From: a virus
Strand: one strand, 5' to 3'
Length of the DNA: 64,000 bases
Virus genome (UHGV): UHGV-1550212
Shown: in pieces, positions 1 through 64,000 of the stretch
Layout of the letters: every line of letters begins with the position of its first letter
How positions within the stretch are numbered: position 1 is the stretch's first letter
Notes under the pieces: generated by a model
The model's input: the letters and a program-made list of their open reading frames with translations, nothing else
What the model was told of the DNA's origin: nothing
Database searches by the model: none
Program-made: the position numbers and the translations under genes

Positions 1-200
1 ACAATATGACGTTTGGCTGCATCAATTGTTGCAAATTGCTCACGAGTCTTAAATGCATCAAGCATTGTGCTTATGACATACGCATGCTCACGTTGAATTA
101 TTGTGATATTGATGCCACCAATTGTTGCAGTCCATTGCATTGGCGCAGATAACTGCACATTGACAGATGCATCAATAGACTTGCGCAATGAATCAAACAT
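1..200 (-). CDS. hypothetical protein, partial (N-terminal 66 codons; continues beyond left edge)
   Basis: ATG at 200..198 followed by 66 sense codons with no stop before position 1; absent from ORF track because truncated. Confidence 0.3.
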   Translation of the reverse strand, partial: MFDSLRKSIDASVNVQLSAPMQWTATIGGINITIIQREHAYVISTMLDAFKTREQFATIDAAKRHI

Positions 201-224
201 GGTTGCTTGGGGGTGGGGGGGTCA

Positions 225-734
225 TCATAACATTATGAGTTGTTGACGTGCTTGCATCTGCTCAATGCAATCATCACCTGTTATGCACAAATACTGAGGC
301 AACTTGTCAAGTGAAATGAGCGTGCAAATGTATGGGTCAAAGAACTTATTTGTTGATGCAAGCAAATCGTAAAATAGACATGCTTGTTCTGCATCAAGTC
401 GAGTAACAACAAGTCTATTGTAGCCAGGCGCATCGAAACCACATTTAAGCAAATGTCTACCGACGCGTATGTCATTGCCCATTGTCAATGTTGCTACAAG
501 CATGCTGTCACATTCTACTGCAGGTTCTGAGTAGTGCCAGTTAATTGATGCATACGCAGTTAACACATACATGCCAGCAGTGACGTCCCATTCAGACTCT
601 GCAATAATTGCCCATGTGCGCTTACCATTGTGCTCAATTTCAACAAAATCACCCCTTGTATATGAATCTACAAGCTTTGCAGTTATCAGATACTGCAGTT
701 GTTCTATGCTATTGTATTTGATGCAAGTTTTCAT
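225..734 (-). CDS. hypothetical protein (169 aa)
   Basis: ORF track; no recognisable motif. Confidence 0.45.
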   Translation of the reverse strand: MKTCIKYNSIEQLQYLITAKLVDSYTRGDFVEIEHNGKRTWAIIAESEWDVTAGMYVLTAYASINWHYSEPAVECDSMLVATLTMGNDIRVGRHLLKCGFDAPGYNRLVVTRLDAEQACLFYDLLASTNKFFDPYICTLISLDKLPQYLCITGDDCIEQMQARQQLIML

Positions 735-1029
735 AATCTGTCAATATAAAGCATCGTACAAGTCTTGAAACGAGTCGTCTATGACCCGTCTCAACTCGTA
801 TCATATGCTTGGTGAATAGTGGACCTGCTGCTGTAACACAATGTCTGTCAAGGGCATTTAGTACTTTGTTCATTGCAATCAATGGGTGCAAATGACTATT
901 CGGCCAGCATTCTTCTGCAATGTATGTCAAAATGCCATCGCCATATGACACGACTGCGCATTTGTCTGCAACAAGATGCTTCTTAGCAATCTCTGCAACT
1001 TTCTGTGTAGAACAACACATCACAATCAA
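709..1029 (-). CDS. hypothetical protein (106 aa)
   Basis: ORF track; short start/stop overlaps with both neighbours as in compact phage operons. Confidence 0.35.
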   Translation of the reverse strand: MIVMCCSTQKVAEIAKKHLVADKCAVVSYGDGILTYIAEECWPNSHLHPLIAMNKVLNALDRHCVTAAGPLFTKHMIRVETGHRRLVSRLVRCFILTDYENLHQIQ

Positions 1030-3020
1030 TCATCTGCAGCATCACCATCGAAGCCCATTAGTACTTTGCGTACATGCGCATTGCCGCCGAGCCATGCATT
1101 GATTGCATCCCATGAGTCTTCTTTAGCGACTACTTGTTCGAGTACTGGCGCAGACATAATGTCTTCAAACTCTGTAGAAGTCAATGATGCAAGACCCTTC
1201 TTATGATTGACTTCCCAGTCTTTGCTGCCATTGAATTTGTCTGCGACTTTATTGTAATCATCATAGAAGTAGAACTTTCGCTCTTCACCAGTTTTGCGAT
1301 TGTTGCAAATGATGATTGGCGTGACTACGTTGTACACAAGGCCCATGTCAAATAACTCAGGCCAGAACTTATAGAAGAATAACTGCAGCAATGATGAAAT
1401 GCTGTAGCCATCAACATCAGCATCAGTCAAAATGCAAATCTTGCCATAGCGTAATTTGCGTGGGTCTGCTTTTTCATTGAATCGCAAGCCAAGCGACTGC
1501 ATCAAACCAGCAATTTCAGGCTTTTCTATGAGTTTCTTTGGATTGTCATAGTAGCAATTGCCGATTGACTTACCGCGAATGCAGTAGAAGCCTTGAGTAA
1601 GTGCATTTCGATTGACTCGAATACCTTGTGATGCAGAATCACCTTCTACAATGAATAGCATGCATTCATTACGATTTGTCTTTTGTGCAGCATCTACAAG
1701 TTTATTGACGTGAAACTGCTTTGTCTTGACTTCAAGTTTCTTATTGAGCTCCTTGGCTTCTTTGGCTTTCTCTTTCTCTTCTTCAATCTGTTTCTTGATT
1801 TTGCAGTCCATCAAGATGCGGTCAAGAATTTCAGTTTTTGTCAAGTACTTCTTGAGCTTATCTGAAATGAGAATTGGAAAGCCAAACTTTTGTGTTTTTG
1901 TAGCCAATTTATCTTTGACCTGCGCATCGAATTCAGGATTGGGGATTTTCCACATCGACAAAATTGACATGTGCTTAAATACGTCTTTCTTTGCAGGTTC
2001 AAACCCATATTTGTTTTTGATGTGACTAATCAAAAAGTCTGCGCATACATTCGCGATGAAGTCCATATGCGTGCCATAGTCACATCGAATTGAATTGACT
2101 ATTGCAAAGCTTTCAAAGAAGCCTGCTCTACTTGGACCAATCTCAAAACTGTAGTTTTCGTTTTCATCACCACGAAATTCTTGAGTATGTTCCCATAAGT
2201 CTTTGTATTCCCAGAAGTGTTTGAACTTGAACTCATAGTTTTCACCAGTGACTTCATTGTGCCATTCAACTACAAGTGGATTGTTTACATCGCAGCCCAT
2301 AACTGCGACTTCAATTGCTCGTGATAGCCACTTGTCTACAGTGTCATCTGGAATGTGGTCAAGCGGAGCTGCGTTAATCCACTCCCATCTGCCAAGGTCA
2401 AGATGAGCTTCGATGTATGTAAAATGTTCAGACTTACGGCATTTGCTGACTTTTGCCTCATCATGTCGCCCCATGTTGTCATACCAGCAAATTTCAAGTT
2501 TTTTGCCATCTTTTGCTGTAATGACTTTGAATGACTTAGACATCACATTGACAAGTGACGCGCCAAGACCATTTGTGCCAGACAATGCGCCGCGGTCAGC
2601 AACAAAATTTGAACCAGACCTCAATGAGCCAAATACCATCTGCGGTATGTACTCATTGTACTCTGGATGCATCACTACAGGAATGCCACCGTTGTCCCAT
2701 ACTGCAAGCTTGCCTGTTTTTGGGTTGACTGTGACAGATATGCGATTGACTACTTCTTGTGCATGACTTTGAATGTTACGTTGACGCTCATCAAAACTAT
2801 TATTGATGCACTCATTAAACATTGTATTCAAGCCAATTGACTGATATGTGTCATAGACACGTCGAATCGGTCTTTCAGCATCTTCATATGGACGATACAA
2901 CTCACATTCTTGTTCCGCAAGAAATTCAAGCGAACCTATGTACATGCCGGGCTTCAGTAGACAATGCTCGCGCGATGAAAGTTTTTTGAATTTTTCTGTC
3001 AGAGTGTTTATGTCAGACAT
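1026..3020 (-). CDS. type II DNA topoisomerase, ATPase + Toprim subunit (GyrB / T4 gp39-gp60-like)
   Basis: Bergerat ATPase N-box GLNTMFNECINNSFDE; Toprim motifs LFIVEGDSASQG and ILTDADVDG; likely start is ATG at 3020 (MSDINTL). Confidence 0.8.
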   Translation of the reverse strand: MSDINTLTEKFKKLSSREHCLLKPGMYIGSLEFLAEQECELYRPYEDAERPIRRVYDTYQSIGLNTMFNECINNSFDERQRNIQSHAQEVVNRISVTVNPKTGKLAVWDNGGIPVVMHPEYNEYIPQMVFGSLRSGSNFVADRGALSGTNGLGASLVNVMSKSFKVITAKDGKKLEICWYDNMGRHDEAKVSKCRKSEHFTYIEAHLDLGRWEWINAAPLDHIPDDTVDKWLSRAIEVAVMGCDVNNPLVVEWHNEVTGENYEFKFKHFWEYKDLWEHTQEFRGDENENYSFEIGPSRAGFFESFAIVNSIRCDYGTHMDFIANVCADFLISHIKNKYGFEPAKKDVFKHMSILSMWKIPNPEFDAQVKDKLATKTQKFGFPILISDKLKKYLTKTEILDRILMDCKIKKQIEEEKEKAKEAKELNKKLEVKTKQFHVNKLVDAAQKTNRNECMLFIVEGDSASQGIRVNRNALTQGFYCIRGKSIGNCYYDNPKKLIEKPEIAGLMQSLGLRFNEKADPRKLRYGKICILTDADVDGYSISSLLQLFFYKFWPELFDMGLVYNVVTPIIICNNRKTGEERKFYFYDDYNKVADKFNGSKDWEVNHKKGLASLTSTEFEDIMSAPVLEQVVAKEDSWDAINAWLGGNAHVRKVLMGFDGDAADD

Positions 3021-3051
3021 GTCTGTAAATTGAGATGTTTGTATATGTATA

Positions 3052-3059
3052 TTGTACAA
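3052..3059 (-). promoter_or_regulatory. TTGTACAA palindromic promoter-associated motif about 30 nt upstream of topoisomerase start
   Basis: same palindrome followed by AT-rich tract recurs upstream of many minus-strand genes. Confidence 0.4.
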
Positions 3060-3207
3060 CAAGAATGCAAAACTTGCACTGAAAATATACACATTTTCAC
3101 ATAACAGCAAGCATAATGCCAAGCAGCACTGCAAGACATATCAAACCTATGCCAAGAACAATAAAGTCCAGCATAGAATACGTGTCATTAGACTGTTTCA
3201 TAAGTAG

Positions 3208-4134
3208 TTATCGCAATTGATTCTTTGCAATGAATGCATTGATGTGCTCTGGCTTGCATACAGCACGATAGTAGAGTTCAAATACTCGTTTAGCAGATGG
3301 CAATTTGCATGCAGTCAAATCTTTATTTTGCATTATAACACCAGTGATGTACTTAATGTCATGTCGTTCAATGTCTGAACAATTATGCTTTGCAGCAAAT
3401 TCAAATGCTTGCTTGATAATTTTTGAACATTCTGCTGTGGTGCATTGCTGAAACGCTATGCAAAACTCTGCATAAGTGCTGCAGTCATTTTGCAGATGTA
3501 ATGCAACAGATGATTTCAACATTGATTCTGTTAAGTACTTTGGCAGCTTGCACAAAATTTTGACGTACTTGCACTTGTCATCTGTCACATGCACGTAGCC
3601 AGACACTGCAAGCATTCTAACATATCGAACAAGTTCTCTATGCTGTAGTGCTGTGCGCAGTATGACATTATTTTGCAGCAAAATTTCATTGTCAACTGTG
3701 CAGTTAAGTGGCAATGTGTTGTATGCTACTTTAAGATACGATAGCTTCGTTAATTGTTGTAAGCCATCATAGCCAACAAAATCTGCTGGCACAATCAGTG
3801 GCAGACTGCAAACGACTTGTCGATTATTTCTGTCAACAATTGTGATTGCTGGGTTTTGCAAGTCAAGCACAGATTTTGAGCAAAACACTTGCATGACACC
3901 TTGAACTGTGACAAATCCGAAGTTCTTGCACAATTGCATATTGCATGTACGAGCTTCTGCTGCGCTAATTGTTGCAATGGGCAACTGTTTGTCGCTACGC
4001 ACATGCATTGGAGCTGGCCATATTGGGTCAGCTCTCAATACAAGCACATGTTTATTGCAGTCATATATTGCAGCAAAATCTGCAAGATTGCTGATGTATC
4101 TTAAAGTAGTGTTACAAATCCCATTCATATGCAT
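3208..4134 (-). CDS. hypothetical protein
   Basis: ORF track 3208..4350; in-frame ATGs at 4134 and 4128 avoid long overlap with upstream gene. Confidence 0.45.
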   Translation of the reverse strand: MHMNGICNTTLRYISNLADFAAIYDCNKHVLVLRADPIWPAPMHVRSDKQLPIATISAAEARTCNMQLCKNFGFVTVQGVMQVFCSKSVLDLQNPAITIVDRNNRQVVCSLPLIVPADFVGYDGLQQLTKLSYLKVAYNTLPLNCTVDNEILLQNNVILRTALQHRELVRYVRMLAVSGYVHVTDDKCKYVKILCKLPKYLTESMLKSSVALHLQNDCSTYAEFCIAFQQCTTAECSKIIKQAFEFAAKHNCSDIERHDIKYITGVIMQNKDLTACKLPSAKRVFELYYRAVCKPEHINAFIAKNQLR

Positions 4135-4945
4135 TGTCTTGTACAGGTCCACTAATTTGAACATCGAGGCCAAAGCGCTCAAGATAGCCATCGCAGAAAT
4201 CAAGCCCATATTTGTTGCACTGTCTGAATGCATACTGGAACTTATCCAAGATTGCCCATAGATAAGGCTTTGAGCCTTCTGTGGGATATCCGCCCTTTCT
4301 GTAATGCCACCAGCGCATGATATCATGAAACTCCCAATCTTCTGCTTCACATTCTACTGTAAAGCAGTCATGATATTTTGCCATCTGAGGCCAGAGTTCA
4401 GTATTGATGCGTTGACGAGTTGCTGCGCAGTCATCAAGCAACTCAAGAAACTCTTCAGGCGCATCAATCATGGGCAGATTTGCTTCATTGACATCTATTT
4501 CTGCATCATTCGACAGCAGCTTTGTGATACGACCATTATGCTCCGCAATGTCCTCATAGACTTTTTTGCGCGTAGCATCCATAGTCGCAGTCCACTTCGT
4601 GCCCTCTTCAATTTTCGGAAGTTGCTTGTCTTTGTTTTCATTCCATTCAGGTGACTGGTCGAATATTGCCTTGCGACGAATATCGACAAGCTCCAAAAAG
4701 AAGGGCTTCGTCAACATAACAGTGTCACCCAGAATTTCTTTTGCTTGTTCAAAGCCCTCAATTTTGATTGAGTCTGCTGCAGCACAAATCTGCTCCTGAA
4801 TTTTGTCTGCAGCTTCAAGAATGATGCGAGCTTTTGTTTTGATGTCGTAAGATGCAGAATGTAAGCCAAGCTGCTCTGCAATTTCTACGGAATTTTGAAG
4901 ACGAGCCTGCATGGCTTCTTCATTGTTCTTCTTTCCTCGTGCCAT
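4112..4945 (-). CDS. hypothetical acidic protein (277 aa)
   Basis: ORF track; no motif recognised. Confidence 0.5.
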   Translation of the reverse strand: MARGKKNNEEAMQARLQNSVEIAEQLGLHSASYDIKTKARIILEAADKIQEQICAAADSIKIEGFEQAKEILGDTVMLTKPFFLELVDIRRKAIFDQSPEWNENKDKQLPKIEEGTKWTATMDATRKKVYEDIAEHNGRITKLLSNDAEIDVNEANLPMIDAPEEFLELLDDCAATRQRINTELWPQMAKYHDCFTVECEAEDWEFHDIMRWWHYRKGGYPTEGSKPYLWAILDKFQYAFRQCNKYGLDFCDGYLERFGLDVQISGPVQDNAYEWDL

Positions 4946-4960
4946 AATGTTATTGTTTTG

Positions 4961-5209
4961 CTATATGAGACTTGTTATGACTTCAAGCACATGTTCTTTT
5001 GAATAGCACTTATCAAACTTATGCTTGAAGTCAAATAGTGACTCAAGCTTTGTTAAGTACCATTGATTGTCATACTTGAACCAGACTCGAGCATTTGCCG
5101 AACATATTGCATGCATTGCAGCATTCTGGTCTTCTTCAGGATTACGCCACTTAGACCCAAAGTGATATTGCAATGTAATGCCGCATTTATGAATTTCGTG
5201 CAATTTCAT
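4961..5209 (-). CDS. hypothetical protein (82 aa)
   Basis: ORF track. Confidence 0.35.
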   Translation of the reverse strand: MKLHEIHKCGITLQYHFGSKWRNPEEDQNAAMHAICSANARVWFKYDNQWYLTKLESLFDFKHKFDKCYSKEHVLEVITSLI

Positions 5210-5218
5210 GTGTACTTG

Positions 5219-5473
5219 CTAAAATGTTAACTGTAATGACTTGATATTGCTGCATTCGATTTTTAACATGGCCAACTTGTCATGTGCAGCCATTGCGTCA
5301 TATTTGATGTTTGCAATTTCGAGCTTTTGTGCAATTTTGTATGCAGTGGCAGCATCAGTAGATATGCAGATGCAATTGCCAATGACTATATTTGCTGCAT
5401 CTGTTATGTTAACTTTGCATGCATTATCATTGTTATCAATGACTTCGATGCATTTGATTGAGTTAAAGTCCAT
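5219..5473 (-). CDS. hypothetical protein (84 aa)
   Basis: ORF track; ATG at 5473; TATAAATA on coding strand about 33 nt upstream. Confidence 0.4.
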   Translation of the reverse strand: MDFNSIKCIEVIDNNDNACKVNITDAANIVIGNCICISTDAATAYKIAQKLEIANIKYDAMAAHDKLAMLKIECSNIKSLQLTF

Positions 5474-5505
5474 ATTGCAGAGGTTTAGTATATTTGACTC
5501 TATAT

Positions 5506-5513
5506 TATTTATA
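5506..5513 (-). promoter_or_regulatory. T4-type late-promoter-like box (TATAAATA on minus strand)
   Basis: plus strand reads tatttata; embedded in a ~40-nt block shared with the region upstream of gene 19686..20558. Confidence 0.35.
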
Positions 5514-5677
5514 GATTAATACTACACACTTGCAGATTTTGCACTTAATTGATAAATAATTTGTAAACATTTTCACAAACTTTTAACAGCTCTTTCGCTT
5601 ATGAAAACTACTCAACTCTGGTTTGAACGCCAGCAGTCAATCGCGGGGGGGCTCTTCGTGCTCCTGATTACATAGAT

Positions 5678-6370
5678 GTGCGGTTTACGCTCGTAGATGA
5701 TATGAGCATACATTGTGCATATATGCCAAACATATATGTGTTTGCTGATGGCAATGAGTATGCAATATCTCCAATAGGTTCACAATCACTTGATTATGAC
5801 GGCTCATGTATTGTACGTATTACCAAGTCAGACTGGATTGAAATGTTTGGCGCTGGTGTTACACAAGGCAGACTTAAATTTGGCTATGGTACAAATGAGC
5901 TTGAATTTTGTGAATTGATAAGCACTGCAACTGCTGAAGTCAAATTCGTTATTGGTTATGAGCAAAACCAGTCTGTCACTGCAACATTTAGTGATTTGCT
6001 GCATAATCCACTTGTCGCAACAAACAACAATTCTGCACAAGCAACAATTACATATACATTTAGTCATGCGACATTTAGAACAGCAGCATTTACGATTATC
6101 GGTAATGTGACATTTATTCCAGGCGGTGATGTAAGTAAAACAGCTATAATTCTTGCGCCTAATTATAGTATAACAATTAAGTACACTACGTCATCAACGC
6201 CAAAACTATTTGAGCATTCAATGACATTTGAGCGTAACAATGAAATGCTTGAGTATGTTGGCACTGAAGTAGACAGACATGCGTATTGTCAAATGAGACG
6301 TAGAACTACGGGCTCAACTGTATATTGTCATGTGTATATTGATGATAGCATGCTTAATATGATGGATTGA
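5678..6370 (+). CDS. hypothetical Thr/Ser-rich protein (230 aa; non-ATG start in track, first ATG near 5702)
   Basis: ORF track; plus-strand gene in a minus-strand context, preceded by a G7 run. Confidence 0.4.
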   Translation: MRFTLVDDMSIHCAYMPNIYVFADGNEYAISPIGSQSLDYDGSCIVRITKSDWIEMFGAGVTQGRLKFGYGTNELEFCELISTATAEVKFVIGYEQNQSVTATFSDLLHNPLVATNNNSAQATITYTFSHATFRTAAFTIIGNVTFIPGGDVSKTAIILAPNYSITIKYTTSSTPKLFEHSMTFERNNEMLEYVGTEVDRHAYCQMRRRTTGSTVYCHVYIDDSMLNMMD

Positions 6371-6390
6371 TAGTTGTAATATTGCGCAAA

Positions 6391-6425
6391 AAGAAAGCCG
6401 AACTGAATTTCAGTTCGGCTTTCTT
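6391..6425. terminator. bidirectional rho-independent terminator hairpin
   Basis: perfect 15-bp stem aagaaagccgaactg / cagttcggctttctt with 5-nt loop, A-run before and T-run after; between convergent genes. Confidence 0.6.
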
Positions 6426-6446
6426 TTTGCATACGCTTATGCTATG

Positions 6447-9400
6447 TTAGAACAGAGCAATGATGTTGTCGACAAACATAAAGCATGCATGCAGCAATTC
6501 AGCTGTCGGCATCATCTCATATGCTTTGCCATCATACATGAATCGCACAGTGACAATGGGTGACACTTCATCTTTGAATGCAAGCACAGGAACATCTACA
6601 CCTGCAGTCAATTGCACTTCAACATCCTTGTCAGCTGCTACATCTTTAGCAATCACTGTAATATCTCGACAACGACCAGCAGCTACTGCATATCTAACAT
6701 TTGTCAATGTAGCAGACATGTCAGCAAGAGCTTGCATGATTTGTTGCTGAGTAAATTGCTCAACTGACTTCTTTGCAGCCTTGACAGCTTCGATATCTTG
6801 TGTGTTTGCAAGAATCAATGCTACCACTGCAGGGTCAGAAGTAGTCCACCAACGACCATCAATTGCAAGCCACAGTCGATTGCCATTGACGTCAATTGCA
6901 TATGCATATTGAGTGTTTGGCGCCAATGCGACTTTTCGAGTGTTCTTTAAGAACTCTGCCGCATCAGGAGCCGCAACAATGTTCTTGACAAATGACGGCA
7001 GCATTTCAGCTTCAAATGTTTGTGTAGCTTCAAAGACACCGCCATGTGCATCGTCATCAATTCTGCCTGCAAAGCGTTTGCAGATTTGAATGATTGTAGC
7101 CATGCCTACCGTTGAAACGACTTGACGTTTCATTGCAGGCATTTGCAGAGGCATTGTATCTTGCGCAATGTACAATGATGTCGTATTAATAGTGTCAAGT
7201 ACTCGTGCAATGTCTGCAGTATCAACAATTACAAACCAGTCGCCGTCATGGCAGACAATAAGTTGCTTGCTGTCATTTGCATATGTCAGCAATACTGCAA
7301 TGTCATTTTTGATTGAGATTGCAGGAATCCATGCTTGTTGCAGAGGTAAGTCAAGATTTGGTGTGCCGCATGGATAAAGCGCAGATGGCTGCATAATTGA
7401 GCGGCAATCAAAACCTATTGAACTTACAAGCTGCAGAACTTCGCCACGAATGCAAGCATTACTTTGATTCTGTGTCATGTCATATGCAAGCCAACTGCAA
7501 ATTGCTTTGATTGATGACACTGGAAATGCTACGCCAATTGTGCTGTATGCAATCTTGCCGTCTGCTGACAATGACTCATCAACTGCAATGCCAGCATCAT
7601 TGAACAATGACATATCAATTGAACAATGGAATTCGCCACCAGGCATTGGACCTGCAGCAATGCCATAGCCAGGACCAAGTGACAGCCATTCTTTCATTGC
7701 ATCTGAATTGTATGACGAGAACTTGTACAACACGTATGACTTATGCGGGTCACTAACTGACTTGCGAATCTCCATCTTGGCGCCTGCTTTCTTTGCAATT
7801 GCTTTAATGTTATCGGCGTGCTTCTTTGCCTCAGACTTATCAAATTTGCCTTCATCAAGTTGAGCAATCTTGCCAAGCGCATAAGCAGTCCATGCAATTG
7901 ACAATTGATTCAGCGCGCCAACTTCTGACCACGACTTTTCTGCAAACCATGAGCCAAGACCAGATTTGTCAAGAGTTTCTTTGCGTTCAGCTTTTGTTGC
8001 AGCATCCCACCACTTGCCTGTTGCAGGCAACACAACGTCTTTGATTTGCTCCTTGCGAAGCTCATTGACACCGATTTTGCCCTCATGAACATGCGCATTT
8101 GCATGATATGCTCTAAGAGCAGCCAATGCAGCATCATATGAGTCATAGTCTTGCGGCCAGAATTCCCCATTCTTGCCAATGATGCCCCATACGCCCTTTG
8201 ACTTTTCTTGTATGACAGAATCTTTGTCACCGGCAGCTTCATTGACAAATGCTGTGTTAAGATACGCAATGACATGCTGAAGCTCTTTGTCATCTGCAGA
8301 CTCATTGACATTCTTAGCGTAATCACCAAGAATTGATTCAACTTTGCCACGCAAATTGCTTGGCATATCATCAAGGTCAAGATTGCCATACTTCGTGACT
8401 TCTGGTTGAGACAATCCAAGCAATTTCAACACCTTATCACGGTACTTGTTTGCGAGCTTCTTCCAAATCCAGCGGAATGTTACAGCGCCAATCAGAAATT
8501 TGATGAGGCCCTCATCAAGTACATGCTGTTCACGCAAATATGACGTAATGCATGAACGTTGACCATCAGTCAAGTCAACCCACATTTTATCAAGCAATAT
8601 TGAATCTGGGTTGCTTGCAATGCCAGCACCACTGCGGTTGTACACATTCATTCTGTCAATTGCTGGTGTTGCGTCATTGTCCCACCAAGCTTGTGCATAT
8701 GAACATCCAGCAGGATTTGAGATTGCCTCATTAATGTACATGACATTGAAGATTTCGCAAAGACGCTTGCGGCATTCATGTGACATAACTTGCCATTGTT
8801 CGGCAATTTTGTCTTCTGACCACTGCAGCAACATGTCTGCAAATTCTTTACCTGCGCATTGCTCAACTACACCATGTTTTGAACGCCAATAATTGTCAGG
8901 CTCAATCTGCGCAATTGCATGAACAAATGAAGTCAGATTGTATGACGCAGATTCGCAAATGCAATGCTGTTCAATGTAGCTACGAACAGCAAGTGCAGTG
9001 TCTTCCGGCAAGTTGCTATATGGTGACTCATAGATGTTTGCTTGCTGATTGAGCATATGTGGAGCAACTTCTGCAATGATTTGCTTGCGAACATTCAATG
9101 GCCATGCATTCCATGAAGATTCTACAGATTCATCAAGATGCATGCCAATTGCATCCATAACTGCATCAGCATCTTTGCCCAACAGTTCGTCAAACAATTT
9201 GTCTACTACTGCAGTGTCATATCGCAAATTTGGCTGAGCTTTTGCAAGAGCATTCATCATTGCTTTGCGTTCTTGTTTTGACGCATTGTTCCATGTGCCA
9301 GCATACAATTCTGCTGTCGCGCTTTCACAGACAATATCTGCAGCAGCATATGCTTGCTTCATAATGTCCATGAAGATTGACTTCATTTTTGGATGCATCA

Positions 9401-9653
9401 CATGATACTTTTCATTGTAGATGTCAAGTACGCCATAAACATCTTTCAATGGTCGAATGCTTTCTGATGAGCCGAATGATGGCTTCAAAATTGAATTGCA
9501 TACACGTTCAACGGTGCCACGCATAAACTTGACATCACTTCGCTTGTCACTGATAGACATAAATGCATCAATGACAGACTTGATGGTGTCATCTGCAGCT
9601 TCATTAACAAAGCCTACTGGTCGACCGCCAAACTTGTTTGTTTGTGTTGTCAT
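6447..9653 (-). CDS. large hypothetical protein (1068 aa), candidate virion/internal head protein
   Basis: ORF track; N-terminus MTTQTNKFGGRPVGFVNE-AADD resembles a cleavable targeting peptide; second FVNE and a YINE inside. Confidence 0.5.
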   Translation of the reverse strand: MTTQTNKFGGRPVGFVNEAADDTIKSVIDAFMSISDKRSDVKFMRGTVERVCNSILKPSFGSSESIRPLKDVYGVLDIYNEKYHVMHPKMKSIFMDIMKQAYAAADIVCESATAELYAGTWNNASKQERKAMMNALAKAQPNLRYDTAVVDKLFDELLGKDADAVMDAIGMHLDESVESSWNAWPLNVRKQIIAEVAPHMLNQQANIYESPYSNLPEDTALAVRSYIEQHCICESASYNLTSFVHAIAQIEPDNYWRSKHGVVEQCAGKEFADMLLQWSEDKIAEQWQVMSHECRKRLCEIFNVMYINEAISNPAGCSYAQAWWDNDATPAIDRMNVYNRSGAGIASNPDSILLDKMWVDLTDGQRSCITSYLREQHVLDEGLIKFLIGAVTFRWIWKKLANKYRDKVLKLLGLSQPEVTKYGNLDLDDMPSNLRGKVESILGDYAKNVNESADDKELQHVIAYLNTAFVNEAAGDKDSVIQEKSKGVWGIIGKNGEFWPQDYDSYDAALAALRAYHANAHVHEGKIGVNELRKEQIKDVVLPATGKWWDAATKAERKETLDKSGLGSWFAEKSWSEVGALNQLSIAWTAYALGKIAQLDEGKFDKSEAKKHADNIKAIAKKAGAKMEIRKSVSDPHKSYVLYKFSSYNSDAMKEWLSLGPGYGIAAGPMPGGEFHCSIDMSLFNDAGIAVDESLSADGKIAYSTIGVAFPVSSIKAICSWLAYDMTQNQSNACIRGEVLQLVSSIGFDCRSIMQPSALYPCGTPNLDLPLQQAWIPAISIKNDIAVLLTYANDSKQLIVCHDGDWFVIVDTADIARVLDTINTTSLYIAQDTMPLQMPAMKRQVVSTVGMATIIQICKRFAGRIDDDAHGGVFEATQTFEAEMLPSFVKNIVAAPDAAEFLKNTRKVALAPNTQYAYAIDVNGNRLWLAIDGRWWTTSDPAVVALILANTQDIEAVKAAKKSVEQFTQQQIMQALADMSATLTNVRYAVAAGRCRDITVIAKDVAADKDVEVQLTAGVDVPVLAFKDEVSPIVTVRFMYDGKAYEMMPTAELLHACFMFVDNIIALF

Positions 9654-9712
9654 ATATCAACTATTTTGATTGTCAATCAATTGATTTGTTTGTTATATGT
9701 ATGCAACAATGC

Positions 9713-9748
9713 AAAATGAACCTGCAAATTTCTTCGCAGGTTCATTTT
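9713..9748 (-). terminator. terminator hairpin downstream of nrdJ
   Basis: 13-bp stem aaaatgaacctgc / gcaggttcatttt with flanking T-run on the transcribed strand. Confidence 0.5.
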
Positions 9749-9766
9749 TGAGCATGTCATGCAATA

Positions 9767-12700
9767 TCAATTACATGCTGAATGTCCGCAGTTGGTGCAT
9801 CGAACACAGCCATCAAACTTGACCATGTCACCGCCGCATTCAGGACACTTTGCATACATCTTTGAGCCATCTTGAATATGCAGTTTCAATGCGCGCCCAA
9901 TTGCTTTGCAGAATGTTCCGACAGATGCAAAGCTTTTTGCAGTTTGGTCGACAATTTCGCCAAGGTCAATGCCATTGCGAAGCATCGTTGAGTACAGTCG
10001 AGTAATTGTTTGCTGCTCGTCTGAACCAAGACGTTCTGAGATATTATCATAGTGCTGCAAGAATGACAAATTATCACCAAGCTTGTAGTGCTTCTTATCA
10101 GTCTTTGTGATTGTCGTTTGTTCAATGCCTTGCAACTTGTCGAATTCATCTTTGTCAAGTTCAAATGCAAAGATTTCATAAGGTCGACCGTCATCACAGC
10201 CTACAAGAATACACCACTTGCGCTTATACACTGACACGCAATACACTGCAGCAGGCAATACTGGTTTTCGTTTTGAGCGATGACCAGATTGCAAGATGTG
10301 CGACTTGTCTTTTGACTGCTTGTCATCTTTTACGAGAACACCTGCACGTGAGCCATCTCGATAAATTGTGCAGCCTTTGCAGCCAGATTTCCATGCAGTC
10401 AGATAAATTTCACGAACAAGCTCTTTTGTTGCAGAGTTTGGAATGTTGACCGTTACAGAAATTGACGAGTCAATGTATTTTTGCAATGCACCTTGCAATT
10501 TCACCTTGCCAATCCAGTCAACATCTTCAGTAGTTGCCTTGTAGTATGGTGATTGAATAAGCAATTCATCAATGACTGCTTGCGGAGCATTTGACAACCA
10601 AGCTTTGATGCGAGACATTTCTGCTTCTGACCATTCAATGCCAGTATCTTTGACAAGAGTAAATTTGCCATCGCCAAGCTGCACTCGTTTACAAATCCAC
10701 TGCATCAACGGATAATGAACTACAGCGTATTCAATGAACTTGTCACCAGTAGTCTCATCAATGAAGTTGATGTCGGCCTCATTATCAACTGCAGTTGGCT
10801 TACGACGACGTTTATGTAGTGGCATAAATACGGGCTCAATACCAGACGTTGTCTGAGTCATCAAAGCTGTAGTGCCTGTTGGTGCAATTGTGGTCGTGTT
10901 AATGTTTCGACGGCCAAATTGCTGATAAGTTTTGATGTGCTCATCATCAATCAGTTCAGATAGCATACGCTGGATGAACTTTGATTGCACATCTGTGTCA
11001 TAGTCAAATATTGCAAATGAGCCACGAATCTTTGCCAAGTCAATTGACGCTTCATAAGTCGCCTTTACAAGCCATTGTTGCATAGTGACTGCGAAGTCAA
11101 TTGACTCCTGCGAGCCATAACGCAAGCCAAGCATCGCCATTGCATCGCCAAGCGCAAGGAAGCCCATGCCATATCGACGAGTGTTTGTCAGTTTATCATA
11201 AACTTTGTGCCACAAGTCAAGTTCAGTCTTTTTGATGTCAAAGTCTTCTTTATCTGACCGAACCTTTGCAATGATTCGTTGCACTGCTTCAATTTCAAGC
11301 TGCACAAGGTCATCCATGATGACTGCACAGTCATATGTATCTTTGTAGAATGTCTCAAAGTCAAATGATGCATCAGCAGTCCAAGGATTAAGCACATATG
11401 CAGTCAAATTGCGATGCGACAAAATGCAGCTTGCATATGCAGCGAGAGGCTGTTCACCGCAATTTAGTGTATTGACTACTTGCTTGTCATTGACAGCAAT
11501 AAAGAAATTGTGGAAGTCTTCTACTGTGCCATTGTACACATCTGCTTTGTTCATGTGACGTGTTGCAACGACTTTGACAATTGCATCACCAGTAGTGTCA
11601 ATGTCTGCATATTTGCTGCAGTCACCTAACGCTGCGCAAGCATCACAGCAATATGCTTGTTCACGATTGTCATAAGAAACTTCGAATTCTTTACCACAGC
11701 ACTCGCATTGTTTGATAACTGTGTTTCGTTCTGTTTTTACAAGCTCGTCAGTCTTCAATGCAATTGATAGCTTATCTGCGCTTGGCATATCAATTGCCCA
11801 CAATGAGTCATTTGTTGCAAGGTCAATTGCATTCTTGAAATCGCCATTAGCAAGCCTGAACTCATGATTTGCTGTGCAATTGATGACATGGCCGTCATCA
11901 AGCACAATTTGAATGATTTGCGCATTATGTGCAGTCAATCTGGGTCGACGCATTGTGCGCACAACGAGCTTGCCATTAGAGTCAAGACAATATACTGGAA
12001 TGTCTTCACCACTATCAGCAAGCTCTTTGAATGTCTTCAAACCTGAGCCATCAGCAACAAGTACTTTTGTGTCACCTGTGAAGCATGGATTTGTTGAGCG
12101 CTCTTCATACATTTTGCCATATGCTTTCGAGTTCGACTCTTCCATGATACGGTCCCAGAAGAACACGCCGGGTTCTGCAGATGCCCATACGTTATCAACA
12201 ATTTTGTCAAACAATGCTTTTGCATCTGATGTCTTATGCAGCTCTTGGCCATTAGAGCCACGCCAAACATGCTCAAACTGTTGTTCTGCAAGCACTGCAC
12301 GCATAAATGCATCAGTAAGCTTGATTGAAATGTTTGCGCCTGTGATTTTCGTCAAGTCCTTTTTTGCATCAATGAACTTATCTGCGTCAGGATGCTCAAT
12401 TGACAATGACAACATCAATGCGCCACGCCTGCCATTTTGTGCAACTTCTTTTGTTGATGTTGAAAAACGTTCCATAAATGACACTACACCAGAAGTTGTA
12501 ATAGCACTGTTATGCACTTCTACGTCTTCTGGACGAATGTGCGACAAATCATGACCAACGCCACCACGACGCTTCATCAACTGAACTTGCTCTTCATCTG
12601 TTTTGAAGATGCCGCCATATGAATCTGCGTCATTGCCAATTACATAGCAATTTGACATTGACGTGTAACCGCCAAGACCAATACCAGCCATTGGAGAACC

Positions 12701-12988
12701 ACCAAGCACAAACCGCTTAAAAGGCTCAAGTAAATATGCAAGTCGTTCTTTTGACAATACACGTTTGCCTGTCTGTTCTTCAAATTGTGATTCGATGCGG
12801 TCAAATTCATTGACCCAGCGCTCATGCATATCAGACAATGAGTGTTCATACAAATTGTCTTTGTCATGATGCAAGTATTTTGACATGCATATGTCAGCAG
12901 CCATTGAATCGCCTGTAAATTCATGCGTCAGTGTAGTGTGCACTTCAGCATATTCAGGCGACCCAATTTGAATGGGATGTTTTGTCAT
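9767..12988 (-). CDS. nrdJ: class II (adenosylcobalamin-type) ribonucleotide reductase with intein and C-terminal zinc ribbon
   Basis: active-site motif STNP/CGEQPL interrupted by intein; C-terminal CPECGG...CVRCTNCGHSAC zinc-ribbon tail; ATG at 12988 (track start 13048 is TTG). Confidence 0.75.
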   Translation of the reverse strand: MTKHPIQIGSPEYAEVHTTLTHEFTGDSMAADICMSKYLHHDKDNLYEHSLSDMHERWVNEFDRIESQFEEQTGKRVLSKERLAYLLEPFKRFVLGGSPMAGIGLGGYTSMSNCYVIGNDADSYGGIFKTDEEQVQLMKRRGGVGHDLSHIRPEDVEVHNSAITTSGVVSFMERFSTSTKEVAQNGRRGALMLSLSIEHPDADKFIDAKKDLTKITGANISIKLTDAFMRAVLAEQQFEHVWRGSNGQELHKTSDAKALFDKIVDNVWASAEPGVFFWDRIMEESNSKAYGKMYEERSTNPCFTGDTKVLVADGSGLKTFKELADSGEDIPVYCLDSNGKLVVRTMRRPRLTAHNAQIIQIVLDDGHVINCTANHEFRLANGDFKNAIDLATNDSLWAIDMPSADKLSIALKTDELVKTERNTVIKQCECCGKEFEVSYDNREQAYCCDACAALGDCSKYADIDTTGDAIVKVVATRHMNKADVYNGTVEDFHNFFIAVNDKQVVNTLNCGEQPLAAYASCILSHRNLTAYVLNPWTADASFDFETFYKDTYDCAVIMDDLVQLEIEAVQRIIAKVRSDKEDFDIKKTELDLWHKVYDKLTNTRRYGMGFLALGDAMAMLGLRYGSQESIDFAVTMQQWLVKATYEASIDLAKIRGSFAIFDYDTDVQSKFIQRMLSELIDDEHIKTYQQFGRRNINTTTIAPTGTTALMTQTTSGIEPVFMPLHKRRRKPTAVDNEADINFIDETTGDKFIEYAVVHYPLMQWICKRVQLGDGKFTLVKDTGIEWSEAEMSRIKAWLSNAPQAVIDELLIQSPYYKATTEDVDWIGKVKLQGALQKYIDSSISVTVNIPNSATKELVREIYLTAWKSGCKGCTIYRDGSRAGVLVKDDKQSKDKSHILQSGHRSKRKPVLPAAVYCVSVYKRKWCILVGCDDGRPYEIFAFELDKDEFDKLQGIEQTTITKTDKKHYKLGDNLSFLQHYDNISERLGSDEQQTITRLYSTMLRNGIDLGEIVDQTAKSFASVGTFCKAIGRALKLHIQDGSKMYAKCPECGGDMVKFDGCVRCTNCGHSACN
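11462..12085 (-). mobile_element. intein (~208 aa) inside nrdJ at the NPC|GE active-site motif
   Basis: begins CFTGDTKVLV (block A), TANHEF (block B), VYNGTVEDFHNFFIAVND (block F), ends ...NTLN followed by Cys+1; Cys-rich CECCGK...CCDAC insert instead of a LAGLIDADG domain. Confidence 0.65.
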
Positions 12989-13030
12989 TGTAACAGTGCA
13001 TTTAAGTGTTTTAACTGTTTTATGTATAAA

Positions 13031-13038
13031 TTGTACAA
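13031..13038 (-). promoter_or_regulatory. TTGTACAA promoter-associated motif upstream of nrdJ
   Basis: about 45 nt upstream of ATG 12988, followed by TTTATACAT. Confidence 0.4.
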
Positions 13039-13058
13039 CAATGGGCAAAATTTTGCAT

Positions 13059-13104
13059 CAACTCAAAACAGCCAAGCAATTCATTGCTTGGCTGTTTTGA
13101 GTTG
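13059..13104. terminator. 46-bp perfect palindrome (22-bp arms, 2-nt spacer), likely terminator
   Basis: caactcaaaacagccaagcaat tc attgcttggctgttttgagttg. Confidence 0.5.
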
Positions 13105-13115
13105 ATGCGCACCTG

Positions 13116-13274
13116 CTATTTTACTTGAACAGCTTCTGCAAGAATGAAACTGCAATCTACTACATCATCTTCTTCGCATTTAGAATTGAAGTACTGCTGA
13201 GCATCCTTGGCATTGTCAAATGCTTCATACCATCGATGGTCAATGTAGTCTACTAATACAAGATAGTGTTTCAT
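13116..13274 (-). CDS. small hypothetical protein (52 aa, MKHYLVLVDYIDHRWYEAFDN...)
   Basis: ATG at 13274, TAG at 13116..13118; below ORF-track size cutoff; fills the gap between flanking genes. Confidence 0.3.
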   Translation of the reverse strand: MKHYLVLVDYIDHRWYEAFDNAKDAQQYFNSKCEEDDVVDCSFILAEAVQVK

Positions 13275-13296
13275 AGTTAGTTGCAGTTAGTTGTAG

Positions 13297-13752
13297 TTAT
13301 TGTGCTTTACCAGTGTAATAAGTGATTGCATCAATGTAAGGCTGTTCTTTAGACATTAGCCAATCAATGCCAAATACTGTATCTTGACGAAATCTTCGTT
13401 GTGCAATCATTTGAACTTCGATTGGCATATCTACGTCCTTGCCAAATCTGATTGTATTTGCAAGTTCTGTGATTGCATATCTGAGAATTGTGTCAGTACT
13501 CATTGTTAATGTGCTTTCCGGCAATTGCCAGTAACGTTCTTGGAATGCTCGATTTGCTGAGTAAGTCCAAAGTTCAAGTCTTGCATTTCTGCAATCATAT
13601 GAAACAATCAGACTTAATCCTTTTGTCCAGCAATGTGCTATCTTAATGATAGGGTTGTTGTCATTGATTGATGACATTGCTTGCAATCTTTCGAAATCTT
13701 TAACATATCTGTTATCATTCGAAAGCTGTTCCATTATTTCACCGTAAGTCAT
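13297..13752 (-). CDS. hypothetical protein (151 aa)
   Basis: ORF track; ATG preceded by conserved leader aacctctactaca shared with genes starting at 20558 and 62168. Confidence 0.5.
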   Translation of the reverse strand: MTYGEIMEQLSNDNRYVKDFERLQAMSSINDNNPIIKIAHCWTKGLSLIVSYDCRNARLELWTYSANRAFQERYWQLPESTLTMSTDTILRYAITELANTIRFGKDVDMPIEVQMIAQRRFRQDTVFGIDWLMSKEQPYIDAITYYTGKAQ

Positions 13753-13941
13753 TGTAGTAGAGGTTAAAATATATTAATATATAATAATTATACTACAAAG
13801 TTGTCAGATTTGCACCAGAATGTATAACAAGTTTGCATAAAAGTTTTACATAAAATGCAAACAAAACAAGCAGACTGCAATTGCAGCCTGCTTGCGCCAA
13901 AACAGAAAAAGATGATAACTTACTAACCCAAAAACCTAACT

Positions 13942-15483
13942 TTATCTACTTGCAGAATCCCGCATTGAAGTCATGACTTGCTCTTGAATTGTTATAGGCA
14001 TGATGTTGAAGTCTGACAATTCAGCAATGTCATCAACGTCAAGAGCTCTCAATGTATCTGTGGTGCAACAAGTCACAATGATTGACTTGCGAACAAACTC
14101 ATCTGCGACATTCCACAATAGTTGACAAATTGCTCGATTGTCAAGACAAATTTCATTAACTGTACGAACAAGACTGTACCATGCAGTCACATTGTTGCGT
14201 TTCAGAGTTTCAAGCATATATCGTGCAAGCCCAAAACCTGCTACATATAACCCAGTCTGTTTGTTGAATGACTCGATTGCGTATGCATCAAACAATGCTT
14301 CTGTCATCAAGGGCATTGCTGCAGTCATTCTGTAGTATCGATAGTCAACGCAGACAATTAGCCAGTTAACATATGAATTGACTGCATATGCATATGCCTT
14401 GAAGCCAAGGTCATTCAAGATTTTGCAAACAGCATTGTAAGTCGATTCATCAGCATTGCCAAAGTTTGCAAGCAACTTAACTTTCAGAATGTCTTCACCA
14501 ATTGCATTTCTTGTAGCAGTGAATGATGGCATACATGCAAAGCTTCTTTTGCAGATGTCTGTGATAAGTTGCTGTGCATCATTTACAAGTTGTCTTGCAG
14601 CCTCAGCACGTTTTTCAGACTGTGCTTGATATTTTGGTCGCAACTGTGATGAGCCAGTCGCAGCACCATATCGCATAGCAGCTTGCCAGTCCTTGAGATT
14701 ATTTTGCAATTCACGAACATAGTCTGCAGCAACCATTGCAGATGGAGTTCTTTGTTGCTCGATTAGTTTGTTGATGTTTGCAAGCACATCTGATGCAAAC
14801 ATATCTTTTGGCTTGACTCTTGCAATTTCAGCAAGCACTGCCGGTACACGAGCAATACCGCGAGGTTCATTTGAAACTACTACTGCATAGTCTACAAGTG
14901 CCTCACATACAAGCTGCTCATCAACAAAGTACTCAGGATTCTGCACAGCATCTTCAACAACTGCAATCAATGTTGCTCTACGATTGTCATCAGGTTTGTT
15001 GCCAAACAGCTCAATGTACAGCATGTCTGCTTGCTGGTCTGTCATTGAACCTGCGATGTCAATTGACTTTGCAAGTTTGTTAAGCAGTTCAGCTTGCTTA
15101 CTTGACAATCTGACTTTGTATGACGACTCTACGGCTTCTTTGACTGCTTTGAGTTTTCTATCAATGTCAAGGCTGCTTTCATTGACATTCATGCCGACAA
15201 TACTTGCAGCTTCAGTGTTAAATTGCTCAACAGTTTCTGCTGCAGTTATTGGCACTGACACAATAGATTGTTTTGCATTTGCTGCAAGCTGATTGAGTCG
15301 ATTGACTGCTTCAGAATCTTGCACAACTGCAAGATATCTTACGCACAGCTCATCAATCTGTGAAAGATAACTTTGGGTCATGTTTATCGAAAAAATGTTG
15401 TTTCTTGACGAATAGCTGTTGGATGCAATTTGCGGAAACACTTCGACATTTCTAAGTTCTGATGATGACAACAATGTTTCCAT
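13942..15483 (-). CDS. hypothetical protein (513 aa), possible virion protein
   Basis: ORF track; contains GMNVNE-SS motif. Confidence 0.45.
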   Translation of the reverse strand: METLLSSSELRNVEVFPQIASNSYSSRNNIFSINMTQSYLSQIDELCVRYLAVVQDSEAVNRLNQLAANAKQSIVSVPITAAETVEQFNTEAASIVGMNVNESSLDIDRKLKAVKEAVESSYKVRLSSKQAELLNKLAKSIDIAGSMTDQQADMLYIELFGNKPDDNRRATLIAVVEDAVQNPEYFVDEQLVCEALVDYAVVVSNEPRGIARVPAVLAEIARVKPKDMFASDVLANINKLIEQQRTPSAMVAADYVRELQNNLKDWQAAMRYGAATGSSQLRPKYQAQSEKRAEAARQLVNDAQQLITDICKRSFACMPSFTATRNAIGEDILKVKLLANFGNADESTYNAVCKILNDLGFKAYAYAVNSYVNWLIVCVDYRYYRMTAAMPLMTEALFDAYAIESFNKQTGLYVAGFGLARYMLETLKRNNVTAWYSLVRTVNEICLDNRAICQLLWNVADEFVRKSIIVTCCTTDTLRALDVDDIAELSDFNIMPITIQEQVMTSMRDSASR

Positions 15484-15495
15484 GTGATATGTATT

Positions 15496-16044
15496 TTAGC
15501 CTGCAAACTCATTGATTTTTAGGTCATTTGTCGTAACTGCAAAGCAATCAATGTGCAGCCATGTGACGTCTTTTTCTATACGACAACGATGCGGCAATTC
15601 ATCTGCATGCTCTTTAATGAGCTTTCGCATTTCTGCAGCAGTCATATCTGCAGACTGACAATCAATTGCTGCGCCATTACAATGAGCACTCAAATAAAGC
15701 TTGTTTGCAAGCGTTTTGTCTTTTGGAATTTGACAAATATTGCATCGTAAGCCACGTTGACTCATTGCGCCGCCTTTAGCCCAATTATTGACACATAACG
15801 GCACTTTCAGCACAAATTTGCGTAATGCAAGCAGCAAATCAAGCAGTTCTCTGTCAAGAAACTGCCAAGAATTATCGCCAAACTTGTCATAGCAGTGTTT
15901 GCATACAAGTTCTTTTATGCTGAAATATTGCTTAAGCTCTGCAATAACAGAGTCTCTTGAAGCACTTGCAATATCTGCAATGTTAGTTATGCTGTTGTTG
16001 CTGTTGTTCATGTTGTCTGTCAAGTTCTTTGCATTTGCACTCAT
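15496..16044 (-). CDS. peptidase M15-family endolysin (L-alanyl-D-glutamate / D-Ala-D-Ala peptidase-like)
   Basis: zinc-binding signature LSAHCNGAAIDC (SxHxxGxAxD) and WLHID; likely start at in-frame ATG 16044 or 16011. Confidence 0.6.
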   Translation of the reverse strand: MSANAKNLTDNMNNSNNSITNIADIASASRDSVIAELKQYFSIKELVCKHCYDKFGDNSWQFLDRELLDLLLALRKFVLKVPLCVNNWAKGGAMSQRGLRCNICQIPKDKTLANKLYLSAHCNGAAIDCQSADMTAAEMRKLIKEHADELPHRCRIEKDVTWLHIDCFAVTTNDLKINEFAG

Positions 16045-16294
16045 TTCGTTCACCCATGACTTTTGTAATACCTGCAGTTGCAAACATGCCTGCGACTGCG
16101 CCAATTATGCCTGCAACTGCGCCAAGTTGTTCAGTTGTTTTGCCAGTTGCTACGACTTCCCATATGATTGCAAAACAAACAACGAGTAATATAAAGATGC
16201 CTATAAAAGTCACAGCTACGACAAAAAATGATTTGACTGACACACCAGTGTCATTCGTCACTAAGTTGCGCATTGTAAATTTGTTGTTATTCAT
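15983..16294 (-). CDS. holin-like small membrane protein (103 aa)
   Basis: two hydrophobic helices (FFVVAVTFIGIFILLVVCFAII; LGAVAGIIGAVAGMFATAGI) and charged C-terminus; overlaps start of the M15 peptidase gene. Confidence 0.4.
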   Translation of the reverse strand: MNNNKFTMRNLVTNDTGVSVKSFFVVAVTFIGIFILLVVCFAIIWEVVATGKTTEQLGAVAGIIGAVAGMFATAGITKVMGERNECKCKELDRQHEQQQQQHN

Positions 16295-16398
16295 AGGGAT
16301 GGCGAACTGTACACATTGTGCATATTGTACACACTATATATTGTATGTGTTTGTATATGTATTTTAACAGGCATTAGCAAACAATACAAAAACAACAA

Positions 16399-16436
16399 AT
16401 GAAAGTGGCCCAGATGTATATCTGAGCCACTTTCAT
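16399..16436 (-). terminator. terminator hairpin
   Basis: 16-bp stem with one mismatch (atgaaagtggcccaga / tctgagccactttcat), T-rich 3' flank on minus strand. Confidence 0.45.
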
Positions 16437-16455
16437 TTATCGTATAGTCTGTTTA

Positions 16456-18111
16456 TTATGCAAGTAGTGTTTGCAGCATATAGCAGCCTTTTGCATATGC
16501 AACAATTGCTTTTGCAGGATTGTTCTTGATGTATGCAGGTAACTTGAGCCAAATCAATGACACAAGTACTTTCTGTCGCAGCGTCAAATCAAGTTCATCG
16601 ATATTGTAGCCAATGACTTTTGCTCTGACATCGCCATCAACATAATCGAATTGCTGATATGCTGACTGATTGAATGCATCATAGCCAGACAAGCCATACG
16701 CAAACTTTGCAATGTCATAATCGATGTCACCTGTCATCTTAACGTCACCAAAGTAGCCTCTTGGGTCAATGAACATGCATTTTGATGAATCTGCACTGAA
16801 CATCGTATTTGACGTATTCGGGTCACCATGAATGAATGACCAATTTTCGCATGCATAGTCAATTGAATCTTCTTGCGACAAGAAGAGTCTTAACTTGCTC
16901 ATCAGTTCATCGAATGGCATCAATGCAATGCCATTGAATGATTTGATGCCTGCTACAAGTGACTTGACTTCAGCATATCTTGCAATAGTAGTCTCAATGT
17001 ACTCTTTGCGCATTGCGTCAATCATTTGTTGTCTGCTAACGGGCCAAATCTCGTCATTGTCAAGATTGCTTGCATGCAATTCATTGATTGACTGCTTGAA
17101 TGTCGTCATGCAGCCGCGCGCAATTGCAGCATATCTACGCTCAATATCAACTTTATTGAGGAACTGATGCACAGTCACTCCGTTAATTTTCGACATTTTG
17201 ATGAAGTCTTCACCAGTTTCAAATATCGATGGAATGACTGTTGATTCTGCATTCATCGCATGACGATACCACTCTTGCTCTTTCTGAATGAGTGCCAAGC
17301 CTCGAGCATTTGTAGCAGATTTTGTAACAATATCGCCATCAATGCTAATGCTATTGAAATATCGCACTTCATTGTCACGTGCAGTCTTGACTGCTTCACT
17401 GACAAATACACCACGTTCACCATATGAATGACAACCAGCAATTTCATATCTGTCTACAAATGTAACGTTGGTCATCAAATCAGCAAAATCAGCATTGCTA
17501 TCATTGTGCTGCATATCAATGACATTGTTATGAAATGCTGCAGGTACATAGTATGCACCGACAATGCCACTATGATATGTTGACTCACATATGTGGTCAA
17601 GCATATATGATTCTGCATCTGCATATGAACCTACTTTGTTGTACACTTCTGCAGGAATAAGATGAAGTCTGCAATCAATATCATTTGACGTGCAGCAAGT
17701 TATGCAGCCAGTTTTGAATTTGTCAAGTGGCAATTCAATATCGCCAAGCCACACATCAGACCAATGATAGAATACATTGCATTCACCAATGTTGTTAGCA
17801 ATAAACATTGCTACATCTGCGCATGCTTTTGCTGAGCCATCAGCTTTGTCATGCACAATAGTTGACAATTTGATATCTGGCGCAAATGCTGCAGCATGTT
17901 CATGAATCATTGCTGCATGAGTGTCATTTGCACATGCAACAATGAATTCATCAAACTGTTGAGCATAGGATGTCAAAATCTTTGCGAGCACTGTTTGTTT
18001 GCCTGCATTTACAAGCGTTTTTGGAATGTAGTTATTACCAGTCATTGTTGACATGCGAGTGCCCAAACCACATGCAATGATTGCTAACACATTTGGATAT
18101 TGATGAGACAT
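16456..18111 (-). CDS. bifunctional sugar-phosphate nucleotidyltransferase / APH-ChoK-fold kinase
   Basis: N-terminal GLGTRM nucleotidyltransferase motif (LAIIACGLGTRMSTM); C-terminal kinase motifs FIHGDPNTSN and MFIDPRG...DIDYDIAKF; ATG at 18111. Confidence 0.7.
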   Translation of the reverse strand: MSHQYPNVLAIIACGLGTRMSTMTGNNYIPKTLVNAGKQTVLAKILTSYAQQFDEFIVACANDTHAAMIHEHAAAFAPDIKLSTIVHDKADGSAKACADVAMFIANNIGECNVFYHWSDVWLGDIELPLDKFKTGCITCCTSNDIDCRLHLIPAEVYNKVGSYADAESYMLDHICESTYHSGIVGAYYVPAAFHNNVIDMQHNDSNADFADLMTNVTFVDRYEIAGCHSYGERGVFVSEAVKTARDNEVRYFNSISIDGDIVTKSATNARGLALIQKEQEWYRHAMNAESTVIPSIFETGEDFIKMSKINGVTVHQFLNKVDIERRYAAIARGCMTTFKQSINELHASNLDNDEIWPVSRQQMIDAMRKEYIETTIARYAEVKSLVAGIKSFNGIALMPFDELMSKLRLFLSQEDSIDYACENWSFIHGDPNTSNTMFSADSSKCMFIDPRGYFGDVKMTGDIDYDIAKFAYGLSGYDAFNQSAYQQFDYVDGDVRAKVIGYNIDELDLTLRQKVLVSLIWLKLPAYIKNNPAKAIVAYAKGCYMLQTLLA

Positions 18112-18137
18112 TGTGTAGTGTTGCTTATATGAAAATA

Positions 18138-18145
18138 TTGTACAA
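18138..18145 (-). promoter_or_regulatory. TTGTACAA promoter-associated motif upstream of nucleotidyltransferase-kinase gene
   Basis: lies in a ~40-nt block nearly identical to 25369..25408. Confidence 0.4.
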
Positions 18146-18182
18146 CATGCATTGCAAATTTGCAATGATACAACATGCATTG

Positions 18183-18440
18183 CTATTTTGCAAGATGACA
18201 ATGCTTACGCCATACTGCAATTTCAACATCTGTAGCAAAATCAAAGTGCAAGCCATGCAATTGTTTCATGTCATATTGACGTCTTGCAATATACTTGTTG
18301 CCAACTCGCTCAACAACAGAACCAACTTCTACTACATTTTTAGAATGTCGTGGCTCATGTAATGGCACTCTGAATATGTATCTGCCATCTAATGTTGACA
18401 TTATATCACCATTGTCAATTATGCCTGTTTGCCTGCTCAT
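18183..18440 (-). CDS. hypothetical protein (85 aa)
   Basis: ORF track. Confidence 0.4.
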   Translation of the reverse strand: MSRQTGIIDNGDIMSTLDGRYIFRVPLHEPRHSKNVVEVGSVVERVGNKYIARRQYDMKQLHGLHFDFATDVEIAVWRKHCHLAK

Positions 18441-18455
18441 TGTTAAAGCATCAAG

Positions 18456-19130
18456 TTATTTTTGAATGTCTGCAAGTTCTGCTGCAATTCTATTGTATGC
18501 TAATATGTGCTTAATTGCGTCATCAAGCAGCTTGTTAAATTCAAGATACTGCTGCAGCACTTTGTCATTCTGCAATGACTGCTCAAGCGCAGCATAATCA
18601 CCTGCAAACGGGCGATTCATTGACAGACCAAAGTTCTTCGCGCATTTAGCATAAAAAGCATTGTACTCTGCAGCATCAATCGGTGTCGCGTCATGAGCAT
18701 TAAGCGCACTTTCACTGAGCAATGGGATTGTAAGTTTTCTGCAACGAGTAAACTCATCTTTGTCGACATACAGCACAGAACAACGAACGACATGGTCTTC
18801 TGCATTCATGCCGCCAGTCAACAAATCCATGTCCCAATCGAAGCAAATGTTGTAGATGTACAGCATCACAGTTCGATGTTTTTTGTAGACAAATTTCCAG
18901 TATCGAGACTTCTTGCATATATCTTTGATATGCTGCAAGTCATGCATAAATTTGTCATACGATATCGCATCAAAGCGAGGCAATGATTTGTTGTCAATGA
19001 ATGCGTTTGCTGCATCTGCACAACGTTTGAATTCTGCTTGATGCATATTTAGCTCTTCTGTGCGCTTTGCTACAAGTGCTTCATATTCTGCTTTTGCAAG
19101 TTCAAGTCTTGCTTCATACAAACTTTGCAT
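18456..19130 (-). CDS. hypothetical protein (224 aa)
   Basis: ORF track; N-terminal coiled-coil-like segment. Confidence 0.45.
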   Translation of the reverse strand: MQSLYEARLELAKAEYEALVAKRTEELNMHQAEFKRCADAANAFIDNKSLPRFDAISYDKFMHDLQHIKDICKKSRYWKFVYKKHRTVMLYIYNICFDWDMDLLTGGMNAEDHVVRCSVLYVDKDEFTRCRKLTIPLLSESALNAHDATPIDAAEYNAFYAKCAKNFGLSMNRPFAGDYAALEQSLQNDKVLQQYLEFNKLLDDAIKHILAYNRIAAELADIQK

Positions 19131-19155
19131 ATTTGTGTACGTTTATGAGTTTCTG

Positions 19156-19611
19156 TTAAAATTTGCCATCTGCTACTTGAAAGCATCGATAGCCAAGCTC
19201 TCGCCATTTAGCAACCATAGAATCACGGTCTTCAAGTATAAACGCGATTTGTTTCAGCTCATCTTCAGACAAGGCTTCTACAAGCAATTCAGGCTTGACA
19301 AGTGTATCATGACGTTTATCACCATCTTTTCGCATAAGAATTTGCGGATTGACGATTCTGCCATCTGTATGCTGTGCAAGCCAAATTTCTGTCATTTGTC
19401 TACAGCTTTCACGACGACCTGTGCAGAATATGATTCTGTAGCCAACTTGCTGCAAATCGCAAAGCAAGTCAAGCACAGTCATAATGGGCATGTCTTCATG
19501 ACAGTGTGCATAAAACGCATCCCAATCTTTGTTTGATTGTTGAAGATATTTTAGACGGTCGCCAACTTTTGAAATTGTTCCGTCAATGTCGCATATAATG
19601 ATATTTGCCAT
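19156..19611 (-). CDS. HAD-superfamily phosphatase
   Basis: motif I IIICDIDGTI (DxDGT), downstream Thr and acidic motifs; ATG at 19611. Confidence 0.6.
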   Translation of the reverse strand: MANIIICDIDGTISKVGDRLKYLQQSNKDWDAFYAHCHEDMPIMTVLDLLCDLQQVGYRIIFCTGRRESCRQMTEIWLAQHTDGRIVNPQILMRKDGDKRHDTLVKPELLVEALSEDELKQIAFILEDRDSMVAKWRELGYRCFQVADGKF

Positions 19612-19629
19612 GATGTGTATGCTTATGAA

Positions 19630-19656
19630 AGGAAGAGCTCAATTGAGCTCTTCCTG
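19630..19656 (-). terminator. terminator hairpin (palindrome aggaagagctcaattgagctcttcct)
   Basis: perfect inverted repeat with the same caattg loop as hairpins at 22852 and 35654. Confidence 0.55.
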
Positions 19657-19685
19657 ATAGTCAACTTGATAAACCTCTACGAAAA

Positions 19686-20558
19686 TCAAGCCTGACTACT
19701 TTTGTTGATTACGAGATACTTGTATCGTTCTTTGATTGTGATGTTCTTTGATTTTGCAGCCTCGATTTCTTTGCGTTCCTTGGAGGAATAGTTGAACTTG
19801 ATATAGTCGGAGAACAATTCGGGCTTATCTGCTACTTCATTGTTCTTGACTTCTTTTACAAGAGTTTGCTGAAACTCATTGATTGTAGTGAAACCGAGGA
19901 ATGACTGGAACTTGTTAAGCGGAAACAGCTTATCTGTGTTGTCCTCGAATGTCGGGAATTCGTCAGAATACGTAATTTCAATTTGGTCTACAAAATATCT
20001 GAGTTTTTCCCAGGGTTCCTTGCCAATGAGGAGAATGTTCTGATGGTCGAGTTTTTCCTCGAACATTTCCAGGAGACATTCGTATGATTTTACGAGACGA
20101 ACTCCAGGATATGTAATTGATGCAATTGAACGAGGTTTGTGAGTCGTCTTAACTTCTTTATTGTACGTTTCCTCGTCAATGCAATAGATGTATCGCTTAA
20201 CCTTGTCGTATTCTTTAGGAAGATAGTTGTTGTCAAGGAATTGCTTGTCAACTACAATGAAACTGAAAGGATAGAGTTCATTGAATCGTTGGCGAAGCTG
20301 TTCTGTTGCAAGGAAGAAATGCGAGCCATCTTTTGCTGCAAATTCCATATTTGAATTGCATCCTGCATATGCAATGTATCTGTTTCGCTTCCATTTGAGG
20401 AATCGACTTACCAGGTTCTTTTCGAAGATGTCCTTGTATTTGAAGTTAGTGTCCCAGTACTCCTTAACAATTCCATCTTGCATTTTTCTTGACAATTTTG
20501 AATTGTCTACCGGCCTATCAGTAAAAACTGAAGGTTTGTTTGCGTTGTATAATCCCAT
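19686..20558 (-). CDS. hypothetical protein (290 aa) with atypical C-ending codon usage
   Basis: ORF track; TATAAATA late-promoter-like box and conserved leader upstream; codon usage resembles the capsid gene rather than neighbours. Confidence 0.5.
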   Translation of the reverse strand: MGLYNANKPSVFTDRPVDNSKLSRKMQDGIVKEYWDTNFKYKDIFEKNLVSRFLKWKRNRYIAYAGCNSNMEFAAKDGSHFFLATEQLRQRFNELYPFSFIVVDKQFLDNNYLPKEYDKVKRYIYCIDEETYNKEVKTTHKPRSIASITYPGVRLVKSYECLLEMFEEKLDHQNILLIGKEPWEKLRYFVDQIEITYSDEFPTFEDNTDKLFPLNKFQSFLGFTTINEFQQTLVKEVKNNEVADKPELFSDYIKFNYSSKERKEIEAAKSKNITIKERYKYLVINKSSQA

Positions 20559-20653
20559 TGTAGTAGAGGTTTGTTAATTTATTATTTATAGATATATAAT
20601 ACTACGACAATGCAAATTTTGCACTGTCGTAGCATAAAAGTTTACACATTTTT

Positions 20654-21004
20654 TTACAAATGTGAGAACAACTTATTCGTAACTCGTTCAATTGCAAATT
20701 CAACACCATATTGCAATAACTGTTCAGTGCTAAATGACCTTGCTGCACGTGCAGGTGCTACAATATGCTTTGATTGCGCATACAAAATCCAAGTATCAGT
20801 TGGCCTGTCATAAGTAACTGTCAGTCTGTATGTTTGCAACACAAACTCTTGACTAAAGTGTTCTCTTCGCCAAAACTCTGGTTCTGCAATATGCAAATCA
20901 AACCAAGCAAACTCAAACAAGATTTGTTCGAGTTGACGTTGATGCTTGCGTTCAGCACGATATGTACCGCTGAACAGATACTTGATGATGTTCATCATTT
21001 GCAA
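20654..21004 (-). CDS. hypothetical protein (116 aa)
   Basis: ORF track. Confidence 0.4.
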   Translation of the reverse strand: MQMMNIIKYLFSGTYRAERKHQRQLEQILFEFAWFDLHIAEPEFWRREHFSQEFVLQTYRLTVTYDRPTDTWILYAQSKHIVAPARAARSFSTEQLLQYGVEFAIERVTNKLFSHL

Positions 21005-21711
21005 TCATTATGCTGAGTATGAATTGCGTTGCCCTGTGAATCCAAGCGAATCGCAGTTTGCATTGCGACTTCAGATTGTATTTGTTCTGCCACATAAGAC
21101 TTTCCGATGCCCCCGCCTGGATGTACTGCCCTGAACCTATCAAAATCTGTGCCCAGCTGCTCAGCAACAGACAGCATGATATTATCACCAACGAGCTGAG
21201 ATGCCAGCAGAGAATTCGTCGGAATTCGCGGATTGCGTGAGTCCTCATCAATTGCTGGCAATGACACAAGCAAATCTGCCCAAGCATTCATATCAGTGAC
21301 CTTGCCACCAGCAAAGTTGATGCCAATGATTTGGCAATTCGGTGCAAGCAATTCACGATGTTCACGAAGATATGTCATTGCAGTTGCAAGTTCAGATGTG
21401 TTGCCAGTTTTGCTGAATGCTACAATAACATCGTTGTTTCGAATCATGCCAAAGTCACCATGCATTGCATGCACTGCATCAAAGAATGATGCGTTCAATG
21501 ACAAGCAATAACATGTTGCAGCAAGTTTTTCACAGCAATGCACATTTTTACCAATGCCAGTGAACAACACTTTGCCATCAGACTTCAATGCATTTGCAAT
21601 GATATCTGCTGCAATACCAAGAACGTCATATTGCGCATCTGAAATATTGTTGTGCCATGCTACAAGCGATTCAACTGATGCAGCAATGCCTTTGTGTACA
21701 AGTGTTTTCAT
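20995..21711 (-). CDS. SIS-domain sugar-phosphate isomerase (KdsD/KpsF arabinose-5-phosphate isomerase-like, no CBS domains)
   Basis: GKVLFTGIGKN...KLAAT...FFDAVHAMHGDFGM...DVIVAFSKTGNTSEL matches the KdsD SIS pattern; ATG at 21711. Confidence 0.6.
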   Translation of the reverse strand: MKTLVHKGIAASVESLVAWHNNISDAQYDVLGIAADIIANALKSDGKVLFTGIGKNVHCCEKLAATCYCLSLNASFFDAVHAMHGDFGMIRNNDVIVAFSKTGNTSELATAMTYLREHRELLAPNCQIIGINFAGGKVTDMNAWADLLVSLPAIDEDSRNPRIPTNSLLASQLVGDNIMLSVAEQLGTDFDRFRAVHPGGGIGKSYVAEQIQSEVAMQTAIRLDSQGNAIHTQHNDCK

Positions 21712-21730
21712 TTTTGTGATGTTTGAAGGT

Positions 21731-22411
21731 TCAAAGAAACTTGAGTTTTGACAGCATTTCAGTGTCTTGTTCAGTGTTGATGCAGAGCTCTTGCATAACA
21801 TCAAGCAATGCAGACCATAATTGCTCATATGATTTGCCGTTGTTCATAACAACAGCGTCAACAAACAGCTCATCTATGTGTTGTTCACTTGAATGACTGA
21901 TGTTTTGCTTGACATCATCATTGACAATTTTAATGAGTTTGAAACCTCTTGAACGCAATGCGGTCGCTTCGTTTGGATATCGACAATCGCCAACACAAAT
22001 AAGTGCTTCATTATGACAATTGTCAAGTCGATACAGCAAACTGTTTACAAAGAAGTCTTCACCATACAGTTTCTTGAGCGCATCTGAAACATCAAGATGC
22101 ACATTGCGAATCGATGAACCTGCAAACTCTACAAAGTGTTTCTGTTTGAATGCATTGTTATGCAAGTCTTGCAAATTGTAGCCCAGTGTACTTGCAATAA
22201 ATGCTTTCAGTGGCTTTGCAAAGCACTCATATGCAAGATTGCAGCCACATGGCCAGTATGGATTTGCTTCAATTTGCTGCAAAGTTGATGTGTAAATGCC
22301 ATCAATTACAGTGAACTTGCATTTAGTCATGACTCGAATCATCGCCCAAGCCAAATCTTTGCCTACGCCTGCATGACCAACAAGCGCAATTTTTGTTATG
22401 TCATCATTCAT
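21731..22411 (-). CDS. P-loop nucleotide kinase-like protein (dNMP kinase-like)
   Basis: Walker A-like KIALVGHAGVGKD near N-terminus. Confidence 0.45.
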   Translation of the reverse strand: MNDDITKIALVGHAGVGKDLAWAMIRVMTKCKFTVIDGIYTSTLQQIEANPYWPCGCNLAYECFAKPLKAFIASTLGYNLQDLHNNAFKQKHFVEFAGSSIRNVHLDVSDALKKLYGEDFFVNSLLYRLDNCHNEALICVGDCRYPNEATALRSRGFKLIKIVNDDVKQNISHSSEQHIDELFVDAVVMNNGKSYEQLWSALLDVMQELCINTEQDTEMLSKLKFL

Positions 22412-22793
22412 TGCACCACTGTTTAAGAGTCACAAAATTGTTGAAGTCTGCATAAAAGTCATCACCACCGTTAAGCATTGCGACATTCTCAAGTTCATTG
22501 AGAATGATTTGCTTATCAATGACTATTGCAAGAGCGTCAAAGTCTTCTTTTGATTGCAAGTTAAGTAGCACAGGATGACCTTTGAGTCTTGTAGTTAATG
22601 TTGCTGGCAGTCTATGCACAGACTTCTTTTTCTTTGACTGCGTAGGATGTTTTGAGCGCTTTCTTGTAGCAGTCAGCTGAATATCATAATCAATTTCAAG
22701 CAAACCTGCATCTTGCATTACAAAATTGAGATTAACATGCACAGGATACTTTTGCTGAATGTCTATGAATTCTTGTAATTTGTCGTTTATCAT
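22404..22793 (-). CDS. hypothetical protein
   Basis: ORF track 22404..22886; probable start at in-frame ATG 22793 just downstream of a TTGTACCA motif and hairpin. Confidence 0.4.
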   Translation of the reverse strand: MINDKLQEFIDIQQKYPVHVNLNFVMQDAGLLEIDYDIQLTATRKRSKHPTQSKKKKSVHRLPATLTTRLKGHPVLLNLQSKEDFDALAIVIDKQIILNELENVAMLNGGDDFYADFNNFVTLKQWCNE

Positions 22794-22851
22794 TTGAAAT
22801 GCATTTGTATATGATAATTGTACCACGTATGCATCAACTTTGCACACAAAA

Positions 22852-22879
22852 CAAGACCAGCTCAATTGAGCTGGTCTTG
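22852..22879 (-). terminator. terminator hairpin (caagaccagctcaattgagctggtcttg)
   Basis: perfect palindrome; identical core to 35654..35681. Confidence 0.55.
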
Positions 22880-22897
22880 CGGTCATATGTAGACTTC

Positions 22898-23470
22898 TTA
22901 AAATTTGGATAGACTCGTAGTATCAAGCGATGCAATTGAATCAATGCGCAAAGAATCTGCTATAGGTGCGCAATCATCAATTGGGTGACTTGCAGGCTTA
23001 ACTTTGAGCATATACATTCTGCAGTTGCCAATATCTATAAGGGAACCAGAACGTGTCATATAATCACAGCCCAAAATGCCAACGACTTCATGACCAAGTG
23101 CTTTGCTAAGCTGAACTAAAATAGGCGAAATGTCATCAATAAACATGTCCAGCTCTACAGAGCCATTTGCGATAGTAATGTCTGCATCTATTGCATGAGA
23201 TACTTGAAGAGCCCCTGTGACATATGATAGTCGCTTAACTGAACGCTCTTTGCCAACCATGTCATGAGTAGCAACAAATGTGCTATCAATCAATGACAAT
23301 GACGCGCCAGTATCAAGCAAAAGCCATGCATCGACACCATTGACATTTGCATGTACAAATGGCAGGCTCTTCAAAACAATCGGTGACTGTGATTGCTGCA
23401 ATGCTTCATTGCACATTGTCAGCGTCATAATCGCAAGTAGCGATATAAGAAACAATTTGAATGCTTTCAT
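22898..23470 (-). CDS. secreted retropepsin-like aspartic protease
   Basis: N-terminal signal-peptide-like MKAFKLFLISLLAIMTLTMC; catalytic motif LLLDTGASLSLI. Confidence 0.55.
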   Translation of the reverse strand: MKAFKLFLISLLAIMTLTMCNEALQQSQSPIVLKSLPFVHANVNGVDAWLLLDTGASLSLIDSTFVATHDMVGKERSVKRLSYVTGALQVSHAIDADITIANGSVELDMFIDDISPILVQLSKALGHEVVGILGCDYMTRSGSLIDIGNCRMYMLKVKPASHPIDDCAPIADSLRIDSIASLDTTSLSKF

Positions 23471-23474
23471 AAGG

Positions 23475-25232
23475 CTACTCTGCTTTTGTTGCTTGCATCA
23501 GTTCAGCAAAGCTTACAGTGTAAGCATCTTCACCAACAGTCACATATGCAGCATCAACATTTGAGTCATTGCCTGTGTATGCAACCAAGGTGCCTGCTGG
23601 AATTTCTACACCGTCAATTGTTAGCATCGAATTGACAAGCTTGTATGTCTTGTTATCTTCGAAGTTCTCATTGACATATGCAGCAGCAATCATTGTTGAA
23701 CGTTTACGAGATTCATTGACAAAGCTTGCGCCAACAAGTTCTGACAGCTTCTTCTTTGTTGCTGCAGAGCATTTGTCATATGCAATGTCAATTGCGAGGT
23801 CTACATCACCAAGTTCCTTTGCAATGAGTTCATCAATCTGAGACAGCTTCTTGTCATCTTTGACAGCGACAAAATTCATTGCAAACTTGCGAGCGTTGTC
23901 TGACAATGATTCATCAATGTTCCACTGTTTCATCAATGTCTGCTTCAACACCTTGTCAAGTTCTGACCAGTCCTTATCTGCAAGAGTAGTTGCATCAAAG
24001 TCTTCATTGCTGAACTGCTTCAGCACTTTGACTTTGTCATCATGTGACAATGCTGACCACTTGTTTGCAGCGTCTTCAGCAGATTCAAGCAGAGGCTTGA
24101 TTGCATCTTTGAGTTCTTGCGGCCAAGTTTCAGGCGCTTTGAGCAGCATCTCAGATGAGTTGTACTCAAGCATGTCTGTCATGATTGCAAGCTTGACATT
24201 GTTAGCTTTCTCTTCAGGTGACAGAGCTTTGAATTTTTCAGCCCAGTCTTCAGATTCAGTCACGATTGATGCAGGCTTTGCAAAACCAGCAACAAAAACG
24301 AGCTTGTACATGATGTTCGTCATGAATGAGCAAGCTGCATCGATATCTGACTGAGTTGCTGCAGATTGAGCATCACGAATGTTGAGCAATGCCTGACGAA
24401 GAGACATAATGCCTACAACAGGGTCAGACCATGTCAATACAACTGAACTATCGATTGTGATGCCCTTGTCAAATCGCATATTTTCTGCAATGCGGTCAGC
24501 AAGTTCAGGCAGTTCAGTGTAGTACTGCTCAAGCGCTGCATGTGCAGCAGGAATTGAAACTTTTGCAGCATCAAATGCGTTGTTGATGTGCATAACATGC
24601 GCAGTTTGAATTGACTGCATCAACATCGACACTACTGCAGATTCTGTTGCAACATCATCTGTTGCAGCTTCATTAACAAATGACGCCATTGCATTTTGCA
24701 GCATGTATTGATGGTCTCGTACTGGCAACTCAACAATTTCAAAGCCTTCAAGAGACTTTGGCGAATCAGTTGCTGAACCTGCTTCAAGACACTTCTTTGA
24801 TGCATTGTCAATGACAAACCACATCTTTTGTGCTTTGAGTGCAATGTAAGTCTTGTCTTTTGATTGCTGAACAGTCATGTTGTCAAGAGCCAACGCACTG
24901 ATTGGCAAATTCTTGACTGCTGACTTGTCAAGTGCTTCATTGACTGCTACATTGTCATCACTCATTAACTGAGTATTTGCAGCAAATGTTGCAGAATCAA
25001 TGCTAAGCTCTTTGCCATCAGGCATAGAGAACTTAACTGCATCTGCAACATCAAGCACTTGCACCATGGCGCCTGCTTCGACTTTGTCATCACCAACAGC
25101 GAACTCAGTTACAACCTGATATGCCTTGTTAGCTTCAACAGTTTCAACAGACTCCATAATGAACTTTGCTGTACTGCAAGAGATTTTGTGCTTTTTCATG
25201 TTCATGTATGAATTTGAGTGTTTGTTGTTCAT
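23475..25232 (-). CDS. hypothetical acidic protein (585 aa), candidate head/internal protein
   Basis: ORF track; motifs SFVNE-A, SFVNE-S, YVNE-N, AVNE-A. Confidence 0.5.
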   Translation of the reverse strand: MNNKHSNSYMNMKKHKISCSTAKFIMESVETVEANKAYQVVTEFAVGDDKVEAGAMVQVLDVADAVKFSMPDGKELSIDSATFAANTQLMSDDNVAVNEALDKSAVKNLPISALALDNMTVQQSKDKTYIALKAQKMWFVIDNASKKCLEAGSATDSPKSLEGFEIVELPVRDHQYMLQNAMASFVNEAATDDVATESAVVSMLMQSIQTAHVMHINNAFDAAKVSIPAAHAALEQYYTELPELADRIAENMRFDKGITIDSSVVLTWSDPVVGIMSLRQALLNIRDAQSAATQSDIDAACSFMTNIMYKLVFVAGFAKPASIVTESEDWAEKFKALSPEEKANNVKLAIMTDMLEYNSSEMLLKAPETWPQELKDAIKPLLESAEDAANKWSALSHDDKVKVLKQFSNEDFDATTLADKDWSELDKVLKQTLMKQWNIDESLSDNARKFAMNFVAVKDDKKLSQIDELIAKELGDVDLAIDIAYDKCSAATKKKLSELVGASFVNESRKRSTMIAAAYVNENFEDNKTYKLVNSMLTIDGVEIPAGTLVAYTGNDSNVDAAYVTVGEDAYTVSFAELMQATKAE

Positions 25233-25368
25233 ATGATATGATATATATCAAGTGCAGCAATTGAACAGATTGCAAAAACAATGCTCAGACTGTAAAGTCT
25301 GAGCATTGAACGACTAAATTGTACATCTTCCACAATGATATAGAATCATTGTTAATATTGTATTGATA

Positions 25369-25453
25369 TTGTACAACATGCATTGCATATTTGCAATGAT
25401 ACAACATGCAAAATGCACTTGCACTTTGATGCAAAGTACTGCGTACACAACAT
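25369..25453 (-). promoter_or_regulatory. intergenic regulatory cassette: TTGTACAA motif plus 29-nt element duplicated at 26556..26584
   Basis: 25425..25453 tttgatgcaaagtactgcgtacacaacat is identical to 26556..26584; 25369..25408 nearly identical to 18138..18178. Confidence 0.45.
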
Positions 25454-25482
25454 GCATCGCGTATTTGCATTTTGACGCAATG

Positions 25483-26505
25483 TCATTGTTGTTTATGCCA
25501 GCCATATGATGCCTGACCAGCATCATACACTTCTACGAAGCCATGGTCGTACATAAAATCTTCATTACGAGTGCCCTTGCCCCCATTAGTGCCAAGAATA
25601 CGGTCTGCGCCATGCATAAGCAGCATATTATTTGTGACATGTTGCTTTGTCAGCATATTGAACCAGTGTTTGCTATATGACAAGCCAAGACCATCAAAGC
25701 CCAGCTTTGTGTACACACCACCGTCAAACTTGCTTAAATCACAATATGATAACACAGATTCAGGGTCATATGTCTTGATAAAGTGCTTAAAGATTCGTTC
25801 AGCACCACCAACAACTTTGGTTGCTGCACAAAGACGTAGCAATTCATATTGATAGCGCTTATTGTATCGTGGACGACCAAATGTCATAAGTTGATGAATG
25901 ACATAACCACCAAGCAACTCAAGTGGATGACCTTCAATCAACGCAAGATTGATAAAATTGCCTGAGCACTTGCCTTGCAAATGATGTTCAATCAAAAATT
26001 GATTTGCAGTATACTTGTCAATTTCAACAACTTTAAGCTTGCGAGCATATACAATCTTTGATTTGTCTACGATTTGATGCTTGATGTGATTGATAACTTT
26101 CTTGGCGTCATCCCAGTCCCACACATGAATGCAATGAAAGCCTGCTGATTTGGCGATGTCTGTTTTCTTTGCATGAATATCACAAGGCAAATGCGAATCT
26201 TTTGCATCATGCATAAACAGATGTTCAAATGAATGTGTGCTGTTATGTGAAAATGCAGGATTGATGTTAATGACAATATTGTCATGTCGAAAATCGAAGA
26301 CTTCATCGCCAATGACAAAGTTGCGCTCAAAATTTATACCGACATGTTTGAGTAACACTTGATGCCACACATCTTTATAGGCTGATTCAAGCTTGCTTAG
26401 CTCATCACAGTTTGCAATGTTTTTGTAACGTTGAATAGCAGCATCAAAGTCAAGATTGACTTCAGCGTAGTCTGCATTTTTATCGTAGTGAAATTTTGAG
26501 CTCAT
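25483..26505 (-). CDS. Vsr/DUF559-like nuclease-domain protein (paralog family; N-terminal nuclease module, extra C-terminal domain)
   Basis: NIVININPAFSHNS and GFHCIHVWDWDD match the family module; C-terminal GFVEVYDAGQ tail; ATG at 26505. Confidence 0.5.
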   Translation of the reverse strand: MSSKFHYDKNADYAEVNLDFDAAIQRYKNIANCDELSKLESAYKDVWHQVLLKHVGINFERNFVIGDEVFDFRHDNIVININPAFSHNSTHSFEHLFMHDAKDSHLPCDIHAKKTDIAKSAGFHCIHVWDWDDAKKVINHIKHQIVDKSKIVYARKLKVVEIDKYTANQFLIEHHLQGKCSGNFINLALIEGHPLELLGGYVIHQLMTFGRPRYNKRYQYELLRLCAATKVVGGAERIFKHFIKTYDPESVLSYCDLSKFDGGVYTKLGFDGLGLSYSKHWFNMLTKQHVTNNMLLMHGADRILGTNGGKGTRNEDFMYDHGFVEVYDAGQASYGWHKQQ

Positions 26506-26528
26506 GTGTATAATTTTGTATGAGATTA

Positions 26529-26536
26529 TTGTACAA
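26529..26536 (-). promoter_or_regulatory. TTGTACAA promoter-associated motif
   Basis: about 20 nt upstream of ATG 26505. Confidence 0.4.
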
Positions 26537-26612
26537 CATGCAAATGCATGTTGCATTTGATGCAAAGTACTGCGTACACAACATAAAGTACAAGTTTGTC
26601 TTTTGATAGACT

Positions 26613-27674
26613 TTACTTTGTATTGCTACGCGTCATTGTTAAATGACCGCAATCATACACATCAACTTCTGTTTTGCCAAGCATGCATGTATGACAATTT
26701 ATTTTGAAATCTGCTGCAGCGTAATCAGGATAGTTTAGTGGAGATTCTTTTGACAAATCAATTTCAATTGTGTCAGTAGTTTTAAGCTGTTCAGTACCTG
26801 CAATGATATCTGCAATAAGATTGATAACTTCTTCTTGTGAATCCCAATCAAACACAGTTATGCAACGATAGCCTACATCAAGTGCAAGTTTTGTTTTATT
26901 GTAATGGTATTGCGCACCAATAACATTGTTGTCTTTTGCTCGACCAGTTAAATATGCAAAACTAACAGTGCAGTTGTGCGTAACTGTTGGACAAATTTCT
27001 ATAAGTAACTTTGCAGGCTCATACTGCAAATCATATGTTTGATTATTGATGTTAAACTCGTACTGTGTATCAATTGCCAACTGTCGTAATAACGCATCAT
27101 GCCACATCATATTACATTTAGAAATTGTTTTGGATGACAATCTGCATTGAGGCAATTGACATGGCCAATCTACGCCGTACATTTGTTGTGTTGTTTGACG
27201 CATTTTGTTAACATCACCAAAATGATTGCCATATCGATGCTCTTTGGTTTTAAGCGACTGCTCAATATTGACATTGCCTACACAACCATAACGTTCAAGT
27301 TTTGTTGCAGCAGTTTTGCTAACATCACCATGTCCATTACCAAATTTGGCGACTTTAGTTGCAAGTATTTTATGACTTGGGCCAAATGCATTGCCATACA
27401 ATTCTTGTTTAGTCGCAAGCATTTTGTCGATATTACAACCAGCGCCATAAGTGTTATGCATAGTTTGCATACGCTGTCGAATAAATTTTGGCACAGATAA
27501 AGGACTTTCTACACCATATTTGCGTAAGCAACTGATTTTGCATGCGTACTTTTGCTTGATGACAGAATGTGCATTTCGACGTCCTATGTAAGTATTTTCT
27601 GATGTAGCAGCAAGCTCTGCATCTCTAAGAACTTCAAGTGCAGCAATTCGTGCTTCAATTTCTTCAGATGTCAT
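26613..27674 (-). CDS. RYG-repeat / Vsr-DUF559-like nuclease (putative free-standing homing endonuclease)
   Basis: seven ~21-aa tandem repeats each with R/K-Y-G (KYG, TYG, LYG, KFG, RYG, RYG, MYG); C-terminal LLIEICPTVTHNCT...GYRCITVFDWDS...VDVYDCGH. Confidence 0.55.
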   Translation of the reverse strand: MTSEEIEARIAALEVLRDAELAATSENTYIGRRNAHSVIKQKYACKISCLRKYGVESPLSVPKFIRQRMQTMHNTYGAGCNIDKMLATKQELYGNAFGPSHKILATKVAKFGNGHGDVSKTAATKLERYGCVGNVNIEQSLKTKEHRYGNHFGDVNKMRQTTQQMYGVDWPCQLPQCRLSSKTISKCNMMWHDALLRQLAIDTQYEFNINNQTYDLQYEPAKLLIEICPTVTHNCTVSFAYLTGRAKDNNVIGAQYHYNKTKLALDVGYRCITVFDWDSQEEVINLIADIIAGTEQLKTTDTIEIDLSKESPLNYPDYAAADFKINCHTCMLGKTEVDVYDCGHLTMTRSNTK

Positions 27675-27695
27675 TTTTTAATAGCATATTGATAA

Positions 27696-27703
27696 TTGTA
27701 CAA
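27696..27703 (-). promoter_or_regulatory. TTGTACAA promoter-associated motif
   Basis: 22 nt upstream of ATG 27674. Confidence 0.4.
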
Positions 27704-27760
27704 CATACAAATGCGTTTTGCATTTTTGATGTAGCAATTGCTTGCACAGTTTGCAAAAAA

Positions 27761-27791
27761 GAACCGCTTGCAATCTAATTGCAAGCGGTTC
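27761..27791 (-). terminator. rho-independent terminator downstream of the major capsid gene region
   Basis: 13-bp stem gaaccgcttgcaa / ttgcaagcggttc, 5-nt loop, followed by T6 on the minus strand. Confidence 0.6.
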
Positions 27792-27840
27792 AATGAATAC
27801 GTTTGTCAGAAACTGTCAATGTGTGCAATCGCTTGAAGAG

Positions 27841-27963
27841 TTAGCTGAACAGCTTGTTGATGCGATTGCTGCATTGGTGACTACCAAGCAGCCCATTGAA
27901 CATTGGATTCGACATCAACGTCTTTGTGGTTGTTGTTGAACTCACCAAGCCAGCAAGTATCAT
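27841..27963 (-). CDS. possible small ORF (40 aa) in capsid-gene 3' region
   Basis: ATG at 27963, TAA at 27841..27843; GC-rich codon usage like the capsid gene; weak. Confidence 0.2.
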   Translation of the reverse strand: MILAGLVSSTTTTKTLMSNPMFNGLLGSHQCSNRINKLFS

Positions 27964-28021
27964 TTAGCAAGTTTCCAAACTTAACGTACTTGTCGTTCCC
28001 CGGCTTGGGTGGCGCAGGTTG

Positions 28022-29737
28022 TCAAATCCAGCCGTAGTCGCTGTGGATAGCGAAGGTGAGATAAGCCAACTCGGGATACATACCCGTCTCCGCGAGAGCG
28101 TAATCCGACTCAATCAGCAACTTAGGTGCTGCTGTACCCTCAGCGGTTAATTCCACACTTGATGCAAGGTCATATGGCATGAATACACATCCCTGGTTGA
28201 CATTCTCTACGTCAACGCCGTCAGCAGTCTTGTTCGTACGAAGAACGAGAACAGTGTTATCGTTCAGCGGCTGCTTAGGATTGCAATAGATTTTAATGCC
28301 AGCCAAGTCACCTGCATAATACAGGTTCTTGTTGTCCTGTACCAGCGTATTGTCAAGAGCTGCAACAAAGTTCTTCTGAGCCTTAATTGCAACCAAGGCA
28401 ATCGTATTGACCACAGCAGCATCACCAGCACCGAAACGCGACAGGTTGCCAATGATTGTCGAAGCAGCCAGGATACGAGTTGCGATACGAGCCTGACGGG
28501 TAATCTGGTTCTCAGCCGAGCTGTTCGATTCAGCGTTAGGAACCATGCCGAACTCAGCCGTGCGGTCTACACCCATCTTGTCAACGAATGCAGGAGCCTG
28601 GAATTCCGAGAATGCCTTGGCAGTCGAACCAGCGTAGCCAATGTACAAGTTCAGGTTGTAGCCCTGAGCAGCCAACAGCTGAGCATGTGTCGTAACACCA
28701 AGTGCACGCATGCGCTTCAGACCATTGTCGTTGATTGACTGCGTGATTTCATTCTGCATTGCATTCTTGATGATTGCAACTGCATCCAAACCGCGAGCAC
28801 GGAGGTCCTTAACCTGGCGACGAGTCAGAGCACCCCAAGTCTGGTACGTCTTAACTTCGATAGCCTTTGAGAAGGTGCGGAGCTCCAGCATGTTCGGGTT
28901 GCCAGCCTCAGCCTCAGAACGAGACATTGGATTGCCGTCAAGGTCATCCATTGCAGCGAAGCCGTGGATGTGTTCGTCACCAGCCGAAACCAGGTCGAAC
29001 ATAACCTCAGTCATGCCAGTCAGCATGTCAGTTACAGCACCTGTAGCGTCAACCGAGTAGATTTTCGATGCAGCCATTGCAACATCAGCCAACGACTTGT
29101 CAGGAGCAACAGTCATTGCGCCACCAGCGCCAACGGTATATACGCCTTCATTGCGAACTACGAGGTAGCCTGCAACACGCGATACCTGTACGAACGTTAC
29201 CTTGGCAGCAAGCTCACCAGCAGCTGAACCGCCGATGTACAGAACTTGACCCTTCTTGAGGCCATGAACCATTGTCTGCGAAGCAACATTGTACAACTCC
29301 TTCCACTTGATGAGGAAGTAGCGAGGACCCTTGGCTGCGTTCAACTTGCCACCACCATACACGTAGTCTACATAGTCCAGCTGAACCAGCGGGCTGTATA
29401 CAGGAATGGCCGGGAGCAGGTCGAACAGAATCGTGTTGGCTGCGATGTTCATGTTCAGAGCCAGAACATTGGCAGCTACATCGATTGAACCACGCTTACG
29501 CGACGGGTCATGGAACTGTGCTTGCGTACCTGGGTCAGCAGGGAAAGCGACCGGACCTACGCCATTGAGATTCTGCGAATACGTCGACTCAAACGACTCG
29601 TTCATATACTGAACGTTCTGAGCGATTGATGCGAGCAGATACTTCTTAGCGGGCGAAAGCTTGGAGTCAAACGACTCATCAAGAACAGGGCCCCACTTTT
29701 TCAGCAATGCATCAATCTGTGTACGTTTTGCGTTCAT
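28022..29737 (-). CDS. major capsid protein (T4 gp23-like)
   Basis: N-terminus MNAKRTQIDALLKKWGPVLDE parallels the gp23 N-terminal pattern; 571 aa; markedly GC-rich C-ending codon usage; followed by a strong terminator. Confidence 0.7.
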   Translation of the reverse strand: MNAKRTQIDALLKKWGPVLDESFDSKLSPAKKYLLASIAQNVQYMNESFESTYSQNLNGVGPVAFPADPGTQAQFHDPSRKRGSIDVAANVLALNMNIAANTILFDLLPAIPVYSPLVQLDYVDYVYGGGKLNAAKGPRYFLIKWKELYNVASQTMVHGLKKGQVLYIGGSAAGELAAKVTFVQVSRVAGYLVVRNEGVYTVGAGGAMTVAPDKSLADVAMAASKIYSVDATGAVTDMLTGMTEVMFDLVSAGDEHIHGFAAMDDLDGNPMSRSEAEAGNPNMLELRTFSKAIEVKTYQTWGALTRRQVKDLRARGLDAVAIIKNAMQNEITQSINDNGLKRMRALGVTTHAQLLAAQGYNLNLYIGYAGSTAKAFSEFQAPAFVDKMGVDRTAEFGMVPNAESNSSAENQITRQARIATRILAASTIIGNLSRFGAGDAAVVNTIALVAIKAQKNFVAALDNTLVQDNKNLYYAGDLAGIKIYCNPKQPLNDNTVLVLRTNKTADGVDVENVNQGCVFMPYDLASSVELTAEGTAAPKLLIESDYALAETGMYPELAYLTFAIHSDYGWI

Positions 29738-29825
29738 GATTGAATTTGTTTGTTATTGAAAGTGAAACATATATTTCTGTATAATATGTATAGAACTACT
29801 GACATTGATTGAATTGTGAAAATGG

Positions 29826-31217
29826 TCATTTTTCAATCTTTTTGAGCAATGCATGACCACAATCATAGACTTCGACGAAGCCTGACGCAATCATTTGTTG
29901 CCTATCAAACCCATTGTCAAGTAGATGTTCCCATGTCTTTGTATTGTGCCAATGCAATTGAATTGATGATTTATCTGTACTAAGCTGCGGATTTTTTGAA
30001 AAGTCTGCACAGTCAATTTTGTCACCGTTAAGATGCTTACGAATGCATTCAATGACAGTGTCGTGGTCATCCCAGTCCCATATTGTTATGCATACATAGC
30101 CATGTTGTAATGCAATTTGTGTCTTGTCAAAATGACTATCATGTCTCTTTGGCCTATTACGCTTTGTGCGCTTAGTAATATATGCATATGAGTATGTTGA
30201 GTTATGCGAAAATGTTGGATTCACTTCAATCAACAATTTGCAATGTTCATTTTCATAATGCAAGTCATATGAAAAGCCAAGTAGCTTAACATCGTCATAA
30301 CTGCAATCAATGTTAAGCTCTTGTTGCAACTTATCATGCCAAAATTGATTTGGCTTAGATATTATGTTGCCTTGACTGTTTATGCAGTTAGAAGTCATAC
30401 ATGACCATGGCACGCCATAACGCTCAATGTTTGTTTTGTTTGCACTTGCTTGAATTTTTGACAATGGGCCCCATGGATGACCATACTTTGCACGCTTGAC
30501 ATCTGCACCACGTTTAGCAACTTCACGATAATCGCCATAACGCTCTTTTCTTGTAGCAAGCATTTTTGCAATATTGCCCGCGCCACGAGAGCCATATCTA
30601 AGCTCTTTAGTCTTTTGAGCTTTGGCGTAATCACCACAAAATGCATTGCCATATCGAGCAATTTTTGTTGCTTTCATTTTTTCAATGTTGCCTGCACCAG
30701 CATTGCCATAACGTTCAAGTTTTGTTTGCTTGGACAATTCAACATTGCCAAATTTGTTGCCATAACGCACTAATTTTGTTTCTTGTGAACGTTGACGTAT
30801 TTCTTGCACTTGTGCACAGTATTCTACGCCATAGCGTTTTAACATTGTTATTCGTTGATTATATGCACGTTTAATAGGTGCATGCGATGTTCGTTTTGGC
30901 CCATATTTAACAAACTCAGTAGATGCAAGTAATTCATCACGCTCACGTTCAAGTTCTGCAATTCGTTGTTGTATATGGACATCATACACAGGCTGCTCAG
31001 AAATGTCATCAATAGCTGTCGTTTCTAATTTAGCAAGTTTGCGTTTAAGAGCTTTTGTTGTTTGCGTGCAGCTCATTTTTATCAATGCATGTGCATGTCT
31101 GCCACAGTCAAGTACAATGTTAGGCTCATTTGCAAGGCGTTCATCACGTTTACATTCTGCAGCATGTATTGCATCAATAAGTTGTCGTCTCTTTACATTA
31201 TATTCGTCTTGTGTCAT
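29826..31217 (-). CDS. RYG-repeat / Vsr-DUF559-like nuclease (putative homing endonuclease)
   Basis: tandem repeats (KRYG, VRYG, ERYG, ARYG, LRYG, ERYG, AKYG, ERYG); C-terminal FSYDLHY...LLIEVNPTFSHNS...GYVCITIWDWDD...FVEVYDCGH. Confidence 0.55.
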   Translation of the reverse strand: MTQDEYNVKRRQLIDAIHAAECKRDERLANEPNIVLDCGRHAHALIKMSCTQTTKALKRKLAKLETTAIDDISEQPVYDVHIQQRIAELERERDELLASTEFVKYGPKRTSHAPIKRAYNQRITMLKRYGVEYCAQVQEIRQRSQETKLVRYGNKFGNVELSKQTKLERYGNAGAGNIEKMKATKIARYGNAFCGDYAKAQKTKELRYGSRGAGNIAKMLATRKERYGDYREVAKRGADVKRAKYGHPWGPLSKIQASANKTNIERYGVPWSCMTSNCINSQGNIISKPNQFWHDKLQQELNIDCSYDDVKLLGFSYDLHYENEHCKLLIEVNPTFSHNSTYSYAYITKRTKRNRPKRHDSHFDKTQIALQHGYVCITIWDWDDHDTVIECIRKHLNGDKIDCADFSKNPQLSTDKSSIQLHWHNTKTWEHLLDNGFDRQQMIASGFVEVYDCGHALLKKIEK

Positions 31218-31333
31218 AATTATCTGTGTTTAATTTATGTATACTATTGTATTGTAGCATTGACTACTTTGCGCATAACAAAAAAGAAGCCAAGTCATTT
31301 GACTTGGCTTTGAAATGTGTACTTGCAGTTGTA

Positions 31334-31909
31334 TTAGAACTGAGAACCGACAACTCGTGGCACTGCAAGTTCGCTCGTAAGAGTAACTTGGCAAGTGTAA
31401 ATGTCGTCACTATTCTTGTCATGTGAATCAACTGCGCTGATAGGACCCTTAGGGAATCCATTCTTGTACGACGTTACTCTCCAGGCTGTTCCAACCTGAT
31501 TATTTTCAACGAGAATCCAAGAACCTACATAGTTCTTCTTGAGACCCATGGCTCCCGTGAGAGGATTCCTGCGTTTAGCATTCCAACTTTGGAAAGCATT
31601 GTAAATCACAGGGTCATTGGTGTCTGGTCCATGCAAGTTCAGATTCATTGTGATAGTCAGGTTATGAATGTTGCTGACTGTCAATGCTGAGAACTGACGA
31701 GACTGATTTTGTGCAACTTTTTGTGAAACCACATCAGGCGCATTGTCAAGTGTGCCCAAACCTGAAATTGACTGAATTTGCTCATCAATTGTATCTGGAA
31801 TCACAACGCCTGTAGGTGGCATAAGTGTGAGCTCGAACAATGAACTGAACACGGGTTCAGCATATTCGGCAGTCACTTCGCTGTTTTTGATATGCGGTAA
31901 CTTCGGCAT
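31334..31909 (-). CDS. tail tube protein (gp19-like)
   Basis: 191 aa downstream of sheath gene; N-terminal LFELTLMPPTG and C-terminal IYTCQVTLTSELAV parallel gp19 patterns. Confidence 0.5.
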   Translation of the reverse strand: MPKLPHIKNSEVTAEYAEPVFSSLFELTLMPPTGVVIPDTIDEQIQSISGLGTLDNAPDVVSQKVAQNQSRQFSALTVSNIHNLTITMNLNLHGPDTNDPVIYNAFQSWNAKRRNPLTGAMGLKKNYVGSWILVENNQVGTAWRVTSYKNGFPKGPISAVDSHDKNSDDIYTCQVTLTSELAVPRVVGSQF

Positions 31910-31950
31910 GATTGTAATGTGTTATTAAATTGTTCTTGTTTTGTTATGCG

Positions 31951-32646
31951 TCATCGTACAGTGAATGAATTATCGTCATCTTCTGTAGTAGTTGGGTCAT
32001 CAATTACATCGTGGCCAATACCTGACATGGGCTCTGGCTCAGGTTCCGGTTCAGGTTCCGGTTCAGGTTCCGGTTCAGGCTCCGGTTCAGGTTCCGGTTC
32101 AGGTTCCGGTTCAGGTTCCGGTTCCGGTTCCGGTTCAGGTTCCGGTTCAGGTTCCGGCTTGGGCTTTGATGAATAGTTAAACATCTTGTGAATCCATTTG
32201 CACCACCATTTGTGACATGCATGTGCGCCATCATGATAATACGCTTGCAGCTCCATTGGAATTGCATGATATGCTTTGTCATGTGACATACCTTTGAATA
32301 TTCGCAAGTACACATAGCACAAGCAATATGCAATGTAGTACATAAGCGGTGATGCAAGCAGCCACCACCAGCTAAGCACATTGCATGCTGCAAGCACAAT
32401 AAGTACAAGCAACGTCGCAAGTGTTACAAAGATGAATTGCTTTGCATGCACAGCTTCATGCTTCAAGGTCTCAGAGTATCTGCTAAGTGTGTCATCATAT
32501 GACTTATCACTTCTTATGAAGCACATTGCACACAACGACATTGCATAATAATGTGAAAATGGAATGCATGGCTGGTCGATGACAAGCATTGGTCCAGCAA
32601 ACCACAGTCGCCACTGAGATTTATTTGGCAGTGTTGCAGTTTTCAT
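31951..32646 (-). CDS. membrane protein with HExxH motif and long (Pro-Glu)n repeat
   Basis: HEAVH motif next to two hydrophobic helices, then about 25 PE dipeptides and an acidic tail. Confidence 0.5.
32029..32160 (-). repeat. hexanucleotide tandem repeat (ggttcc/ggttca)n encoding (Pro-Glu)n
   Basis: about 22 near-perfect 6-bp units with a 12-bp super-period. Confidence 0.9.
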
Positions 32647-32709
32647 AAATGATGTTTATTGTTTGATGATGAAGACTGAAGAGCCGAAGCTCTTCAGTCT
32701 GTCAATTTG

Positions 32710-35547
32710 CTACTCAGCAGATGCACCTTGCAGTGACAATGTTGTACGATGTACGCCAATTCGAATGCCTTGAGCATTGATGATTTCAGTGTCAAGTACA
32801 ATGAATCCGCGAGCAATCGTTTCATCATCATTGTTGCTGCTATCGCAGACATTCGTGTACGAAACTGCGCCACCGGCTGCAACGATGCCATCCATGAAGT
32901 TGTCTGCTTTTGTTTTGACCTGCAAACGAACATTTGCAGTGTTTCGTTTGTACTGAGCAGACTTCAGATATGGCTCAATGTTGTCAGCGACATAGATGAG
33001 CAACTCAAGATTTTCAATGTAGCTGAATGCGCTGGTGTAAGCTACTTGTGCAGAACGAGATGTCAGCATTGTGATGACGCCTTGGTCTGAACGAGCGAGC
33101 ATGTTCCAACCTGCAGGTTCAAGGTCATCCATATCAGACCCTTCACCTTGCGAGACAATCATGTCAATGTCGGTTACACCAACACCAGACAGTGGCCACT
33201 CATCACCAGCAACGACGTCAAAGACATGCTTGCCTGCTTCTGTATGCTTTCTCATGAAGACATTCGACAAGATACCTGTTGCAGGAATCGTCATATCATC
33301 AATGCCATCATTGTAGCGAACATTGGCTACATATGTGATGAACGGTGCGCCATCAGTTTGACCTGCGAAGCTGAACAACTTGCTGTATGGTTTATCGGTG
33401 TTACCACCTGCAGCACAGTACTTAGACTCAATTGGGTCACCTGCATTGTCCTTAAAGTACGGGTCAGTTGAGCGGAACAAGTCATACTTGGTTGGCAGAG
33501 CAGAGAATGCGATTGCACGTTTTGAATCATTGCAAATCTTTGCAAACTCGTACTTTTGATTTGCTGCAATGTATGTCTTGAATGGGTCAACTACATAACG
33601 CCATTGACATTGATTGTGGTCCATCAAGCTACGATAAACGCCGCCTGAAATGAGAGCTTGCAGTACTTCTGTCTGACGTGCAGATGTGCCATCAACAAAT
33701 TGAGTTGCACGAAGAGCTACACCATGTAGATATGCGCCCTTGAAGAACTTAACTTGGTCAACAAGCTTCGTCAATGACCAAACAGACGCCTGCGAGGCGT
33801 ACTTCATCATTGAGCCATCTGCAAGTTCAAATTCGCCTTCAGCACCTGCAGCTTTGTATGCCAATGCACCAGTGAATTGATATTCAATCAGCACTTTGTT
33901 TTCTGCAAATGCGTCGTAGACATTCTTCTTCTCAAGCGGCGACAAATCAGCTTCAGTGATTGTGATTGGCATACCGCCATACTTGAGTGGCTTGTCTAAT
34001 GGCAGGCCATTTGAATCATATTCAACAAGGTCACCGCCATATGAAATTGTCTCACCTGCAGCTCTTGCTTTACGAGCTTTCGTTGATGAAGTTTCTGCAT
34101 CTGCAGACTCTTCGCCGCCAATTATGACTGTTGAGCCTTGTGGATAGATGAAGTTGCCCTTTGCATCCTGAGGGAATGCTACCTTTGCACCTGATTCGTT
34201 AGTGTACATTGGAATGCCGCCTTCCTTGCCAATGACAGGAACTGCGCGATATTCAGCTACAACTGCGCGACTTGTACAACGTACTGGCGAGCCATCTGCA
34301 CCAATAAAGATGTCGCCAAGCGAAATTGGCAACACTGGTGCAACAAATGAAGTCTTTGAAGCTTCACCTGGCTGCACAAATGGAACCATCACATTAACAA
34401 ACTCAGATGACACGAAGTCCTTGAGCTGTTCTTTTGTGATTGCGACATCTGTTGCTGTTGGCGTGCAGTCAATCTTTTCAGGATTGATGTCAGTTGACGG
34501 ACGAGCCATGCCAAGATATTGATGCGTAGCATCATCAGCAAACAGTGGACCTGCAGCGTCATCTACAGAAATGTAGTTCGAACCAAAGATGTCCACTGCA
34601 CGTTGGAAACGAGCATCTTCGATATCATTCGAATTGTAGAACTCGTCAACCTTGTCAGGGTCAATCTTACACATGATACCCGTCGTGTCTGACACTGCAT
34701 TCACAGCAGTTTCCAATGACAACTTGTTACCATTGATATCAAGCAAGTCAGGAATCAATGAGCCAGATACACGACCCATGTAGCCAGATGCAGCAAGCTT
34801 TGACAATGCCTCAGGACCATACATGCCATCAACTTGTGCACGGATACCATCCTTTGTGAAGTACTTGCCATATACAGTCGAACCTGCAAGTGACTCATAG
34901 TTCGTCAGCTTTTCAGAGAAGAACCAAACGTCAACCATATAGTCTGACACAAGGTCATTGCAATTCACGCCAGGCACATACATTGATGGGAAGCGGTCTT
35001 GAACTGACTTGATATCATAATCATAGCCAGTCAATGTCGTCGGCGTAATGAAGATTGTTGCAGACTTGTTTGTAAGTGTTGAGAAGTTGAGCAGTTGTAC
35101 AGGGTCAGTGCCAACTGCATTGAGCAGATTCAATGGCTCAGCTTTCCAGAAGTTTGATGTATCATAGACATCCTTAAATGGAACGTCTACAGGCGAGCCA
35201 TCTTCTCCTGAGCTGTTTGCAGCAAAAGTCACTCGTGACAACACATCGCTATCATTGAATGAGCGCAAGTTCAACACAAGAATTGGGCTTGTTGCAAGCA
35301 TTTGCTCTGCAATGAGACCAGCGAAACAGCCGGCACGCTCCAAACGCTTGTCACGTTGACCGAAAATTTCATGCAGCTGGTCTGCATCTTCAACAAGCGC
35401 GGCGCGATTGACCGGACCGTTCTTCCACTGGCCAGGCAGCAATCGAAGTGTTTGAGCGGGCAGTGAGTCAAGGCGACTTGCGTCAATGAACAGACGATAT
35501 GTCCCGACTGACTTGAACCGTTCAAATAAAGAAGTGTTATTTGCCAT
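32710..35547 (-). CDS. contractile tail sheath protein (gp18-like)
   Basis: N-terminal pattern PGQWKNGPVNRAALVEDADQLHEIFGQR parallels the gp18 W-GP...FG motif; large protein immediately upstream of tube gene; ATG at 35547. Confidence 0.65.
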   Translation of the reverse strand: MANNTSLFERFKSVGTYRLFIDASRLDSLPAQTLRLLPGQWKNGPVNRAALVEDADQLHEIFGQRDKRLERAGCFAGLIAEQMLATSPILVLNLRSFNDSDVLSRVTFAANSSGEDGSPVDVPFKDVYDTSNFWKAEPLNLLNAVGTDPVQLLNFSTLTNKSATIFITPTTLTGYDYDIKSVQDRFPSMYVPGVNCNDLVSDYMVDVWFFSEKLTNYESLAGSTVYGKYFTKDGIRAQVDGMYGPEALSKLAASGYMGRVSGSLIPDLLDINGNKLSLETAVNAVSDTTGIMCKIDPDKVDEFYNSNDIEDARFQRAVDIFGSNYISVDDAAGPLFADDATHQYLGMARPSTDINPEKIDCTPTATDVAITKEQLKDFVSSEFVNVMVPFVQPGEASKTSFVAPVLPISLGDIFIGADGSPVRCTSRAVVAEYRAVPVIGKEGGIPMYTNESGAKVAFPQDAKGNFIYPQGSTVIIGGEESADAETSSTKARKARAAGETISYGGDLVEYDSNGLPLDKPLKYGGMPITITEADLSPLEKKNVYDAFAENKVLIEYQFTGALAYKAAGAEGEFELADGSMMKYASQASVWSLTKLVDQVKFFKGAYLHGVALRATQFVDGTSARQTEVLQALISGGVYRSLMDHNQCQWRYVVDPFKTYIAANQKYEFAKICNDSKRAIAFSALPTKYDLFRSTDPYFKDNAGDPIESKYCAAGGNTDKPYSKLFSFAGQTDGAPFITYVANVRYNDGIDDMTIPATGILSNVFMRKHTEAGKHVFDVVAGDEWPLSGVGVTDIDMIVSQGEGSDMDDLEPAGWNMLARSDQGVITMLTSRSAQVAYTSAFSYIENLELLIYVADNIEPYLKSAQYKRNTANVRLQVKTKADNFMDGIVAAGGAVSYTNVCDSSNNDDETIARGFIVLDTEIINAQGIRIGVHRTTLSLQGASAE

Positions 35548-35653
35548 GTTCGTTATCGTATTTGTTGTAAATTGTGAAATGTTGCTTTGTTTGATTATAA
35601 CTTGATATATGTATGTATATGATGACATCAAACATGTTGTTGACCAAAATCAA

Positions 35654-35681
35654 AAAGACCAGCTCAATTGAGCTGGTCTTT
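35654..35681 (-). terminator. terminator hairpin (aaagaccagctcaattgagctggtcttt)
   Basis: perfect palindrome identical in core to 22852..22879. Confidence 0.55.
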
Positions 35682-35704
35682 CAAATGCTGTTTAACTGTC
35701 ATCA

Positions 35705-38700
35705 TTAGCCACGAATCAAGTCAACCAAGCGTTGCTGTTCAGGAGTCAATGAAGACTTTCCGCTGCCATCAATGTTTTCGTTAACGAAACCGACTGGCTG
35801 CTTAGTCGAATATGACTTGATTGCAGCCCAGTTACGTGAACGATAGAATGCTGCGACATCTGACTCATTTACGAAAGTGCGAACTGCTGCCTGAGTAGCA
35901 ATCAATGACTTCTGTTCAGGAGTCAAGCTTTCATAAATGTACTTGTATGCTGTTGGCATATGCTTCAGATACAATGGTGTATGGTCAATTGGCTGCAGGT
36001 TCTCATCCAAGACTGCTACACCAGCAGCATCATAGCGAGTTGCAAGCTGCTTTGTTTGACGACGCAATGCAGCAATTTCATGCTTGATGCTTGTCAAGCA
36101 TTCATCAGTTGCTTGTGCGCCAAGATATGTGCGAAGCATATCAGACAGCATCTTCTGATTTGCATCGGTCAAATCACCTGCAACTTCAATGCCAGTCAGC
36201 TGGCCATCTTTGCTGATGACTACAGAAATTGTAGAACCGTCGCGTTCAACTGTGCGGAAGTCAAAGTCATCGTATGACTTATCCTTAAGGACAGCTTCAC
36301 GAATATTGTCATCTACGCCTTCATTGACCATGCTCATGCATTCCTCAACATCTACGTCAAGTCCAAGCTCTTCTGCAGTTTCAGCAATCTTTTCTGCAAG
36401 CTGAGCTTTATTCTCAACTTTGTCAAGGTCTGCTGCATCTGATACAGCATCGACAAGTTCATCTGCCTGTGCACGAGTAATCGTTGAAGCATCAACAAGG
36501 CCATCAATGATTTGCTCTACATCTGCAGGTGTCGGCTTGTTGTCTTCTGCTGCTTCATTGATAAACTTGGCAGTCTTTGGCTTGTAGCTAAGCTTGCCCT
36601 CATTGACCATCTCATCCTGCAATTGTGCAGCGATGTATGCAATTAGCAATGACTTGTTGGCTTCAAGTTCATCGACTGCTTCAGCAGACTTTTGAGCTTT
36701 GATGAGTTCATCGTAAGCTGCTGCAACTTTGTCATCCATCGTAGACTTGTCAGGGTCAATGTTTTTGATGCATGTCTTGACAATATCATCCTGATAGAAC
36801 TTGTCAATGATTGATTTGTCTGTGTCAGAGTATGTTGCATATAACTTGTCTGCGACAATTGATTCATTGACAATCTTGCCTGGCTCAGATGCAGGAACAA
36901 GAGTCCACTTACCATCAACTTCTGCAACAATGCCTGAAGTCGATTCGCCATAAGTGACTGTTAGACGAGTGCCTGCTTCATTGTTGTCAATTGTGTTGAC
37001 GACTGCTTCGAATTCATTACCATCAGCGTCATAGATTTTGATGCTGTCACCGACAGCAGCTTCATCTACTGGTGCTTCGAAGAACTCTTTGACAAAGTTC
37101 TGAACATCAACGGGCAGACTGTCATATGGCTGTGATGCATAGTACTCTGAGTCAGCATCAAGGTAATTCTTTGAAAGCAGCCAAGCTTTTCGAGTAGCAA
37201 CATCTGCAGCATTCCAAGCATCGACTGACTCATCGCAGTCATCGACAAGTGCAAGATACTCATGGTCTTTCTTGTCATCAAAACGAAGAGTAATCTTTTG
37301 TTCGGGCTTGCCAGCAGGCCAAACTTCGACTTCAATTTCTGTAGTGCCTGCAACATTTTTGACTGTGCCTACAACAATCTTGTCGCCTTTGTTGATGCCA
37401 TTAGACATGTCGTATGGTGCTTCAATAGATTCATCTGTCGACTGAGCTCGAATTGCTGCAGCAATAGCATTACGAGATTCATTGTCGAACATCTCCCATG
37501 TAGCATTCGCAGCATCTTCTACACCAATCTTGTCTTTGCCAACCTGCTCAATCAACTGATTGCGGTCAGCTACTGAAGCATTGTACCACCAGTCTGCAGC
37601 AGTGTCAGATGCTTCATTGACAAATGCATTGAGCAATGCAGTCTGAACGTTATCAGGCAACTTGTCAAAGTCAACAAGCTCTACGTCATCTGCAATATTT
37701 GCTTGCTTTGCTGTTGCTTTACGGCCATCTGCATCAGACTTATTCCAGTCATCAATGAATGCCTGTTCAGCAGCAGATTCATCAAGCGCTTTGACAGTTT
37801 CATATCGACCGTCATACAGCATGTACTTATCGCCTTCTTTGATGGCTACAGACTCCTTGCCATTGTACTTGAATGACACTTTGTCACCATTGAAGCCGGT
37901 CAATTCAGCTGTGATTTTATCGCCATTCTTGTCATACACTTCAACTGTCTGCTCTTCATCAATGTTCAAGTGCTTCTTGAGTGCATCTACAAGTTCTTTG
38001 CCAAGAGCGTCTTCATTGTCATGGGCTTGCTGGAAGCAATCTTCATCTGACTTGTCAGGCTGAACAGCTTTCAATGCTGTTGCCCGATTAAGCATTGACA
38101 TCGTGCCCCAGATTGACATGAAGCTTTTGCCCTCATTGTCTTGTGCTTCGGCTTCGTCAATTGCATCAATGTCTTTCTCAAGCATTGCATGATGAGCAAT
38201 GTCGATGCCAGACCATTTCGTCTTTGCATTATATGGCAAACCAATATGCTTCGACAAAATTGACTGACGTTGGTCATCTGTGAATGAATCCCAAGCTTCG
38301 CCAAGTGTTGCATGCTTTGCTTCATCAGCAGCAAATTCTGTTTCAATCTTAAGTTTGTGGTCCTTGTCAATCAGTTGCCACTTGGCATTTGGACGATAGA
38401 ACTCAGACAATGACAGCTTGTCAAGAATGACTTTGCGTTCGTCATCTGACAATTCGTCCCACTTGTTGTCAGCAGATTCATCGATGTTGACGAGTTCTTT
38501 CTCAATGAGATTCTTGTCAAGCATTGCATCAATGATTGGCTGCTGGGCTTCTGCTGGAATGTCTTTGAACGACTTAATTGCAATGACAGCGTCTTTGTCA
38601 TCAACTTTAGCAGCTTCAACAATTTCTGTCTTCACTTCATCAGTCAAAGCGCCCCAAGCAGCATCGAGATAATCAAAGTTGAGAGCTTCATCACATTCAA

Positions 38701-39820
38701 CAATGCCATACTGCTTTGCAATGTCATTGTGCTTGTCAAGATTGCTGTTGAGTTCAGCTTCAATTGCTGCTTTGATGTCATCAATTGACTTATCTTCAAC
38801 TTCAAGCTCAAGAGCTTTTGCAAGTTCAGTCAATGCTGCATCATCAAGCTTGCTAATGTCATAAGGCTTAGCATCTTCATTTGTGAAGTCAATGCCAAGC
38901 AAAGACATTGCTTGCTTCTTGTTTTCTTCTGAGAGTGCATCGAATGCAGTTGCAAGACCGACATCGGTGTAGTCGCACCCAACTTCGTCAAGTAATGCTT
39001 CGACTTTCTGGATGTTTTCTACGCCAACTTCGTTAGCATCAGCATTGTTGTATGCCTCAACAAAACGTGATTGGTTTGTCATGGTAGTGAAATCTTCTAT
39101 TGATTCGTTTATGAGTTGCTGTTTGAGTGCATCCAATGATGCTGAGCCAATCAATGCATCAGGGAATAGCTTCTGCAACATACCTGTACGTGCAAGCTCA
39201 ATCAATTGGAGCATCAATGAGTTTGGCGAGTCTTCGTCATCTACAGATTCACAAATGAGAGTGTCTTTTGATTCATTAACTGAACCGACAAGATTGAACT
39301 CTGCATTCGAAAAGCCTGGCTGTGCAACCAAATCAAATGTCACGATTTTGAGAAGCTGAACTCTGCCAGTAGTTGGATTGACTACGCCAAGGGCGCGACT
39401 TGAAATGAACAATGGCGAACCTGCTGTAACAATTGCCCATGCAATGCGACCTGCAGGCGTATCAAGAATTGTAATGTAGCCTTCAAAACGTCGTTTTTCA
39501 GGATTCCATTCAATACTGTCCAATCTGTGGCTTACGTTTCCATAACGTACAGTACGTCGCTTAACATGTTCAAGTTCGCCAAGAAGTCGCTTTGCTTTAA
39601 TTGCAGGTTGCAATGCCTGTACTTGAGCAAAGTAATTCTCAAAGTCATACGTGCGCCCATTTTCGTTTTTCTGGTCCATGTATGCATACACGCCAAAAAG
39701 ACGACCAAGTGCGCCGCTTGGCACATGAGAATCTTCTGCTTCAACTACAAACTGACAATCTGCGCGGCTTTCAAGCATAAGTGAGGCTTCCCTGCCTTTG
39801 TACTTATATGACTTTGCCAT
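35705..39820 (-). CDS. prohead protease-like N-terminal domain fused to ~1200-aa acidic scaffold-like region
   Basis: N-terminal ~190 aa with GELEHVKRR and LFISSRALGVV (gp21-like His/Ser context); remainder highly acidic with nine aliphatic-N-E motifs; ATG at 39820. Confidence 0.5.
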   Translation of the reverse strand: MAKSYKYKGREASLMLESRADCQFVVEAEDSHVPSGALGRLFGVYAYMDQKNENGRTYDFENYFAQVQALQPAIKAKRLLGELEHVKRRTVRYGNVSHRLDSIEWNPEKRRFEGYITILDTPAGRIAWAIVTAGSPLFISSRALGVVNPTTGRVQLLKIVTFDLVAQPGFSNAEFNLVGSVNESKDTLICESVDDEDSPNSLMLQLIELARTGMLQKLFPDALIGSASLDALKQQLINESIEDFTTMTNQSRFVEAYNNADANEVGVENIQKVEALLDEVGCDYTDVGLATAFDALSEENKKQAMSLLGIDFTNEDAKPYDISKLDDAALTELAKALELEVEDKSIDDIKAAIEAELNSNLDKHNDIAKQYGIVECDEALNFDYLDAAWGALTDEVKTEIVEAAKVDDKDAVIAIKSFKDIPAEAQQPIIDAMLDKNLIEKELVNIDESADNKWDELSDDERKVILDKLSLSEFYRPNAKWQLIDKDHKLKIETEFAADEAKHATLGEAWDSFTDDQRQSILSKHIGLPYNAKTKWSGIDIAHHAMLEKDIDAIDEAEAQDNEGKSFMSIWGTMSMLNRATALKAVQPDKSDEDCFQQAHDNEDALGKELVDALKKHLNIDEEQTVEVYDKNGDKITAELTGFNGDKVSFKYNGKESVAIKEGDKYMLYDGRYETVKALDESAAEQAFIDDWNKSDADGRKATAKQANIADDVELVDFDKLPDNVQTALLNAFVNEASDTAADWWYNASVADRNQLIEQVGKDKIGVEDAANATWEMFDNESRNAIAAAIRAQSTDESIEAPYDMSNGINKGDKIVVGTVKNVAGTTEIEVEVWPAGKPEQKITLRFDDKKDHEYLALVDDCDESVDAWNAADVATRKAWLLSKNYLDADSEYYASQPYDSLPVDVQNFVKEFFEAPVDEAAVGDSIKIYDADGNEFEAVVNTIDNNEAGTRLTVTYGESTSGIVAEVDGKWTLVPASEPGKIVNESIVADKLYATYSDTDKSIIDKFYQDDIVKTCIKNIDPDKSTMDDKVAAAYDELIKAQKSAEAVDELEANKSLLIAYIAAQLQDEMVNEGKLSYKPKTAKFINEAAEDNKPTPADVEQIIDGLVDASTITRAQADELVDAVSDAADLDKVENKAQLAEKIAETAEELGLDVDVEECMSMVNEGVDDNIREAVLKDKSYDDFDFRTVERDGSTISVVISKDGQLTGIEVAGDLTDANQKMLSDMLRTYLGAQATDECLTSIKHEIAALRRQTKQLATRYDAAGVAVLDENLQPIDHTPLYLKHMPTAYKYIYESLTPEQKSLIATQAAVRTFVNESDVAAFYRSRNWAAIKSYSTKQPVGFVNENIDGSGKSSLTPEQQRLVDLIRG

Positions 39821-39953
39821 ATTTGAATTGTGTTTGAAAGTTTGCAAATTTTTGTTGTTATTGATTATATATGCAAGGCAGACTTGTGTGTTGAAAAATT
39901 GCAAAATTTCAGTTATGTGTACATAACAAAACCATCCAAATCAATTCAATTAT

Positions 39954-40622
39954 ATGTCAACAAACAATCATGGCAAGCTCAGATTGCTTGAGCTCAAAGA
40001 AGCACAGCCATATGACACGCTCAAAATTGGCATTGACGTATCAGTAGATGCTACTGGCATGTGCATGATATTTGGCAAAACTGTTGCGCTGTTCAAATTT
40101 ACGCCGCACTTGCCACCAGAAGATGACAGTTCAGATGATGTGAATTTTGTGCAGTTCAACAAAATCTATCTGCAAACATCATCTTCTGCAAGAGAACGCT
40201 CAAAAATGCATACTCGACACACACTTGCAAACAAGATTGTTGACGCGATTGATATGTTCATGCAGGAAATTTGGCCGAATAGCCCAGCAAACATTCAAAT
40301 TGTTACAGAAGGGTCTGCATATGGCTATGCCGCACACAACTCTAACAGCTTGGTAGAACTTGCTGAATTTAGAAGCGTGATTTTAGAAAGAGTCTATCAT
40401 CGTTGGCCACTCGGCACGCATCTAAGTCTTGACGTTATTGCGCCAAAATCATTGAAGAAACATGCAACCGGTGACGGCAAAGCAGACAAACTAAAGATGA
40501 TTGAAGCTGCAATTGCTAAGTTGACACACATTCATTGGGCAGGCAAAATTGACGATGAATGCGATGCATTGCATCTTTGTCTGTATGAGCCATTAAGCAA
40601 TCCTGAACCACGACTTTGGTGA
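39954..40622 (+). CDS. RuvC-like Holliday junction resolvase
   Basis: KIGIDVSVDATG (catalytic Asp region), IVTEGSAYG, KSLKKHATGDGKADKLKM and DECDALHLCLY parallel RuvC motifs. Confidence 0.55.
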   Translation: MSTNNHGKLRLLELKEAQPYDTLKIGIDVSVDATGMCMIFGKTVALFKFTPHLPPEDDSSDDVNFVQFNKIYLQTSSSARERSKMHTRHTLANKIVDAIDMFMQEIWPNSPANIQIVTEGSAYGYAAHNSNSLVELAEFRSVILERVYHRWPLGTHLSLDVIAPKSLKKHATGDGKADKLKMIEAAIAKLTHIHWAGKIDDECDALHLCLYEPLSNPEPRLW

Positions 40623-40788
40623 CATTACATCGTACAACATAAGTTTCATTTCAAAAACTCAATTCATATGCAAATCCCTCGTAACTGGGGGTGGGGCACA
40701 ACAAGCCCTCCAAGTCAAAGACGGCGCATTTGACATCACTGTGCGCTTTACATGTGAAAGCTCTACAGCTGCACAATATAAGTACATC

Positions 40789-41049
40789 ATGGTGCACATT
40801 GATGGCTTACATGCAGCAGGTCAATATGCATATCTTGGCGTATCATTGTCACAGACAGGCGTCATATACCATGCAAAGTGGACATCTGGTTCTGGTACAG
40901 GACCTCAAGGCCCATTTAAGCCAGGCACAATTATCAGATTTGGCTTGCACAATTCAGTGTCATCAACTACAACGCCTCGTGCAATGCAAGCAATAGAAGT
41001 TGACGCAAAGCAATTTGGGCAAAATTATGCTATATTGTTTCAGCTGTAG
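40789..41049 (+). CDS. hypothetical small protein (track ORF 40741..41049 with GTG start; first ATG at 40789)
   Basis: ORF track; preceded by GGGGGTGGGG run. Confidence 0.3.
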   Translation: MVHIDGLHAAGQYAYLGVSLSQTGVIYHAKWTSGSGTGPQGPFKPGTIIRFGLHNSVSSTTTPRAMQAIEVDAKQFGQNYAILFQL

Positions 41050-41092
41050 TATTGATTGCAATGGTATGCACTCGTTAACATAAGCATCAAAA

Positions 41093-41121
41093 AACTCCGA
41101 CAGAATTGTTCTGTCGGAGTT
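41093..41121. terminator. bidirectional terminator hairpin
   Basis: 13-bp stem aactccgacagaa / ttctgtcggagtt with A-run before and T-rich after; between convergent genes. Confidence 0.5.
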
Positions 41122-41167
41122 TGCTGTTGTAAACAGCTGTCTTAATGTTTTGCAATCTATAGCAAAT

Positions 41168-42961
41168 TCAATTTTGTGTTGCAACGTCATCAGTCTTGTT
41201 ATCAACTGGCTCATCGTCGACATGTGTATCAACATCAATGCCAGAAGCTGCAGCAAGTGAAACATCATTAGCGACGCCTTGTTGTTCAAGTTGTTGTTGA
41301 GCTTGCTTTGTTTGAATTGCGACAAGTCTTGCAGCTTCCATTGCAAGCTTAAGATTCTCTTGAAGTTCGATATCAAGCTGTTCAGCATTAGCTTGCATGT
41401 CTTCTTTGCTTAAGCCAAGATACTTGTTGATAAGCCAATTGCTTGAGAAGAATGGGCGTTCAGTATCAGACATGTTAAGTGAACGAACAAGTGAACTGCG
41501 AATGTCTTCGATTGTATGAATACGCTTCTGAAGCAATGTGAGCTCCATTTGCGTCTGGAAATGATTGTATCTATTGAATTTGAGTTTTAGCGCATTCAAA
41601 ACTTCATTGTCGCCAATGTAGTTATTGTTTTTGATGCACATCAAAACATACACAGGCTTCAATATGATTGCAATGCCAAATCTACGCATCAAAGCTGAAA
41701 TAAAGATTGCAAAACGACGCTCATCACGCTGAATTGACTCTTCAGAAACATTCCACATGCCACCGCCATCATCGAATCTGCTTAGAGGCAGCTTTGACAG
41801 ACGTTGTAAGTTATTGCGGAAATATGTGACTGCTGAAGTATCAGATAAGTCAGGCATGCCTGTGCCAATTGTTTGAATGTTGGGTTTGCCTGCATTAGTG
41901 TCAGCCATCCAAAATTCGCTATTGAAAGGCACAGATGCTTCGCCATTAACTTGGAGTTCGCCGGTTTGATTGTCGAATTCAATTTTTTCGTGGTACTTAT
42001 TCATTGCTTTACGCAATGTTTCCTGTGCAGCAGCTTTCAGTTTACCGCCAGTAGGAATTGTGATAAGTGAACGAAAACGAGAAGCTGTCGTAGCATATGC
42101 AATGCGACTTCGCTCCAAAATCCTGAGCAAGTTGAATGCACGAACAAGACGCTCAAAATATGACATAGACCCAACCATGTCATCGTTCCACTGCAAATAT
42201 GCTACTTGCGAATCAAGCAAGTTGATTTTTTCTGAGTTGTTAGACACAAATGCTGGTGCTTTGACATCAAACATTGTATGTGTCTTGAACATATCTTGTT
42301 GAGACTTATCATACTGCCAGAAGAACATTTCACCCTTCTTCATAGGCGTCAATGCAAATGCATTCAACTTTTTGATGCCAACAATATCAGTCGGCTCATC
42401 TGCATTATCAAACACAATCTCATAGCCAAGTCTGCCTCGTACAAGATATTCACGCAACAATGCTCTAACATCTTGTTTGCGAGGTTCAGAGTTCAACCCA
42501 TTGAATGCATACATCAAATAGACTTGCTTGAATGCATCCATAAAGTCATCTTTGATTGTCTGCTTTGCTGTGTCGTCTATCTCAAGTTTATCGATGTCAC
42601 AAAAATCAGGCTCGCAAAAGAAATTACTATCGGAATTGAACACGATGCACTCATCAATCATGCGGTCAAGAATGTCGTCGAGTTCCGGTTCTGCACTTAA
42701 GATGTCATATTTTTTGGCTCGAAGATAACTTGTCAATCCAAAAAGATTCTTTTTAGGTGACTCTTTCTGATTGAACACGTCATCAGTAGACAACACAACA
42801 ACTTCTTGGTCATTGATGTTATGCTCACCTGTATATGCTGCTTTCTCCAAATCTGCATCAGACCCAGACTTGTGCACATTCAATTGCTGCAATGGACTGT
42901 CTTTCGGAATTGAGCGTAATGCATCAGTTCCCAGATATGTTCGTTTGGTCTTTTTAGCCAT
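41168..42961 (-). CDS. portal protein (gp20-like), putative
   Basis: 597 aa, basic N-terminus and acidic C-terminal tail; segment KDDFMDAFKQVY...RALLREYLVRGRLGYEIV fits the portal pattern; located upstream of protease/scaffold. Confidence 0.5.
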   Translation of the reverse strand: MAKKTKRTYLGTDALRSIPKDSPLQQLNVHKSGSDADLEKAAYTGEHNINDQEVVVLSTDDVFNQKESPKKNLFGLTSYLRAKKYDILSAEPELDDILDRMIDECIVFNSDSNFFCEPDFCDIDKLEIDDTAKQTIKDDFMDAFKQVYLMYAFNGLNSEPRKQDVRALLREYLVRGRLGYEIVFDNADEPTDIVGIKKLNAFALTPMKKGEMFFWQYDKSQQDMFKTHTMFDVKAPAFVSNNSEKINLLDSQVAYLQWNDDMVGSMSYFERLVRAFNLLRILERSRIAYATTASRFRSLITIPTGGKLKAAAQETLRKAMNKYHEKIEFDNQTGELQVNGEASVPFNSEFWMADTNAGKPNIQTIGTGMPDLSDTSAVTYFRNNLQRLSKLPLSRFDDGGGMWNVSEESIQRDERRFAIFISALMRRFGIAIILKPVYVLMCIKNNNYIGDNEVLNALKLKFNRYNHFQTQMELTLLQKRIHTIEDIRSSLVRSLNMSDTERPFFSSNWLINKYLGLSKEDMQANAEQLDIELQENLKLAMEAARLVAIQTKQAQQQLEQQGVANDVSLAAASGIDVDTHVDDEPVDNKTDDVATQN

Positions 42962-42981
42962 TTTTGTATTGCTTTGAATAT

Positions 42982-44220
42982 CTATACACGTCTTGTCAAT
43001 TTGACATGACCGCAGTCATCTGCAAGCAGTTTAACATGACCGCAGTCATCTGCAAGCAGTTTAACATGACCGCAGTCATAAACTTTGACGAAGCCTGCAT
43101 CAATCATAGTTTGCTCATCATGATTGCAGTCAAGCACATGTGTATGAGTTTTCATATTGTACCAATGCAAGCCGATGTAAAAGTCAGTCTTGTGATATGC
43201 GTCAGTATATAATCGTGGGTCATCTATAGACAAATCAAGTTCGACGCAGTCAGCAGTCTGCAGTTGTTCTGTGTCAGTTAGCAATGATTTGACAAGCTTG
43301 ACTACAGCATCAAATGACATCCAATCAAATACAGTGATGCATCTATAGCCATGTTGCATAGCTGTGCAACATTTGTCAAAATGCGTAGTTGATGCAATTG
43401 GCTTGTTGACTGTAGAACGACCAGTAGCAAAATCAAATGCAAATGTGCTGTTATGCGTAAATGACGGATTGACATCAATTAGCAAATTGTCATATCGCAA
43501 ATCAAATGCGTAGCAATCTACGTCATGTTCATATTCAAAATCAACACCAGTATGCTCAAGTAGCATATCATGTAACAAGACGTTTGGCTTTGTAATGATT
43601 TTGCCATTTGCAAGTCTGCACTTCTGAGTTAAACAATGCCAAGGCACGCCATATCGTTCAAGTGTAGTGTTGCTAATCTTCTGCAAATTGCCAAAACCGC
43701 TGCCATAGCGTAATTGCTTTGTGACTGTTTGCTGTGCAACATTACCATTAGCATGACCAAACTTGTTGATGTTTGTTTGCTTGCGCTTAGCATTTGCAGT
43801 TGCAATATCAACAGATTCAAGTGACTCAAGAAATTTTGACATGTCGCCAAGCCCATTGCCATATAGTTGACGTTTAGTGTCAACAACTTTTGTCATGTTC
43901 CAGTGCTTGTAGCCATATCGAGCTTCTTTTGTCGCAAATGCTTTGTCATAGTTGCCAAAGCCTGCATGACCATATCGTTCAACTTTTGTTGCAGCAATTT
44001 TGTCTGAGACTTCTTTAAGCTGATGTTTGTATTCAACGCCAAACTTGCGCAAATTTGATATGCGAATGTTGAACACTCGTTTGACTTTTGTATGCGTAGA
44101 GCCTTTGTCAAGCTTTGCATATGGAATTTGTGCAAGTGCAGCGTCTCTTTCATCTTCAAGCTCTCTTATTCGAGCTTCAAGTGCATCACCAGCCAAAACT
44201 TCTATGCGTATAGTCTGCAT
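42982..44220 (-). CDS. RYG-repeat / Vsr-DUF559-like nuclease with C-terminal tandem decapeptide repeat
   Basis: N-terminal ALEARIRELEDERD coiled coil, RYG repeats, LLIDVNPSFTHNS...GYRCITVFDW...FVKVYDCGH; C-terminus DCGHVKLLAD repeated three times. Confidence 0.55.
   Translation of the reverse strand: MQTIRIEVLAGDALEARIRELEDERDAALAQIPYAKLDKGSTHTKVKRVFNIRISNLRKFGVEYKHQLKEVSDKIAATKVERYGHAGFGNYDKAFATKEARYGYKHWNMTKVVDTKRQLYGNGLGDMSKFLESLESVDIATANAKRKQTNINKFGHANGNVAQQTVTKQLRYGSGFGNLQKISNTTLERYGVPWHCLTQKCRLANGKIITKPNVLLHDMLLEHTGVDFEYEHDVDCYAFDLRYDNLLIDVNPSFTHNSTFAFDFATGRSTVNKPIASTTHFDKCCTAMQHGYRCITVFDWMSFDAVVKLVKSLLTDTEQLQTADCVELDLSIDDPRLYTDAYHKTDFYIGLHWYNMKTHTHVLDCNHDEQTMIDAGFVKVYDCGHVKLLADDCGHVKLLADDCGHVKLTRRV
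43001..43080 (-). repeat. 30-bp tandem direct repeat (about 2.7 copies) at the 3' end of the nuclease gene
   Basis: ttaacatgaccgcagtcatctgcaagcagt repeated. Confidence 0.85.
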
Positions 44221-44279
44221 TGCAATTTGTTGTCAAATCGCGAACTTCATATGTTGTCATTGACTCATTCATAGTCGCA

Positions 44280-45041
44280 TCAAATCATTCTGTTATCACT
44301 AACTGCAAAGTTGATATTGTTGTCTTTCAGATATTGCATGTATCGCTGAAAAATCTGGTCAGCTGTCAGTTTTTCATAATGATTCGATGGAATGAAGATT
44401 GCTTTAGACCAATCTTCATATTTGAACTCAATCAAGCCTGTCATTCGTGGTGGCAAATATGAACGAAATGCGAATGCTGCGCCATACTTTGTGACAAGTG
44501 AGCCAACTTGCTGCCATGTCATATGCACTGCAGTTTGTTCAGAACGATACATCTCGCCTTTGTATTTAGACGCAAATGCTTTGAAGACAGTCTCAATGAC
44601 AAGAAAACGAACTTCAAGAGGCAAGTGGTGCAAGTTTACACCCATGCTGACTACTGAGCCGTCCTTTGCAATATAATACGACAATGACAAAATTAACGGC
44701 GCGCAGTCGTACCAATCAAGTACATCTGCATGCTTTGGATTGTCATACACAAACATGTACAATTTCCCAGGTTCCATGTACTTTCTGCGAATCTGCACAT
44801 CAGGATTCGTAGCATATGATTTGAACCATGCAGCAGCTTCTCTACCACCGTTTGGCATTTTGTACCATGGATTGCTTCGAATTTCTTTGCCAAGGTCATA
44901 TTGACCGGACTTTACCAAACGATTGAATAATCGTTGTGCTGCAGTCAATATTGAACGTCCTACTGACTTCGCTTTGTCAATAAAAGACGTTTTTGCTTGT
45001 GTATCTAATGAATTAAACTTGGGCATATCTTTATGCAGCAA
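44280..45041 (-). CDS. hypothetical protein (253 aa)
   Basis: ORF track. Confidence 0.45.
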   Translation of the reverse strand: MLHKDMPKFNSLDTQAKTSFIDKAKSVGRSILTAAQRLFNRLVKSGQYDLGKEIRSNPWYKMPNGGREAAAWFKSYATNPDVQIRRKYMEPGKLYMFVYDNPKHADVLDWYDCAPLILSLSYYIAKDGSVVSMGVNLHHLPLEVRFLVIETVFKAFASKYKGEMYRSEQTAVHMTWQQVGSLVTKYGAAFAFRSYLPPRMTGLIEFKYEDWSKAIFIPSNHYEKLTADQIFQRYMQYLKDNNINFAVSDNRMI

Positions 45042-45187
45042 TTATTATCGTTTCGGCTTTGTGACTACATGCCAAGCATTGCATTCTTGACACCACACAG
45101 CTCTCTTTGCTTGTTTAGCGTTTAGCACTGCTTGCTTAGCTACTTCTGCATTTGCAGCAATCTTGTCATAGCATTTCTTTGAGCAAC

Positions 45188-45637
45188 TCATTTGAAGAAT
45201 CGTTCTGTAATGATTTTGAACTTGATATTTTGTTGTTTGCAGTATGCAATGGTGGCATTCCACTTCGCAACATTTTTGCGATATGTTTCTTTCGCATAAT
45301 TTGATGCTGACCGACTTGGACATTGTGTTTCATGCCACGGTTTCACTTCAACGATATATGTAGAATCTGCAGTTTTGAACAAAAAGTCAGGCCAATATGT
45401 ATGAGTTACGCCATCAAGCTCATATACAATTGGCAGAGTCTCAGATGACCAAGCAAGCACTTTTGAACTCATGTCACAAAGCTTGCAAAATCTGAATTCA
45501 AGTGAACTGCGGTATATGATTGTCTTGTCTGTCGCATCTTTGCCTTTGTACTTATCTGGGTTCATACATCTGTAGTAGCCTTGCTTATACGGTCCAGATT
45601 TGTTTGGCTTAAGTTGCTTAATGTTCATTGCAGTCAC
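45188..45637 (-). CDS. hypothetical protein with PD-(D/E)XK-like motif
   Basis: WPDFLF...YIVEVKP suggests a D...E-x-K nuclease core; weak. Confidence 0.35.
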   Translation of the reverse strand: MTAMNIKQLKPNKSGPYKQGYYRCMNPDKYKGKDATDKTIIYRSSLEFRFCKLCDMSSKVLAWSSETLPIVYELDGVTHTYWPDFLFKTADSTYIVEVKPWHETQCPSRSASNYAKETYRKNVAKWNATIAYCKQQNIKFKIITERFFK

Positions 45638-45879
45638 TCATTGTCAGGTTTGACGTCTTTGCAGCCAAACTTATGAACAGCATATTCAAGACCAAGTCGT
45701 TGCAATTCTGCAAATGTCTTGTCTTGTATGTATTCCTTTGGAAATCTGCCATGCCATTTGCCTATTGTAGGCGCACATTCTGAACACATTCGAGGCTTAT
45801 TTTGTAAACGTGCAGACCAATAATAGCCAAGCGCAGTATTTTCAATTGCGCCACACTTTTCACATACAAATAAAGGCAT
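45634..45879 (-). CDS. zinc-ribbon protein (81 aa)
   Basis: CEKCG...CSECAP (CxxC...CxxC). Confidence 0.4.
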   Translation of the reverse strand: MPLFVCEKCGAIENTALGYYWSARLQNKPRMCSECAPTIGKWHGRFPKEYIQDKTFAELQRLGLEYAVHKFGCKDVKPDNE

Positions 45880-45883
45880 GATG

Positions 45884-47263
45884 TCAACTGTTTACTTCCC
45901 ACATGTTATCAATATCAAGTACAGGCCACATTCTACGTTGAAGCTCAACTGTTTGTGACAGTTTGCCTGACTTTGTGTAGTTCCATTTCAATGCAGTGCT
46001 TATGTATTTGCCGCTCAATCGCAAGTTCTTTGCATTCTGAGATACGCTTGGCTGTCGCTTTGGCGAATCTGTTGCTTTCTCATCAGGTTTTGTTGGCTCT
46101 TCAAGCTTGTTCTTGATTGACCATATCTCAACGTTGAGTGTTTTGAATGCATATAGCTGGTTCAGTGTTCGTTGTAATGTGCACGACAAAATTACTCTAT
46201 CAAGCATGCCTTGAGACCAATCATACATTGCAGCAGCTTCATAAAAGTGCTCATGCACATTTGAGTGGTCTGGGTCTCGTTTAGCAAGTTGAATTGCAGT
46301 CTGCTCTGTGTAATCTGCAAAAGTGTCCCAAATCTTATCTGTAGATTCTTGTTTGATGACAGGCTGTGATGTTTGCGCGTATATGCTTTGTTCACCTAAA
46401 TTGTGCTGCATTGACACAACATTAACCGCTGATGGTCTGCGCATAGATGTTGAATTGTATGTCATGCCATATTTTGTGAATCTTGACATCCAATTTTCAC
46501 CATTGACATTGTTATTCAAGATGAGCTTTTGCGGCTTTGGTAATTCTTTGCCGTCAATGTTATCAATTGTTATTGTGTCATCAAGCGGAGTCTCTTCCAT
46601 TTCTGCAAACACATCAACAATCGTCAAACGATACCAAGGGTCAATGAATGCTTTGACAACTTTGTTTTTACCAAGCCACATATGTCGTAATACATGACGT
46701 TTAATGAAGCTTAGATATGTTTCATTGCATTGCAGCCATGTCATTTTGTCATCTGTGCCATCAATGTTTGTGACAAGTCCAAGACCTGTATCTTCGCAAA
46801 TCTTCTTTATGACATCAATGCTTGTCATGTCATCAAATGATTGAACCATTGTTTGCTTCAATGCATCATCGACAAACAAATGTGCAGAAATTCGAATGTT
46901 GCCATTGTCTTGTTCTGCATTATCAATCAAAAAGTCGGCTTTGATGACCTTAAATTCTGTGTCAGCAGTGTTGCCAATGTAAAGCGTTGCGATGTCATGC
47001 ACAAGCGGAAAGTCATTGAACATAAAGTTCGCATTGTCATTAAATGACAACTCAAACTGCGGCAAAAAATCTTTGCCATATGACAGCTCAAAGTACTGAA
47101 TTGACCCAAAGGGCACATTCGTGTTGCACACATACACAAGTGGCACAAGTTTACCTGCAGACTTCAGCACAGATTTTGTCGAGTCTTCATTGACAGGGTC
47201 ATAGTTGACCATTATGTCTCGCACTTCATCAATCAAAGTGCCCTTCAAAACTTCTTTGAGCAT
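45884..47263 (-). CDS. hypothetical protein (459 aa), possibly structural
   Basis: ORF track. Confidence 0.45.
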   Translation of the reverse strand: MLKEVLKGTLIDEVRDIMVNYDPVNEDSTKSVLKSAGKLVPLVYVCNTNVPFGSIQYFELSYGKDFLPQFELSFNDNANFMFNDFPLVHDIATLYIGNTADTEFKVIKADFLIDNAEQDNGNIRISAHLFVDDALKQTMVQSFDDMTSIDVIKKICEDTGLGLVTNIDGTDDKMTWLQCNETYLSFIKRHVLRHMWLGKNKVVKAFIDPWYRLTIVDVFAEMEETPLDDTITIDNIDGKELPKPQKLILNNNVNGENWMSRFTKYGMTYNSTSMRRPSAVNVVSMQHNLGEQSIYAQTSQPVIKQESTDKIWDTFADYTEQTAIQLAKRDPDHSNVHEHFYEAAAMYDWSQGMLDRVILSCTLQRTLNQLYAFKTLNVEIWSIKNKLEEPTKPDEKATDSPKRQPSVSQNAKNLRLSGKYISTALKWNYTKSGKLSQTVELQRRMWPVLDIDNMWEVNS

Positions 47264-47264
47264 G

Positions 47265-47729
47265 TCAGAAGATGATTTTGCCTGCTTGCTGATTGATAAT
47301 TACATGTGATGTGCTTCGCCTGTTTGCGACAATTGATGCATTAGATGCTTGTGCTTCAACTTTGTCTGTTGTAGTTTTATTGACTGTCTGTGGAACTGTT
47401 TTTGCATCTGCATTCTGCTTGTATGTCAGCACTGTTATGGCATCATATACAGAAGTCTCAGGCACAAGCAAGATGTCATTAGGCTCAAAATCAAATGGGG
47501 ACTTGCGATTGTTGAATGTCATCAATTGCTCAATGCCGCGTTTATGCGCGTATACGTACTCAGATAAGCCAATAGGATTTGCTGCATACACAGGATGCAC
47601 AAGAGCAACACCGCCGACACCGACAGTGTCAAATTGTCTTGATTGCGTAGCTGTTATGGGTTCATCTGAGTGCAATGTAACATTGTCAAGCAATGGCATT
47701 GCAACATCATCATAATTATCTGTGACCAT
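47265..47729 (-). CDS. hypothetical protein (154 aa)
   Basis: ORF track. Confidence 0.45.
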   Translation of the reverse strand: MVTDNYDDVAMPLLDNVTLHSDEPITATQSRQFDTVGVGGVALVHPVYAANPIGLSEYVYAHKRGIEQLMTFNNRKSPFDFEPNDILLVPETSVYDAITVLTYKQNADAKTVPQTVNKTTTDKVEAQASNASIVANRRSTSHVIINQQAGKIIF

Positions 47730-47781
47730 GGTAGATGTGGTTTATGCTTATGAGATTGAGACATGAAATTGAACATCAATG

Positions 47782-48405
47782 TTATGCATTGGCAATTTCA
47801 GATGGCATTCTGAACTTGATGTCATTATACACAAATGTCAATGTGAATGTCATCACGTTCTGGTCTACACGAGTTTTGTCATATGTGAGTTCTGAAATTG
47901 CAGAAAACACGACATCAATGAAGTCGATGCCAAACAATGGTTTCTTTGCACCGCCATATGTCGCTACAAATCTGCAGGGCTGAAAGTAGATAGTTTCGCG
48001 TTTATCGTTAGCGTATCTGAACAAACTCTCTAAGCAACAAAAATAGCTTAAACCACCATTCGTCAATCTGCATGTCACCTGGATTCGCTTATCAAGTGCT
48101 TGATGAATTGTCTTGCTGCCCTTATGAAACTGTGTAATTGACTTCTTCATGCCACTGTCATCAAGAACTTTATTGACATTCTGAGTAACAATTGGCATCG
48201 ATATGCCCATCAATGACACAGACTGAATTGAATCATGCAACAAGTCATTGATGTCATAAATGATTTGTGTTGGTTGTTGCACAAACACTTTATTGTAAGT
48301 ATCAGCAATATCTTGCGGAATCAAATCAATTGGCAAGTCAAAGCGAAACTGGTCTGACCGTGTATCGAGAATGAGCATATTTTTGATAATTTGTTTATGT
48401 ACCAT
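47782..48405 (-). CDS. hypothetical protein (207 aa)
   Basis: ORF track. Confidence 0.45.
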   Translation of the reverse strand: MVHKQIIKNMLILDTRSDQFRFDLPIDLIPQDIADTYNKVFVQQPTQIIYDINDLLHDSIQSVSLMGISMPIVTQNVNKVLDDSGMKKSITQFHKGSKTIHQALDKRIQVTCRLTNGGLSYFCCLESLFRYANDKRETIYFQPCRFVATYGGAKKPLFGIDFIDVVFSAISELTYDKTRVDQNVMTFTLTFVYNDIKFRMPSEIANA

Positions 48406-49604
48406 TAACTGTCATACGACCAGTGACCACAGTCATACACTGGCACAAATCCAGTGTCAAGCATTTCTTGCTCAATAAAGCCATCATCAAGCAAATGTTC
48501 ACCTGACTTCGTATTGACCCAATGCTTCTTAATTGTGCATTCATCAACCACAAAGGGATTAAGTGCATTGTCAGTGCAATCAATGAACACATTATTCAAA
48601 TGCGCGTCAATGACATGCAGCACAATTTCTGGGTTGTGCCAATCAAATATCATAAGTGGCGTGTAGCCACATACAATTGCAAGTTGTTGCTTCCACCAAT
48701 GATAGTTTGGCTGTTTTGCTTCTGCGGCATTTCGTTTAAAGCCATACACGCTATTATGAGTATGCGTCGGGTTAACGTCAATTAGCAGATTGCCATAATA
48801 CAGGTCATATGATGTTATGCCAACATCATGTTCAAACTCAAAATGCACACCAAGATGTTCTTCAATGTATGATTGCCACCATCTGTTTGGCGCAGATATG
48901 ATTTGCCCATTTGCTTGCATACATTTATTTGTCATGCAAAACCATGGCACACCGTAACGTTCCATACAGGTTTTTGAAATTGCAGCAAGCCATTCATCTT
49001 TGTCTCTATGCGGCCATGCATAACCATAACGCAGACGACATGTTTGTTGAGCTTTAGCAACGATTGGCGCTAAACGTTCACCGTATATTTCACGTTTAGT
49101 TGCGATGGCTTTGCGTGGATTAGTCCATCCAGCATCACCCCATCGCTCAAGCTTCGTTTGCTGAGATTTTTCAACAATCAGTTCAAGATTCTCACCATAT
49201 TTTTGACGACGAGTTTGCATTGCTGCAACATAATCTGTAATGCATCTATGGCCATACAAACGTTCTTTTGTCGCACTATGTGCTTTATCGCCATATGAAC
49301 TGCCGTAGCGTGCAACTTTAGTGGCAATTGTTTGCTTGATGTTGCCTGCTTTAGAACCATAACGAGCTTCTTTAGTTGCTACGCATTTTTGTTTGACTTC
49401 TGCTCTGTTCCAATTATGCTCAACGCCATGTTTACGAAGATGGCCAATTTTCATGTTGTACACGTTTTTGATATGACCATGAGATGTCTTACGTGGTGCA
49501 TATCGTACAAATGGTGTTTCTGCAAGCAACTTATCTCGTTCAGCTTCAAGCTCTTTAATTCGAGCTTCAAGAGCTTCACCAGTCAAATGCTCTACATGTT
49601 TCAT
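48405..49604 (-). CDS. RYG-repeat / Vsr-DUF559-like nuclease (putative homing endonuclease)
   Basis: N-terminal ALEARIKELEAERD, tandem RYG repeats, LLIDVNPTHTHNS...GYTPLMIFDWHN...FVPVYDCGH. Confidence 0.55.
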   Translation of the reverse strand: MKHVEHLTGEALEARIKELEAERDKLLAETPFVRYAPRKTSHGHIKNVYNMKIGHLRKHGVEHNWNRAEVKQKCVATKEARYGSKAGNIKQTIATKVARYGSSYGDKAHSATKERLYGHRCITDYVAAMQTRRQKYGENLELIVEKSQQTKLERWGDAGWTNPRKAIATKREIYGERLAPIVAKAQQTCRLRYGYAWPHRDKDEWLAAISKTCMERYGVPWFCMTNKCMQANGQIISAPNRWWQSYIEEHLGVHFEFEHDVGITSYDLYYGNLLIDVNPTHTHNSVYGFKRNAAEAKQPNYHWWKQQLAIVCGYTPLMIFDWHNPEIVLHVIDAHLNNVFIDCTDNALNPFVVDECTIKKHWVNTKSGEHLLDDGFIEQEMLDTGFVPVYDCGHWSYDS

Positions 49605-50089
49605 TCGTGTTTGCCAGTTTGAAATAACGAATCAATTGGGATGTGAATACCAGGTTTGGATTGAATGTTCCATCCGCGCGCCAAACCATTAAGTACGCAG
49701 CTCGTAAGGTAAGAAAACGCGTTTTGAGTTACTGTTGGGTCAAACATTTGCCACTTTGACGCCAAAATTAACATGGCTTCTGCTGCGACATCTGCTTGTA
49801 AGTCTTTGTCCCTGTAGTATAAACGTCTCTGCACATGTTTGATAAGCAACTCAAACATGTGTATAAGTTTATTTGACAGCTGTCCAGATACTTTGCATGC
49901 GCATATTTCTGCACAAAGTTCTTTGCTGTTGATGTAATAGTTTGATGGCTGACCTCGCTTCTTTGTGTTTGCAGCTTCTTCACGAAGTTGGTCTTCAAGT
50001 TGTGTCAACATGTCATCATCTGACACGTATTGAATATGCTTGTCTTCTGGTAGTTTAGATTCTATTGGTTGTAAGTTTTGCAGTGGCAT
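49601..50089 (-). CDS. late transcription sigma factor (T4 gp55-like), putative
   Basis: YYINSKELCAEI...AMLILASKWQ...NAFSYLTSCVLNGLARGW parallels gp55 conserved regions; ATG at 50089 downstream of TTGTACAA motif at 50119. Confidence 0.5.
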   Translation of the reverse strand: MPLQNLQPIESKLPEDKHIQYVSDDDMLTQLEDQLREEAANTKKRGQPSNYYINSKELCAEICACKVSGQLSNKLIHMFELLIKHVQRRLYYRDKDLQADVAAEAMLILASKWQMFDPTVTQNAFSYLTSCVLNGLARGWNIQSKPGIHIPIDSLFQTGKHE

Positions 50090-50153
50090 AGCAGTGAGCA
50101 TTAAAATTCCTATATAAATTGTACAACGCTTTGTGCACATTTGCAATCATAAA

Positions 50154-50181
50154 AAAGCTCAGCCAATTACGGCTGAGCTTT
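50154..50181 (-). terminator. terminator hairpin
   Basis: 11-bp stem aaagctcagcc / ggctgagcttt with A-run/T-run flanks. Confidence 0.5.
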
Positions 50182-50205
50182 CATTGAGATGCGTCTTGTC
50201 TGCCA

Positions 50206-51495
50206 CTATTCTTTTGGCAGAAGTTCAGCAATGCGTGACTGCAATTGCTCTTTCTGCTTCAAGTAGCTATCAAGAATTTGCTGATGAGCTGCATAGCCCT
50301 CTGATGTCGGGTCCATGCTCTGCATTGTTACTTGAACTGCAGCAATGTCTGATTCAACATTATTGAGCACTGTTTGATATGCATCAACTTGTGCAGATGC
50401 ACGAATTGCAGCTTTCATTGCAGTATCATAATGTTCACGCCACATTGACTTGATGCATTCGATTTCTGGTGTGCTTACAGAAATTGACTGCAATGCTGCA
50501 ATGAGTGCAACAATGCCGCCATACACTGTAATGATGCCAGACTGAGTATCAAGCATATTGAAGTGATTGCCATCAACTGCATATACAATGATAGGCGCAG
50601 ATTGCAGCTTAACTGAATTGTCGAGAACTGCAAGCTTTGTGAACTGCTGTGCTACTGCAATGACTGCATTGCAAATTGCCTCTGCAGTCTCAAATTCGCC
50701 AGCAACTTGCATGCTAACTTGATTGAGTTGCATATAAGTCTTGACTTTCTCAGCGAATTCAAGTGCAGTCATAACTTGTGAATCAAGCTCAACTGCATCT
50801 TGGCCAACAATGCGAACATGGCCGACAATTGTGTCAGCAAAGAATGCTTCAGTCTTTGGACAATACTGAACAAGTGATATTGCATTCATCAATGCGATAG
50901 ATTCTGCTGATGGCTCAGATGTTGTAGCATACAGCAAATTGCCATCAGACACAGTGAACCACTTGCCAACTACAGGCAGACCCATGATGTCACCTGCAAT
51001 AATTGCAAGCACATGCTGGCAATCACCTGTAGCAATGATGTGTTCGGGATTTGCTGCGTAGTAGATGTCTTTTGCCTGCTTAATGAGCGACTTCACCTCA
51101 GGGTACATGTCATAATTGTCAAGCACGCCATCAACTGCAATTGCTCGAATGATTGGCTCATCAGTTGATGCAACATCTACTGCATCTTCGATTGCTGACG
51201 CAGCCCTTTGCATATTTGCAGAGCCATCACTCATCAAATCCTCCATGACAAGTGATGCTTTGAAGCCAAAGCCATCTGCACCAATTGCTGTTTTCTGTGA
51301 TTTTGCAAATGCGCGTACAGCAGCATCTTTGCTATTTGCGGCGCTTTCCAAAATCAATGCAGCTTTTCGAAGAGTCAGACCAGACTTTTTGATTTGTGCA
51401 AGTGACTCATTGACAAAGTTTGCACCGCCAAAAGTCAATGCTTTGATGCCTTTGATACCTTGAACAAATGCATCAACGTTTACAGTATGTTTCAT
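50206..51495 (-). CDS. hypothetical head-associated protein (429 aa) with N-terminal propeptide-like segment
   Basis: N-terminus ...TFGGANFVNE-S carries the recurrent FVNE motif at residues 27-30. Confidence 0.45.
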   Translation of the reverse strand: MKHTVNVDAFVQGIKGIKALTFGGANFVNESLAQIKKSGLTLRKAALILESAANSKDAAVRAFAKSQKTAIGADGFGFKASLVMEDLMSDGSANMQRAASAIEDAVDVASTDEPIIRAIAVDGVLDNYDMYPEVKSLIKQAKDIYYAANPEHIIATGDCQHVLAIIAGDIMGLPVVGKWFTVSDGNLLYATTSEPSAESIALMNAISLVQYCPKTEAFFADTIVGHVRIVGQDAVELDSQVMTALEFAEKVKTYMQLNQVSMQVAGEFETAEAICNAVIAVAQQFTKLAVLDNSVKLQSAPIIVYAVDGNHFNMLDTQSGIITVYGGIVALIAALQSISVSTPEIECIKSMWREHYDTAMKAAIRASAQVDAYQTVLNNVESDIAAVQVTMQSMDPTSEGYAAHQQILDSYLKQKEQLQSRIAELLPKE

Positions 51496-51502
51496 AGTCT
51501 AC

Positions 51503-52993
51503 TTATGCCTTTTTAGATTTGCGCTTTGCGGCAACTACGACTTCTGCTACGATAGCTTCTACAGTAGCTTCAGTTACAACAGACTTGTCTGCAACTTTTA
51601 CAAGAGCTGCATGCAACTTGTAGTTGCCGACTTTGCTGAAAGTGCACTTGAATTCTGTTGTTGCGTTGTATTCTGCAGGTACTGCAAAACCACTGTCAGG
51701 ACCCCATACACCAGTGTCTTCAAATGTCCAAGACTGTCCTTGTGAATCTGTTGCAGCGAATGTCACATGACCATCTTCAGGTGCTTCTACAATTTCATAT
51801 TGCAGCTGAACGCCATCAACACCTGCTTTACCAACGACTTCAGTTGCAAGTGTTGCATTGATTGCAACTTCTGTTGTAGGCTGAATACTTGCAGGGACAT
51901 CTACAGAAATCTTGTATTCTGACACTTCAGGCTGAACTGGCTCAGCAACAACTACTGTAGACTCTGCTTCAACAACTACACTGTCATCAGCAACCTTGGC
52001 AAGAACTGCATGCAACTTGTATGCGCCTGCCTTGCTAAAGATTACAGTGAACTTTGTAGTTGCATTGTATTCTGCTGGAATGTCAAAGCCTACTGCAGGA
52101 CCCCAAGTTCCATTATCGACGAATGTGTATTCATTGCCAGTTGTGTCAGTAGCCTTGAATGTCACATGACCATCTTCAGGTGCTACGTCCACGCCATAAC
52201 GGAACTGAACTTTGTCAACGCCGACGTCGCCAACAGTCTTCGTTTTGAATGTTGCATCAAGCTCAACTTCAGTGTTTTCGATTATTGTTTCAGGTGCAGA
52301 CATTTCGAACTCGTACTCAGACACTGTTTGTGCAGCTTGTTCAAGTTTGATGTTCTTTGTCTTGTTTGAACTCATAGTCTCACGACCAGCATGGCTAATG
52401 TAGCCCTCTTTAGACACTTCCCATACAATTTCTTCGCCTGACAAAACAGTCAACGAATTGCGAACTTCGCCATTCATCTTGATAACTGCATCTGCAGGTT
52501 CTACATTAATTGTCAGTGTAGCTTTGCTAAGCTTAACAAGCTCCACTACTTGAATGACATCATGATTTGTGAGCGTGATTGTGCCCTCCTGAGATTCATA
52601 GCCCTCTTTCGACACTTCCCACTTAATTGGAATGCCTGCGGGCACATTCTCAAGCATCTTTGTAGCCTCACCATTGATTTCTACATGAGCATCTTCAGGC
52701 ACTGGCTGAATTGTGATGCTGAACTTGTCTTTACCAGGTTCAGGGTCTGGTCCGGGTCCTGGGTCATCACCAGTAATTGCAGGGATGATAGTGTTTTCGA
52801 TGACTTTCTGAGCTTCTGCAGTTGTGCCATAGAATTTGAGAGTTTTCTTGGCTTCTTCTACAGACATCTTCTCAAGATTATCTGCAAGATATGTCAGACC
52901 AGTGACTGCAGCAATTTTCTGCCGCATTTCTGGGCTAATGACTACACCAGTAGATTTGACTACTGGAGCAGCTTGTTTTTGTTTCTTTGCCAT
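51503..52993 (-). CDS. surface/decoration-type protein with PEGA-like and Ig-like domain duplications
   Basis: two ~60-aa PEGA-like repeats (...NGE...WEVSKEGY) and two ~100-aa repeats (APEDGHVTF.ATD...WGP..GF..PAEYNATT.F...SK.G.YKLHA); GPGPDPEPG linker; Lys-rich C-terminus; ATG at 52993. Confidence 0.5.
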   Translation of the reverse strand: MAKKQKQAAPVVKSTGVVISPEMRQKIAAVTGLTYLADNLEKMSVEEAKKTLKFYGTTAEAQKVIENTIIPAITGDDPGPGPDPEPGKDKFSITIQPVPEDAHVEINGEATKMLENVPAGIPIKWEVSKEGYESQEGTITLTNHDVIQVVELVKLSKATLTINVEPADAVIKMNGEVRNSLTVLSGEEIVWEVSKEGYISHAGRETMSSNKTKNIKLEQAAQTVSEYEFEMSAPETIIENTEVELDATFKTKTVGDVGVDKVQFRYGVDVAPEDGHVTFKATDTTGNEYTFVDNGTWGPAVGFDIPAEYNATTKFTVIFSKAGAYKLHAVLAKVADDSVVVEAESTVVVAEPVQPEVSEYKISVDVPASIQPTTEVAINATLATEVVGKAGVDGVQLQYEIVEAPEDGHVTFAATDSQGQSWTFEDTGVWGPDSGFAVPAEYNATTEFKCTFSKVGNYKLHAALVKVADKSVVTEATVEAIVAEVVVAAKRKSKKA

Positions 52994-53137
52994 AAGATAT
53001 TGTGAATTTGGTTGTTTATTCTTAACAAAATATGTACATACAGATGCAACAGATGATATGTCAGATACACAAAGCTGCATAAAATGACCAGACTTGCAAA
53101 TAAATTTAAGCAAGTCTGGTCATCAGTTTTGATTGCA

Positions 53138-54430
53138 CTACAACAATGACGGCACTCGTTGAGTTTCAAGTGGGTCGCTGACATTGATGCCTGTGTATGC
53201 AACAAGTCGTTGTATTGGGCCAAGTACGAGTTTTTCGAACATGAGTCGTTTGTTCATTGGCGGCACATCTGGCATATACTTCGGTGTCGGCATTTCGCCT
53301 GGTGCAAAGCCAAATGCATCGCAATATTGACGAGAGCCAATTGGTATATTTGACAAATCTGACTTTGCTCTGTCAACAAAGTAGTAGAACACTCGACCGC
53401 CTTCAATCAATGGGTATCGTGTTTCCAATCCATGTGCTTTGACAAGACAGTTATGCCAACAACATGCTCTATATTGAGGCAGTACACCTTTTGCTAACTG
53501 CCATTCACCATCATAGCTTAGCACATAGTCATGATACTTGTTTGCATTGACATATGCACAAAGTTTCTCCAAGTCTTGCTCGGCTTCAAAGCGTTTCCAT
53601 AATTTCTGTATGAGCTTTGGATATGTCGCAGAAGTTAATTCGCCTCTGAACATTTTCTTGAATGCATAATCAAGCATTTGTCTAACAAGCATTGACGAGC
53701 CTGTTTGAATAAGTTCGATGCCTTTGCCTTGAATGTGCTCAGTAGGGTCTTCGAATACTCGACCATCTACATATATTTGAGCCTTTAAGTACTTTTTCTT
53801 TTGGGCAAATAATGCAGTGTCAGAAATCGTTTCGAGGTCAAATAGCAAAATTGAATTGCCGTGGCGTTTTGCGAGGTCTGCTGCATATGCACCATTGAAT
53901 AACTCTTCCATACGATATTTGAATATCGCAAGAATCAAGTCATACCAATTTTTGCCTATGTAGCCAATTGATTTGACAGTTGGCTCAAAGTGAATGTACA
54001 AAGAGTCTGTATCAATGTACAACACTTTGTCTTCATAAGGCTCTTGCTTTGGCGACACAGACAAATCAAAATTGCCCTTCAATTGTGGGTCATTACGCAG
54101 CTTTTCATGCAATTCATAATCACACCACCACTTATTGTTGAGATAGTCATTTGCTACTCGTTCACCAAAGTGAATGAAGTTGCGGCCTTCAGCAGTAATT
54201 GATTCTGCAACTGCCATATTAAAGAAGTGATAGAAACGATTGCTTGTAGCGCCATATATTGAGTTTCGACAACATTTTGCTGAGACTTGCAGTCCTGCAT
54301 GCTTTAGTGATTCTTGCATTGCAAAATCTCTCAATTCAAATAGACGTTCAGTAGACAACTGGCTTAAATCACCAGTCAAATCTACTCCATCTATTTCAAT
54401 TTTTGACATATCTATCTGAGCTTCTGCCAT
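53138..54430 (-). CDS. family-B DNA polymerase, C-terminal (polymerase motifs B and C) fragment
   Basis: motif B KCCRNSIYGATS (KxxxNSxYG), motif C YIDTDSLYI (YxDTDS). Confidence 0.8.
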   Translation of the reverse strand: MAEAQIDMSKIEIDGVDLTGDLSQLSTERLFELRDFAMQESLKHAGLQVSAKCCRNSIYGATSNRFYHFFNMAVAESITAEGRNFIHFGERVANDYLNNKWWCDYELHEKLRNDPQLKGNFDLSVSPKQEPYEDKVLYIDTDSLYIHFEPTVKSIGYIGKNWYDLILAIFKYRMEELFNGAYAADLAKRHGNSILLFDLETISDTALFAQKKKYLKAQIYVDGRVFEDPTEHIQGKGIELIQTGSSMLVRQMLDYAFKKMFRGELTSATYPKLIQKLWKRFEAEQDLEKLCAYVNANKYHDYVLSYDGEWQLAKGVLPQYRACCWHNCLVKAHGLETRYPLIEGGRVFYYFVDRAKSDLSNIPIGSRQYCDAFGFAPGEMPTPKYMPDVPPMNKRLMFEKLVLGPIQRLVAYTGINVSDPLETQRVPSLL

Positions 54431-54571
54431 AAGTTGTTTATTTTTGATTAAATTGTACTACACATGTTGCAATTTTTGCAATACACATGTTAAACCAAAA
54501 TGCAGCAGCAGATGTTCTGCTGCTGCATCGGCAGGTATCTTCACAATTGTTTGAGTTGATTGCAATGCGAT

Positions 54572-55399
54572 TTAGAATGGCAGGTCGCCATCATCACCTA
54601 CAGCATCAAAATCAGCAGCAATGTCATATACCAACGTCATTGCGATTCGCAAATCACGTTTCTTAGATTTCAGACGCATGATGTCATGACCTGAATTGTT
54701 TGTGATGACTGAGCATTCAAACTCTTCATTGCCGTCGATGAATGACAGCATTGATTTGTGAATTGTGATTGGCGACAAATCTGACGGATATGACGAATCA
54801 ATCACATATTCAAAGTTGTTGTTCTTGGCAATTAGGCCTCGTTCAGTTGTGCGAATCTCAATGCCGGGCAGTTCCTTGTCACCTGTATTCAATGAGCCAT
54901 ACGATGACATGATGCCAAAGTGATTTGACGTCAAATCGAGCTTTCTCAGATTTGTTGTGCTATCAAACAGCATTGACATATCATTGTCAGACAGCTCAAA
55001 GTAGCCAAGTGATGGCATTGAACAAACCTGATTGATTTTGAGCTGATTGTTTGAGATTACAATGAGCTCTGCAATTGTATCTGTACCAATTTGTTTGACA
55101 TAGATTTCAATCATTGCATATGAGCCAAATGCAGCAAGTACTCGATTGTTGAATTGCGTGCCATTGTAAATAAGCGCCTTGACTGTGACATCTTTGAGTG
55201 TAGACTCATAATGTTCGCAAATGTCAAGCACATTAAGTGTCTGCGACTTTACAAAGCTACTATTGCCAGCATCAGTTCTGATTCGCTGGTCATTGAGTGA
55301 AAAGCTAAGCTTGCCATCGCATTTTAATGATGATGCAAACAATGCTCGCAGCATATCAATGTTTGCATTGCGTAACGTAATTTTGTTCAGATTTTCCAT
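54572..55399 (-). CDS. hypothetical protein with SSB-like acidic C-terminal tip
   Basis: C-terminus DFDAVGDDGDLPF resembles the bacterial SSB DDDIPF tip; no clear OB-fold recognised. Confidence 0.35.
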   Translation of the reverse strand: MENLNKITLRNANIDMLRALFASSLKCDGKLSFSLNDQRIRTDAGNSSFVKSQTLNVLDICEHYESTLKDVTVKALIYNGTQFNNRVLAAFGSYAMIEIYVKQIGTDTIAELIVISNNQLKINQVCSMPSLGYFELSDNDMSMLFDSTTNLRKLDLTSNHFGIMSSYGSLNTGDKELPGIEIRTTERGLIAKNNNFEYVIDSSYPSDLSPITIHKSMLSFIDGNEEFECSVITNNSGHDIMRLKSKKRDLRIAMTLVYDIAADFDAVGDDGDLPF

Positions 55400-55467
55400 C
55401 TTGTATCTATGTTGTTGATTTTCAATTTAATATATTGAACAACATTTGTTGACATTTTGCAACATTG

Positions 55468-55842
55468 TCATCGATTGTCGCCTGACCCATGCAATACACC
55501 TCGCAATTTTCGAGACTGCAGTTTCTGAATGTTAAGCTGACAAATGTCAGTTAAGCTGTAGCCCAAATCATGTGCAAGAGTTGCAGCATACCACATGACA
55601 TCGCTGAGCTCTTTTGCGATTTCCTTGCGAATGTCTTCATTATCAAAATCACCATTCTTGTCTCGAATGACTTTTTTGACTTTGTCTGCAACTTCGCCTG
55701 CTTCACCCGTTAAGCCAAGTGTTGGATAGATAATTGCAGCTGATTTAGGATATACTGCGCTATCAAGCGCAGCAGTCTGATATTCATCAATAGTTGAAAT
55801 CCAAGTGTGGTCGATTACGCCGTGTTCATCTCGTTTAAGCAT
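55468..55842 (-). CDS. MazG-like nucleoside triphosphate pyrophosphohydrolase
   Basis: LTGEAGEVADKVKK and ELSDVMWYAATLAHDLG all-alpha NTP-PPase motifs. Confidence 0.6.
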   Translation of the reverse strand: MLKRDEHGVIDHTWISTIDEYQTAALDSAVYPKSAAIIYPTLGLTGEAGEVADKVKKVIRDKNGDFDNEDIRKEIAKELSDVMWYAATLAHDLGYSLTDICQLNIQKLQSRKLRGVLHGSGDNR

Positions 55843-55843
55843 A

Positions 55844-56335
55844 TCATTTACGTTTTTGTTTGACTCTTAATCGTTTTTGCATAAATGCTCTTGTAGCTTC
55901 ACCAAAAGCCATCTCGTCTCGTTCGCCACCACAAAGCTTTGCAAGCTTATTGAATGTGTCTTGGTCAATCATTGTGTACGTTGAGTTGTTGACCACATGC
56001 AATGCAAACTGAATCAGCGGTGCGCCTGGCTGCAAGCAGAATGGCTCTTTACCTGCATTGTACACTGCAAGATGAATCTCGCCATGATAGTCTGAATCTA
56101 CAAACTCACTTGTTTTGATGATAAGATGATTTCGTGAAATGCCCGACTTATTGTAGGCAATCAATGCATGACCGGCAGGCACAAGTGCTTTGATGCCAGA
56201 TGGAATTGCAATGCCCTCACCAGGTTGCAGCATTGTTTGCACAAAATCATTGGGTATGCAAAAGTCCCATGCGCCAGATTCTGCTGTTGACTTAAAAGGA
56301 CTTTCTACATTTCTGCATTTTGCAAAGAATAACAT
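55844..56335 (-). CDS. dUTPase-like protein
   Basis: SGAWDF, YNKSGISRNH, FVDSDYHGEIHLAVYN parallel dUTPase motifs 1-3. Confidence 0.5.
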   Translation of the reverse strand: MLFFAKCRNVESPFKSTAESGAWDFCIPNDFVQTMLQPGEGIAIPSGIKALVPAGHALIAYNKSGISRNHLIIKTSEFVDSDYHGEIHLAVYNAGKEPFCLQPGAPLIQFALHVVNNSTYTMIDQDTFNKLAKLCGGERDEMAFGEATRAFMQKRLRVKQKRK

Positions 56336-56358
56336 ATTAAGTATGTGTTTGTATGTTG

Positions 56359-56709
56359 TTAGTACATTTCTCGTTTAACAAGAGCTTTGCGTTTTGAGCG
56401 TAGCCCTGCCCTATTACGTAATTCTACTGACCAATCACGAATCATTTGCCATGCAATCCCACCACGTTGAATACCACCGTGCTTGAACATTTCATTGCAA
56501 ATACCTTGAATAAACACCGCATCAGACTTTGTCAATGCGTCAACAATTTGACCATGGTTGTCTTCTGTCTTGACATCATTGCAAAGCTTAAGCTCATCTA
56601 CTGAAAGTTCGCCAAGCAGCTCATAGTAGTATATGAGAGCTTTGCGTGCGGCAATTGCTTTTCTTGAATTGCCAGAATAAGACAAAGTCACATGTTTGCT
56701 CATATTCAA
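56359..56709 (-). CDS. hypothetical protein (116 aa)
   Basis: ORF track. Confidence 0.4.
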   Translation of the reverse strand: MNMSKHVTLSYSGNSRKAIAARKALIYYYELLGELSVDELKLCNDVKTEDNHGQIVDALTKSDAVFIQGICNEMFKHGGIQRGGIAWQMIRDWSVELRNRAGLRSKRKALVKREMY

Positions 56710-56723
56710 TTATTGTTATGGTG

Positions 56724-58229
56724 TTACAATTTGATTGCGCCTCTACGAGCAAGCTCTTCTTCAATCAATCGAACATGATTGTTAGCATACCAAAATTGCA
56801 ATTTTTTGTGATAATTGCGAACGTTGCCAAGCTGTTCTTGAGTTTCTTTATACATTGAAGGCTCTCTGTTGTCATACAGACAATTGTTGACTGACACAAA
56901 GTAATTTGGGTCTGCTTTGTAATGCTCAATTTCATCAGGATTTGTTAAACGTCTAATAAAGTTGTCTGGTGAAATATTCGCCGAGCGCATACTTGACGGA
57001 TACAATGAGTTTGCGTCAACACAGACAACCATACGAGCCCAATGGTTAAATGGTTGCTTAACAAAGCCGCCCTCAAATGAATGTACTACATTCTCTGGGC
57101 CACCTTGAGCACATACAACTTTGCCGCCATATTTGTTGTATAAGTATGTCATCATGACGCCCTCAGATTGCTTAACTGGTCCTTGGCAGTGATTCATGTC
57201 AATATTTGTCATATTTGACAATGACATCACATTTGATATCAAGTCAGTTTTTGCAGCAATCATTGCATTGACCATAGTATCGACAGCATTGTATGCAATG
57301 AATGTGCATGGATGATACAAATACAGCTCTTTAAGTGTGCAATCATAGGGCAACTTACCTACGCCGAACATACGATGTGCAATGTAGTCAAGTCGCAATG
57401 ATTCCTTTTGCCACACTGAATAGTCGTATGTGTCCATGAGCTGCATGTAGTCATCAATGTACTTGTGATATGGCATACCATTGCCCCAGACAGTTCTGCC
57501 AACTGGAGATGCCAATGCTAAATCAATATTGTGCATTGCGCATCGATTTTTGACATAGATGTTATCGAAGTCATTGATGTTCCAGCCTGTCAATGCAGGA
57601 ATGTTTTTGAAGAGCTTAGTCACCCAAAAATGCAACAATTCATGCTCATTTGCATGTTGAAAAATTTTGACAGTTGGATGTTCTTTCAAATACGCAGCAA
57701 AGCAATGTTGACCCATATACTCTTGAATGATGCCATTGACAAACTCAAATGCATCATCCAATGTTGGGTTTTGTTTGCCGCAGCTTTTGCGCAAATCATC
57801 ATCATTCAACAAGTCAACAGTAGTCTGAATGACACAATTGCATTGTTCATCGCATGTACTTATTGCATTAATGGGCATTTCAGCTTTGTCAGGCTTTGGA
57901 AAGCCATTGCCAATTTCAGTCTCAATATCGTAAAAGTACAACTTTGGTCTACGATAAGCAAACAATTCAGCTTTGTCAGCTTCAGGCAATTCAAATAAGA
58001 ATTGCAGCAAGTCAAATTGATTGAATCGTTTTGCTGTGACTCGAGTCACTGGCAATTTACGCCAATCTTGAATATCTGCATATTGAGGCTCTACGTGGTC
58101 TGATATTTGCCACACTGGAAATTGATATGGCTGTTCACAGACTGGGTATGTTTTGATGTCAATGCCACCTTGCTCATTAACATATGAGACTTCAATGCCA
58201 TGTGACAAATATGCTACGTCAACAATCAT
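56724..58229 (-). CDS. family-B DNA polymerase, N-terminal (3'-5' exonuclease + motif A) fragment
   Basis: Exo I YFYDIETEIG, Exo II LTGWNINDFDNIY, polymerase motif A VDANSLYPSSM; ends with stop after motif A. Confidence 0.8.
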   Translation of the reverse strand: MIVDVAYLSHGIEVSYVNEQGGIDIKTYPVCEQPYQFPVWQISDHVEPQYADIQDWRKLPVTRVTAKRFNQFDLLQFLFELPEADKAELFAYRRPKLYFYDIETEIGNGFPKPDKAEMPINAISTCDEQCNCVIQTTVDLLNDDDLRKSCGKQNPTLDDAFEFVNGIIQEYMGQHCFAAYLKEHPTVKIFQHANEHELLHFWVTKLFKNIPALTGWNINDFDNIYVKNRCAMHNIDLALASPVGRTVWGNGMPYHKYIDDYMQLMDTYDYSVWQKESLRLDYIAHRMFGVGKLPYDCTLKELYLYHPCTFIAYNAVDTMVNAMIAAKTDLISNVMSLSNMTNIDMNHCQGPVKQSEGVMMTYLYNKYGGKVVCAQGGPENVVHSFEGGFVKQPFNHWARMVVCVDANSLYPSSMRSANISPDNFIRRLTNPDEIEHYKADPNYFVSVNNCLYDNREPSMYKETQEQLGNVRNYHKKLQFWYANNHVRLIEEELARRGAIKL

Positions 58230-58244
58230 ATATCATTATCTTTT

Positions 58245-58655
58245 TTAGAATAGAGATATTGTACAACAATTTGATTCAGGTTGCCATTCTACAATATGCG
58301 CATCAAAGTGTTTGTTAAGCCAATGTGCAAGTATGTGTCTATGACAAAATGCAGATAGTCTGCACCAACATAACAATACAATGTCTCGTTCGCCTGCAAG
58401 AATCTTTATGCGATGCAGCATCAAACTTATCTGTGACAATGCAGCGTCAAGTTTTGCTGCATATTGCTCTGCATATTGTGCATTGTCAAGCAAGCCTGCT
58501 TTATGCAAACGAACAAGTGACATGTAATCAGGCATGACGTCAGTCCATGTAAAATCTGCTATGAAGCCCTTAGGCTTTGTTGCAGACACTTGAACAAGAA
58601 ATGCGTTATCAGGCAGATGCCTGCATGCATAATATGAAGTTAAGATTCTTGTCAT
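58245..58655 (-). CDS. hypothetical protein (136 aa)
   Basis: ORF track. Confidence 0.4.
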   Translation of the reverse strand: MTRILTSYYACRHLPDNAFLVQVSATKPKGFIADFTWTDVMPDYMSLVRLHKAGLLDNAQYAEQYAAKLDAALSQISLMLHRIKILAGERDIVLLCWCRLSAFCHRHILAHWLNKHFDAHIVEWQPESNCCTISLF

Positions 58656-59575
58656 TCTACAATAATTGTTGCAAGTTTGTTAATTGGCTGTATGAACACA
58701 TCAAAACCCTTAACAGTGCCGAACGCGTTTCGTTTGACTGCATATAACATTGCAGTGTTCACATCATGCTTTGCATAACGAGTTTCAATGACTTGACTGA
58801 TGTAGCCTTTTGAGTCTCGAATGTATTCTATGCTTGTAGCAATTTTGTTTGCTTTGATAGAATTTACTGTTATCAATGCATCATTCTGACCATACGCATA
58901 TTGCATTGTTGCTGTAGATGGCTTTGCAGCATTTACACTTAACTGCTGAATGACTTGCATTTTGCGACCATGCGAATCATAGTAATATGTGAATGTGCAT
59001 GGAAACTTGCCAACCAAACTGTTCAAATGATGCAACTGCTCATAATGATAGCTGAACTGCACTACACTGCTATTAGATTCGCAAATGCTGCTTGGTCTAT
59101 AGTAGCCATTGAAGTACCCATACTGAATTGAGTATGTTTCAAAACGACCTCTACGATACAAACTCAACAAACTAAGCATATTCGTCGCTTCATCAATATG
59201 CAAGAACTTGATGTCTGCGCATGCATTGCTCTTGGCATAATCAGCTGCATTCCACTTATCAACGACTTTCCAAGAGTAGCATTTGATGCTTTGATTGCGC
59301 TCATTGACAAAGTGTATACCATTTGACTGCACCTTTACAATGTCATAGCAATTCAAATGCCCATTACTGTCAATGAATTTTTGCAGCCAATTTAAAGCCA
59401 TGATGTTTGTTGCAAATGTCTGTGCAAATGCAATTTGGCCATCTGCAAATGCTGCAGTGTATGTCTTGTTCTTATCGTAGATTGGCAATGTCGCATCTGC
59501 ATATGATGCTGCTACAAATGCATAGCCAATCACATTATTCTCAGAACTCAAATTAGAGTGTCTTAACTGTTCCAT
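58652..59575 (-). CDS. hypothetical protein (307 aa)
   Basis: ORF track. Confidence 0.45.
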   Translation of the reverse strand: MEQLRHSNLSSENNVIGYAFVAASYADATLPIYDKNKTYTAAFADGQIAFAQTFATNIMALNWLQKFIDSNGHLNCYDIVKVQSNGIHFVNERNQSIKCYSWKVVDKWNAADYAKSNACADIKFLHIDEATNMLSLLSLYRRGRFETYSIQYGYFNGYYRPSSICESNSSVVQFSYHYEQLHHLNSLVGKFPCTFTYYYDSHGRKMQVIQQLSVNAAKPSTATMQYAYGQNDALITVNSIKANKIATSIEYIRDSKGYISQVIETRYAKHDVNTAMLYAVKRNAFGTVKGFDVFIQPINKLATIIVE

Positions 59576-59772
59576 GTGCCATTACGCTTACGACGTTCAA
59601 TTTCTGCTTCAACGTCATCAATGTCGTGATTTATTTGAGCAAGACGAATGTCATTGTCGTACTCTTTAAGCAATTGTTCAAACAAATCTTCTTTGAACTG
59701 CTTCAAACGTTCATTTGAAAATGCTCTTACATTCATATCAAAGTCTACAGTCTTTTTCAAGTTTCTTGTCAT
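59563..59772 (-). CDS. hypothetical small protein (69 aa)
   Basis: ORF track; charged, helical-looking. Confidence 0.3.
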   Translation of the reverse strand: MTRNLKKTVDFDMNVRAFSNERLKQFKEDLFEQLLKEYDNDIRLAQINHDIDDVEAEIERRKRNGTWNS

Positions 59773-60307
59773 TTATGACTGCATTCAACAAATAATTGAC
59801 ATGCTTACATGAATGACGATACATAAAGCCTGGGCAATCACAATATGCTTGCATTGATTCAGGATATAACACAAGTACATGTGAATTGCCTCGTGAGCCA
59901 AAGACCTTGTACTTGACTGGCGCTGTTGGCATGCCAATCAAATTGTTAATGTCTTGTGAATGCCTGATATTATGCAGTTGTTTAAGTGAAACCCAGTGTT
60001 CTGCGGCTTCAGTAGCAGACATCAAATCAATGCCAAATGCTTGTTTGTATTGTTGTTTGCAAAACAATTGCCATTTGTGTGCATATACAGAGTTCTTTTG
60101 CAGCATCTCTTTATGCAACAAATACTCTTCAATGTATCTTGGCTGCCAACGAGTTGACCATGACACAAATTCAGGCACAAACTGAATGTCTTCAAGAGTT
60201 GTGCCTGCTGGTACAGAATGCCAAGCATCACCTGTGCATGCATAAGTACCGGTCGTTGTTACAATTATTGCCGGATTACATTTGCCAATGATTTGAATCT
60301 TGTCCAT
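59738..60307 (-). CDS. SWIM zinc-finger protein
   Basis: CDCPGFMYRHSCKH matches CxCxnCxH; TTGTACAA motif 45 nt upstream. Confidence 0.45.
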   Translation of the reverse strand: MDKIQIIGKCNPAIIVTTTGTYACTGDAWHSVPAGTTLEDIQFVPEFVSWSTRWQPRYIEEYLLHKEMLQKNSVYAHKWQLFCKQQYKQAFGIDLMSATEAAEHWVSLKQLHNIRHSQDINNLIGMPTAPVKYKVFGSRGNSHVLVLYPESMQAYCDCPGFMYRHSCKHVNYLLNAVINDKKLEKDCRL

Positions 60308-60519
60308 CTTATTTATGATTTGATGTCTTGTTATATTATTATATGTTGATATTGTACAACGCTAAGTGTCATTTTGCACTATCGCCGCCAATTTTTATTG
60401 ATGGCGTTGCAAACAATGCAAGCAAACACCAGCCACTTTTAGTAACTGCACAAGCAACTGCTATTGCAGCAAAGAAGCTTGCATAAATGATTGCTGCAGC
60501 AAGCCAACTTGTTTTATCG

Positions 60520-60810
60520 CTACATTTGTTGTTCGATGAGTTCTCCATTGATAATGTCTTTTCTGATGTAAACGCCCTTTAATGTTGGATGCTGCTGTAC
60601 AAATGTCATGTGACCAATAACATGCACTTTGTGATTTTTGGGCAGTACAATGCCATACTCGAATATGGCATGAGTATCTGTAAATCGTAACAGTTTTACT
60701 GGAGATGTAACACAATTGACGAAGTATAGCTTGCCAACTTGCGCATCTGCTGCTTTGATTTTGTCTTTCATTGTTATGCAATTTGAGTGCTGGCGTATTT
60801 TACTAGCCAA
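60520..60810 (-). CDS. hypothetical protein (96 aa)
   Basis: ORF track; preferred over the overlapping alternative frame 60461..60781. Confidence 0.3.
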   Translation of the reverse strand: MASKIRQHSNCITMKDKIKAADAQVGKLYFVNCVTSPVKLLRFTDTHAIFEYGIVLPKNHKVHVIGHMTFVQQHPTLKGVYIRKDIINGELIEQQM

Positions 60811-61052
60811 GCGTACACGTCATAATGAAAAATCTTCACATAATGTGGCATGCTAAAGCATTCACCGCAGCTACAATGAGCGTCAATATTACCTGTAATG
60901 ACATTGTACGTCAGCCGAACAATTTCATATGACTCAGAACCCATTTGACAATGCTGCTTAATGTCAATTGTTCTGCCAAATCGCTTACGAAACCATATTA
61001 CAAGCTGAGCATACAACTCATCAACGTTTGATGTCATTGAGCAATCTTTCAT
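60774..61052 (-). CDS. hypothetical protein (92 aa)
   Basis: ORF track. Confidence 0.3.
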   Translation of the reverse strand: MKDCSMTSNVDELYAQLVIWFRKRFGRTIDIKQHCQMGSESYEIVRLTYNVITGNIDAHCSCGECFSMPHYVKIFHYDVYAWLVKYASTQIA

Positions 61053-61524
61053 ATGCGCAAGGATATTCAGGATTTGTCAGTATATGTTTGATGAACTGTT
61101 TAAGCTGCATTTTGCTGTCGAATGCTTGAACTGCAGGCTTGCCAACAAATTTGAGATATTTAATTGCTTCTTTAGCAAATTTGCCTGCAGAATTGCTGTC
61201 AAGCATTATGTATGATGTCAGAGTATCAATCATAAAAATGCTTCGCCAACTTGGTGCGCCGCAAATGACTTCTACTGCATTTCTGTTAGGAATGCGTCGT
61301 ACACGCACATTAAGAATAGTCATCAAGTCATTCCAAGATGCATCTCTGCATGTACATGGCTGCAAGTTCCGCTGACGTGTCATATGACACCAATACAAAA
61401 TTGTGTTTGCAGGCAATTCTGCTCGTTCAGCTTTGCTAAGCTTATGGCCATCTGCTGCATAGACTGCTTGTCTGCTAATTTGAACAGAGCTAAGCTTGCC
61501 TCGTTTGTGCGTAACTGCTACCAT
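61021..61524 (-). CDS. hypothetical protein (167 aa)
   Basis: ORF track. Confidence 0.4.
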   Translation of the reverse strand: MVAVTHKRGKLSSVQISRQAVYAADGHKLSKAERAELPANTILYWCHMTRQRNLQPCTCRDASWNDLMTILNVRVRRIPNRNAVEVICGAPSWRSIFMIDTLTSYIMLDSNSAGKFAKEAIKYLKFVGKPAVQAFDSKMQLKQFIKHILTNPEYPCAYERLLNDIKR

Positions 61525-61916
61525 GTCTTTGCGTAGTTAATGAGCTGCTTAATATCACAGAATACAGGATTGTCGTACGCAGACTTGTTGTAATCGAAGA
61601 TGACACAAATGTTGTTGCCAAGCAATCTGCAGTTGCCATAGATTTTTGCAATCTTTGTGTTACGTTTATTGTCAACGCAAATATTGATTGCTCGTACTTT
61701 CATGACATCAAGCCACTGACCAGTACATTCATTCTGAACTGCAGATGGTTCACAAGTTGGCAATGCAAGCACATATGTCTTACCACTGTCAAGTCGTTCA
61801 ATGACTTCACCATGATATTGAGGTTCAAGAATGTTGATGCCATTGACATCAGGATTTGCTGTTCGTAATGCAACTTTCAATTCTTCTGTAGTTGCGTTGT
61901 AATTTATTCTGTACAT
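61518..61916 (-). CDS. hypothetical protein (132 aa)
   Basis: ORF track. Confidence 0.4.
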   Translation of the reverse strand: MYRINYNATTEELKVALRTANPDVNGINILEPQYHGEVIERLDSGKTYVLALPTCEPSAVQNECTGQWLDVMKVRAINICVDNKRNTKIAKIYGNCRLLGNNICVIFDYNKSAYDNPVFCDIKQLINYAKTW

Positions 61917-61931
61917 ATCTATTGATATTTG

Positions 61932-62168
61932 TTATTCGAAATCCGTGTCATCTGCATTTTCATTAGGGTCATAGATAAGCCATACAAATGCTGCACAGCC
62001 AAGTATGAATAAGCCTCCGCCAATGATTGTCGTAAAAACCGAACCAATCCAATGCTTCATAATATCACCGAGCGGATTCAATGTTTCATAGCCAATCATA
62101 AATGCGACAAATACAACTATTATTGCTGCTATTGCTTTGTTTGTGGTATTTCGTTTTATTGTTGCCAT
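61932..62168 (-). CDS. small membrane protein (78 aa, two predicted TM helices)
   Basis: ATG at 62168 preceded by conserved leader aacctctactaca; hydrophobic segments AIAAIIVVFVAFMIGY and VFTTIIGGGLFILGCAAFVWLI. Confidence 0.4.
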   Translation of the reverse strand: MATIKRNTTNKAIAAIIVVFVAFMIGYETLNPLGDIMKHWIGSVFTTIIGGGLFILGCAAFVWLIYDPNENADDTDFE

Positions 62169-62291
62169 TGTAGTAGAGGTTTGTTGTGTTCTGTATATTA
62201 TGTTCGAATATATGAGGACATATATTATATATAGATATATTACAACACGCAAATCATTTTTGCACACTTTTATAAACCAAATTTCACAAAA

Positions 62292-62597
62292 ATGCAAACA
62301 CAAGAAGTTTTAGATGCAATTGACATGTCGCAGTCAGCTCGCAATTATGCGCTTGGCACTGTATGCGATGCAGAAGAGCATGAAGATGCTGTTGAAGCAG
62401 TTATCGAAGATTACATGCAAGGCGCAAGAGAAATGTACGTCAAGCTGACTACATTTGTCAATGTTAATGATGCAGTGCCTGCAAACAACTACCCAGTCAT
62501 TGCAAAGCTTGCAAATGACTCATATGCAGTTGCAACGTTTGAAAATGACATGTGGTCTGTCGACAACGTAGTTGCATGGCGCAAGTTGCACATTTAA
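62292..62597 (+). CDS. hypothetical acidic protein (101 aa)
   Basis: ORF track; plus strand, divergent from 62168 gene. Confidence 0.4.
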   Translation: MQTQEVLDAIDMSQSARNYALGTVCDAEEHEDAVEAVIEDYMQGAREMYVKLTTFVNVNDAVPANNYPVIAKLANDSYAVATFENDMWSVDNVVAWRKLHI

Positions 62598-62609
62598 GCC
62601 CTACAGCAC

Positions 62610-62642
62610 AAAAAAAGTCCGAGCATTGCTCGGACTTTTTTT
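62610..62642. terminator. bidirectional terminator hairpin
   Basis: stem aaaaaaagtccgagca / gctcggacttttttt between convergent genes. Confidence 0.55.
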
Positions 62643-62659
62643 GTTGTGCATTGATTGGC

Positions 62660-64000
62660 CTATCGAACAATCGATGTAATTGATGCTACTGGTATCGTAC
62701 CAATGATTGATGTAGTTGAGCGGAAGTCTGCATAGACTTTAATGTCAAATGTGAACTCCTTGCCACCAATGTAGCATATGAAATTCATTGTTTTTGTGTA
62801 TGACAGCTTATTTTGCTGAGCATTGCTATCAATATCAGATGAACCAACTGCATCAGTCATACGAGCTTGGAACAGCAATGGTATCAACAATGCATTATTT
62901 TCGCCAGGCTTAACTACATAAGCTGCAGAATCAGTGCTATTCGAAACTTGCATTTGATTGACTGCAGTTGGATTCAACAACAAGAATGCACCACGACTAT
63001 TTGCACCAACTGCATAGACATCATTGTCTGTGAATGCACATTTAGGTGCGTTTTCTGCAGTAAGTTCAAGTGGCAGAATCTGCTGATACTTTGATTTGAT
63101 GACAGAATTGAACTTAGCAAGCTCTGCAAATGCTGCAGTCAATGTTGCTTTTGTTTGTTCATTCTTATTTGCTGAGTATGCAATCCATGCTGGATGCTGA
63201 ACAGACATCAGATTGTATGCATCTGGTGATACTGTCGACTTCAATGCGATTGCTTCATAATCATCGCCATTCTTATGAACGAACTTGCGATTTGCTGCTT
63301 GTGCAGAAGTATCAATGTTTTGTGTTTCTACAGTAGACGATGATGGTGTTTCTGCAGCAACGTACAGCTTTTCTGTGCCTGCTACGTTTTTCAAGCCAGC
63401 ATACAATGTTTGACCCATGTATTGACGAGTGCCATACGGTGCTAAGATGTCATTGCTGTCATATGCATCGCTGTTAAGTACAACAGGTACGTCATAGACA
63501 TCTGCGAAATCTTGCAGCTTGTCTGTAATATGCTGTGACAAGTCGCCATGATATCGTGGGTACAATGAGATGTTTTCTGCACCAATGTTGTAGAACTTCA
63601 ACCAATATTGTCGAGTAAGCACTTTGCCATAGTTGTCTGCTGAAGTGATGTCAAACTTATCTGCATAAGTGCCTGCAAACAAAACATTGCTTGACCCATT
63701 CAGAATTTCTGTTTGATTGCCCTCATCATCTACAATTGCGACTCGAAGCATTGAGCCTTGATTCAAAATGATGTCTTTGAGCTGCGCAACTTCATTGCTA
63801 AGCGACAGTAGTTTTTCATATGTAGTCACTTTTGCAAGCTCTGATGTGAAGAAGCCTGATGCAATGTTTTGAGCATTGTGGGCGTAGTAGATGTTGTTTT
63901 CTGAGAATGCATCTGCAATATGCTTGATAAGTCCTTTGTTCTCAAGCATATTTTCAAGAGCCACATTTTGCTTATCAATTGCAAGTTCATCTTTAAGCGT
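62660..64000 (-). CDS. hypothetical protein, partial (5' end beyond right edge)
   Basis: track start at 63964 is GTG; reading frame stays open to position 64000, so the true start is outside the window. Confidence 0.5.
   Translation of the reverse strand, partial: TLKDELAIDKQNVALENMLENKGLIKHIADAFSENNIYYAHNAQNIASGFFTSELAKVTTYEKLLSLSNEVAQLKDIILNQGSMLRVAIVDDEGNQTEILNGSSNVLFAGTYADKFDITSADNYGKVLTRQYWLKFYNIGAENISLYPRYHGDLSQHITDKLQDFADVYDVPVVLNSDAYDSNDILAPYGTRQYMGQTLYAGLKNVAGTEKLYVAAETPSSSTVETQNIDTSAQAANRKFVHKNGDDYEAIALKSTVSPDAYNLMSVQHPAWIAYSANKNEQTKATLTAAFAELAKFNSVIKSKYQQILPLELTAENAPKCAFTDNDVYAVGANSRGAFLLLNPTAVNQMQVSNSTDSAAYVVKPGENNALLIPLLFQARMTDAVGSSDIDSNAQQNKLSYTKTMNFICYIGGKEFTFDIKVYADFRSTTSIIGTIPVASITSIVR

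Follow-up and report, generated by a model that had tools for sequence, protein, structure and literature searches.

Promoter-like units, probably copied between loci, at the edges of homing-endonuclease-like genes in a gut phage

Repeated promoter-like units beside two nuclease-like genes

The 64,000-nucleotide stretch of phage DNA analysed here (the window, W) contains two adjacent minus-strand genes for homing-endonuclease-like (HE-like) proteins. HE-A (25483–26505, 340 amino acids) matches phrog_3339, 'homing endonuclease' (6.6e-42), and HE-B (26613–27674, 353 amino acids) shows DUF7487 only; the two are 29% identical over 136 amino acids. A sequence-only reading of the window had called them nuclease paralogs; the word nuclease is backed by the PHROG annotation only. 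All convincing genes of the region lie on the minus strand, so the repeats described below are to be read as reverse complements.

A 29-nt element (TTTGATGCAAAGTACTGCGTACACAACAT) occurs in exactly two exact copies in the window, at 25425–25453 and 26556–26584, both on the plus strand. The identity and the position of each copy just 3' of an HE-like gene had been pointed out in the sequence-only reading and are exact, with no match in 100 shuffles even when 3 mismatches were tolerated. The copies begin about 30 nt past the minus-strand stop codons of HE-A (25483–25485) and HE-B (26613–26615), are spaced 1131 bp apart with HE-A in between, and sit within 65 nt of 75% similarity (25411–25475 versus 26542–26606). 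The other repeat, described earlier as a block of about 40 nt that is near-identical at 18138–18178 and 25369–25408, extends to 18135–18179 and 25366–25410, in which 44 of 45 bases are equal (98%, repeat family D5). Megablast of 24000–28000 against GenBank phages gave no match.

On the minus strand, the spacer 3' of HE-A consists of three stacked units, which we call X, Y' and Z, and the HE-B/HE-A spacer consists of units X and Y. Unit Z (TTGCAA-N17-TACAAT, 25368–25396, minus), found by a consensus scan, is the core of the 25369–25408 block and has the second-highest family-matrix score in the window (47.4). Promoter-like unit Y' (GTGCAA-N17-TATCAT, 25396–25424, minus) was read from the sequence, and unit Y (ATGCAA-N17-TACAAT, 26528–26556, minus) ends 23 nt ahead of the HE-A start codon. 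The 29-mer, ATGTTGTGTACGCAGTACTTTGCATCAAA in the minus-strand reading, lies directly 5' of the −35 box of Y' at 25425–25453 and of Y at 26556–26584, and spans the 3' half of X together with the lead-in to the following −35. X can be read from the sequence as a pseudo-promoter (ATGCAA-N17-TGTACG, 25442–25470, minus) that is sub-threshold in the family matrix; its −10 (TGTACG) is poor, the conserved A2 and T6 being missing. At the distant locus, unit P2 (TTGCAA-N17-TACAAT, 18137–18165, minus), which corresponds to the 18138–18178 block, ends 26 nt ahead of the ATG of a nucleotidyltransferase-like gene and has an upstream tandem partner, P1 (TTGCAA-N17-TATCAT, 18165–18193, minus), 28 nt apart. 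A pattern scan of a metagenome collection found no X, and in IMG/VR X occurs only in one close relative, contig R.

By their sequence, the repeated blocks are members of one promoter-like family, TTGCAA-N17-TACAAT with conserved TGTTGTACAATAT, read on the minus strand; the '40-nt block' with its TTGTACAA motif is, on that strand, TTGCAA-N17-TACAAT inside a conserved ...GCATGTTGTACAATAT. We built a family matrix from 12 copies and scanned both strands of the window. The scan gave 15 hits, every one on the minus strand, where the genes lie, while the plus strand yielded none; they scored 17.9–48.4 against 4.2 for the best shuffle, and all 15 were intergenic after three ORF over-calls had been set aside. 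The simpler pattern TGCAA-N17-19-TAnAAT likewise has 11 minus-strand occurrences and not one on the plus strand. In 12 of the 15 members the ATG comes 17–54 nt after the −10; for the promoter at 25368 it is 136 nt away. When the 15 members were compared as 40-mers, the pair 18173/25404 had 38 of 40 positions in common, against a median of 22/40 and a next-best value of 30/40.

Where they can be named, the genes behind these sites are early-type or HE-like. Matrix hits precede the genes for the topoisomerase II large subunit (3048–3087, minus), the ribonucleotide reductase large subunit (13027–13066, minus; a long terminator hairpin ahead), the gp55-like late sigma factor (50115–50154, minus; a terminator ahead), the DNA polymerase C-terminal part (54449–54488, minus; a terminator hairpin ahead) and the DNA polymerase N-terminal part (58255–58294, minus), as well as HE-A and HE-B. 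The unit before HE-B (ATGCAA-N17-TACAAT, 27695–27723, minus) has the capsid-gene terminator (27761–27791) ahead of it, a composite like the promoter-early stem-loop elements (PeSLs) discussed below. Only about 5–6 of the 15 members have a terminator hairpin directly upstream; the feature is seen at 27731, 22853, 50154, 54488, 13066 and the L002 locus. Co-orientation with the genes, intergenic position and distance to the start codon are as in sigma-70-type promoters, which the family resembles, and we infer promoter activity on these grounds. A role as early or middle promoters in a T4-style programme would fit.

Several further motifs accompany the family. Both TTGCAA and TTGTACAA are palindromic boxes (for example, at 18134–18173, 20593–20632 and 13027–13066), and an inverted repeat, TGCAA(A)-N0-7-(T)TTGCA, runs across the −35 and spacer in around two thirds of the units. 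Many family promoters have a CATATAAT-like box about 4 nt past the −10 and could be dual early/late cassettes. A separate motif ahead of other genes, CTATAAATAAT, resembles the T4 late promoter; before several genes it is followed by a conserved leader, AACCTCTACTACAATG (5479–5514, 20565–20591, ~13759 and ~62175, minus strand). The gp55-like late sigma factor gene itself is at 49601–50101 (phrog_234, 1.9e-7).

Among GenBank phages, W has protein-level relatives only, with capsid identity of at most 37%. Its Gp23-like capsid protein is 37% identical to that of the Sphingomonas PAU and Chryseobacterium MA9V group, which makes the phage distantly T4-like. A Shine–Dalgarno-like motif was seen for only 2 of the 54 genes, and the closest relatives in culture infect Chryseobacterium, Tenacibaculum and Sphingomonas; these features suggest that the host may be a member of the Bacteroidota. 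Matching contigs come from the human gut metagenomes ZEEV15, COST17 and GAOR21. The housekeeping promoter of Bacteroidota is TTG...TAnnTTTG. Reading the family as this promoter was rejected as a poor fit, and intergenic DNA shows no enrichment of TTG...TAnnTTTG; the dominant promoter motif is a classical-looking −35/−10 pair, despite the suggested host.

Folding of the arrays and a terminated non-coding unit

PeSLs are known from the T4-like phage pairs RB49/phi1, PST/T4 and nt-1/KVP40 (Arbiol et al. 2010, PMC2839356; Comeau et al. 2014, PMC4122927). By definition, a stem-loop terminator stands just before a strong sigma-70-like promoter, and a Shine–Dalgarno sequence and start codon come after the promoter; the elements lie near indels between close phage pairs, where mini-circle formation is possible (PMC2839356; PMC4122927). 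The sequence-only reading had likened the repeats to PeSLs and described them as portable promoter or stem-loop modules, proposing RNA structure prediction as a check. Folding gave no significant stem-loop at the 29-mer (z=0.03) or at either array (25366–25490, z=−1.26; 18130–18210, z=−0.85), so that the stem-loop part of this description is not supported. The spacer at 26520–26625 does fold (z=−2.73), from a hairpin inside the promoter spacer and not upstream of it. A GUAC/GUAC mini-hairpin was considered and discarded, as two substitutions in R break its pairs without compensation.

The likeness to PeSLs holds for the promoter part. Hexamers of −35 and −10 type are 17 nt apart at 25368–25396, 18137–18165 and 26528–26556, but the repeats singled out in the sequence-only reading have no upstream stem-loop, the units following directly after an HE stop codon, and no Shine–Dalgarno sequence with a start codon stands at the 3' end of the cassettes, in keeping with the scarcity of that motif in this genome. 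What remains of the earlier description is its portable promoter-like modules: a 28-nt unit, a 77-nt block and a 16-nt patch, described below, vary by strain.

Past the array, a structured non-coding unit of about 85 nt (25274–25361, minus) contains a hairpin (25332–25352) and then an intrinsic terminator (25279–25308) with a T-run. It folds far better than its shuffles (z=−5.5; 0/200 equal it), and neither hairpin varies in any strain, the few substitutions being in the linker. The next gene past it starts at 25232. From this layout, the proximal promoter at 25368 would drive a terminated non-coding unit and not a gene. The unit may be a small RNA, a leader or simply an operon terminator; Rfam and tRNA scans of the window were empty. 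Two ORFs of 61 and 70 amino acids across the array (25285–25470 and 25314–25526) were rejected as genes because a 28-nt indel shifts the frame between strains.

Strain comparison and the edges of nuclease-like cassettes

Comparison of the flanks across related phages had been suggested as a further check. We aligned W with R, a 175.6-kb IMG/VR contig that is collinear with the window at around 95% identity, and with around 20 further same-species loci from human gut metagenomes that were retrieved through capsid-gene look-ups, several of which are exact substrings of the window. Array alleles agree between independent assemblies, and the comparison revealed promoter-like modules that are gained or lost at several loci.

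At the 18135 locus, the polymorphic segment is a 28-nt unit (18147–18174, minus). Four loci have the two-unit allele (W, here labelled L019, with L020, L025 and L026) and seven have one unit and are without the 28-nt insertion (R, labelled L005, with L021–L024, L027 and L028). In L025 the inserted unit has A, where W has T, at the sole position that distinguishes the 18135 and 25366 copies, and so agrees with the 25366 copy at that base. Behind HE-A, the array exists in three alleles: X-Y in the S strains (L010, L014 and L016), X-Z in L033 and L034, which are without Y', and X-Y'-Z in W, R, L032 and L035. The corresponding 28-nt unit (ATCATTGCAAATATGCAATGCATGTTGT, 25373–25400, minus) is present in W, R, L032 and L035 and missing from the three S strains, in which the unit at the Y' position has TACAAT and is itself the proximal promoter.

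The two copies of the 29-mer also differ in their distribution. The copy at 25425–25453 is kept in all strains examined with 0–2 mismatches, and appears from this comparison to be the ancestral X copy; in R it has two substitutions in its GTAC boxes. The copy at 26556–26584 is present in W, R, L033, L034 and L035 and missing from the S strains and L032, and in L017 the two HE genes have no array between them. The difference is a 16-nt derived patch (GTACGCAGTACTTTGC, 26562–26577, minus), which converts the junction ATGTTGT/ATCAAATGCAA into the 29-mer; patchless strains (the S strains and L032) read ATGTTGTATCAAATGCAA at the HE-B/HE-A junction. Presence of the patch is independent of the flanking haplotype, indicating that it has been exchanged more than once.

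Similar variation affects promoters that are unrelated to the two HE genes. The late-sigma gene has three units in R versus one in W, with an extra 77-nt block of family units in R, and the X variant there keeps both GTAC boxes and differs in the triplet between them. A further X locus in R lies behind a terminator and ahead of an unrelated gene, so that X is found at four loci in R, two of which are not beside an HE. On these alignments, both duplications look recent, and they are polymorphic. As in the putative mobile promoters of Matus-Garcia et al. (2012, PMC3488235), highly similar segments stand before unrelated genes and are missing at the orthologous site of relatives; the phage unit differs from these in being only 28–45 nt, in its tandem insertion into a promoter of the same family, and in its setting in a virus population.

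The HE-like genes are themselves variable. The 64-kb window contains five paralogs (DUF7487 / phrog_3339), at 29826–31217, 42982–44220 and 48405–49604 (minus strand) in addition to HE-A and HE-B. HE-A is conserved at 98–99% and present in every strain seen. The HE-B slot is hypervariable: its N-terminal 723 nt are replaced in R, and the alleles of other strains are 57% and 38% identical. Between W and R we counted 15 structural events, of which four are HE replacements or insertions, affecting the HE-B N-terminal part, HE-C, HE-D and an extra 399-amino-acid HE in R at position 56720 of the window (w56720). PDB sequence searches with HE-A and HE-C found no relative of solved structure. In a relative with around 74% capsid identity, none of these slots contains a full-length HE gene, and a truncated HE-A-like remnant possibly follows the capsid gene.

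At several of these cassettes, the edge coincides with a promoter-like unit. The segment inserted in R at w56720 ends in a family promoter, the −35 of which (ATGCAA) lies within the last HE codons. In L017, the leader of promoter Y and the ATG of HE-A have a different, 447-amino-acid HE exactly between them. Where HE-C is replaced, the 5' break is at the −10 of a weak promoter-like site. On the 3' side, the breaks for HE-C and HE-D are within a conserved C-terminal coding motif, VYDCGH, which is triplicated in HE-D (repeat family D16), and the one for HE-B is at another place inside the ORF. From these junctions, the arrays appear to be parts of, or neighbours to, mobile HE cassettes.

Several observations adjoin these cassettes. 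Three tandem 30-nt repeats at 42997–43086 (minus) encode the HE C-terminal motif (..DDCGH.KL), and R retains one copy as a remnant beside a different, 372-amino-acid nuclease-like gene; the repeats look like the scar of repeated recombination at this motif. The DNA polymerase is in two parts, 53138–54430 and 56724–58229 (minus), with four small genes between them, and the extra HE of R with its 3' promoter is inserted directly behind the N-terminal part, at 56720. R also has extra small ORFs (around 70–75 amino acids) in two spacers that are ORF-free in W, w5477 and 47729–47795 (L005 14118–14443; L006 13823–14143), and one of them has a late-like promoter leader on one side and the next start codon on the other.

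The sequence-only reading had proposed that the modules may mediate recombination that moves accessory genes, in which case they should be found at boundaries of gene gain and loss in related genomes. Individual cases (w56720 and L017), in which the arrays are at the edges of swapped or inserted HE genes, are clear; the outcome of a permutation test of W-versus-R events within 50 nt of a family promoter depends on the null. Three of the 15 events were that close, which is more than expected from the whole window (P=0.03) but in line with the 3.7 expected when events are placed in intergenic DNA (P=0.74); beyond intergenic location, there was no promoter enrichment at the structural breakpoints of these 15 events. 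The evidence that the modules mediate accessory gene movement is circumstantial; the exchange that the strains document is that of the modules.

Free-standing homing endonuclease genes of T4-like phages include the seg and mob genes. The HE-like genes share with them the defining traits of a nuclease-family protein in an intergenic slot, between conserved genes, with presence/absence or allelic replacement between near-identical genomes; they are also multi-copy nuclease-like paralogs with their own promoters. They differ in belonging to another protein family (DUF7487 / phrog_3339), without sequence relatives of solved structure and with putative nuclease activity, and in that some HE alleles seem to carry an outward-reading 3' promoter.

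Origin of the repeats and relation to known elements

We observe repeats, a strand and position bias of the family, strain polymorphisms and cassette boundaries. In the reading that we consider probable, the cassettes are the phage's own promoter units, which are copied between promoter loci and lie at the edges of mobile HE genes. The near-perfect copies would then be products of recent short-patch ectopic recombination, through gene conversion or template switching, rather than ancient conserved sites, and the homology used would probably be the 15–20 nt common to all units (GCAATGCATGTTGTA...). Under this model, the 28-nt unit at 25373–25400 and its twin at 18147–18174 would be insertions segregating in the strains, and the 16-nt patch, copied off an X unit such as that at 25425–25453, would have created the 29-mer copy at 26556–26584. 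At some junctions only a few bases are common, which may be easier to explain by slippage or template switching than by homologous exchange of the classical kind. The place of the arrays, just behind HE genes, would follow from their serving as promoters for the gene that comes next. In several alleles the array would move as part of the HE cassette, a 3' promoter reading outward, and an HE insertion would consequently not silence the gene behind it. For X, the candidate roles are those of a decayed unit, an upstream activating site and a binding site.

The strongest competitor, which we regard as possible but disfavoured, is that these are true PeSL-type mobile cassettes, the repeats being recombination sites that move HE and accessory genes; HE-A, for instance, could be excised as a 1131-bp circle. 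The geometry suits this idea, HE-A lying between 29-bp perfect direct repeats within their 65 nt of 75% similarity, as do the terminator hairpins directly upstream of about 5–6 of the 15 family members, which recall PeSLs (PMC4122927), the promoters at HE edges (w56720 in R, L017 and the HE-C 5' breakpoint) and the degraded multi-copy −35/−10 arrays that the PeSL papers ascribe to slippage (PMC4122927). HE-A, however, is missing from no strain seen; the copies in question are without a stem-loop, the 3' breakpoints of HE replacements are in the C-terminal coding motif or inside the ORF and not at promoters, the small-ORF insertions at w5477 and w47729 have a family promoter at neither edge, and the intergenic null leaves no enrichment. 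It is unlikely, to our mind, that X (27–29 nt) is instead a specific protein-binding site, whether an operator or activator site or an HE recognition site, conserved by selection and not by recent copying. X is always directly 5' of a good −35, at around −36 to −65, its core is exact in most strains although the flanks are around 5% different, and both the two non-HE loci in R and the late-sigma variant with its intact GTAC boxes would suit a binding site. Against this, X has neither dyad symmetry nor structure (z=0.03), the copy at the HE-A site of R has substitutions in the very GTAC boxes, strains without X in the HE-B/HE-A spacer retain the same downstream promoter and gene, and neither the insertion point w56720 nor the L017 junction is in X.

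Two other explanations carry less weight. The array and the terminated transcript at 25274–25361 might form a T4-type replication origin, with a promoter-primed R-loop, or a small regulatory RNA gene, the tandem units tuning its output; we judge this improbable. Three stacked promoter-like units do feed an RNA of around 85 nt with two strong, strain-invariant hairpins, and the 28-nt indel leaves no ORF intact, but Rfam gave no match, there is no GC-skew inflection, the structure is not kept in the clade with around 74% capsid identity, and the terminator may do no more than stop transcripts that read through from the capsid and HE genes. It is scarcely credible that an old tandem duplication, comprising an HE gene with its 3' flank, left these repeats behind: adjacent paralogs with a similar 65-nt stretch behind each would be its natural outcome, but proteins of 29% identity contrast with a 29-mer of 100%, some strains have both HE genes but no 29-mer in the spacer, and the same units occur at unrelated loci.

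A more novel reading would join promoter shuffling and HE mobility into one coupled process, with promoter units as the landing pads and co-conversion tracts of the HE family. Under it, double-strand breaks made by HEs near promoters would be repaired from ectopic promoter copies, such repair would carry the 28-nt unit and the X patch from one promoter locus to another, and HE cassettes with their own 3' promoter would home into promoter-proximal leaders. We treat this coupling as a long shot.

Set against PeSLs, the phage units are alike in several respects: a sigma-70-like promoter cassette is repeated genome-wide, with some copies fused to an upstream terminator; copy number and arrangement differ between close relatives, including degraded multi-copy −35/−10 arrays; and copies adjoin variable accessory genes. 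In PeSLs, such degraded arrays have been ascribed to slippage (PMC4122927), and the arrays described here read as a clean form of them. The differences are the lack of a stem-loop at the copies that started this analysis, the lack of a Shine–Dalgarno element, and a phage that is only distantly T4-like; moreover, the clearest events are copy-and-paste of a 28-nt unit into resident promoters, and not ORF shuffling. The cassettes are portable promoter modules rather than PeSLs in the strict sense. They are an ordinary kind of element with an unusually clear evolutionary motion, and not a new kind of system.

These findings would carry the PeSL idea beyond the T4-like phages for which it has so far been described, those of Escherichia, Yersinia and Vibrio, into a distant gut phage lineage that is uncultured and has genomes of around 175–180 kb. 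They would also mean that phage promoters are exchanged between loci and stacked in tandem, here followed at single-unit resolution in natural gut populations, and that a mobile endonuclease gene can bring along a promoter for the gene that lies behind it. Three results are useful for the annotation of this phage group: the promoter consensus, a motif that is a candidate late promoter, and a candidate small RNA.

Other repeated or strain-variable features were noted in the window. Two plus-strand ORF islands (5702–6370 and 39954–41049) stand in an otherwise minus-strand genome, and in R each of them is strongly diverged or replaced. At 32006–32185, inside a 231-amino-acid ORF (31951–32646), at least 11 copies of a 12-nt unit (GGTTCCGGTTCA type) form a tandem repeat that differs in length from R. 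Near-identical terminator hairpins (AAGACCAGCTCAATTGAGCTGGTCTT, 97%) are found at the unrelated loci 22850–22878 and 35652–35680, and also at 19627–19655; judged by this similarity, they appear to be a second class of duplicated regulatory element.

Follow-up and report, generated by a model that had tools for sequence, protein, structure and literature searches.

Probable homing endonuclease genes of the Hef-like, Vsr-fold type among the core genes of a T4-like phage, including one copy that appears converted to a different job

Five related genes lie within a 64,000-nucleotide stretch of phage DNA (the window), raising the question of what kind of element they are and whether, as an earlier note on this DNA proposed, they form an undescribed family of free-standing homing endonucleases. 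We find that they are members of an already described group, the Hef-like, Vsr-fold (EDxHD) homing endonucleases; four of them are a shortened Hef-like variant, and one appears to have been converted to a different, conserved job. The new details are that the Mom-like (GNAT) domain is missing from four copies (g2 to g5), and that the other (g1) is without the repeats and two near-invariant Glu residues, yet is fixed in the clade. All five open reading frames described earlier are present, all on the minus strand, and the sequence blocks quoted for them (YDL..LLI[ED]VNP[ST]F[ST]HNS, GY[RV]CIT[VI][FW]DWD, and GFV[EK]VYDCGH) are found in the five translations:

25483..26505, minus strand, g1, 340-aa Hef-like paralog with a Vsr-fold domain, then an intact Mom-like GNAT domain
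26613..27674, minus strand, g2, 353-aa short (Mom-less) Hef-like paralog
29826..31217, minus strand, g3, 463-aa short Hef-like paralog whose N-terminal helical module is duplicated
42982..44220, minus strand, g4, 412-aa short Hef-like paralog between gp2-like and portal genes
48405..49604, minus strand, g5, 399-aa short Hef-like paralog adjoining the gp55-like late sigma gene

By tblastn, g2 to g5 match one another at E=1e-36 to 1e-84 (31-40% identity), and g1 resembles these four in the nuclease block alone, at E=1e-9 to 1e-16. No sixth copy was found in the window by tblastn; five copies is a lower bound, with more in relatives of this ~175-181 kb genome, beyond the region covered by the window. 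Homology to Hef is observed directly in profile comparisons (hhalign) with a U5-type Hef (99.2% identity to AY262133 hef), which the g1-type profile matches at 99.8% (E=1e-28, 244 columns) and the g2-g5-type profile at 92% (E=6.7e-7, 73 columns). The PHROGs label for the family is homing endonuclease (g1 matches phrog_3339 at E=6.6e-42), and hundreds of GenBank genes carry a Hef-like annotation; GenBank holds no close relative of the phage at the DNA level. 'Hef-like' is an accepted homing endonuclease gene (HEG) category in T4-related phages (PMC2993671, PMC3296691, PMC2988022), and nrdB is the target of the founding member Hef, a characterised homing-type endonuclease (PMC2988022). Since 2011, Hef-type enzymes, which are likewise free-standing, have been counted among the Vsr-like EDxHD enzymes (PMC3239194).

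Like U5 Hef and the Hef-like HEGs of T4-related, ViI-like, Campylobacter, and jumbo phages, the window genes have the homologous nuclease block (IExDG/IExNP...H, YHxxKT, and the GYxCIxxxDW region) and are free-standing and intergenic, between conserved T4-like phage genes. None of the five window copies has the full Hef architecture, in which an N-terminal DNA-binding region is joined to a Vsr-like nuclease and a C-terminal Mom-like domain; all three parts are present in P0105, the nearest homolog outside the window. Relative to Hef, g2 to g5 have lost the ~110-aa GNAT/Mom-like core but kept the C-terminal strands (HWxNxKT...GFVxVYDCGH), their repeat array is longer (6-9 units), and their N-terminus bears an 'ALEARIxELExERD' helical module. 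In g1, the whole nuclease and Mom-like region is held in common with Hef (244 aligned columns), whereas the N-terminal DNA-binding region is gone and Glu is replaced by Asn at two near-invariant positions.

The C-terminal modules have the Vsr/DUF559-type restriction-endonuclease-like fold suspected previously, as seen in both sequence and structure matches to I-Bth0305I:

26077..26367, minus strand, g1 Vsr/EDxHD-fold domain, aa 47-143, probably catalytically impaired
26808..27104, minus strand, g2 Vsr-fold nuclease domain, aa 191-289
30036..30341, minus strand, g3 Vsr/EDxHD-fold nuclease domain, aa 293-394
43285..43575, minus strand, g4 Vsr-fold nuclease domain, aa 216-312
48603..48878, minus strand, g5 Vsr-fold nuclease domain, aa 243-334

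Profile and structural similarity to Vsr-type nucleases, the absence of which would count against a nuclease, is thus found, but Pfam does not recover it: none of the window proteins matched Vsr (PF03852), DUF559 (PF04480), or REase_MTES_1575 (PF18741) at E<=1. Sub-threshold Pfam matches occur elsewhere (MTES_1575 in Hef, 1.8e-4; DUF559 in Hef, 0.01; Vsr in VP-1, 1.2e-4), and P0088, which has repeats in common with the family, passes the nuclease-domain threshold. Full-length profiles gave nothing meaningful against PDB sequences, and the best Foldseek match of full-length g3 reached only E>=0.07.

The nuclease domain of g3 contains D318, E331, N333, H338, H362, K365, D381, and W382, of which D318, N333, and H338 correspond in the HMM register against 3r3p to I-Bth0305I D196, N208, and H213 (Vsr D51, H64, and H69). 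Conservation of these candidate catalytic residues is directly visible: D318 and H338 are invariant in 64/64 sequences, and position 333 is Asn in 50/64 and Cys in g2. A conserved acidic residue ~10 positions before the Asp is Glu in g2, g4, and g5 and Asp in g3; at this position, whose residue-level equivalence to the I-Bth0305I Glu is tentative, 47/48 g1-type proteins have Glu and g1 has Asn. No counterpart could be assigned to the final Asp (I-Bth0305I D222, Vsr D97), which in the 3r3p alignment lies within a variable loop with gaps. Some copies may be inactive. I-Bth0305I (PDB 3R3P; PMC3239194) is intron-encoded and uses NUMOD/HTH DNA binding, whereas the window genes are free-standing, have DUF7487 repeats, and carry an additional C-terminal beta-hairpin remnant. 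The zinc site and mismatch-intercalating elements of the Vsr, DUF559, and REase_MTES_1575 proteins are not evident in the window proteins, and the role of Vsr is repair, in contrast to the selfish mobility of the window genes.

Tandem RYG repeats are present in g2 to g5 as the earlier note had described, although in each protein a repeat HMM counts 6-9 units that recur every 18-19 aa (15-26 at the edges) rather than 5-8 units of ~21 aa. Pfam already has a model of these repeats, DUF7487 (PF24308), which scores 30.1 bits in g2, 38.2 in g3, and 39.9 in g5 (gathering threshold, 27), and 24.8, just below threshold, in g4; the Pfam search gave no DUF7487 match in g1. The arrays located with the repeat HMM are as follows:

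27156..27545, minus strand, g2 DUF7487 array, 6 units, aa 44-173
30396..30860, minus strand, g3 DUF7487 array, aa 120-274, 8 of 9 units found
43630..44076, minus strand, g4 DUF7487 array, 7 units, aa 49-197
48933..49394, minus strand, g5 DUF7487 array, 8 units, aa 71-224

Hef also has RYG/KYG (DUF7487) repeats upstream, with one clear unit and a visible KYG motif. The g3 structure model has one helix and a RYGxxxGN loop per unit. The array varies in unit number and shows segmental exchange, which makes it a candidate for modular DNA recognition, and its 18-19-aa repeats merit structural study.

The surroundings are a T4-like structural/late module:

28022-29737, capsid gene
32710-35631, sheath gene
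41168-42961, portal gene
44280-45041, gp2-like gene
49601-50146, gp55-like sigma gene

The placement between core genes reported earlier holds for the capsid, portal, and gp55-like late sigma genes, and the 191-aa gene upstream of g3 is unconfirmed as the tail tube. The Hef-like genes are intergenic, have intact genes on their flanks, and show no intron or intein association. Comparison with related genomes reveals empty sites and slot swaps rather than identical synteny in all relatives. In the g2 slot, an ortholog is 99.4% identical in L017 and merely 57% identical in L003 and L007; the g3 slot in these three genomes is occupied by a 429-aa paralog with ~29% identity to g3. At the gp2-portal junction, which is the g4 slot, L008 and L011 have no gene and L009 has an unrelated 372-aa nuclease gene; the g5 ortholog in L009 has one additional 19-aa repeat and a nonsense codon (possibly an assembly error). 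Occupation of one slot by alternative nuclease genes among related phages is also the situation of mobE/hef at nrdA-nrdB. Two further features bear on mobility:

44280..44800, minus strand, 3' portion of the gp2-like gene, next to the g4 slot and divergent from L009
56704..56723, minus strand, empty site, the short spacer that follows the stop codon of the DNA polymerase N-terminal fragment

The gp2-like 3' portion is only 38-73% identical to that of L009, compared to 97-100% for the 5' part and 98% for the start of the portal gene, and resembles a tract of co-conversion or exchange. In a ~95%-identical relative, the empty site is filled by an insertion of ~1.2 kb that carries a Hef-like paralog of a sixth type (L009:3553-4752). 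Polymorphism between core genes of ~95%-identical relatives, by presence/absence and by allele swap, is thus directly observed, and selfish mobility of these free-standing genes in the phage clade, as the earlier note supposed, is well supported by these genome comparisons.

The behavior of g1 is different. Its structure model (pLDDT 87.8, pTM 0.84) matches by Foldseek both 3r3p (prob 1.0) and the crystal structure of Mu Mom (8bv8, E=1.4e-7), with GNAT acetyltransferases next after Mom; Mu Mom is a tRNA-Gly-dependent DNA adenine modifying GNAT (PDB 8BV8; PMC13219725), whose fold the C-terminal half of g1 has and g2 to g5 do not:

25486..26058, minus strand, g1 Mom-like (GNAT-fold) domain, about aa 150-340 (Foldseek)

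Compared with the other copies, g1 has an additional ~130 aa of domain sequence, placed after the nuclease block and ahead of the shared C-terminal strands. Pfam Mom (PF25680) matches family member P0115 (E=2.5e-11, 44 bits), and g1 itself does not pass in that search. An hhalign register pairs g1 R224, D256, and Y265 with Mom R111, D149, and Y159, equivalents of which are invariant in the family, although the alignment is weak (E=0.09) and S124 and R151 are ambiguous. The fusion of Mom-like and REase-fold domains is as reported for jumbo phages (PMC7824862). Both the repeat array and the N-terminal DNA-binding region are absent from g1, and Asn occupies two near-invariant Glu positions (N62 and N80; Glu in 47/48 family members). 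It is nonetheless present in 4/4 clade genomes seen, with dN/dS of 0.03-0.05 (<=0.01 in the Mom-like domain). Given the loss of the repeats and of two acidic residues, and an intact Mom-like domain in a gene that is fixed in every clade member seen and under strong purifying selection, g1 has most likely ceased to be a homing nuclease and been kept for a function of its Mom-like domain.

We consider it probable that g2 to g5 are free-standing Hef-like HEGs of the EDxHD family that are turning over, and that g1 is a derived copy retained for its Mom-like domain. In the scheme that we infer, the N-terminal amphipathic helical module may dimerise the protein, such that a nicking-type site could make a double-strand break, the array of 6-9 helix-loop repeats would recognise DNA, and the C-terminal Vsr/DUF559-fold nuclease would cut using the residues aligned with those of I-Bth0305I (D318, Glu/Asp331, Asn333, and His338 in g3). 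During mixed infection, the enzyme would cleave a cognate site in a co-infecting genome that does not have the gene, and recombinational repair would copy the gene and adjacent markers into the cut genome. In the clade, the genes sit in short intergenic spacers between core genes, where insertion, replacement, inter-paralog recombination, and decay turn them over; g1 derives from the same family, having lost its repeat array along with two acidic residues that are otherwise near-invariant.

It is extremely improbable that these genes form a homing endonuclease family that is truly new and has no relation to those already described. The C-terminal modules have no Pfam nuclease-domain match and GenBank lacks a close phage relative at the DNA level, but the profile homology to U5 Hef and the sequence and structure match to I-Bth0305I refute this reading, and the PHROG, the Pfam DUF7487 model, and the hundreds of GenBank Hef-like genes pre-exist; the case for an undescribed family or domain combination is not supported. 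We also think it very unlikely that g2 to g5 are domesticated, non-cutting DNA-binding proteins, such as late-gene regulators, with a leftover nuclease-like fold. They do adjoin late and structural genes and the late sigma factor, g2 has Cys at the Asn333 position, and co-option of homing endonucleases as regulators is known, WhiA being an example (PMC3781837); however, conservation of the candidate catalytic residues extends over 64 relatives, one ortholog has a nonsense codon, and ~95%-identical genomes differ in these genes, which are dispensable, whereas core regulators would have no empty sites.

A single-polypeptide, restriction-modification-like conflict system, in which the REase fold attacks host or competitor DNA and the Mom-like domain protects the phage's own, here split between g1 (modification) and g2 to g5 (nuclease), is unlikely. 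Iyer et al. 2021 predict such systems from jumbo-phage fusions of Mom with a REase-fold endoDNase, naming PA5oct (PMC7824862), which is among the g1 matches. The intact Mom-like domain of g1 under very strong purifying selection, the two near-invariant acidic residues missing from its nuclease domain, its fixation in the clade genomes seen, and the missing GNAT core of g2 to g5 are all consistent with this reading. Against it, the founder Hef is a characterised homing-type enzyme, the insertion/empty-site and slot-swap polymorphism of g2 to g5 is typical of selfish elements and not of fixed defence, modification is putative, and the g1-Mom alignment of catalytic residues is weak. It is quite unlikely, too, that an ancestral Hef-like protein combining nuclease and Mom-like transferase has split, with a fixed, modification-only g1 marking the phage's own DNA in trans, thereby shielding it, and mobile, nuclease-only genes (g2 to g5 and further copies) cutting unmarked co-infecting genomes; if true, this would be a distributed restriction-modification/homing hybrid.

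With g2 to g5 read as mobile HEGs and g1 as a derived copy, the main outcome is mostly a tidier annotation of an uncultured T4-like phage. The occupied/empty and swapped-allele pairs in ~95%-identical genomes nonetheless make the putative target sites of a poorly characterised family directly testable. A fixed, apparently nuclease-dead Mom-like copy beside mobile Mom-less nucleases also bears on why Hef-like enzymes carry a Mom-like domain, whether to protect themselves by modifying DNA or for another reason.

Constraint on the g5 and g2-slot genes is only moderate (dN/dS 0.2-0.3). The 3' end of g4 has a small duplication, by which the terminal DDCGHVKLLA peptide is triplicated:

43000..43079, minus strand, 30-nt x 2.7 tandem duplication

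The five minus-strand ORFs described in the earlier note are present, and the conserved blocks that it quoted are found in their translations. They are free-standing genes in intergenic locations, and are referred to here as g1 to g5:

25483-26505, minus strand: g1, matching g2-g5 over ~100 residues only (tblastn, E=1e-9 to 1e-16)
26613-27674, minus strand: g2, near-full-length match to g3-g5
29826-31217, minus strand: g3, near-full-length match to g2, g4, and g5
42982-44220, minus strand: g4, near-full-length match to g2, g3, and g5
48405-49604, minus strand: g5, near-full-length match to g2-g4

Genes g2-g5 share 31-40% identity with one another over almost their whole length (tblastn, E=1e-36 to 1e-84), and their GC3 values (0.26-0.34) compare with 0.33-0.55 for neighboring genes. 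A search for a sixth copy within the window found none, but a family of five, as proposed earlier, is too small, because the ~181-kb genomes of relatives contain more copies in other regions; with these, the Hef-like family numbers at least eight per genome. Additional short paralogs in these relatives are at L004:10001-11275, L015:7427-8548, L016:10001-11059, and L017:1-1165 (genome segments compared with the window), in contexts that include beside the terminase large subunit gene, near a helicase gene, beside a sigma-70-like gene, and upstream of a 1316-aa gene. The proposed repeat array is also present, although a repeat HMM built from the family's own sequences gives 6-9 units per protein with a dominant period of 18-19 aa, not ~21 aa. 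We note that the 3' end of g4 (43000-43079) contains a 30-nt x 2.7 tandem duplication (98% matches), such that the conserved terminal peptide DDCGHVKLLA occurs three times.

The genes are homologous to Hef, the nuclease of phage U5, and thus do not constitute the new family that had been suggested, although their interpretation as Vsr-like nucleases and as homing genes was correct. A Pfam scan of g1-g5 returned only DUF7487 (the model of the RYG repeats) and noise, with no Vsr or DUF559 match at E<=1, and a PDB sequence search with full-length profiles A1 and A3 gave only chance or low-complexity matches (ribosomal L37a/L43, Med15, and HSH49); the relationship to I-Bth0305I (PDB 3r3p) surfaced only when a profile restricted to the nuclease domain was used. 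Among PHROGs, g1 belongs to phrog_3339 'homing endonuclease' (E=6.6e-42), which g3 and g4 match weakly. In tblastn searches of GenBank phages, g3 has only three matches, all weak and in the repeat region, and g1 matches 397 records, many labeled 'Hef-like homing endonuclease' and some 'nuclease/acetyltransferase'. The g1 matches include a 522-aa ORF of the T4-like coliphage LH2, located exactly between nrdA and nrdB and 99.2% identical to the deposited hef of phage U5 (AY262133). Hef is presented in PMC2988022 and PMC3296691 as the founding enzyme with 'homing endonuclease-like function', which replaces mobE and cleaves nrdB. Profile comparisons with Hef give 99.8% probability for the g1 type (E=1e-28, 244 columns) and 92% for the g2-g5 type (E=6.7e-7, nuclease block). 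'Hef-like' is a standing category of homing endonuclease genes (HEGs) in T4-related genomes (PMC2993671), and the 'bacteriophage Hef type homing endonucleases' are placed in the Vsr-like EDxHD family in the report of I-Bth0305I (PMC3239194). The Vsr/EDxHD fold is present, Asp, Glu, Asn, and His residues are conserved, and g1-g5 represent an expansion of Hef-like/EDxHD homing endonuclease genes that is specific to this lineage. Among its members are a short variant without the Mom-like domain (g2-g5) and a strongly conserved Mom-like derivative that lacks repeats and in which the nuclease is probably dead (g1). The Hef-like class was already known; these two lineage-specific forms are what is added here.

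Typical Hef-like members are ~500 aa long, with DUF7487 repeats followed by the nuclease and a domain that Pfam calls Mom (PF25680; E=2.5e-11 in family member P0115). The C-terminal half of g1 matches the crystal structure of Mu Mom, a DNA-modifying GNAT protein (8bv8, E=1.4e-7), with GNAT acetyltransferases next. Genes g2-g5 lack the GNAT core, of which only the terminal strands remain (HWxNxKT...GFVxVYDCGH), and carry an extra N-terminal amphipathic helix module, which g3 has in two copies. All of these parts (N-terminal helix, repeats, intact acidic residues, and Mom-like domain) occur together in P0105, the closest outside homolog of g1, so that both g1 and the g2-g5 derivatives could plausibly descend from an architecture of this kind. 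The repeats are predicted to bind DNA, by analogy with several HTH motifs in a VP-1 Hef-like protein and NUMOD/HTH motifs in I-Bth0305I (PMC3239194), both at the corresponding position. In P0088, a protein that has the repeats, DUF7487 is fused to a bona fide DUF559/MTES_1575 nuclease. Literature searches found no paper on DUF7487 and nothing direct on a link between Mom and Hef.

The behavior of g1 is unusual within the family. It lacks the repeat array, retaining only a vestige of the last unit ('IQRYK' compared with 'ERYGVPW'), and has Asn at positions 62 and 80, both of which are Glu in 47 of 48 family members (for N80, 'IVININP' compared with 'LIEINP'). Both substitutions are common to the g1 orthologs in L003, L007, and L017, and g1 occupies one and the same position in each of the four clade genomes. 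We considered that g1 could be a decaying pseudogene, but rejected this because it is fixed in four genomes and strongly constrained, with dN/dS of 0.03-0.05 (at most 0.01 in the Mom-like half; dS 0.25-0.30), equal to the constraint on the capsid and sheath genes. In a weak hhalign alignment of the g1 family with the single Mu Mom sequence (E=0.09), used for register only, the family-invariant residues R224, D256, and Y265 lie opposite residues that matter for momylation in Mom (R111, D149, and Y159, respectively). These patterns suggest that g1 is probably retained for a function of its Mom-like domain, and the question of why such a copy is so strongly conserved is among the most useful outcomes of the analysis. 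REase-Mom fusions are known from jumbo phages, where they have been read as restriction-plus-momylation enzymes (PMC7824862), and an R-M-like role of this kind is the main rival to homing. It suits g1, with its Mom-like half, better than g2-g5, with their missing GNAT core, and we regard it as unlikely for the family.

Selfish mobility, in contrast to this rival, has the support of related genomes, where the earlier note had proposed to look for presence/absence polymorphism; we found both this and allele polymorphism, and among close relatives the genes are variously inserted, replaced, decayed, or mosaic. The genome of which L007 and L009 form one contig (~95% identical) carries an additional 399-aa paralog within a clean insertion of ~1.2 kb. 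The insertion directly follows the upstream gene's TAA, and at this point the window has a spacer of only ~14-20 nt; the extra Hef-like gene (L009:3553-4752) sits exactly at the end of the N-terminal part of DNA polymerase. At the g3 slot, L003, L007, and L017 have a 429-aa paralog with ~29% identity to g3, between flanking proteins that are 98-99% identical. The g2 slot has an allele with 57% identity in L003 and L007 but 99.4% in L017, so that adjacent slots show independent assortment of their alleles. Over the 3' 308 nt, the g2 alleles are 96% identical; they differ upstream, with the breakpoint within the variable loop of the nuclease domain, and 85-88%-identical segments are common to copies from different slots and genomes. 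Nothing occupies the g4 slot in L008 and L011, which are more distant (gp2-portal gaps of 128 and 96 nt). In L009 this slot is filled by a different nuclease gene, an unrelated 372-aa ORF between the gp2-like and portal genes (L009:17556-18674) with a match to an 'endonuclease' PHROG (E=7e-10) and weak matches to TnsA_N and phage endonuclease I. For the unrelated slot-filling ORFs in L008, neither the PHROG nor the Pfam scan gave a match. Beside the g4 slot, identity of the gp2-like gene drops from 97-100% to 38-73% over the 3' ~540 nt, resembling a co-conversion tract. Across the slot, the portal gene has 98% identity right from the start of its coding sequence. The L009 ortholog of g5 contains one 19-aa repeat more than g5 and is interrupted by a nonsense codon inside the nuclease domain. 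It differs from g5 at only three sites in the first 230 codons (dS 0.007, compared with 0.1-0.25 in the background), a sign of recent exchange. The natural pairs of occupied and empty sites can be used for target mapping and are also among the most useful outcomes.

By analogy with Hef and I-Bth0305I, the enzyme would cut a long target in co-infecting genomes that lack the HEG, in a Mg-dependent reaction, and recombinational repair would then copy the gene together with flanking markers. The DUF7487 array would recognize DNA, and the N-terminal helix may dimerize the protein.

The surroundings of g1-g5 are a T4-like late/structural module, encoding major capsid, sheath, portal, a gp2-like DNA end protector, and a gp55-like late sigma factor; genes of the relatives match Pfam Gp23, Portal_T4, and Phage_T4_gp2. 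A megablast of the region against GenBank phages found no match, i.e., no close DNA-level relative there, and the window is ~95% identical to a 175.6-kb IMG/VR contig. The T4 late promoter motif TATAAATA is uninformative, with two matches against 1.39 expected and none near g1-g5. Two minus-strand genes encode separate parts of the family-B DNA polymerase: 56724-58229 the N-terminal part (profile positions 111-489 of 856) and 53138-54430 the C-terminal part (positions 504-842); the parts are ~2.3 kb apart, separated by four small ORFs (unknown 116-aa, dUTPase-like, MazG-like, and unknown 275-aa). The major capsid gene (28022-29737, minus strand) has a GC of 0.51 and GC3 of 0.55, compared with a window mean GC of 0.41. 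The sole sizeable plus-strand ORF inside the long minus-strand block (39954-40622, 222 aa) has a RuvC match whose score equals the Pfam threshold (22.2 bits, E=1.4e-4), and the corresponding portal-proximal region of L017 contains another Hef-like paralog instead (563 aa, partly seen). ORF 31951-32646 (minus strand) contains a 12-nt x 9.9 tandem repeat (TCAGGTTCCGGT, 96% matches) at 32039-32157, encoding a short acidic/proline-type peptide repeat, and the L007 ortholog of its protein is 89% identical and 18 aa longer. Adjoining g1, a DUF5856-containing gene (23475-25232, minus strand) encodes 585 aa, compared with 640-667 aa in L003, L007, and L017, and has ~77% identity to these orthologs; as the surrounding genes are 93-99% identical, it is a local hypervariable gene.

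Follow-up and report, generated by a model that had tools for sequence, protein, structure and literature searches.

Codon-class-specific bias in the predicted gp23-type major capsid gene of an uncultivated human-gut phage

In T4-like phages, free-standing homing endonuclease genes (seg, mob) sit between conserved genes. Bias towards host-preferred codons is established for phage head and tail genes and has been explained by translational selection on abundant virion proteins (Lucks, Nelson, Kudla & Plotkin 2008, PLoS Comput Biol; PMC2266997). Highly expressed prokaryotic genes show a C bias in two- and three-fold codon families and a U bias in four-fold families, and G-ending Lys, Glu and Gln codons are favoured in the presence of C34 tRNAs (Lopez et al. 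2020, mBio; PMC7374057). Here we examine a capsid gene with strongly divergent codon usage in an uncultivated phage from the human gut that has a ~176-kb genome with 41% GC. The window, that is, the whole stretch of DNA analyzed, comprises 64,000 nt of this genome.

The capsid gene and its neighbors

On the basis of sequence comparison, the open reading frame (ORF) at 28022..29737 is identified as encoding a gp23-type major capsid protein. It matched the profile PF07068 with 41.2 bits (cut-off 24.4), covering residues 100-554, and phrog_138 'major head protein' with E = 4.6e-15. Its product shares 33-37% identity over 98-100% of the length with annotated capsids of three cultured phages, namely Chryseobacterium phage MA9V-2 ('major capsid protein'), Sphingomonas phage PAU (gp156, 'major capsid') and Tenacibaculum phage PTm1 ('major capsid protein'). 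A megablast search of deposited phages returned no near-identical record, the relatives being distant and recognizable at the protein level only. Scanning the capsid protein against species-representative genomes gave no match and, hence, no MAG-binned copy hinting at the host, and a literature search on the phage group and its host yielded nothing specific. The gene lies among the following features:

25483..26565, minus strand: second downstream homing-endonuclease-like paralogue (360 aa; phrog_3339, E = 2e-41; phrog_559 'HNH endonuclease')
26613..27674, minus strand: homing-endonuclease-like paralogue (353 aa), directly downstream of the capsid terminator; GC3 0.258
28022..29737, minus strand: predicted major capsid protein gene (gp23/T4 type, 571 aa); GC3 0.55, A3 0.12, Nc 39.9
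29826..31217, minus strand: homing-endonuclease-like gene (463 aa, DUF7487 repeats, phrog_3339), directly upstream of the capsid gene; GC3 0.281
31334..35631, minus strand: block of tail sheath (32710..35631), Pro-Glu-repeat membrane protein and tube-like protein (31334..31909)
35705..39904: prohead protease gene (giant fusion, ~1400 aa)
41168..42961: portal gene

The order DNA end protector, portal, prohead protease and capsid of the T4 gp23-type block is the same as in MA9V-2 and the sister lineages of our phage, and portal, protease, capsid and DUF5856 genes keep their order across the clade. Unlike in other gp23-type blocks, the protease is a ~1400-aa fusion, and in the lineage of the window the sheath/tube block lies between protease and capsid, a position that it does not have in the sister lineages. 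Like seg and mob genes, the endonuclease-like genes occupy gaps beside a conserved capsid gene and vary among near-identical strains: in strains whose capsid proteins are ~98-99% identical, the site of 29826..31217 is occupied by another gene (612 aa), and genes of 340-447 aa are found in other strains at the site of 26613..27674. In MA9V-2, too, the capsid gene is directly followed by a gene for an 'endonuclease-like protein'. Unlike seg and mob genes, the putative endonucleases of the window appear to belong to a different family, characterized by DUF7487 repeats; a PDB sequence search with one of these proteins produced chance-level matches only.

Codon usage of the capsid gene, its relatives and candidate hosts

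The initial annotation had described the capsid gene as visibly richer in G/C-ending codons than the flanking genes. This was confirmed by GC3 values of 0.550 for the capsid gene versus 0.258 and 0.281 for its neighbors, and the C-terminal codons quoted as an example are correct (the ORF ends GCT ATC CAC AGC GAC TAC GGC TGG ATT TGA). The visual contrast was sharpened because the flanks are AT-rich homing-endonuclease-like genes, with GC3 values near the bottom of the window range (lowest 0.258). In a per-gene calculation across the window, the capsid gene deviated from all 57 other ORFs, which range from 0.26 to 0.45. Restricted to synonymous families, its GC3 is 0.532 against a mean of 0.329 (sd 0.046; z = 4.4), and z = 4.8 was obtained in comparison with ORFs of >= 300 aa. 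When synonymous codons were redrawn for the capsid's own protein sequence from genome-wide usage (5,000 draws), GC3 was 0.362 +/- 0.018 and never exceeded 0.427. The observed value lies far outside these redraws (z = 10.3; excess over expectation, +0.19) and amino-acid content is, therefore, no explanation. The Nc of 39.9 compares with 60.3 predicted from the gene's GC3. Elsewhere in the phage genome, codon usage is strongly biased as well, in favor of A-ending codons (Nc ~43).

The shift is codon-class-specific and not a general GC enrichment. C-ending codons make up 0.65 of two-fold pyrimidine codons (versus 0.37) and G-ending codons 0.83 of those for Glu, Lys and Gln (versus 0.37). For Ala, Val and Gly, T3 goes up (0.56 versus 0.29) and GC3 goes down (0.20 versus 0.33), with GTC and GTG together falling from 0.43 to 0.14 and GTA being kept. 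G replaces A in Ser, Thr, Leu and Pro codons, with fractions of 0.56 for TCG and 0.36 for ACG, while CGT/CGC are preferred for Arg and the C-ending codon for Ile; AGA, CGA and ATA do not occur. A-ending codons are shunned in almost every family (A3 0.12 versus ~0.35), and GC3 rises to 0.55 because most preferred codons end in G or C. Composition boundaries around the gene are sharp, and three genome-typical A-ending kinds remain among the first 13 codons (AAA, GCA and ACA; five occurrences).

We compared synonymous codon fractions of the capsid gene to those of five genes of candidate hosts, tuf and rplK/A/J/L, using one genome or MAG per genus. Correlations were r = 0.84 with a Prevotella MAG and r = 0.79-0.82 with two Bacteroidaceae MAGs, versus r = 0.26-0.36 for the rest of the phage and r = 0.42-0.54 for the sheath gene with the same sets, the GC3 of which is 0.49-0.52. 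Six candidate hosts gave nearly equal likelihoods for the capsid codons and no single one fits every codon family: TCG and ACG are matched only by the Alistipes set, whereas GCT and GTT are in better agreement with Prevotella and Bacteroidaceae. Upstream of genes, the Bacteroides-type promoter motif TAnnTTTG was not enriched and, thus, provided no host evidence, and no tRNA genes were found in the window.

Capsid-like bias forms a gradient that may follow expression level, as judged from protein role. The capsid gene ranks well above the gene for a 290-aa protein, followed by those for the sheath, a DUF5856 protein, the tube-like protein and the protease; replication genes lie below these and the endonuclease-like genes are lowest. 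The capsid gene is far ahead of the genes that follow it in this ranking, the codon shift of the sheath and tube-like protein being weaker and in the same direction.

Five sister lineages with 74-76% capsid identity and 35-42% genome GC were included in the comparison. In all five, the capsid gene exceeds its neighbors in GC3 and has a lower A3 than any of them, with GC3 values of 0.36-0.40 versus ~0.29, 0.475 versus ~0.35 and 0.553 versus ~0.40, and its codon shifts correlate with those in the window (r = 0.54-0.75). The excess was also seen in lineage L003, in which the capsid gene is not adjoined by endonuclease genes. Each lineage features its own capsid codon set that retains AAA and GAA, unlike the AAG/GAG of the window, and three of these capsids are best matched by Phocaeicola or Parabacteroides (r = 0.74-0.84). 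Such AAA/GAA retention and differing best hosts would be predicted for lineages that each follow a host of their own. No capsid GC3 excess is present in the distant cultured relatives MA9V-2, PAU and pT24; the PAU gene shows A3 depletion and T3 gain without GC3 gain.

Leader, 3' segment and terminator

Around the capsid gene, the following noncoding and candidate coding features were considered:

27755..27791, minus strand: predicted intrinsic terminator (14-bp stem GAACCGCTTGCAAT/ATTGCAAGCGGTTC, 3-nt loop, then T run)
27792..28021, minus strand: lineage-specific 230-nt segment from the capsid stop (TGA) to the terminator; GC 0.45, strongly conserved
27793..27939, plus strand: candidate small antisense ORF with core QSLEELAEQLVDAIAALVTTKQPIEHWIRHQRLCGCC; peptide includes QSLEELAEQLVDAIAALVTTK
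27841..27963, minus strand: 40-aa ORF in the +1 frame relative to the capsid gene; no family match
29738..29825, minus strand: capsid upstream region; GC 0.25, no Shine-Dalgarno-like motif, one variable site in 88 nt among strain haplotypes

The leader contains ATATTATACAGAA, which is also present upstream of one other gene. At the opposite end, the predicted terminator closes the capsid transcription unit, and strain similarity collapses just beyond it. The intervening 230-nt segment has six variable sites versus ~27 expected at the capsid third-codon-position rate and a GC content of 0.452 versus an intergenic mean of 0.352 (sd 0.057; z ~1.75). The initial annotation had suggested that the capsid bias extends into this 3' region, which applies to GC content but not to codon choice. 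None of the reading frames in the segment scored as capsid-like, their values being typical of non-coding frames in GC-richer sequence, and a continuation of the codon bias past the stop was rejected. The GC-richer composition of this untranslated region is not explained by tRNA selection. As for the 40-aa ORF flagged there as a possible gene, the open frame exists but nothing supports gene status; with two strain substitutions, one of them non-synonymous, and no capsid-like codon bias, it is probably not a gene.

Haplotypes of the candidate antisense ORF differ by a 1-nt indel, for which an alternative ATG compensates. Two further variable sites, located within the core or where it begins, are synonymous, and a fourth variant carries an in-frame 3-nt indel. 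Among 5.8 billion proteins, only two near-identical fragments were detected. The capsid TGA-C stop is followed by 46 in-frame codons (candidate read-through frame, peptide including QPAPPKPGNDKYVK), which prompted a comparison with coat-protein read-through of the Q-beta A1 type. TGA-C is a common stop context in the window (10 of 24 TGA stops), and the candidate extension is absent from the sister lineages, has a codon score between genes and non-coding frames and contains one codon varying as D/N/I among strains. Recoding of stop codons was rejected, as stops comprise 24 TGA, 22 TAA and 12 TAG and standard-code ORFs account for 91% of the window. Three candidate peptides of the 3' segment had no PHROG match. 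The segment itself was found in a single IMG/VR contig, with no further copy in the window, where Rfam searches also gave no match. Without the terminator, it folds slightly better than shuffled sequences (z = -1.8 sense, -2.0 antisense). Structured RNA was not demonstrated, the z of -4.1 with the terminator included coming mostly from the hairpin.

Origin of the bias and comparison with known systems

The bias is very probably the result of translational selection for host-adapted codons in a very highly expressed gene. Of all genes of the phage, this one would be the most heavily translated and under selection for fast and accurate translation, so that the A- and T-ending codons usual in the genome would have been replaced by those that the host decodes best. 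The preferred set comprises C-ending codons of two-fold pyrimidine families and Ile, read by G34 tRNAs, along with G-ending Lys, Glu and Gln codons, CGT/CGC for Arg, T-ending Ala, Val and Gly codons, and TCG, ACG and CTG for Ser, Thr and Leu, respectively. We infer that no other product is as abundant as the capsid protein, that selection acts through tRNA supply and that the host is one of the gut Bacteroidales with a preference for AAG and GAG in highly expressed genes. The initial annotation had offered translational selection for host tRNAs as one of two explanations, and it is well supported by the codon-class-specific shift, the match to tuf and ribosomal-protein genes of gut Bacteroidales, the recurrence in every sister lineage and the weaker bias of other abundant virion proteins. 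An extended version, which we regard as unlikely, treats the capsid transcript as a self-contained cassette written in its own 'codon dialect' for host G34/C34 tRNAs, with the conserved 230-nt 3' element as a functional part. The other ~250 genes may then use another pool, for example, phage U34 tRNAs encoded outside the window, and the element may stabilize the mRNA, contain a small antisense ORF or extend the capsid protein by UGA read-through.

The other explanation offered initially was horizontal acquisition of the capsid module. Import of the capsid gene or module from a higher-GC phage, with a composition not yet drifted to that of the recipient, is unsupported. Sharp compositional boundaries, strain-variable mobile homing-endonuclease-like genes on both sides and a sheath/tube block between protease and capsid, indicating that the region was rearranged, would agree with it. 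However, lower GC3 in Ala, Val and Gly with depleted GTC and GTG is no uniform GC shift, the leader is AT-rich and the first 13 codons include genome-typical A-ending ones. All sister lineages show the capsid excess, including some without adjoining endonuclease genes, and the order portal, protease, capsid and DUF5856 is conserved. Capsid and portal identity matrices reveal the same star-like relationships (a coarse comparison of identities, not full trees), capsid, DNA polymerase and portal share the same nearest cultured phages, and strain dS is ordinary (0.11-0.13 for the capsid gene versus 0.08-0.38 for neighbors). The contrast of capsid and replication-gene relationships suggested at the outset, carried out by identities, showed congruent nearest relatives and no sign of capsid import, an origin that is largely refuted and extremely improbable. 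Repeated repair of double-strand breaks made by the flanking homing endonucleases might also have raised local GC by GC-biased gene conversion. Three endonuclease-like genes surround the capsid gene and vary in content among strains with nearly identical capsid genes, clustered strain differences inside the gene suggest recombination tracts and the 3' segment adjoining an endonuclease gene is GC-richer. This process is disfavored, and we assign it next to no probability: G/C-ending codons are not favored in Ala, Val and Gly, the 5' intergenic region adjoining the upstream endonuclease gene has a GC content of 0.25, L003 exhibits the excess with no adjoining endonuclease genes and no other genes are as AT-rich as those for the endonucleases.

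Selection might alternatively act on the mRNA, with a GC-richer, A-poor transcript being more stable or evading a host or phage RNase specific for A-rich RNA and the codon pattern arising as a by-product. Avoidance of A-ending codons in almost every family (A3 0.12 versus ~0.35), the GC-richer conserved untranslated segment (0.45 versus 0.35 intergenic) and the A3 drop without GC3 rise in the PAU capsid gene are in line with this scenario. It nevertheless seems very unlikely, since family-specific swaps (T-ending codons for Ala, Val, Gly and Arg, C-ending ones in two-fold families, GTA kept) fit tRNA rules and no simple base-composition rule, the codon-by-codon match is to host tuf and ribosomal-protein genes, sister-lineage capsid genes retain AAA and GAA, and the 5' leader is very AT-rich.

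When a phage capsid gene forms a striking GC3 island, translational optimization and not foreign DNA should be the first reading. The two can be told apart through GC3 by codon family, randomization on the amino acids of the protein and a look at sister lineages. On its own, the capsid gene provides a far clearer host signal than the genome average. The different capsid codon sets of the lineages (AAG/GAG versus AAA/GAA) fit different gut Bacteroidales and could sharpen host prediction for gut phages. Follow-up studies could address the conserved 3' element and the endonuclease-like genes, which vary around a capsid gene that hardly does.

The codon island represents an ordinary, already known phenomenon, of which this gene is a clear example. 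As in the phages of the earlier survey (PMC2266997), a structural gene stands out in GC3 and host-preferred codons. Unlike those cases, the phage is an uncultivated ~176-kb gut phage with an inferred host, the large effect (GC3 +0.19) is almost all in one gene and sister lineages carry different capsid codon sets. All three rules described for highly expressed prokaryotic genes (PMC7374057) are obeyed, that is, the C bias, the U bias in Ala, Val, Gly and Arg, and G-ending Lys, Glu and Gln codons, and the AAG/GAG versus AAA/GAA difference between lineages parallels the Bacteroides vulgatus exception reported there. Unlike under those rules, Ser, Thr and Leu in the capsid gene prefer the G-ending TCG, ACG and CTG to U-ending codons, which suggests a host-specific tRNA supply.

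The capsid gene and its third codon positions

The window has 41% GC, and standard-code ORFs, nearly all on the minus strand, extend over 91% of it. Mechanical calling of the longest ORFs yielded 58, among them replication genes (topoisomerase II, ribonucleotide reductase and a family-B DNA polymerase in two ORFs) and structural genes (DNA end protector, portal, a giant prohead protease of ~1,400 aa, tail sheath, tube-like protein and major capsid protein). Exact or near-exact copies of the capsid protein occur on contigs of 175–181 kb that, by their sample labels and record names (one of them ‘gut.metagenome’), come from human gut metagenomes; the element is therefore a large uncultivated gut phage. 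A Shine-Dalgarno-like 4-mer was found upstream of 1 of the 58 ORFs, with A-rich sequence before most starts; the near-absence of such motifs presumably fits a Bacteroidota host. No tRNA genes were detected in the 64-kb window. The two polymerase ORFs (53138–54430 and 56724–58229, minus) are separated by ~2.3 kb that holds four small ORFs, and the polymerase of Chryseobacterium phage MA9V-2 is likewise split, into ‘DNA polymerase II’ and ‘DNA polymerase family B’.

Features in and around the capsid region:
28022..29737, minus: major capsid protein gene, gp23-type, 571 aa, PF07068 above the curated cut-off
29826..31217, minus: homing-endonuclease-like paralogue upstream of the capsid gene, 463 aa
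26613..27674, minus: homing-endonuclease-like paralogue downstream of the capsid gene, 353 aa
25483..26565, minus: homing-endonuclease-like paralogue bracketing the capsid gene
42982..44220, minus: fourth homing-endonuclease-like paralogue
27791..27761, minus: intrinsic terminator, 14-bp stem then T run, 230 nt past the capsid stop

The capsid protein is 33–37% identical to annotated capsids of Chryseobacterium phages MA9V-1/2, Sphingomonas phage PAU and Tenacibaculum phages. The initial annotation, which quoted the C-terminal codons correctly, had described its gene as visibly richer in G- or C-ending codons than AT-ending neighbors. This observation is real and statistically strong: GC3 is 0.550 against 0.26–0.45 in the other 57 ORFs and, on the basis of synonymous families only, 0.532 against 0.329 ± 0.046 (z = 4.4, or 4.8 versus long ORFs). 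The adjoining genes, at 0.258 and 0.281, lie near the bottom of the window’s range. The contrast looks so sharp because three endonuclease-like genes, which are among the least optimized in the window (C bias 0.24–0.32), surround the capsid gene. When synonymous codons were redrawn 5,000 times for the capsid amino acid sequence from genome-wide codon usage, GC3 came to 0.362 ± 0.018 (maximum 0.427). The observed value lies at z = 10.3, and the excess therefore does not come from Ala/Gly richness of the protein.

Codon set and candidate hosts

The capsid shift is not a general G+C enrichment, as its direction depends on the codon family.

Codon fractions in the capsid gene and in the rest of the genome:
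Two-fold pyrimidine families and Ile, C-ending: capsid 0.65, rest 0.37
Lys, Glu and Gln, G-ending: capsid 0.83, rest 0.37
Ser, Thr, Pro and Leu, G-ending: capsid 0.51, rest 0.22
Ala, Val and Gly, T-ending: capsid 0.56, rest 0.29
Ala, Val and Gly, GC3: capsid 0.20, rest 0.33
Val, GTC + GTG: capsid 0.14, rest 0.43
Arg, CGT + CGC: capsid all 20 codons, rest 0.49

A-ending codons are shunned in nearly all families (A3 0.12 versus ~0.35 elsewhere), and the capsid ORF contains no AGA, CGA or ATA. Of its first 13 codons, three are still genome-typical A-ending ones (AAA, GCA and ACA; five occurrences), and the 5′ leader has a GC content of 0.25. Non-capsid genes are themselves strongly biased (Nc ~42–46 versus 53–58 expected from GC3), preferring GCA, ACA, TCA, CCA, GAA, CAA and GGC; with an Nc of 39.9, the capsid gene therefore represents a second, different and strongly biased codon set. 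Its shift matches what has been reported for highly expressed prokaryotic genes: C is favored in two- and three-fold families, U in four-fold families, and G at the end of Lys, Glu and Gln codons where C34 tRNAs exist (PMC7374057).

For host comparison, an approximate EF-Tu query (92% identical to a Phocaeicola tuf) recovered genuine tuf loci in 80 species genomes. For nine Bacteroidales, tuf and the downstream rplK, rplA, rplJ and rplL were pooled (~1,070 codons each), so that one genome and five genes stand for each candidate.

Correlation (r) of synonymous codon fractions between phage and host gene sets:
Capsid gene: Prevotella MAG 0.84; two Bacteroidaceae MAGs 0.79–0.82
Tail sheath: Prevotella MAG 0.54; two Bacteroidaceae MAGs 0.42–0.48
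Rest of phage: Prevotella MAG 0.36; two Bacteroidaceae MAGs 0.26–0.31

GC3 of the Prevotella and Bacteroidaceae sets (0.49–0.52; tuf alone 0.53–0.56) is close to the capsid value of 0.55. Likelihoods were nearly equal for Prevotella, three Bacteroides or Bacteroidaceae sets, Alistipes and Muribaculaceae, and the codon likelihoods of these six sets do not fix the host genus. Capsid TCG (0.56) and ACG (0.36) are matched by the Alistipes set only, while GCT and GTT fit the Prevotella and Bacteroidaceae sets better. Contig CAVFVD010000036.1, labeled uncultured Oscillospiraceae, carried a tuf gene 84% identical to the Bacteroidales-type EF-Tu query and with Bacteroidales-like codon usage; this contig may be mis-binned in its MAG.

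Separately, exact copies of AACCTCTACTACA were observed directly 5′ of an ATG at three positions (13750–13765, 20556–20571 and 62166–62181, minus), each behind an AT-rich TATA-like stretch, with ~0.5 matches expected by chance even when three mismatches are allowed. One copy heads a 290-aa gene (19686..20558), the second most codon-optimized and the most conserved in its region (99.7% amino acid identity between strains); one falls within ORF 61932..62303 as called mechanically, implying a later true start. The element may act as a leader or promoter signal for strongly expressed genes.

Flanking genes and the 3′ segment

The four endonuclease-like paralogues contain DUF7487 ‘RYG’ repeats, match phrog_3339 and phrog_559 and share a conserved C-terminal core (...NPTFSHNST...GYxCITVWDWD...) followed by a GFVEVYDCGH tail; a PDB sequence search with one of these proteins returned nothing above chance level. 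Which paralogue occupies which position varies between strains (L001 and L011–L018) with ~98–99% identical capsid proteins, the upstream gene encoding 463, 612 or 438 aa and the downstream gene 353, 447 or 340–344 aa. Strains are again similar in nucleotide sequence from ~60 nt before the upstream gene ends, and this similarity stops just past the capsid terminator. An ‘endonuclease-like protein’ also directly follows the capsid gene in MA9V-2.

In sister lineages, a terminator-like hairpin follows directly after the capsid stop, with an AT-rich spacer (GC 0.23–0.35); the 230-nt segment at 27792–28021 is therefore a lineage-specific insert. The proposal that the capsid bias reaches into this 3′ region holds, modestly, for GC content (0.452 versus 0.352 ± 0.057 in other intergenic regions) and fails for codon usage, since codon scoring found no capsid-like usage in any of three candidate frames (−0.06 to −0.28 per codon; capsid +0.35, its non-coding frames −0.07 to −0.25). 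Strain differences in the initially suggested 40-aa ORF, which has no family match, comprise one non-synonymous and one synonymous change. A 46-codon in-frame extension past the capsid TGA-C shows D/N/I variation at one codon. The antisense ORF 27793..27939 stays open across a 1-nt indel by use of a different ATG, with all changes synonymous, and retrieved only two near-identical fragments from the protein database. Across 11 strain sequences in three haplotype groups, the segment contains six variable sites against ~27 expected at the capsid third-position rate (68/571; binomial P = 3e-7), a roughly fivefold lower variability than at synonymous sites of the capsid gene; it is therefore constrained or was recently homogenized. 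The 88-nt 5′ spacer has one variable site (P = 2e-4). Folding of the 3′ segment was only marginally better than that of shuffled sequence.

Sister lineages and the origin of the bias

Capsid homologues of 74–76% identity were found in at least three further lineages (L003/L004/L006, L007 and L009; genome GC 35–42%), each with a capsid gene that exceeds its 9–16 neighboring genes in GC3 and ranks below all of them in A3.

GC3 of capsid genes and their neighbors in sister lineages:
L003: capsid 0.359, neighbors ~0.29
L004: capsid 0.395, neighbors ~0.29
L006: capsid 0.355, neighbors ~0.29
L007: capsid 0.475, neighbors ~0.35
L009: capsid 0.553, neighbors ~0.40

The window’s capsid-versus-rest codon shifts are correlated with the ones seen in L003 and L004 (r = 0.54–0.75), and AAA and GAA are retained in all sister capsid genes examined. 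The Phocaeicola set, which prefers GAA (GAG fraction 0.06), was the best fit for L007 (r = 0.84), L004 (0.79) and L003 (0.74). The simplest reading is that the capsid gene of each lineage adapted in situ to the host of that lineage. No capsid GC3 excess is seen in MA9V-2, PAU or pT24, which are distant cultured relatives; in PAU, the gene is depleted in A3 and has gained T3.

Gene content near the capsid also differs. Sheath, Pro-Glu-repeat and tube-like genes (31334–35631) separate prohead protease and capsid in the window’s lineage, while L003, L004, L006, L007, L009 and MA9V-2 have no sheath or tube genes there (at most one small unrelated ORF), and the module has therefore moved. The Pro-Glu run, within a predicted membrane protein (ORF 31951–32646, minus), is encoded by ~10 copies of a 12-nt tandem repeat (32039–32157). 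Orthologues measure 231, 239, 245 or 259 aa by strain and are interrupted in some assemblies, which makes hypervariability of the repeat probable.

The initial annotation had offered host tRNA selection or horizontal acquisition of the capsid module as explanations. Acquisition, by import from a GC-richer donor, is not supported. It conflicts with the family-specific direction of the bias, and phylogenetic congruence, as judged by identity matrices and hit rankings, points the same way: capsid, DNA polymerase and portal share the same order of nearest cultured relatives (MA9V, then PAU or Tenacibaculum phages, then the huge-phage record LR756500), and the capsid and portal matrices show the same near-star relationships among lineages, in which L009 stands furthest apart and the L003 group pairs slightly more closely with L007. 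MA9V-2 and the gut lineages alike keep the order end protector, portal, protease, capsid and DUF5856 protein, and between-strain dS of the capsid gene (0.11–0.13) falls within that of neighboring genes (0.08–0.38). Equally disfavored is GC-biased gene conversion through the flanking endonucleases, as GC3 falls in Ala, Val and Gly of the capsid gene, its 5′ spacer is AT-rich and L003 shows the capsid excess without adjoining endonuclease genes.

Translational selection for host tRNAs, in contrast, is well supported by the family-specific shift, the correlation with host tuf/rpl sets (r = 0.79–0.84) and the capsid excess in sister lineages. Selection on what is presumably the most abundant virion protein very probably sets its codon usage, in an AT-leaning phage with a likely host whose highly expressed genes prefer many G- or C-ending codons. 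Further study may be worthwhile for the capsid codon sets, apparently host-specific, of the sister lineages, for the endonuclease genes flanking the capsid, which vary by strain, and for the conserved 3′ element. Translational selection on an abundant virion protein is a well-known explanation (PMC2266997), and the capsid bias is a clear example of this already known phenomenon.

Follow-up and report, generated by a model that had tools for sequence, protein, structure and literature searches.

In T4-like and related jumbo phages, few features are as conserved as the order of the core structural genes, and annotation and classification of metagenomic phage contigs widely rely on it. The T4 late cluster runs 17-18-19-20-67-68-21-22-23-segD-24, so that terminase, sheath, tube, portal, protease, scaffold and capsid genes lie in one run. 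The closest known systems to the locus described here are the jumbo myoviruses of the PAU group (Sphingomonas phage PAU, Chryseobacterium phages MA9V-1 and MA9V-2, and Tenacibaculum phages pT24 and PTm1/PTm5), in which sheath and tube adjoin the large terminase or sit a short distance off, followed by tail genes. PTm1 and the Lak megaphages have been placed in 'group 2.2' (Iyer et al. 2021, PMC7824862).

Results

We analyzed a 64-kb stretch of DNA (hereafter the window) whose source, judged from sequence, is an uncultured jumbo myovirus of the PAU / MA9V / pT24 group that is distantly T4-like. The best cultured-phage matches of its major capsid protein (MCP), sheath and tube by tblastn were found in MA9V-1/2, PAU, PTm1/5, pT24 and Lak phages, and the searches returned essentially only these phages, MaF61 and related uncultured megaphages, to which the sheath search added one Vibrio phage record. 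Protein identity to cultured PAU-group phages was 25-39%, and the much closer relatives are metagenomic contigs only. Megablast of the 15-kb structural region against GenBank phages gave no match, indicating a phage without a close cultured relative.

Along the minus strand, the gene order of the window is portal, protease with a long acidic extension, sheath, membrane protein with a PE repeat, tube-fold protein, homing-endonuclease-like gene and MCP, with a RuvC-like gene on the plus strand between portal and protease. The first-pass annotation had given this order with an additional nuclease insert after the portal; every gene is where it had been placed, except for that insert, which is a spurious 141-aa ORF. 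The head block (late sigma, head completion, end protector, portal, protease, capsid) has the order and orientation seen in PAU / MA9V / pT24-like phages, and is broken up by the sheath-tube cassette and by endonuclease-like genes. A terminase gene is missing from the 64 kb. Scans of the whole sequence for Rfam families and tRNAs were empty, so that the spacers contain no intron or RNA gene of a recognisable kind, and the T4 late-promoter motif TATAAATA was not enriched in the window (2 found vs 1.4 expected).

The portal gene (41168-42961, minus strand; 597 aa) is of the T4 gp20 type (Pfam Portal_T4 PF07230, 3.8e-59; phrog_213, 5e-54), and its product is 60% identical to the portal of L004/L009, metagenomic relatives with 74% capsid identity. 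Its stop codon is separated from that of the convergent RuvC-like gene by a 545-bp spacer (40623-41167) without a recognisable gene or Rfam match, which showed only patchy nucleotide identity (76%) to the sister strain. A nuclease gene at this position was rejected: ORF 40963-41388 overlaps the portal 3' end by 220 nt in a different frame, matches no family, and is broken in a sister strain that elsewhere is 91-98% identical, and none of the ORFs within 40623-41388 carried a nuclease signature. The RuvC-like Holliday-junction-resolvase gene (39954-40622, plus strand; phrog_159, 2e-13; Pfam RuvC, 22.2 bits, exactly at cut-off) is present in the sister strain, while the same slot has no RuvC in L004/L009 and L123.

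The probable prohead protease gene (35705-39904, minus strand, probable ATG at 39820) encodes a polypeptide of 1371 aa, with a putative protease domain in the N-terminal ~350 aa followed by an extension of ~1050 aa. The match to phrog_207 (head maturation protease, 4.2e-32) covers residues ~39-349, and Pfam Peptidase_S77 (PF03420) scored 22.5 bits, below the 27-bit gathering cut-off. In the extension, 17-27 of every 100 residues are acidic and the motif W-x-x-[LF]-[TS]-D recurs; from its composition and position, rather than from homology, the extension is presumed to be the scaffold/core. Equally long homologs occur in L004 (1345 aa), MA9V-2 (1207 aa) and L122/L123 (1545-1563 aa), the last of which match Peptidase_S80 weakly or faintly.

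The cassette of sheath, membrane protein and tube spans ~4.4 kb (31287-35682), with terminator hairpins at both ends. Its upstream boundary is a hairpin with a 13 bp stem and T run (35653-35682, minus strand), the only feature of the 76-bp junction between protease stop and sheath start. The first cassette gene (ORF 32710-35631, ATG at 35628, minus strand; phrog_34521, 2e-112) encodes a tail sheath protein of 972 aa, which matched the annotated sheaths of pT24, PAU, PTm1 and MA9V by tblastn, is 50-55% identical over its full length to the TerL-adjacent sheaths of L096, L098 and L103, and had no record in an exact-sequence look-up. The second (31951-32646, minus strand) encodes a membrane protein that carries an HExxH motif, has a linker of (PE)n repeats and is conserved in its C-terminal tail. 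This protein is no insert: it belonged to the cassette ancestrally, and L096 (28%), L111 (33%) and L098 (a short form) have homologs of it between sheath and tube; its C-terminus was also found upstream of the tube in L101 and L105. The third gene (31334-31909, minus strand) encodes a 191-aa protein assigned at fold level: its predicted structure, a model of moderate confidence (pLDDT 66), has the tube-type beta-sandwich of T4 gp19, Hcp and Pvc1, and profile searches with its sequence against PDB and Pfam gave nothing significant, so that the fold search alone was informative. T4 gp19, gp54 and gp3 have the same fold; the protein is probably the major tail tube subunit, though it may be a tube initiator or terminator paralog (gp54/gp48/gp3 type). 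The downstream boundary is a hairpin (10 bp stem and T run; 31287-31310, minus strand) conserved in L003.

The MCP gene (28022-29737, minus strand; 571 aa) is of the gp23 type (Pfam Gp23, 1.8e-10; phrog_28442, 2e-117), its product is 35-37% identical to the MCPs of MA9V, PAU and pT24, and it is followed by a terminator-like hairpin with a 14 bp stem and T run (27761-27791, minus strand). The interval from the protease stop (35705) to the capsid start (29737) is taken up by the 4.4-kb cassette and a 1.4-kb homing-endonuclease-like gene.

This free-standing gene at the tube-capsid junction (29826-31217, minus strand; 463 aa) belongs to the DUF7487 family (Pfam DUF7487, 1.9e-9; phrog_3339, 4.5e-6). 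Compared with L004/L009, the window carries additional selfish-looking genes, of which four are DUF7487 paralogs, one is of the HNH type and one is the RuvC-like gene. A DUF7487 paralog between the DNA-end-protector gene and portal (42982-44220, minus strand), outside the interval covered by the first-pass annotation, occupies a slot that is not the same in the sister strain and that L004/L009 leave empty; downstream of the capsid gene are a 353-aa DUF7487 paralog (26613-27674, minus strand; 5.7e-7) and a 360-aa HNH-type endonuclease-like gene (25483-26565, minus strand; phrog_3339, 2.4e-41; phrog_559 (HNH), 1.3e-35), neither of which is in L004; a further DUF7487 paralog lies at 48405-49604. 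The earlier claim of insertions at each junction therefore holds in part. The protease-sheath junction holds a hairpin and no inserted gene, and the supposed nuclease ORF after the portal is not a gene, whereas the tube-capsid gene is real, later and polymorphic; in the wider sense of an extra selfish-looking gene relative to L004/L009, most conserved head-gene junctions do carry one, the protease-sheath junction excepted.

The tube-capsid slot holds different alleles in closely related strains: 463 aa in the window, 429 aa in sister strain L003 (29% identical) and 439 aa in L105, while the slot is empty in L101. The flanks share 94-98% nucleotide identity among window, L003 and L105, and 72-81% between window and L101. 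The variable segment is 29893-31263, and the recombination end-points of the alleles lie inside the last 22 codons of the gene. Presence/absence and allele replacement at the same intergenic site thus occur among near-identical genomes. As L101 lacks the gene and the other strains carry differing alleles, the endonuclease-like gene came after the cassette. In Pfam, these proteins matched DUF7487 only and no nuclease domain, and a PDB sequence search with two of them gave no match. Their conserved motifs (YDL..LLIE[IV]NPT.SHN, GY.CI..FDWD and VYDCGH) suggest a nuclease-like core, to which no fold was matched.

We then examined synteny in close relatives. Portal, protease and capsid are contiguous, without sheath or tube, in at least 10 related lineages (MA9V-2, PAU, pT24, L004/L009 (MCP 74%), L012, L014, L015, L122, L123 (MCP 75-76%)). 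The sheath-tube pair stands beside the large terminase and is followed by tail genes in at least 9 relatives (pT24, MA9V-2, PAU, L096, L098-L100, L107, L109/L110, L111/L112, L103), often with a small membrane-protein gene between. The cassette lies between protease and capsid only in the clade of the window, namely 4 near-identical assemblies and a relative with 88% capsid identity (the window; the IMG/VR sister contig UViG_3300045988_149023; L105 and L106; L101/L102, tube 85%, MCP 88%), and this arrangement is the derived one. The sister contig is collinear with the window at 91-98% nucleotide identity and repeats its protease-sheath junction, and the sheath-PE-tube and tube-(endonuclease-like gene)-capsid junctions recur in 4 more independent assemblies, indicating that the arrangement is no assembly artefact. 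No lineage with MCP identity of 76-88%, a range in which duplication intermediates might occur, was found; mechanism and timing are thus bracketed rather than observed.

The T4 order with which the first-pass annotation had compared this locus (18-19-20-67-68-21-22-23) agrees with the T4 reference. T4 is nevertheless not the informative comparison: the group of the window already has two separate blocks, so the change amounts to one three-gene translocation and not to a general reshuffling of the T4 order. The proposed module rearrangement, placing sheath and tube between protease/scaffold and capsid, is upheld by this synteny and by a vacated donor site.

The terminase of the lineage was reached through protein search and contig look-ups; scanning a terminase alignment against IMG/VR returned generic T4-like terminases only and missed the sister contig, and a search with degenerate DNA encoding the Walker motif of the terminase (GRQIGKTTTT) yielded only one contig, of an unrelated lineage. 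On the sister contig, ~55 kb separate the terminase from the capsid block; the neighbor of the terminase is a DUF7487 gene, and the 1.87 kb next to the terminase contain that gene and no sheath. L113 has a terminase 94% identical to that of the sister contig and shows 93-94% nucleotide identity over 12.6 kb; beside its terminase stand a DUF7487 gene and then p362, p84, p1238 and p1267, with neither sheath nor tube at this terminase-side site. These four genes are homologs of the post-tube genes in L098, L107 and L109 (p362, 49-57% identical). Donor and acceptor sites were thus read in different strains of one lineage, linked solely through the sister contig, which ends 1.87 kb past the terminase, and the single-copy state of sheath and tube was not read from any one complete genome.

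The restriction of the cassette to this clade, together with an endonuclease paralog followed by tail genes at the terminase-side site, points to a cut-and-paste translocation; we consider it very probable that the cassette moved recently, within the genome, from the terminase side to the protease-capsid junction. The move appears intragenomic and conservative because the cassette has diverged like the rest of the genome, its order and orientation are kept (sheath first, same strand as tube, one small membrane-protein gene between), and the old site lacks it. Identities to the same relatives are 50-55% for sheath, 60-66% for tube, 55-59% for terminase, 60% for portal and 49-57% for p362.

The DUF7487 genes themselves may have driven the relocation: an endonuclease would have cut near the terminase-sheath or tube-tail junction, ectopic or illegitimate repair would have carried the cassette to the protease-capsid junction, and the donor-site gene would be the footprint. 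This proposal is a mechanistic refinement of translocation and not an alternative to it. A DUF7487 paralog sits exactly at the old place of the cassette in L113 (and partly in L114), many conserved structural genes of the window have such paralogs beside them, and the DUF7487 genes act as mobile elements among strains 95-98% identical. However, in L101, the most diverged member of the clade, the tube adjoins the capsid with neither endonuclease gene nor remnant, so the acceptor-site copy arrived after the move; the protease-sheath junction has no DUF7487 gene; the donor-site copy could equally have colonized an already empty junction; and nuclease activity is a prediction from PHROG names and a conserved D...E-x-N...H-like motif, without Pfam nuclease domain or PDB match. 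We therefore regard this route as somewhat unlikely.

Horizontal acquisition of a foreign cassette, followed by loss of the native terminase-side pair, would fit the modular exchange common in phages and the self-contained nature of the cassette with its hairpin borders. This origin is very unlikely, since sheath and tube are as similar to the same relatives as are terminase, portal and p362, the clade-specific membrane protein is retained between them, their G+C (0.44-0.455, both here and in L098) equals that of orthologs in the ancestral position, and two events would be needed instead of one. That the order in the window is ancestral, or a chimera of assembly, is scarcely credible, being already contradicted by parsimony (terminase-sheath-tube adjacency and portal-protease-capsid contiguity each occur in at least 9 lineages, including the most distant, PAU and pT24, and T4 also has 17-18-19 and 20-23) and by the recurrence of the junctions across independent assemblies, samples and pipelines (IMG/VR, ENA, Logan).

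Discussion

Under the favored translocation, the ancestor of the group would have carried two blocks: large terminase, sheath, a small membrane protein in several lineages, tube and tail genes in one, and late sigma, head completion, DNA end protector, portal, protease(/scaffold) and MCP in the other. In a recent ancestor of the clade, the sheath-membrane protein-tube cassette would have left its terminase-proximal site, possibly through a double-strand break or illegitimate recombination, and inserted into the short intergenic region between protease/scaffold and capsid, a junction that is variable across the group. DUF7487-family genes would afterwards have colonized many junctions, the site left empty by the cassette among them and, in only part of the strains, the tube-capsid junction as well. 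Clustering three of the most abundant virion proteins in one late-transcribed stretch may have been tolerated or mildly useful.

The rearrangement is well documented and amounts to a variant of a known layout, arising by ordinary phage genome shuffling, and involves no new kind of gene or system. It offers a clean and recent cassette translocation that can be reconstructed, with both the donor and the acceptor site located, along with an 'empty' relative and an endonuclease insertion of later date. It cautions annotators that tail genes may sit within a head operon, and provides a natural setting to ask how mobile endonuclease genes reshape phage genomes. The broader notion that DUF7487 endonucleases relocated essential neighbors, through cleavage beside the terminase and ectopic repair that moved the cassette and left an endonuclease footprint, is in our judgment unlikely; if true, it would document remodeling of the very stable T4-like core gene order by selfish nucleases.

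Similarly to T4, the window encodes portal, protease, capsid, sheath and tube-fold families, with sheath before tube and a free-standing homing-endonuclease-like gene by the capsid gene (segD in T4). Unlike T4, portal-protease and capsid are split by the cassette, protease and presumed scaffold form one polypeptide, the sheath does not directly follow the large terminase, and what comes after the tube is not the portal but an endonuclease-like gene and, beyond it, the capsid gene. The endonuclease-like genes resemble T-even seg/mob genes in their intergenic positions between conserved essential genes, several paralogs per genome, and presence/absence and allele differences. They differ in that the T4 Seg enzymes are GIY-YIG proteins, whereas DUF7487 proteins have N-terminal repeats and a different, uncharacterised C-terminal domain, their cleavage is predicted, and their link to relocation is conjecture.

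The closest likeness remains that to the PAU group, which shares a capsid protein of the gp23 type, a portal of the gp20 type, a putative S77-type protease, the sheath and the tube-fold protein, together with the late sigma factor, a gp2-like end protector and a head completion protein resembling gp4, and, in MA9V-2, the long protease fusion. Whereas sheath and tube stay by the terminase in that group, in the lineage of the window they stand as a cassette between protease and capsid, and the terminase-side site is taken by a homing-endonuclease-like gene.

Gene content of the structural interval

An ORF survey of 28022-42961 placed all long ORFs on the minus strand, with one exception. Profile searches identified the portal (41168-42961, minus strand; Pfam Portal_T4, 3.8e-59), a RuvC-like resolvase (39954-40622, plus strand; phrog_159, 2e-13), a protease ORF of 1399 codons (35705-39904, minus strand; probable ATG at 39820), the tail sheath (32710-35631, minus strand; phrog_34521, 2e-112), a 463-aa DUF7487 or "homing endonuclease" protein (29826-31217, minus strand) and a gp23-type major capsid protein (28022-29737, minus strand), largely confirming the gene order in the first-pass annotation. 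The sheath gene is followed, also on the minus strand, by genes for a membrane protein of 231 aa that contains a (PE)n repeat (31951-32646) and for a 191-aa tube-fold protein (31334-31909). The "nuclease insert" annotated after the portal is not a gene: ORF 40963-41388 is a spurious, out-of-frame overlap with the portal 3' end, had no family match in profile searches, and is disrupted in the sister strain, which is elsewhere 91-98% identical; 40623-41167 is a convergent spacer.

Residues 1 to ~350 of the protease ORF match head maturation proteases (phrog_207, 4e-32; the Pfam S77 score was below the cut-off). The C-terminal extension of ~1050 aa is strongly acidic (17-27 acidic residues per 100; 35705-39000), and we infer from its composition and position that it is the scaffold. 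The extension also contains at least seven loosely repeated copies of W-x-x-[LF]-[TS]-D-[DE]-x(3-4)-I, spaced ~45-100 residues apart. Similarly long protease fusions are found in L004, a 74% relative (1345 aa), Chryseobacterium phage MA9V-2 (1207 aa) and the metagenomic loci L122/L123 (1545-1563 aa); in Sphingomonas phage PAU, protease and scaffold are two genes, whereas the window carries a single fusion.

Relocation of the sheath-tube cassette

We compared synteny with related genomes, as the annotation had proposed. Ten lineages, including MA9V-2, PAU, Tenacibaculum phage pT24 and the loci L004/L009, L012, L014, L015, L122 and L123, share the order late sigma, head completion, end protector, portal, protease(/scaffold) and capsid, and none of the ten carries the cassette of sheath, membrane/PE and tube-fold genes, or any tail gene, between protease and capsid. 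Capsid identity to the window is 74% for L004/L009 (an IMG/VR contig) and 75-76% for L122 and L123. The large terminase has sheath and tube as neighbours in pT24, MA9V-2, PAU, L096, L098-100, L107, L109/110, L111/112 and L103, where tail genes in a conserved succession (~350 aa, ~80 aa and two of ~1000-1300 aa) come after the tube; in five metagenomic lineages (L096, L098-100, L107, L109/110 and L111/112), the tube is 60-66% identical to that of the window.

Several assemblies made independently have the window's order of protease, sheath, membrane protein, tube, (endonuclease) and capsid, which excludes an assembly chimera as its source. The sister contig UViG_3300045988_149023 (IMG/VR) and the window are collinear, with 91-98% nucleotide identity, endonuclease slots excepted, and the near-identical assemblies L105 (Logan) and L106 (ENA) support the same order. 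In the more distant L101/L102 (tube 85%, capsid 88%, nucleotides 72-81% identical to the window), the membrane-protein C-terminus, tube and capsid genes are directly consecutive.

The vacated donor site was read in the ENA contig L113, to which a search with the terminase of a relative had led. The L113 terminase shares 94% identity with that of the sister contig (1870-3858), and since the two contigs are 93-94% identical in nucleotides across 12.6 kb, L113 represents the window's lineage. The order there is terminase, a divergently arranged DUF7487 gene (46% protein identity to 29826-31217), p362, p84, p1238 and p1267, the last four being homologs of the post-tube genes in L098, L107 and L109 (p362 49-57% identical); sheath and tube are absent from this site. 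Likewise, the 1.87 kb adjoining the terminase in the sister contig carries a DUF7487 gene, not a sheath. The cassette has thus left its old site, indicating translocation rather than duplication, and the annotated module rearrangement, with sheath and tube between protease and capsid, proved correct on both synteny and the vacated site.

Divergence and base composition suggest that the cassette is native and was not imported: identity to relatives (sheath 50-55%, tube 60-66%) is comparable to that of terminase (55-59%), portal (60%) and p362 (49-57%), and its G+C (0.44-0.455) is the same as in the L098 orthologs at the ancestral position. These results show a single conservative relocation of three genes. 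Capsid identities of 76% and 88% bracket the recent ancestor in which it took place; endonuclease-like genes spread afterwards, the vacated site included.

Two intergenic sites would have taken part in the move, through a double-strand break or illegitimate recombination. The protease-capsid site differs in length and content across the phage group. It is unlikely, though conceivable, that the endonucleases themselves caused the move: an endonuclease-like gene sits in the donor site, but the acceptor junction in L101 is endonuclease-free. Sheath, tube and capsid rank among the most abundant proteins of the virion, and their placement in one late region after relocation might be neutral or slightly advantageous.

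The membrane/PE protein

This protein is an ancestral cassette member and not an insert, because in L096, L098 and L111 the sheath and tube genes likewise enclose a related small membrane protein gene. The loci compared were 31951-32646 in the window, 7127-7876 in L003 (the sister strain), 2-118 in L101 and 9193-9951 in L096. An HExxH motif is conserved (HEAVH in the window, HESYH in L096), together with at least two hydrophobic segments and a C-terminal tail, GIGHD.IDDP...FTVR. The (PE)n linker varies in length (protein of 231 aa in the window, 249 aa in the sister strain), is a PD/PE mix in L101, and is replaced by a coiled coil in relatives. Such an architecture recalls proteins that are anchored in the membrane and have an extended spacer.

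Junctions and mobile genes

Strong terminator-like hairpins flank the cassette on both sides, after the protease gene (35682-35653, minus strand; 25 nt before the sheath ATG) and after the tube gene (31310-31287, minus strand); another follows the capsid gene (27791-27761, minus strand). The claim of insertions at each junction holds for tube-capsid, where the insertion is secondary, but not for the other cassette junction, protease-sheath, which contains no insert. At tube-capsid, the variable segment (29893-31263) differs among strains: the sister-strain allele is 29% identical, L105 has another allele, the slot is empty in L101, and window-sister homology resumes inside the last 22 codons of the DUF7487 gene. 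Because alleles differ between strains and the slot is empty in L101, this insertion is younger than the translocation.

Further DUF7487-family copies lie at 48405-49604, 42982-44220 and 26613-27674, and an HNH-type gene (25483-26565) shares its C-terminal domain with the family; these copies, the HNH-type gene and the RuvC-like gene are absent at the equivalent L004/L009 positions. For the family's proteins, Pfam yielded DUF7487 alone, and no PDB sequence match was obtained. In their behaviour the family's genes are like free-standing homing endonuclease genes, with a putative nuclease role.

A minus-strand motif of ~35 nt, AAATGCAACATGCATTTGCATGTTGTACAATAATC, occurs in copies ~75-90% identical at 27691-27725, 26524-26558 and 25363-25475. 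The copies immediately precede the start codons of the DUF7487 gene (26613-27674), of the HNH-type gene and of the small ORF that comes next, and may represent a promoter or other regulatory sequence that these mobile genes carry with them. Three tandem 30-nt repeats at the 3' end of the 42982-44220 paralog (42997-43086) encode a reiterated C-terminal peptide, (K)LLADDCGHV, containing the family's conserved DCGH motif. Beside the terminase, similarity between the sister contig (L114, 1-1219) and L113 is confined to the N-terminal half of the DUF7487 gene; from there to its end, L114 shows no resemblance to L113, which may reflect another allele swap or may be why the assembly breaks there.

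The portal-protease junction (39905-41167) is also variable: the window has the opposite-strand RuvC-like gene and a 545-bp spacer, L004/L009 and L123 are empty, and L122 (377 aa), MA9V-2 (82 aa), PAU (three small genes) and pT24 (578 aa) carry other genes. A predicted near-consensus sigma-70-like promoter (39976-39949, minus strand; 11/12 matches) faces the protease gene and overlaps the RuvC start. At the protease-capsid junction of L004 (9238-10000), the counterpart of the window's acceptor site, we observed a 178-aa ORF, with no homolog among the loci fetched, and three direct repeats of ~50 bp (TGTCA..TTCTGCCGACTGCCACAAAAT) within a stretch of ~230 bp; this junction was therefore already a variable region. 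In L111 (8091-9260) and L112 (3089-4258), a protein of 389 aa whose N-terminal domain is a TnsA-like endonuclease (PF08722) is encoded between the terminase, whose start it overlaps, and the divergent sheath gene, so the terminase-sheath junction hosts another kind of selfish nuclease.

Comparison with known phages

A nucleotide search against GenBank phages gave zero matches to the window region. Protein searches with capsid, sheath and tube-fold proteins matched essentially a single record set, comprising cultured phages (Chryseobacterium MA9V-1/2, Sphingomonas PAU, Tenacibaculum PTm1/PTm5/pT24 and Flavobacterium MaF61), Prevotella Lak megaphages and related uncultured megaphages; the sheath search alone added a single Vibrio phage record. 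The window phage is a new uncultured member of this known group and its layout a variant of a known one; the rearrangement is now well documented.

The T4 order was quoted correctly in the annotation (18-19-20-67-68-21-22-23). T4 is a legitimate comparator, since PTm1 and Lak-B8 belong to the T4-related "group 2.2" (Iyer et al. 2021, PMC7824862), but a remote one, and the group to which the phage itself belongs is the informative reference. In T4, segD adjoins gene 23, comparable to the endonuclease-like gene beside the capsid gene in the window.
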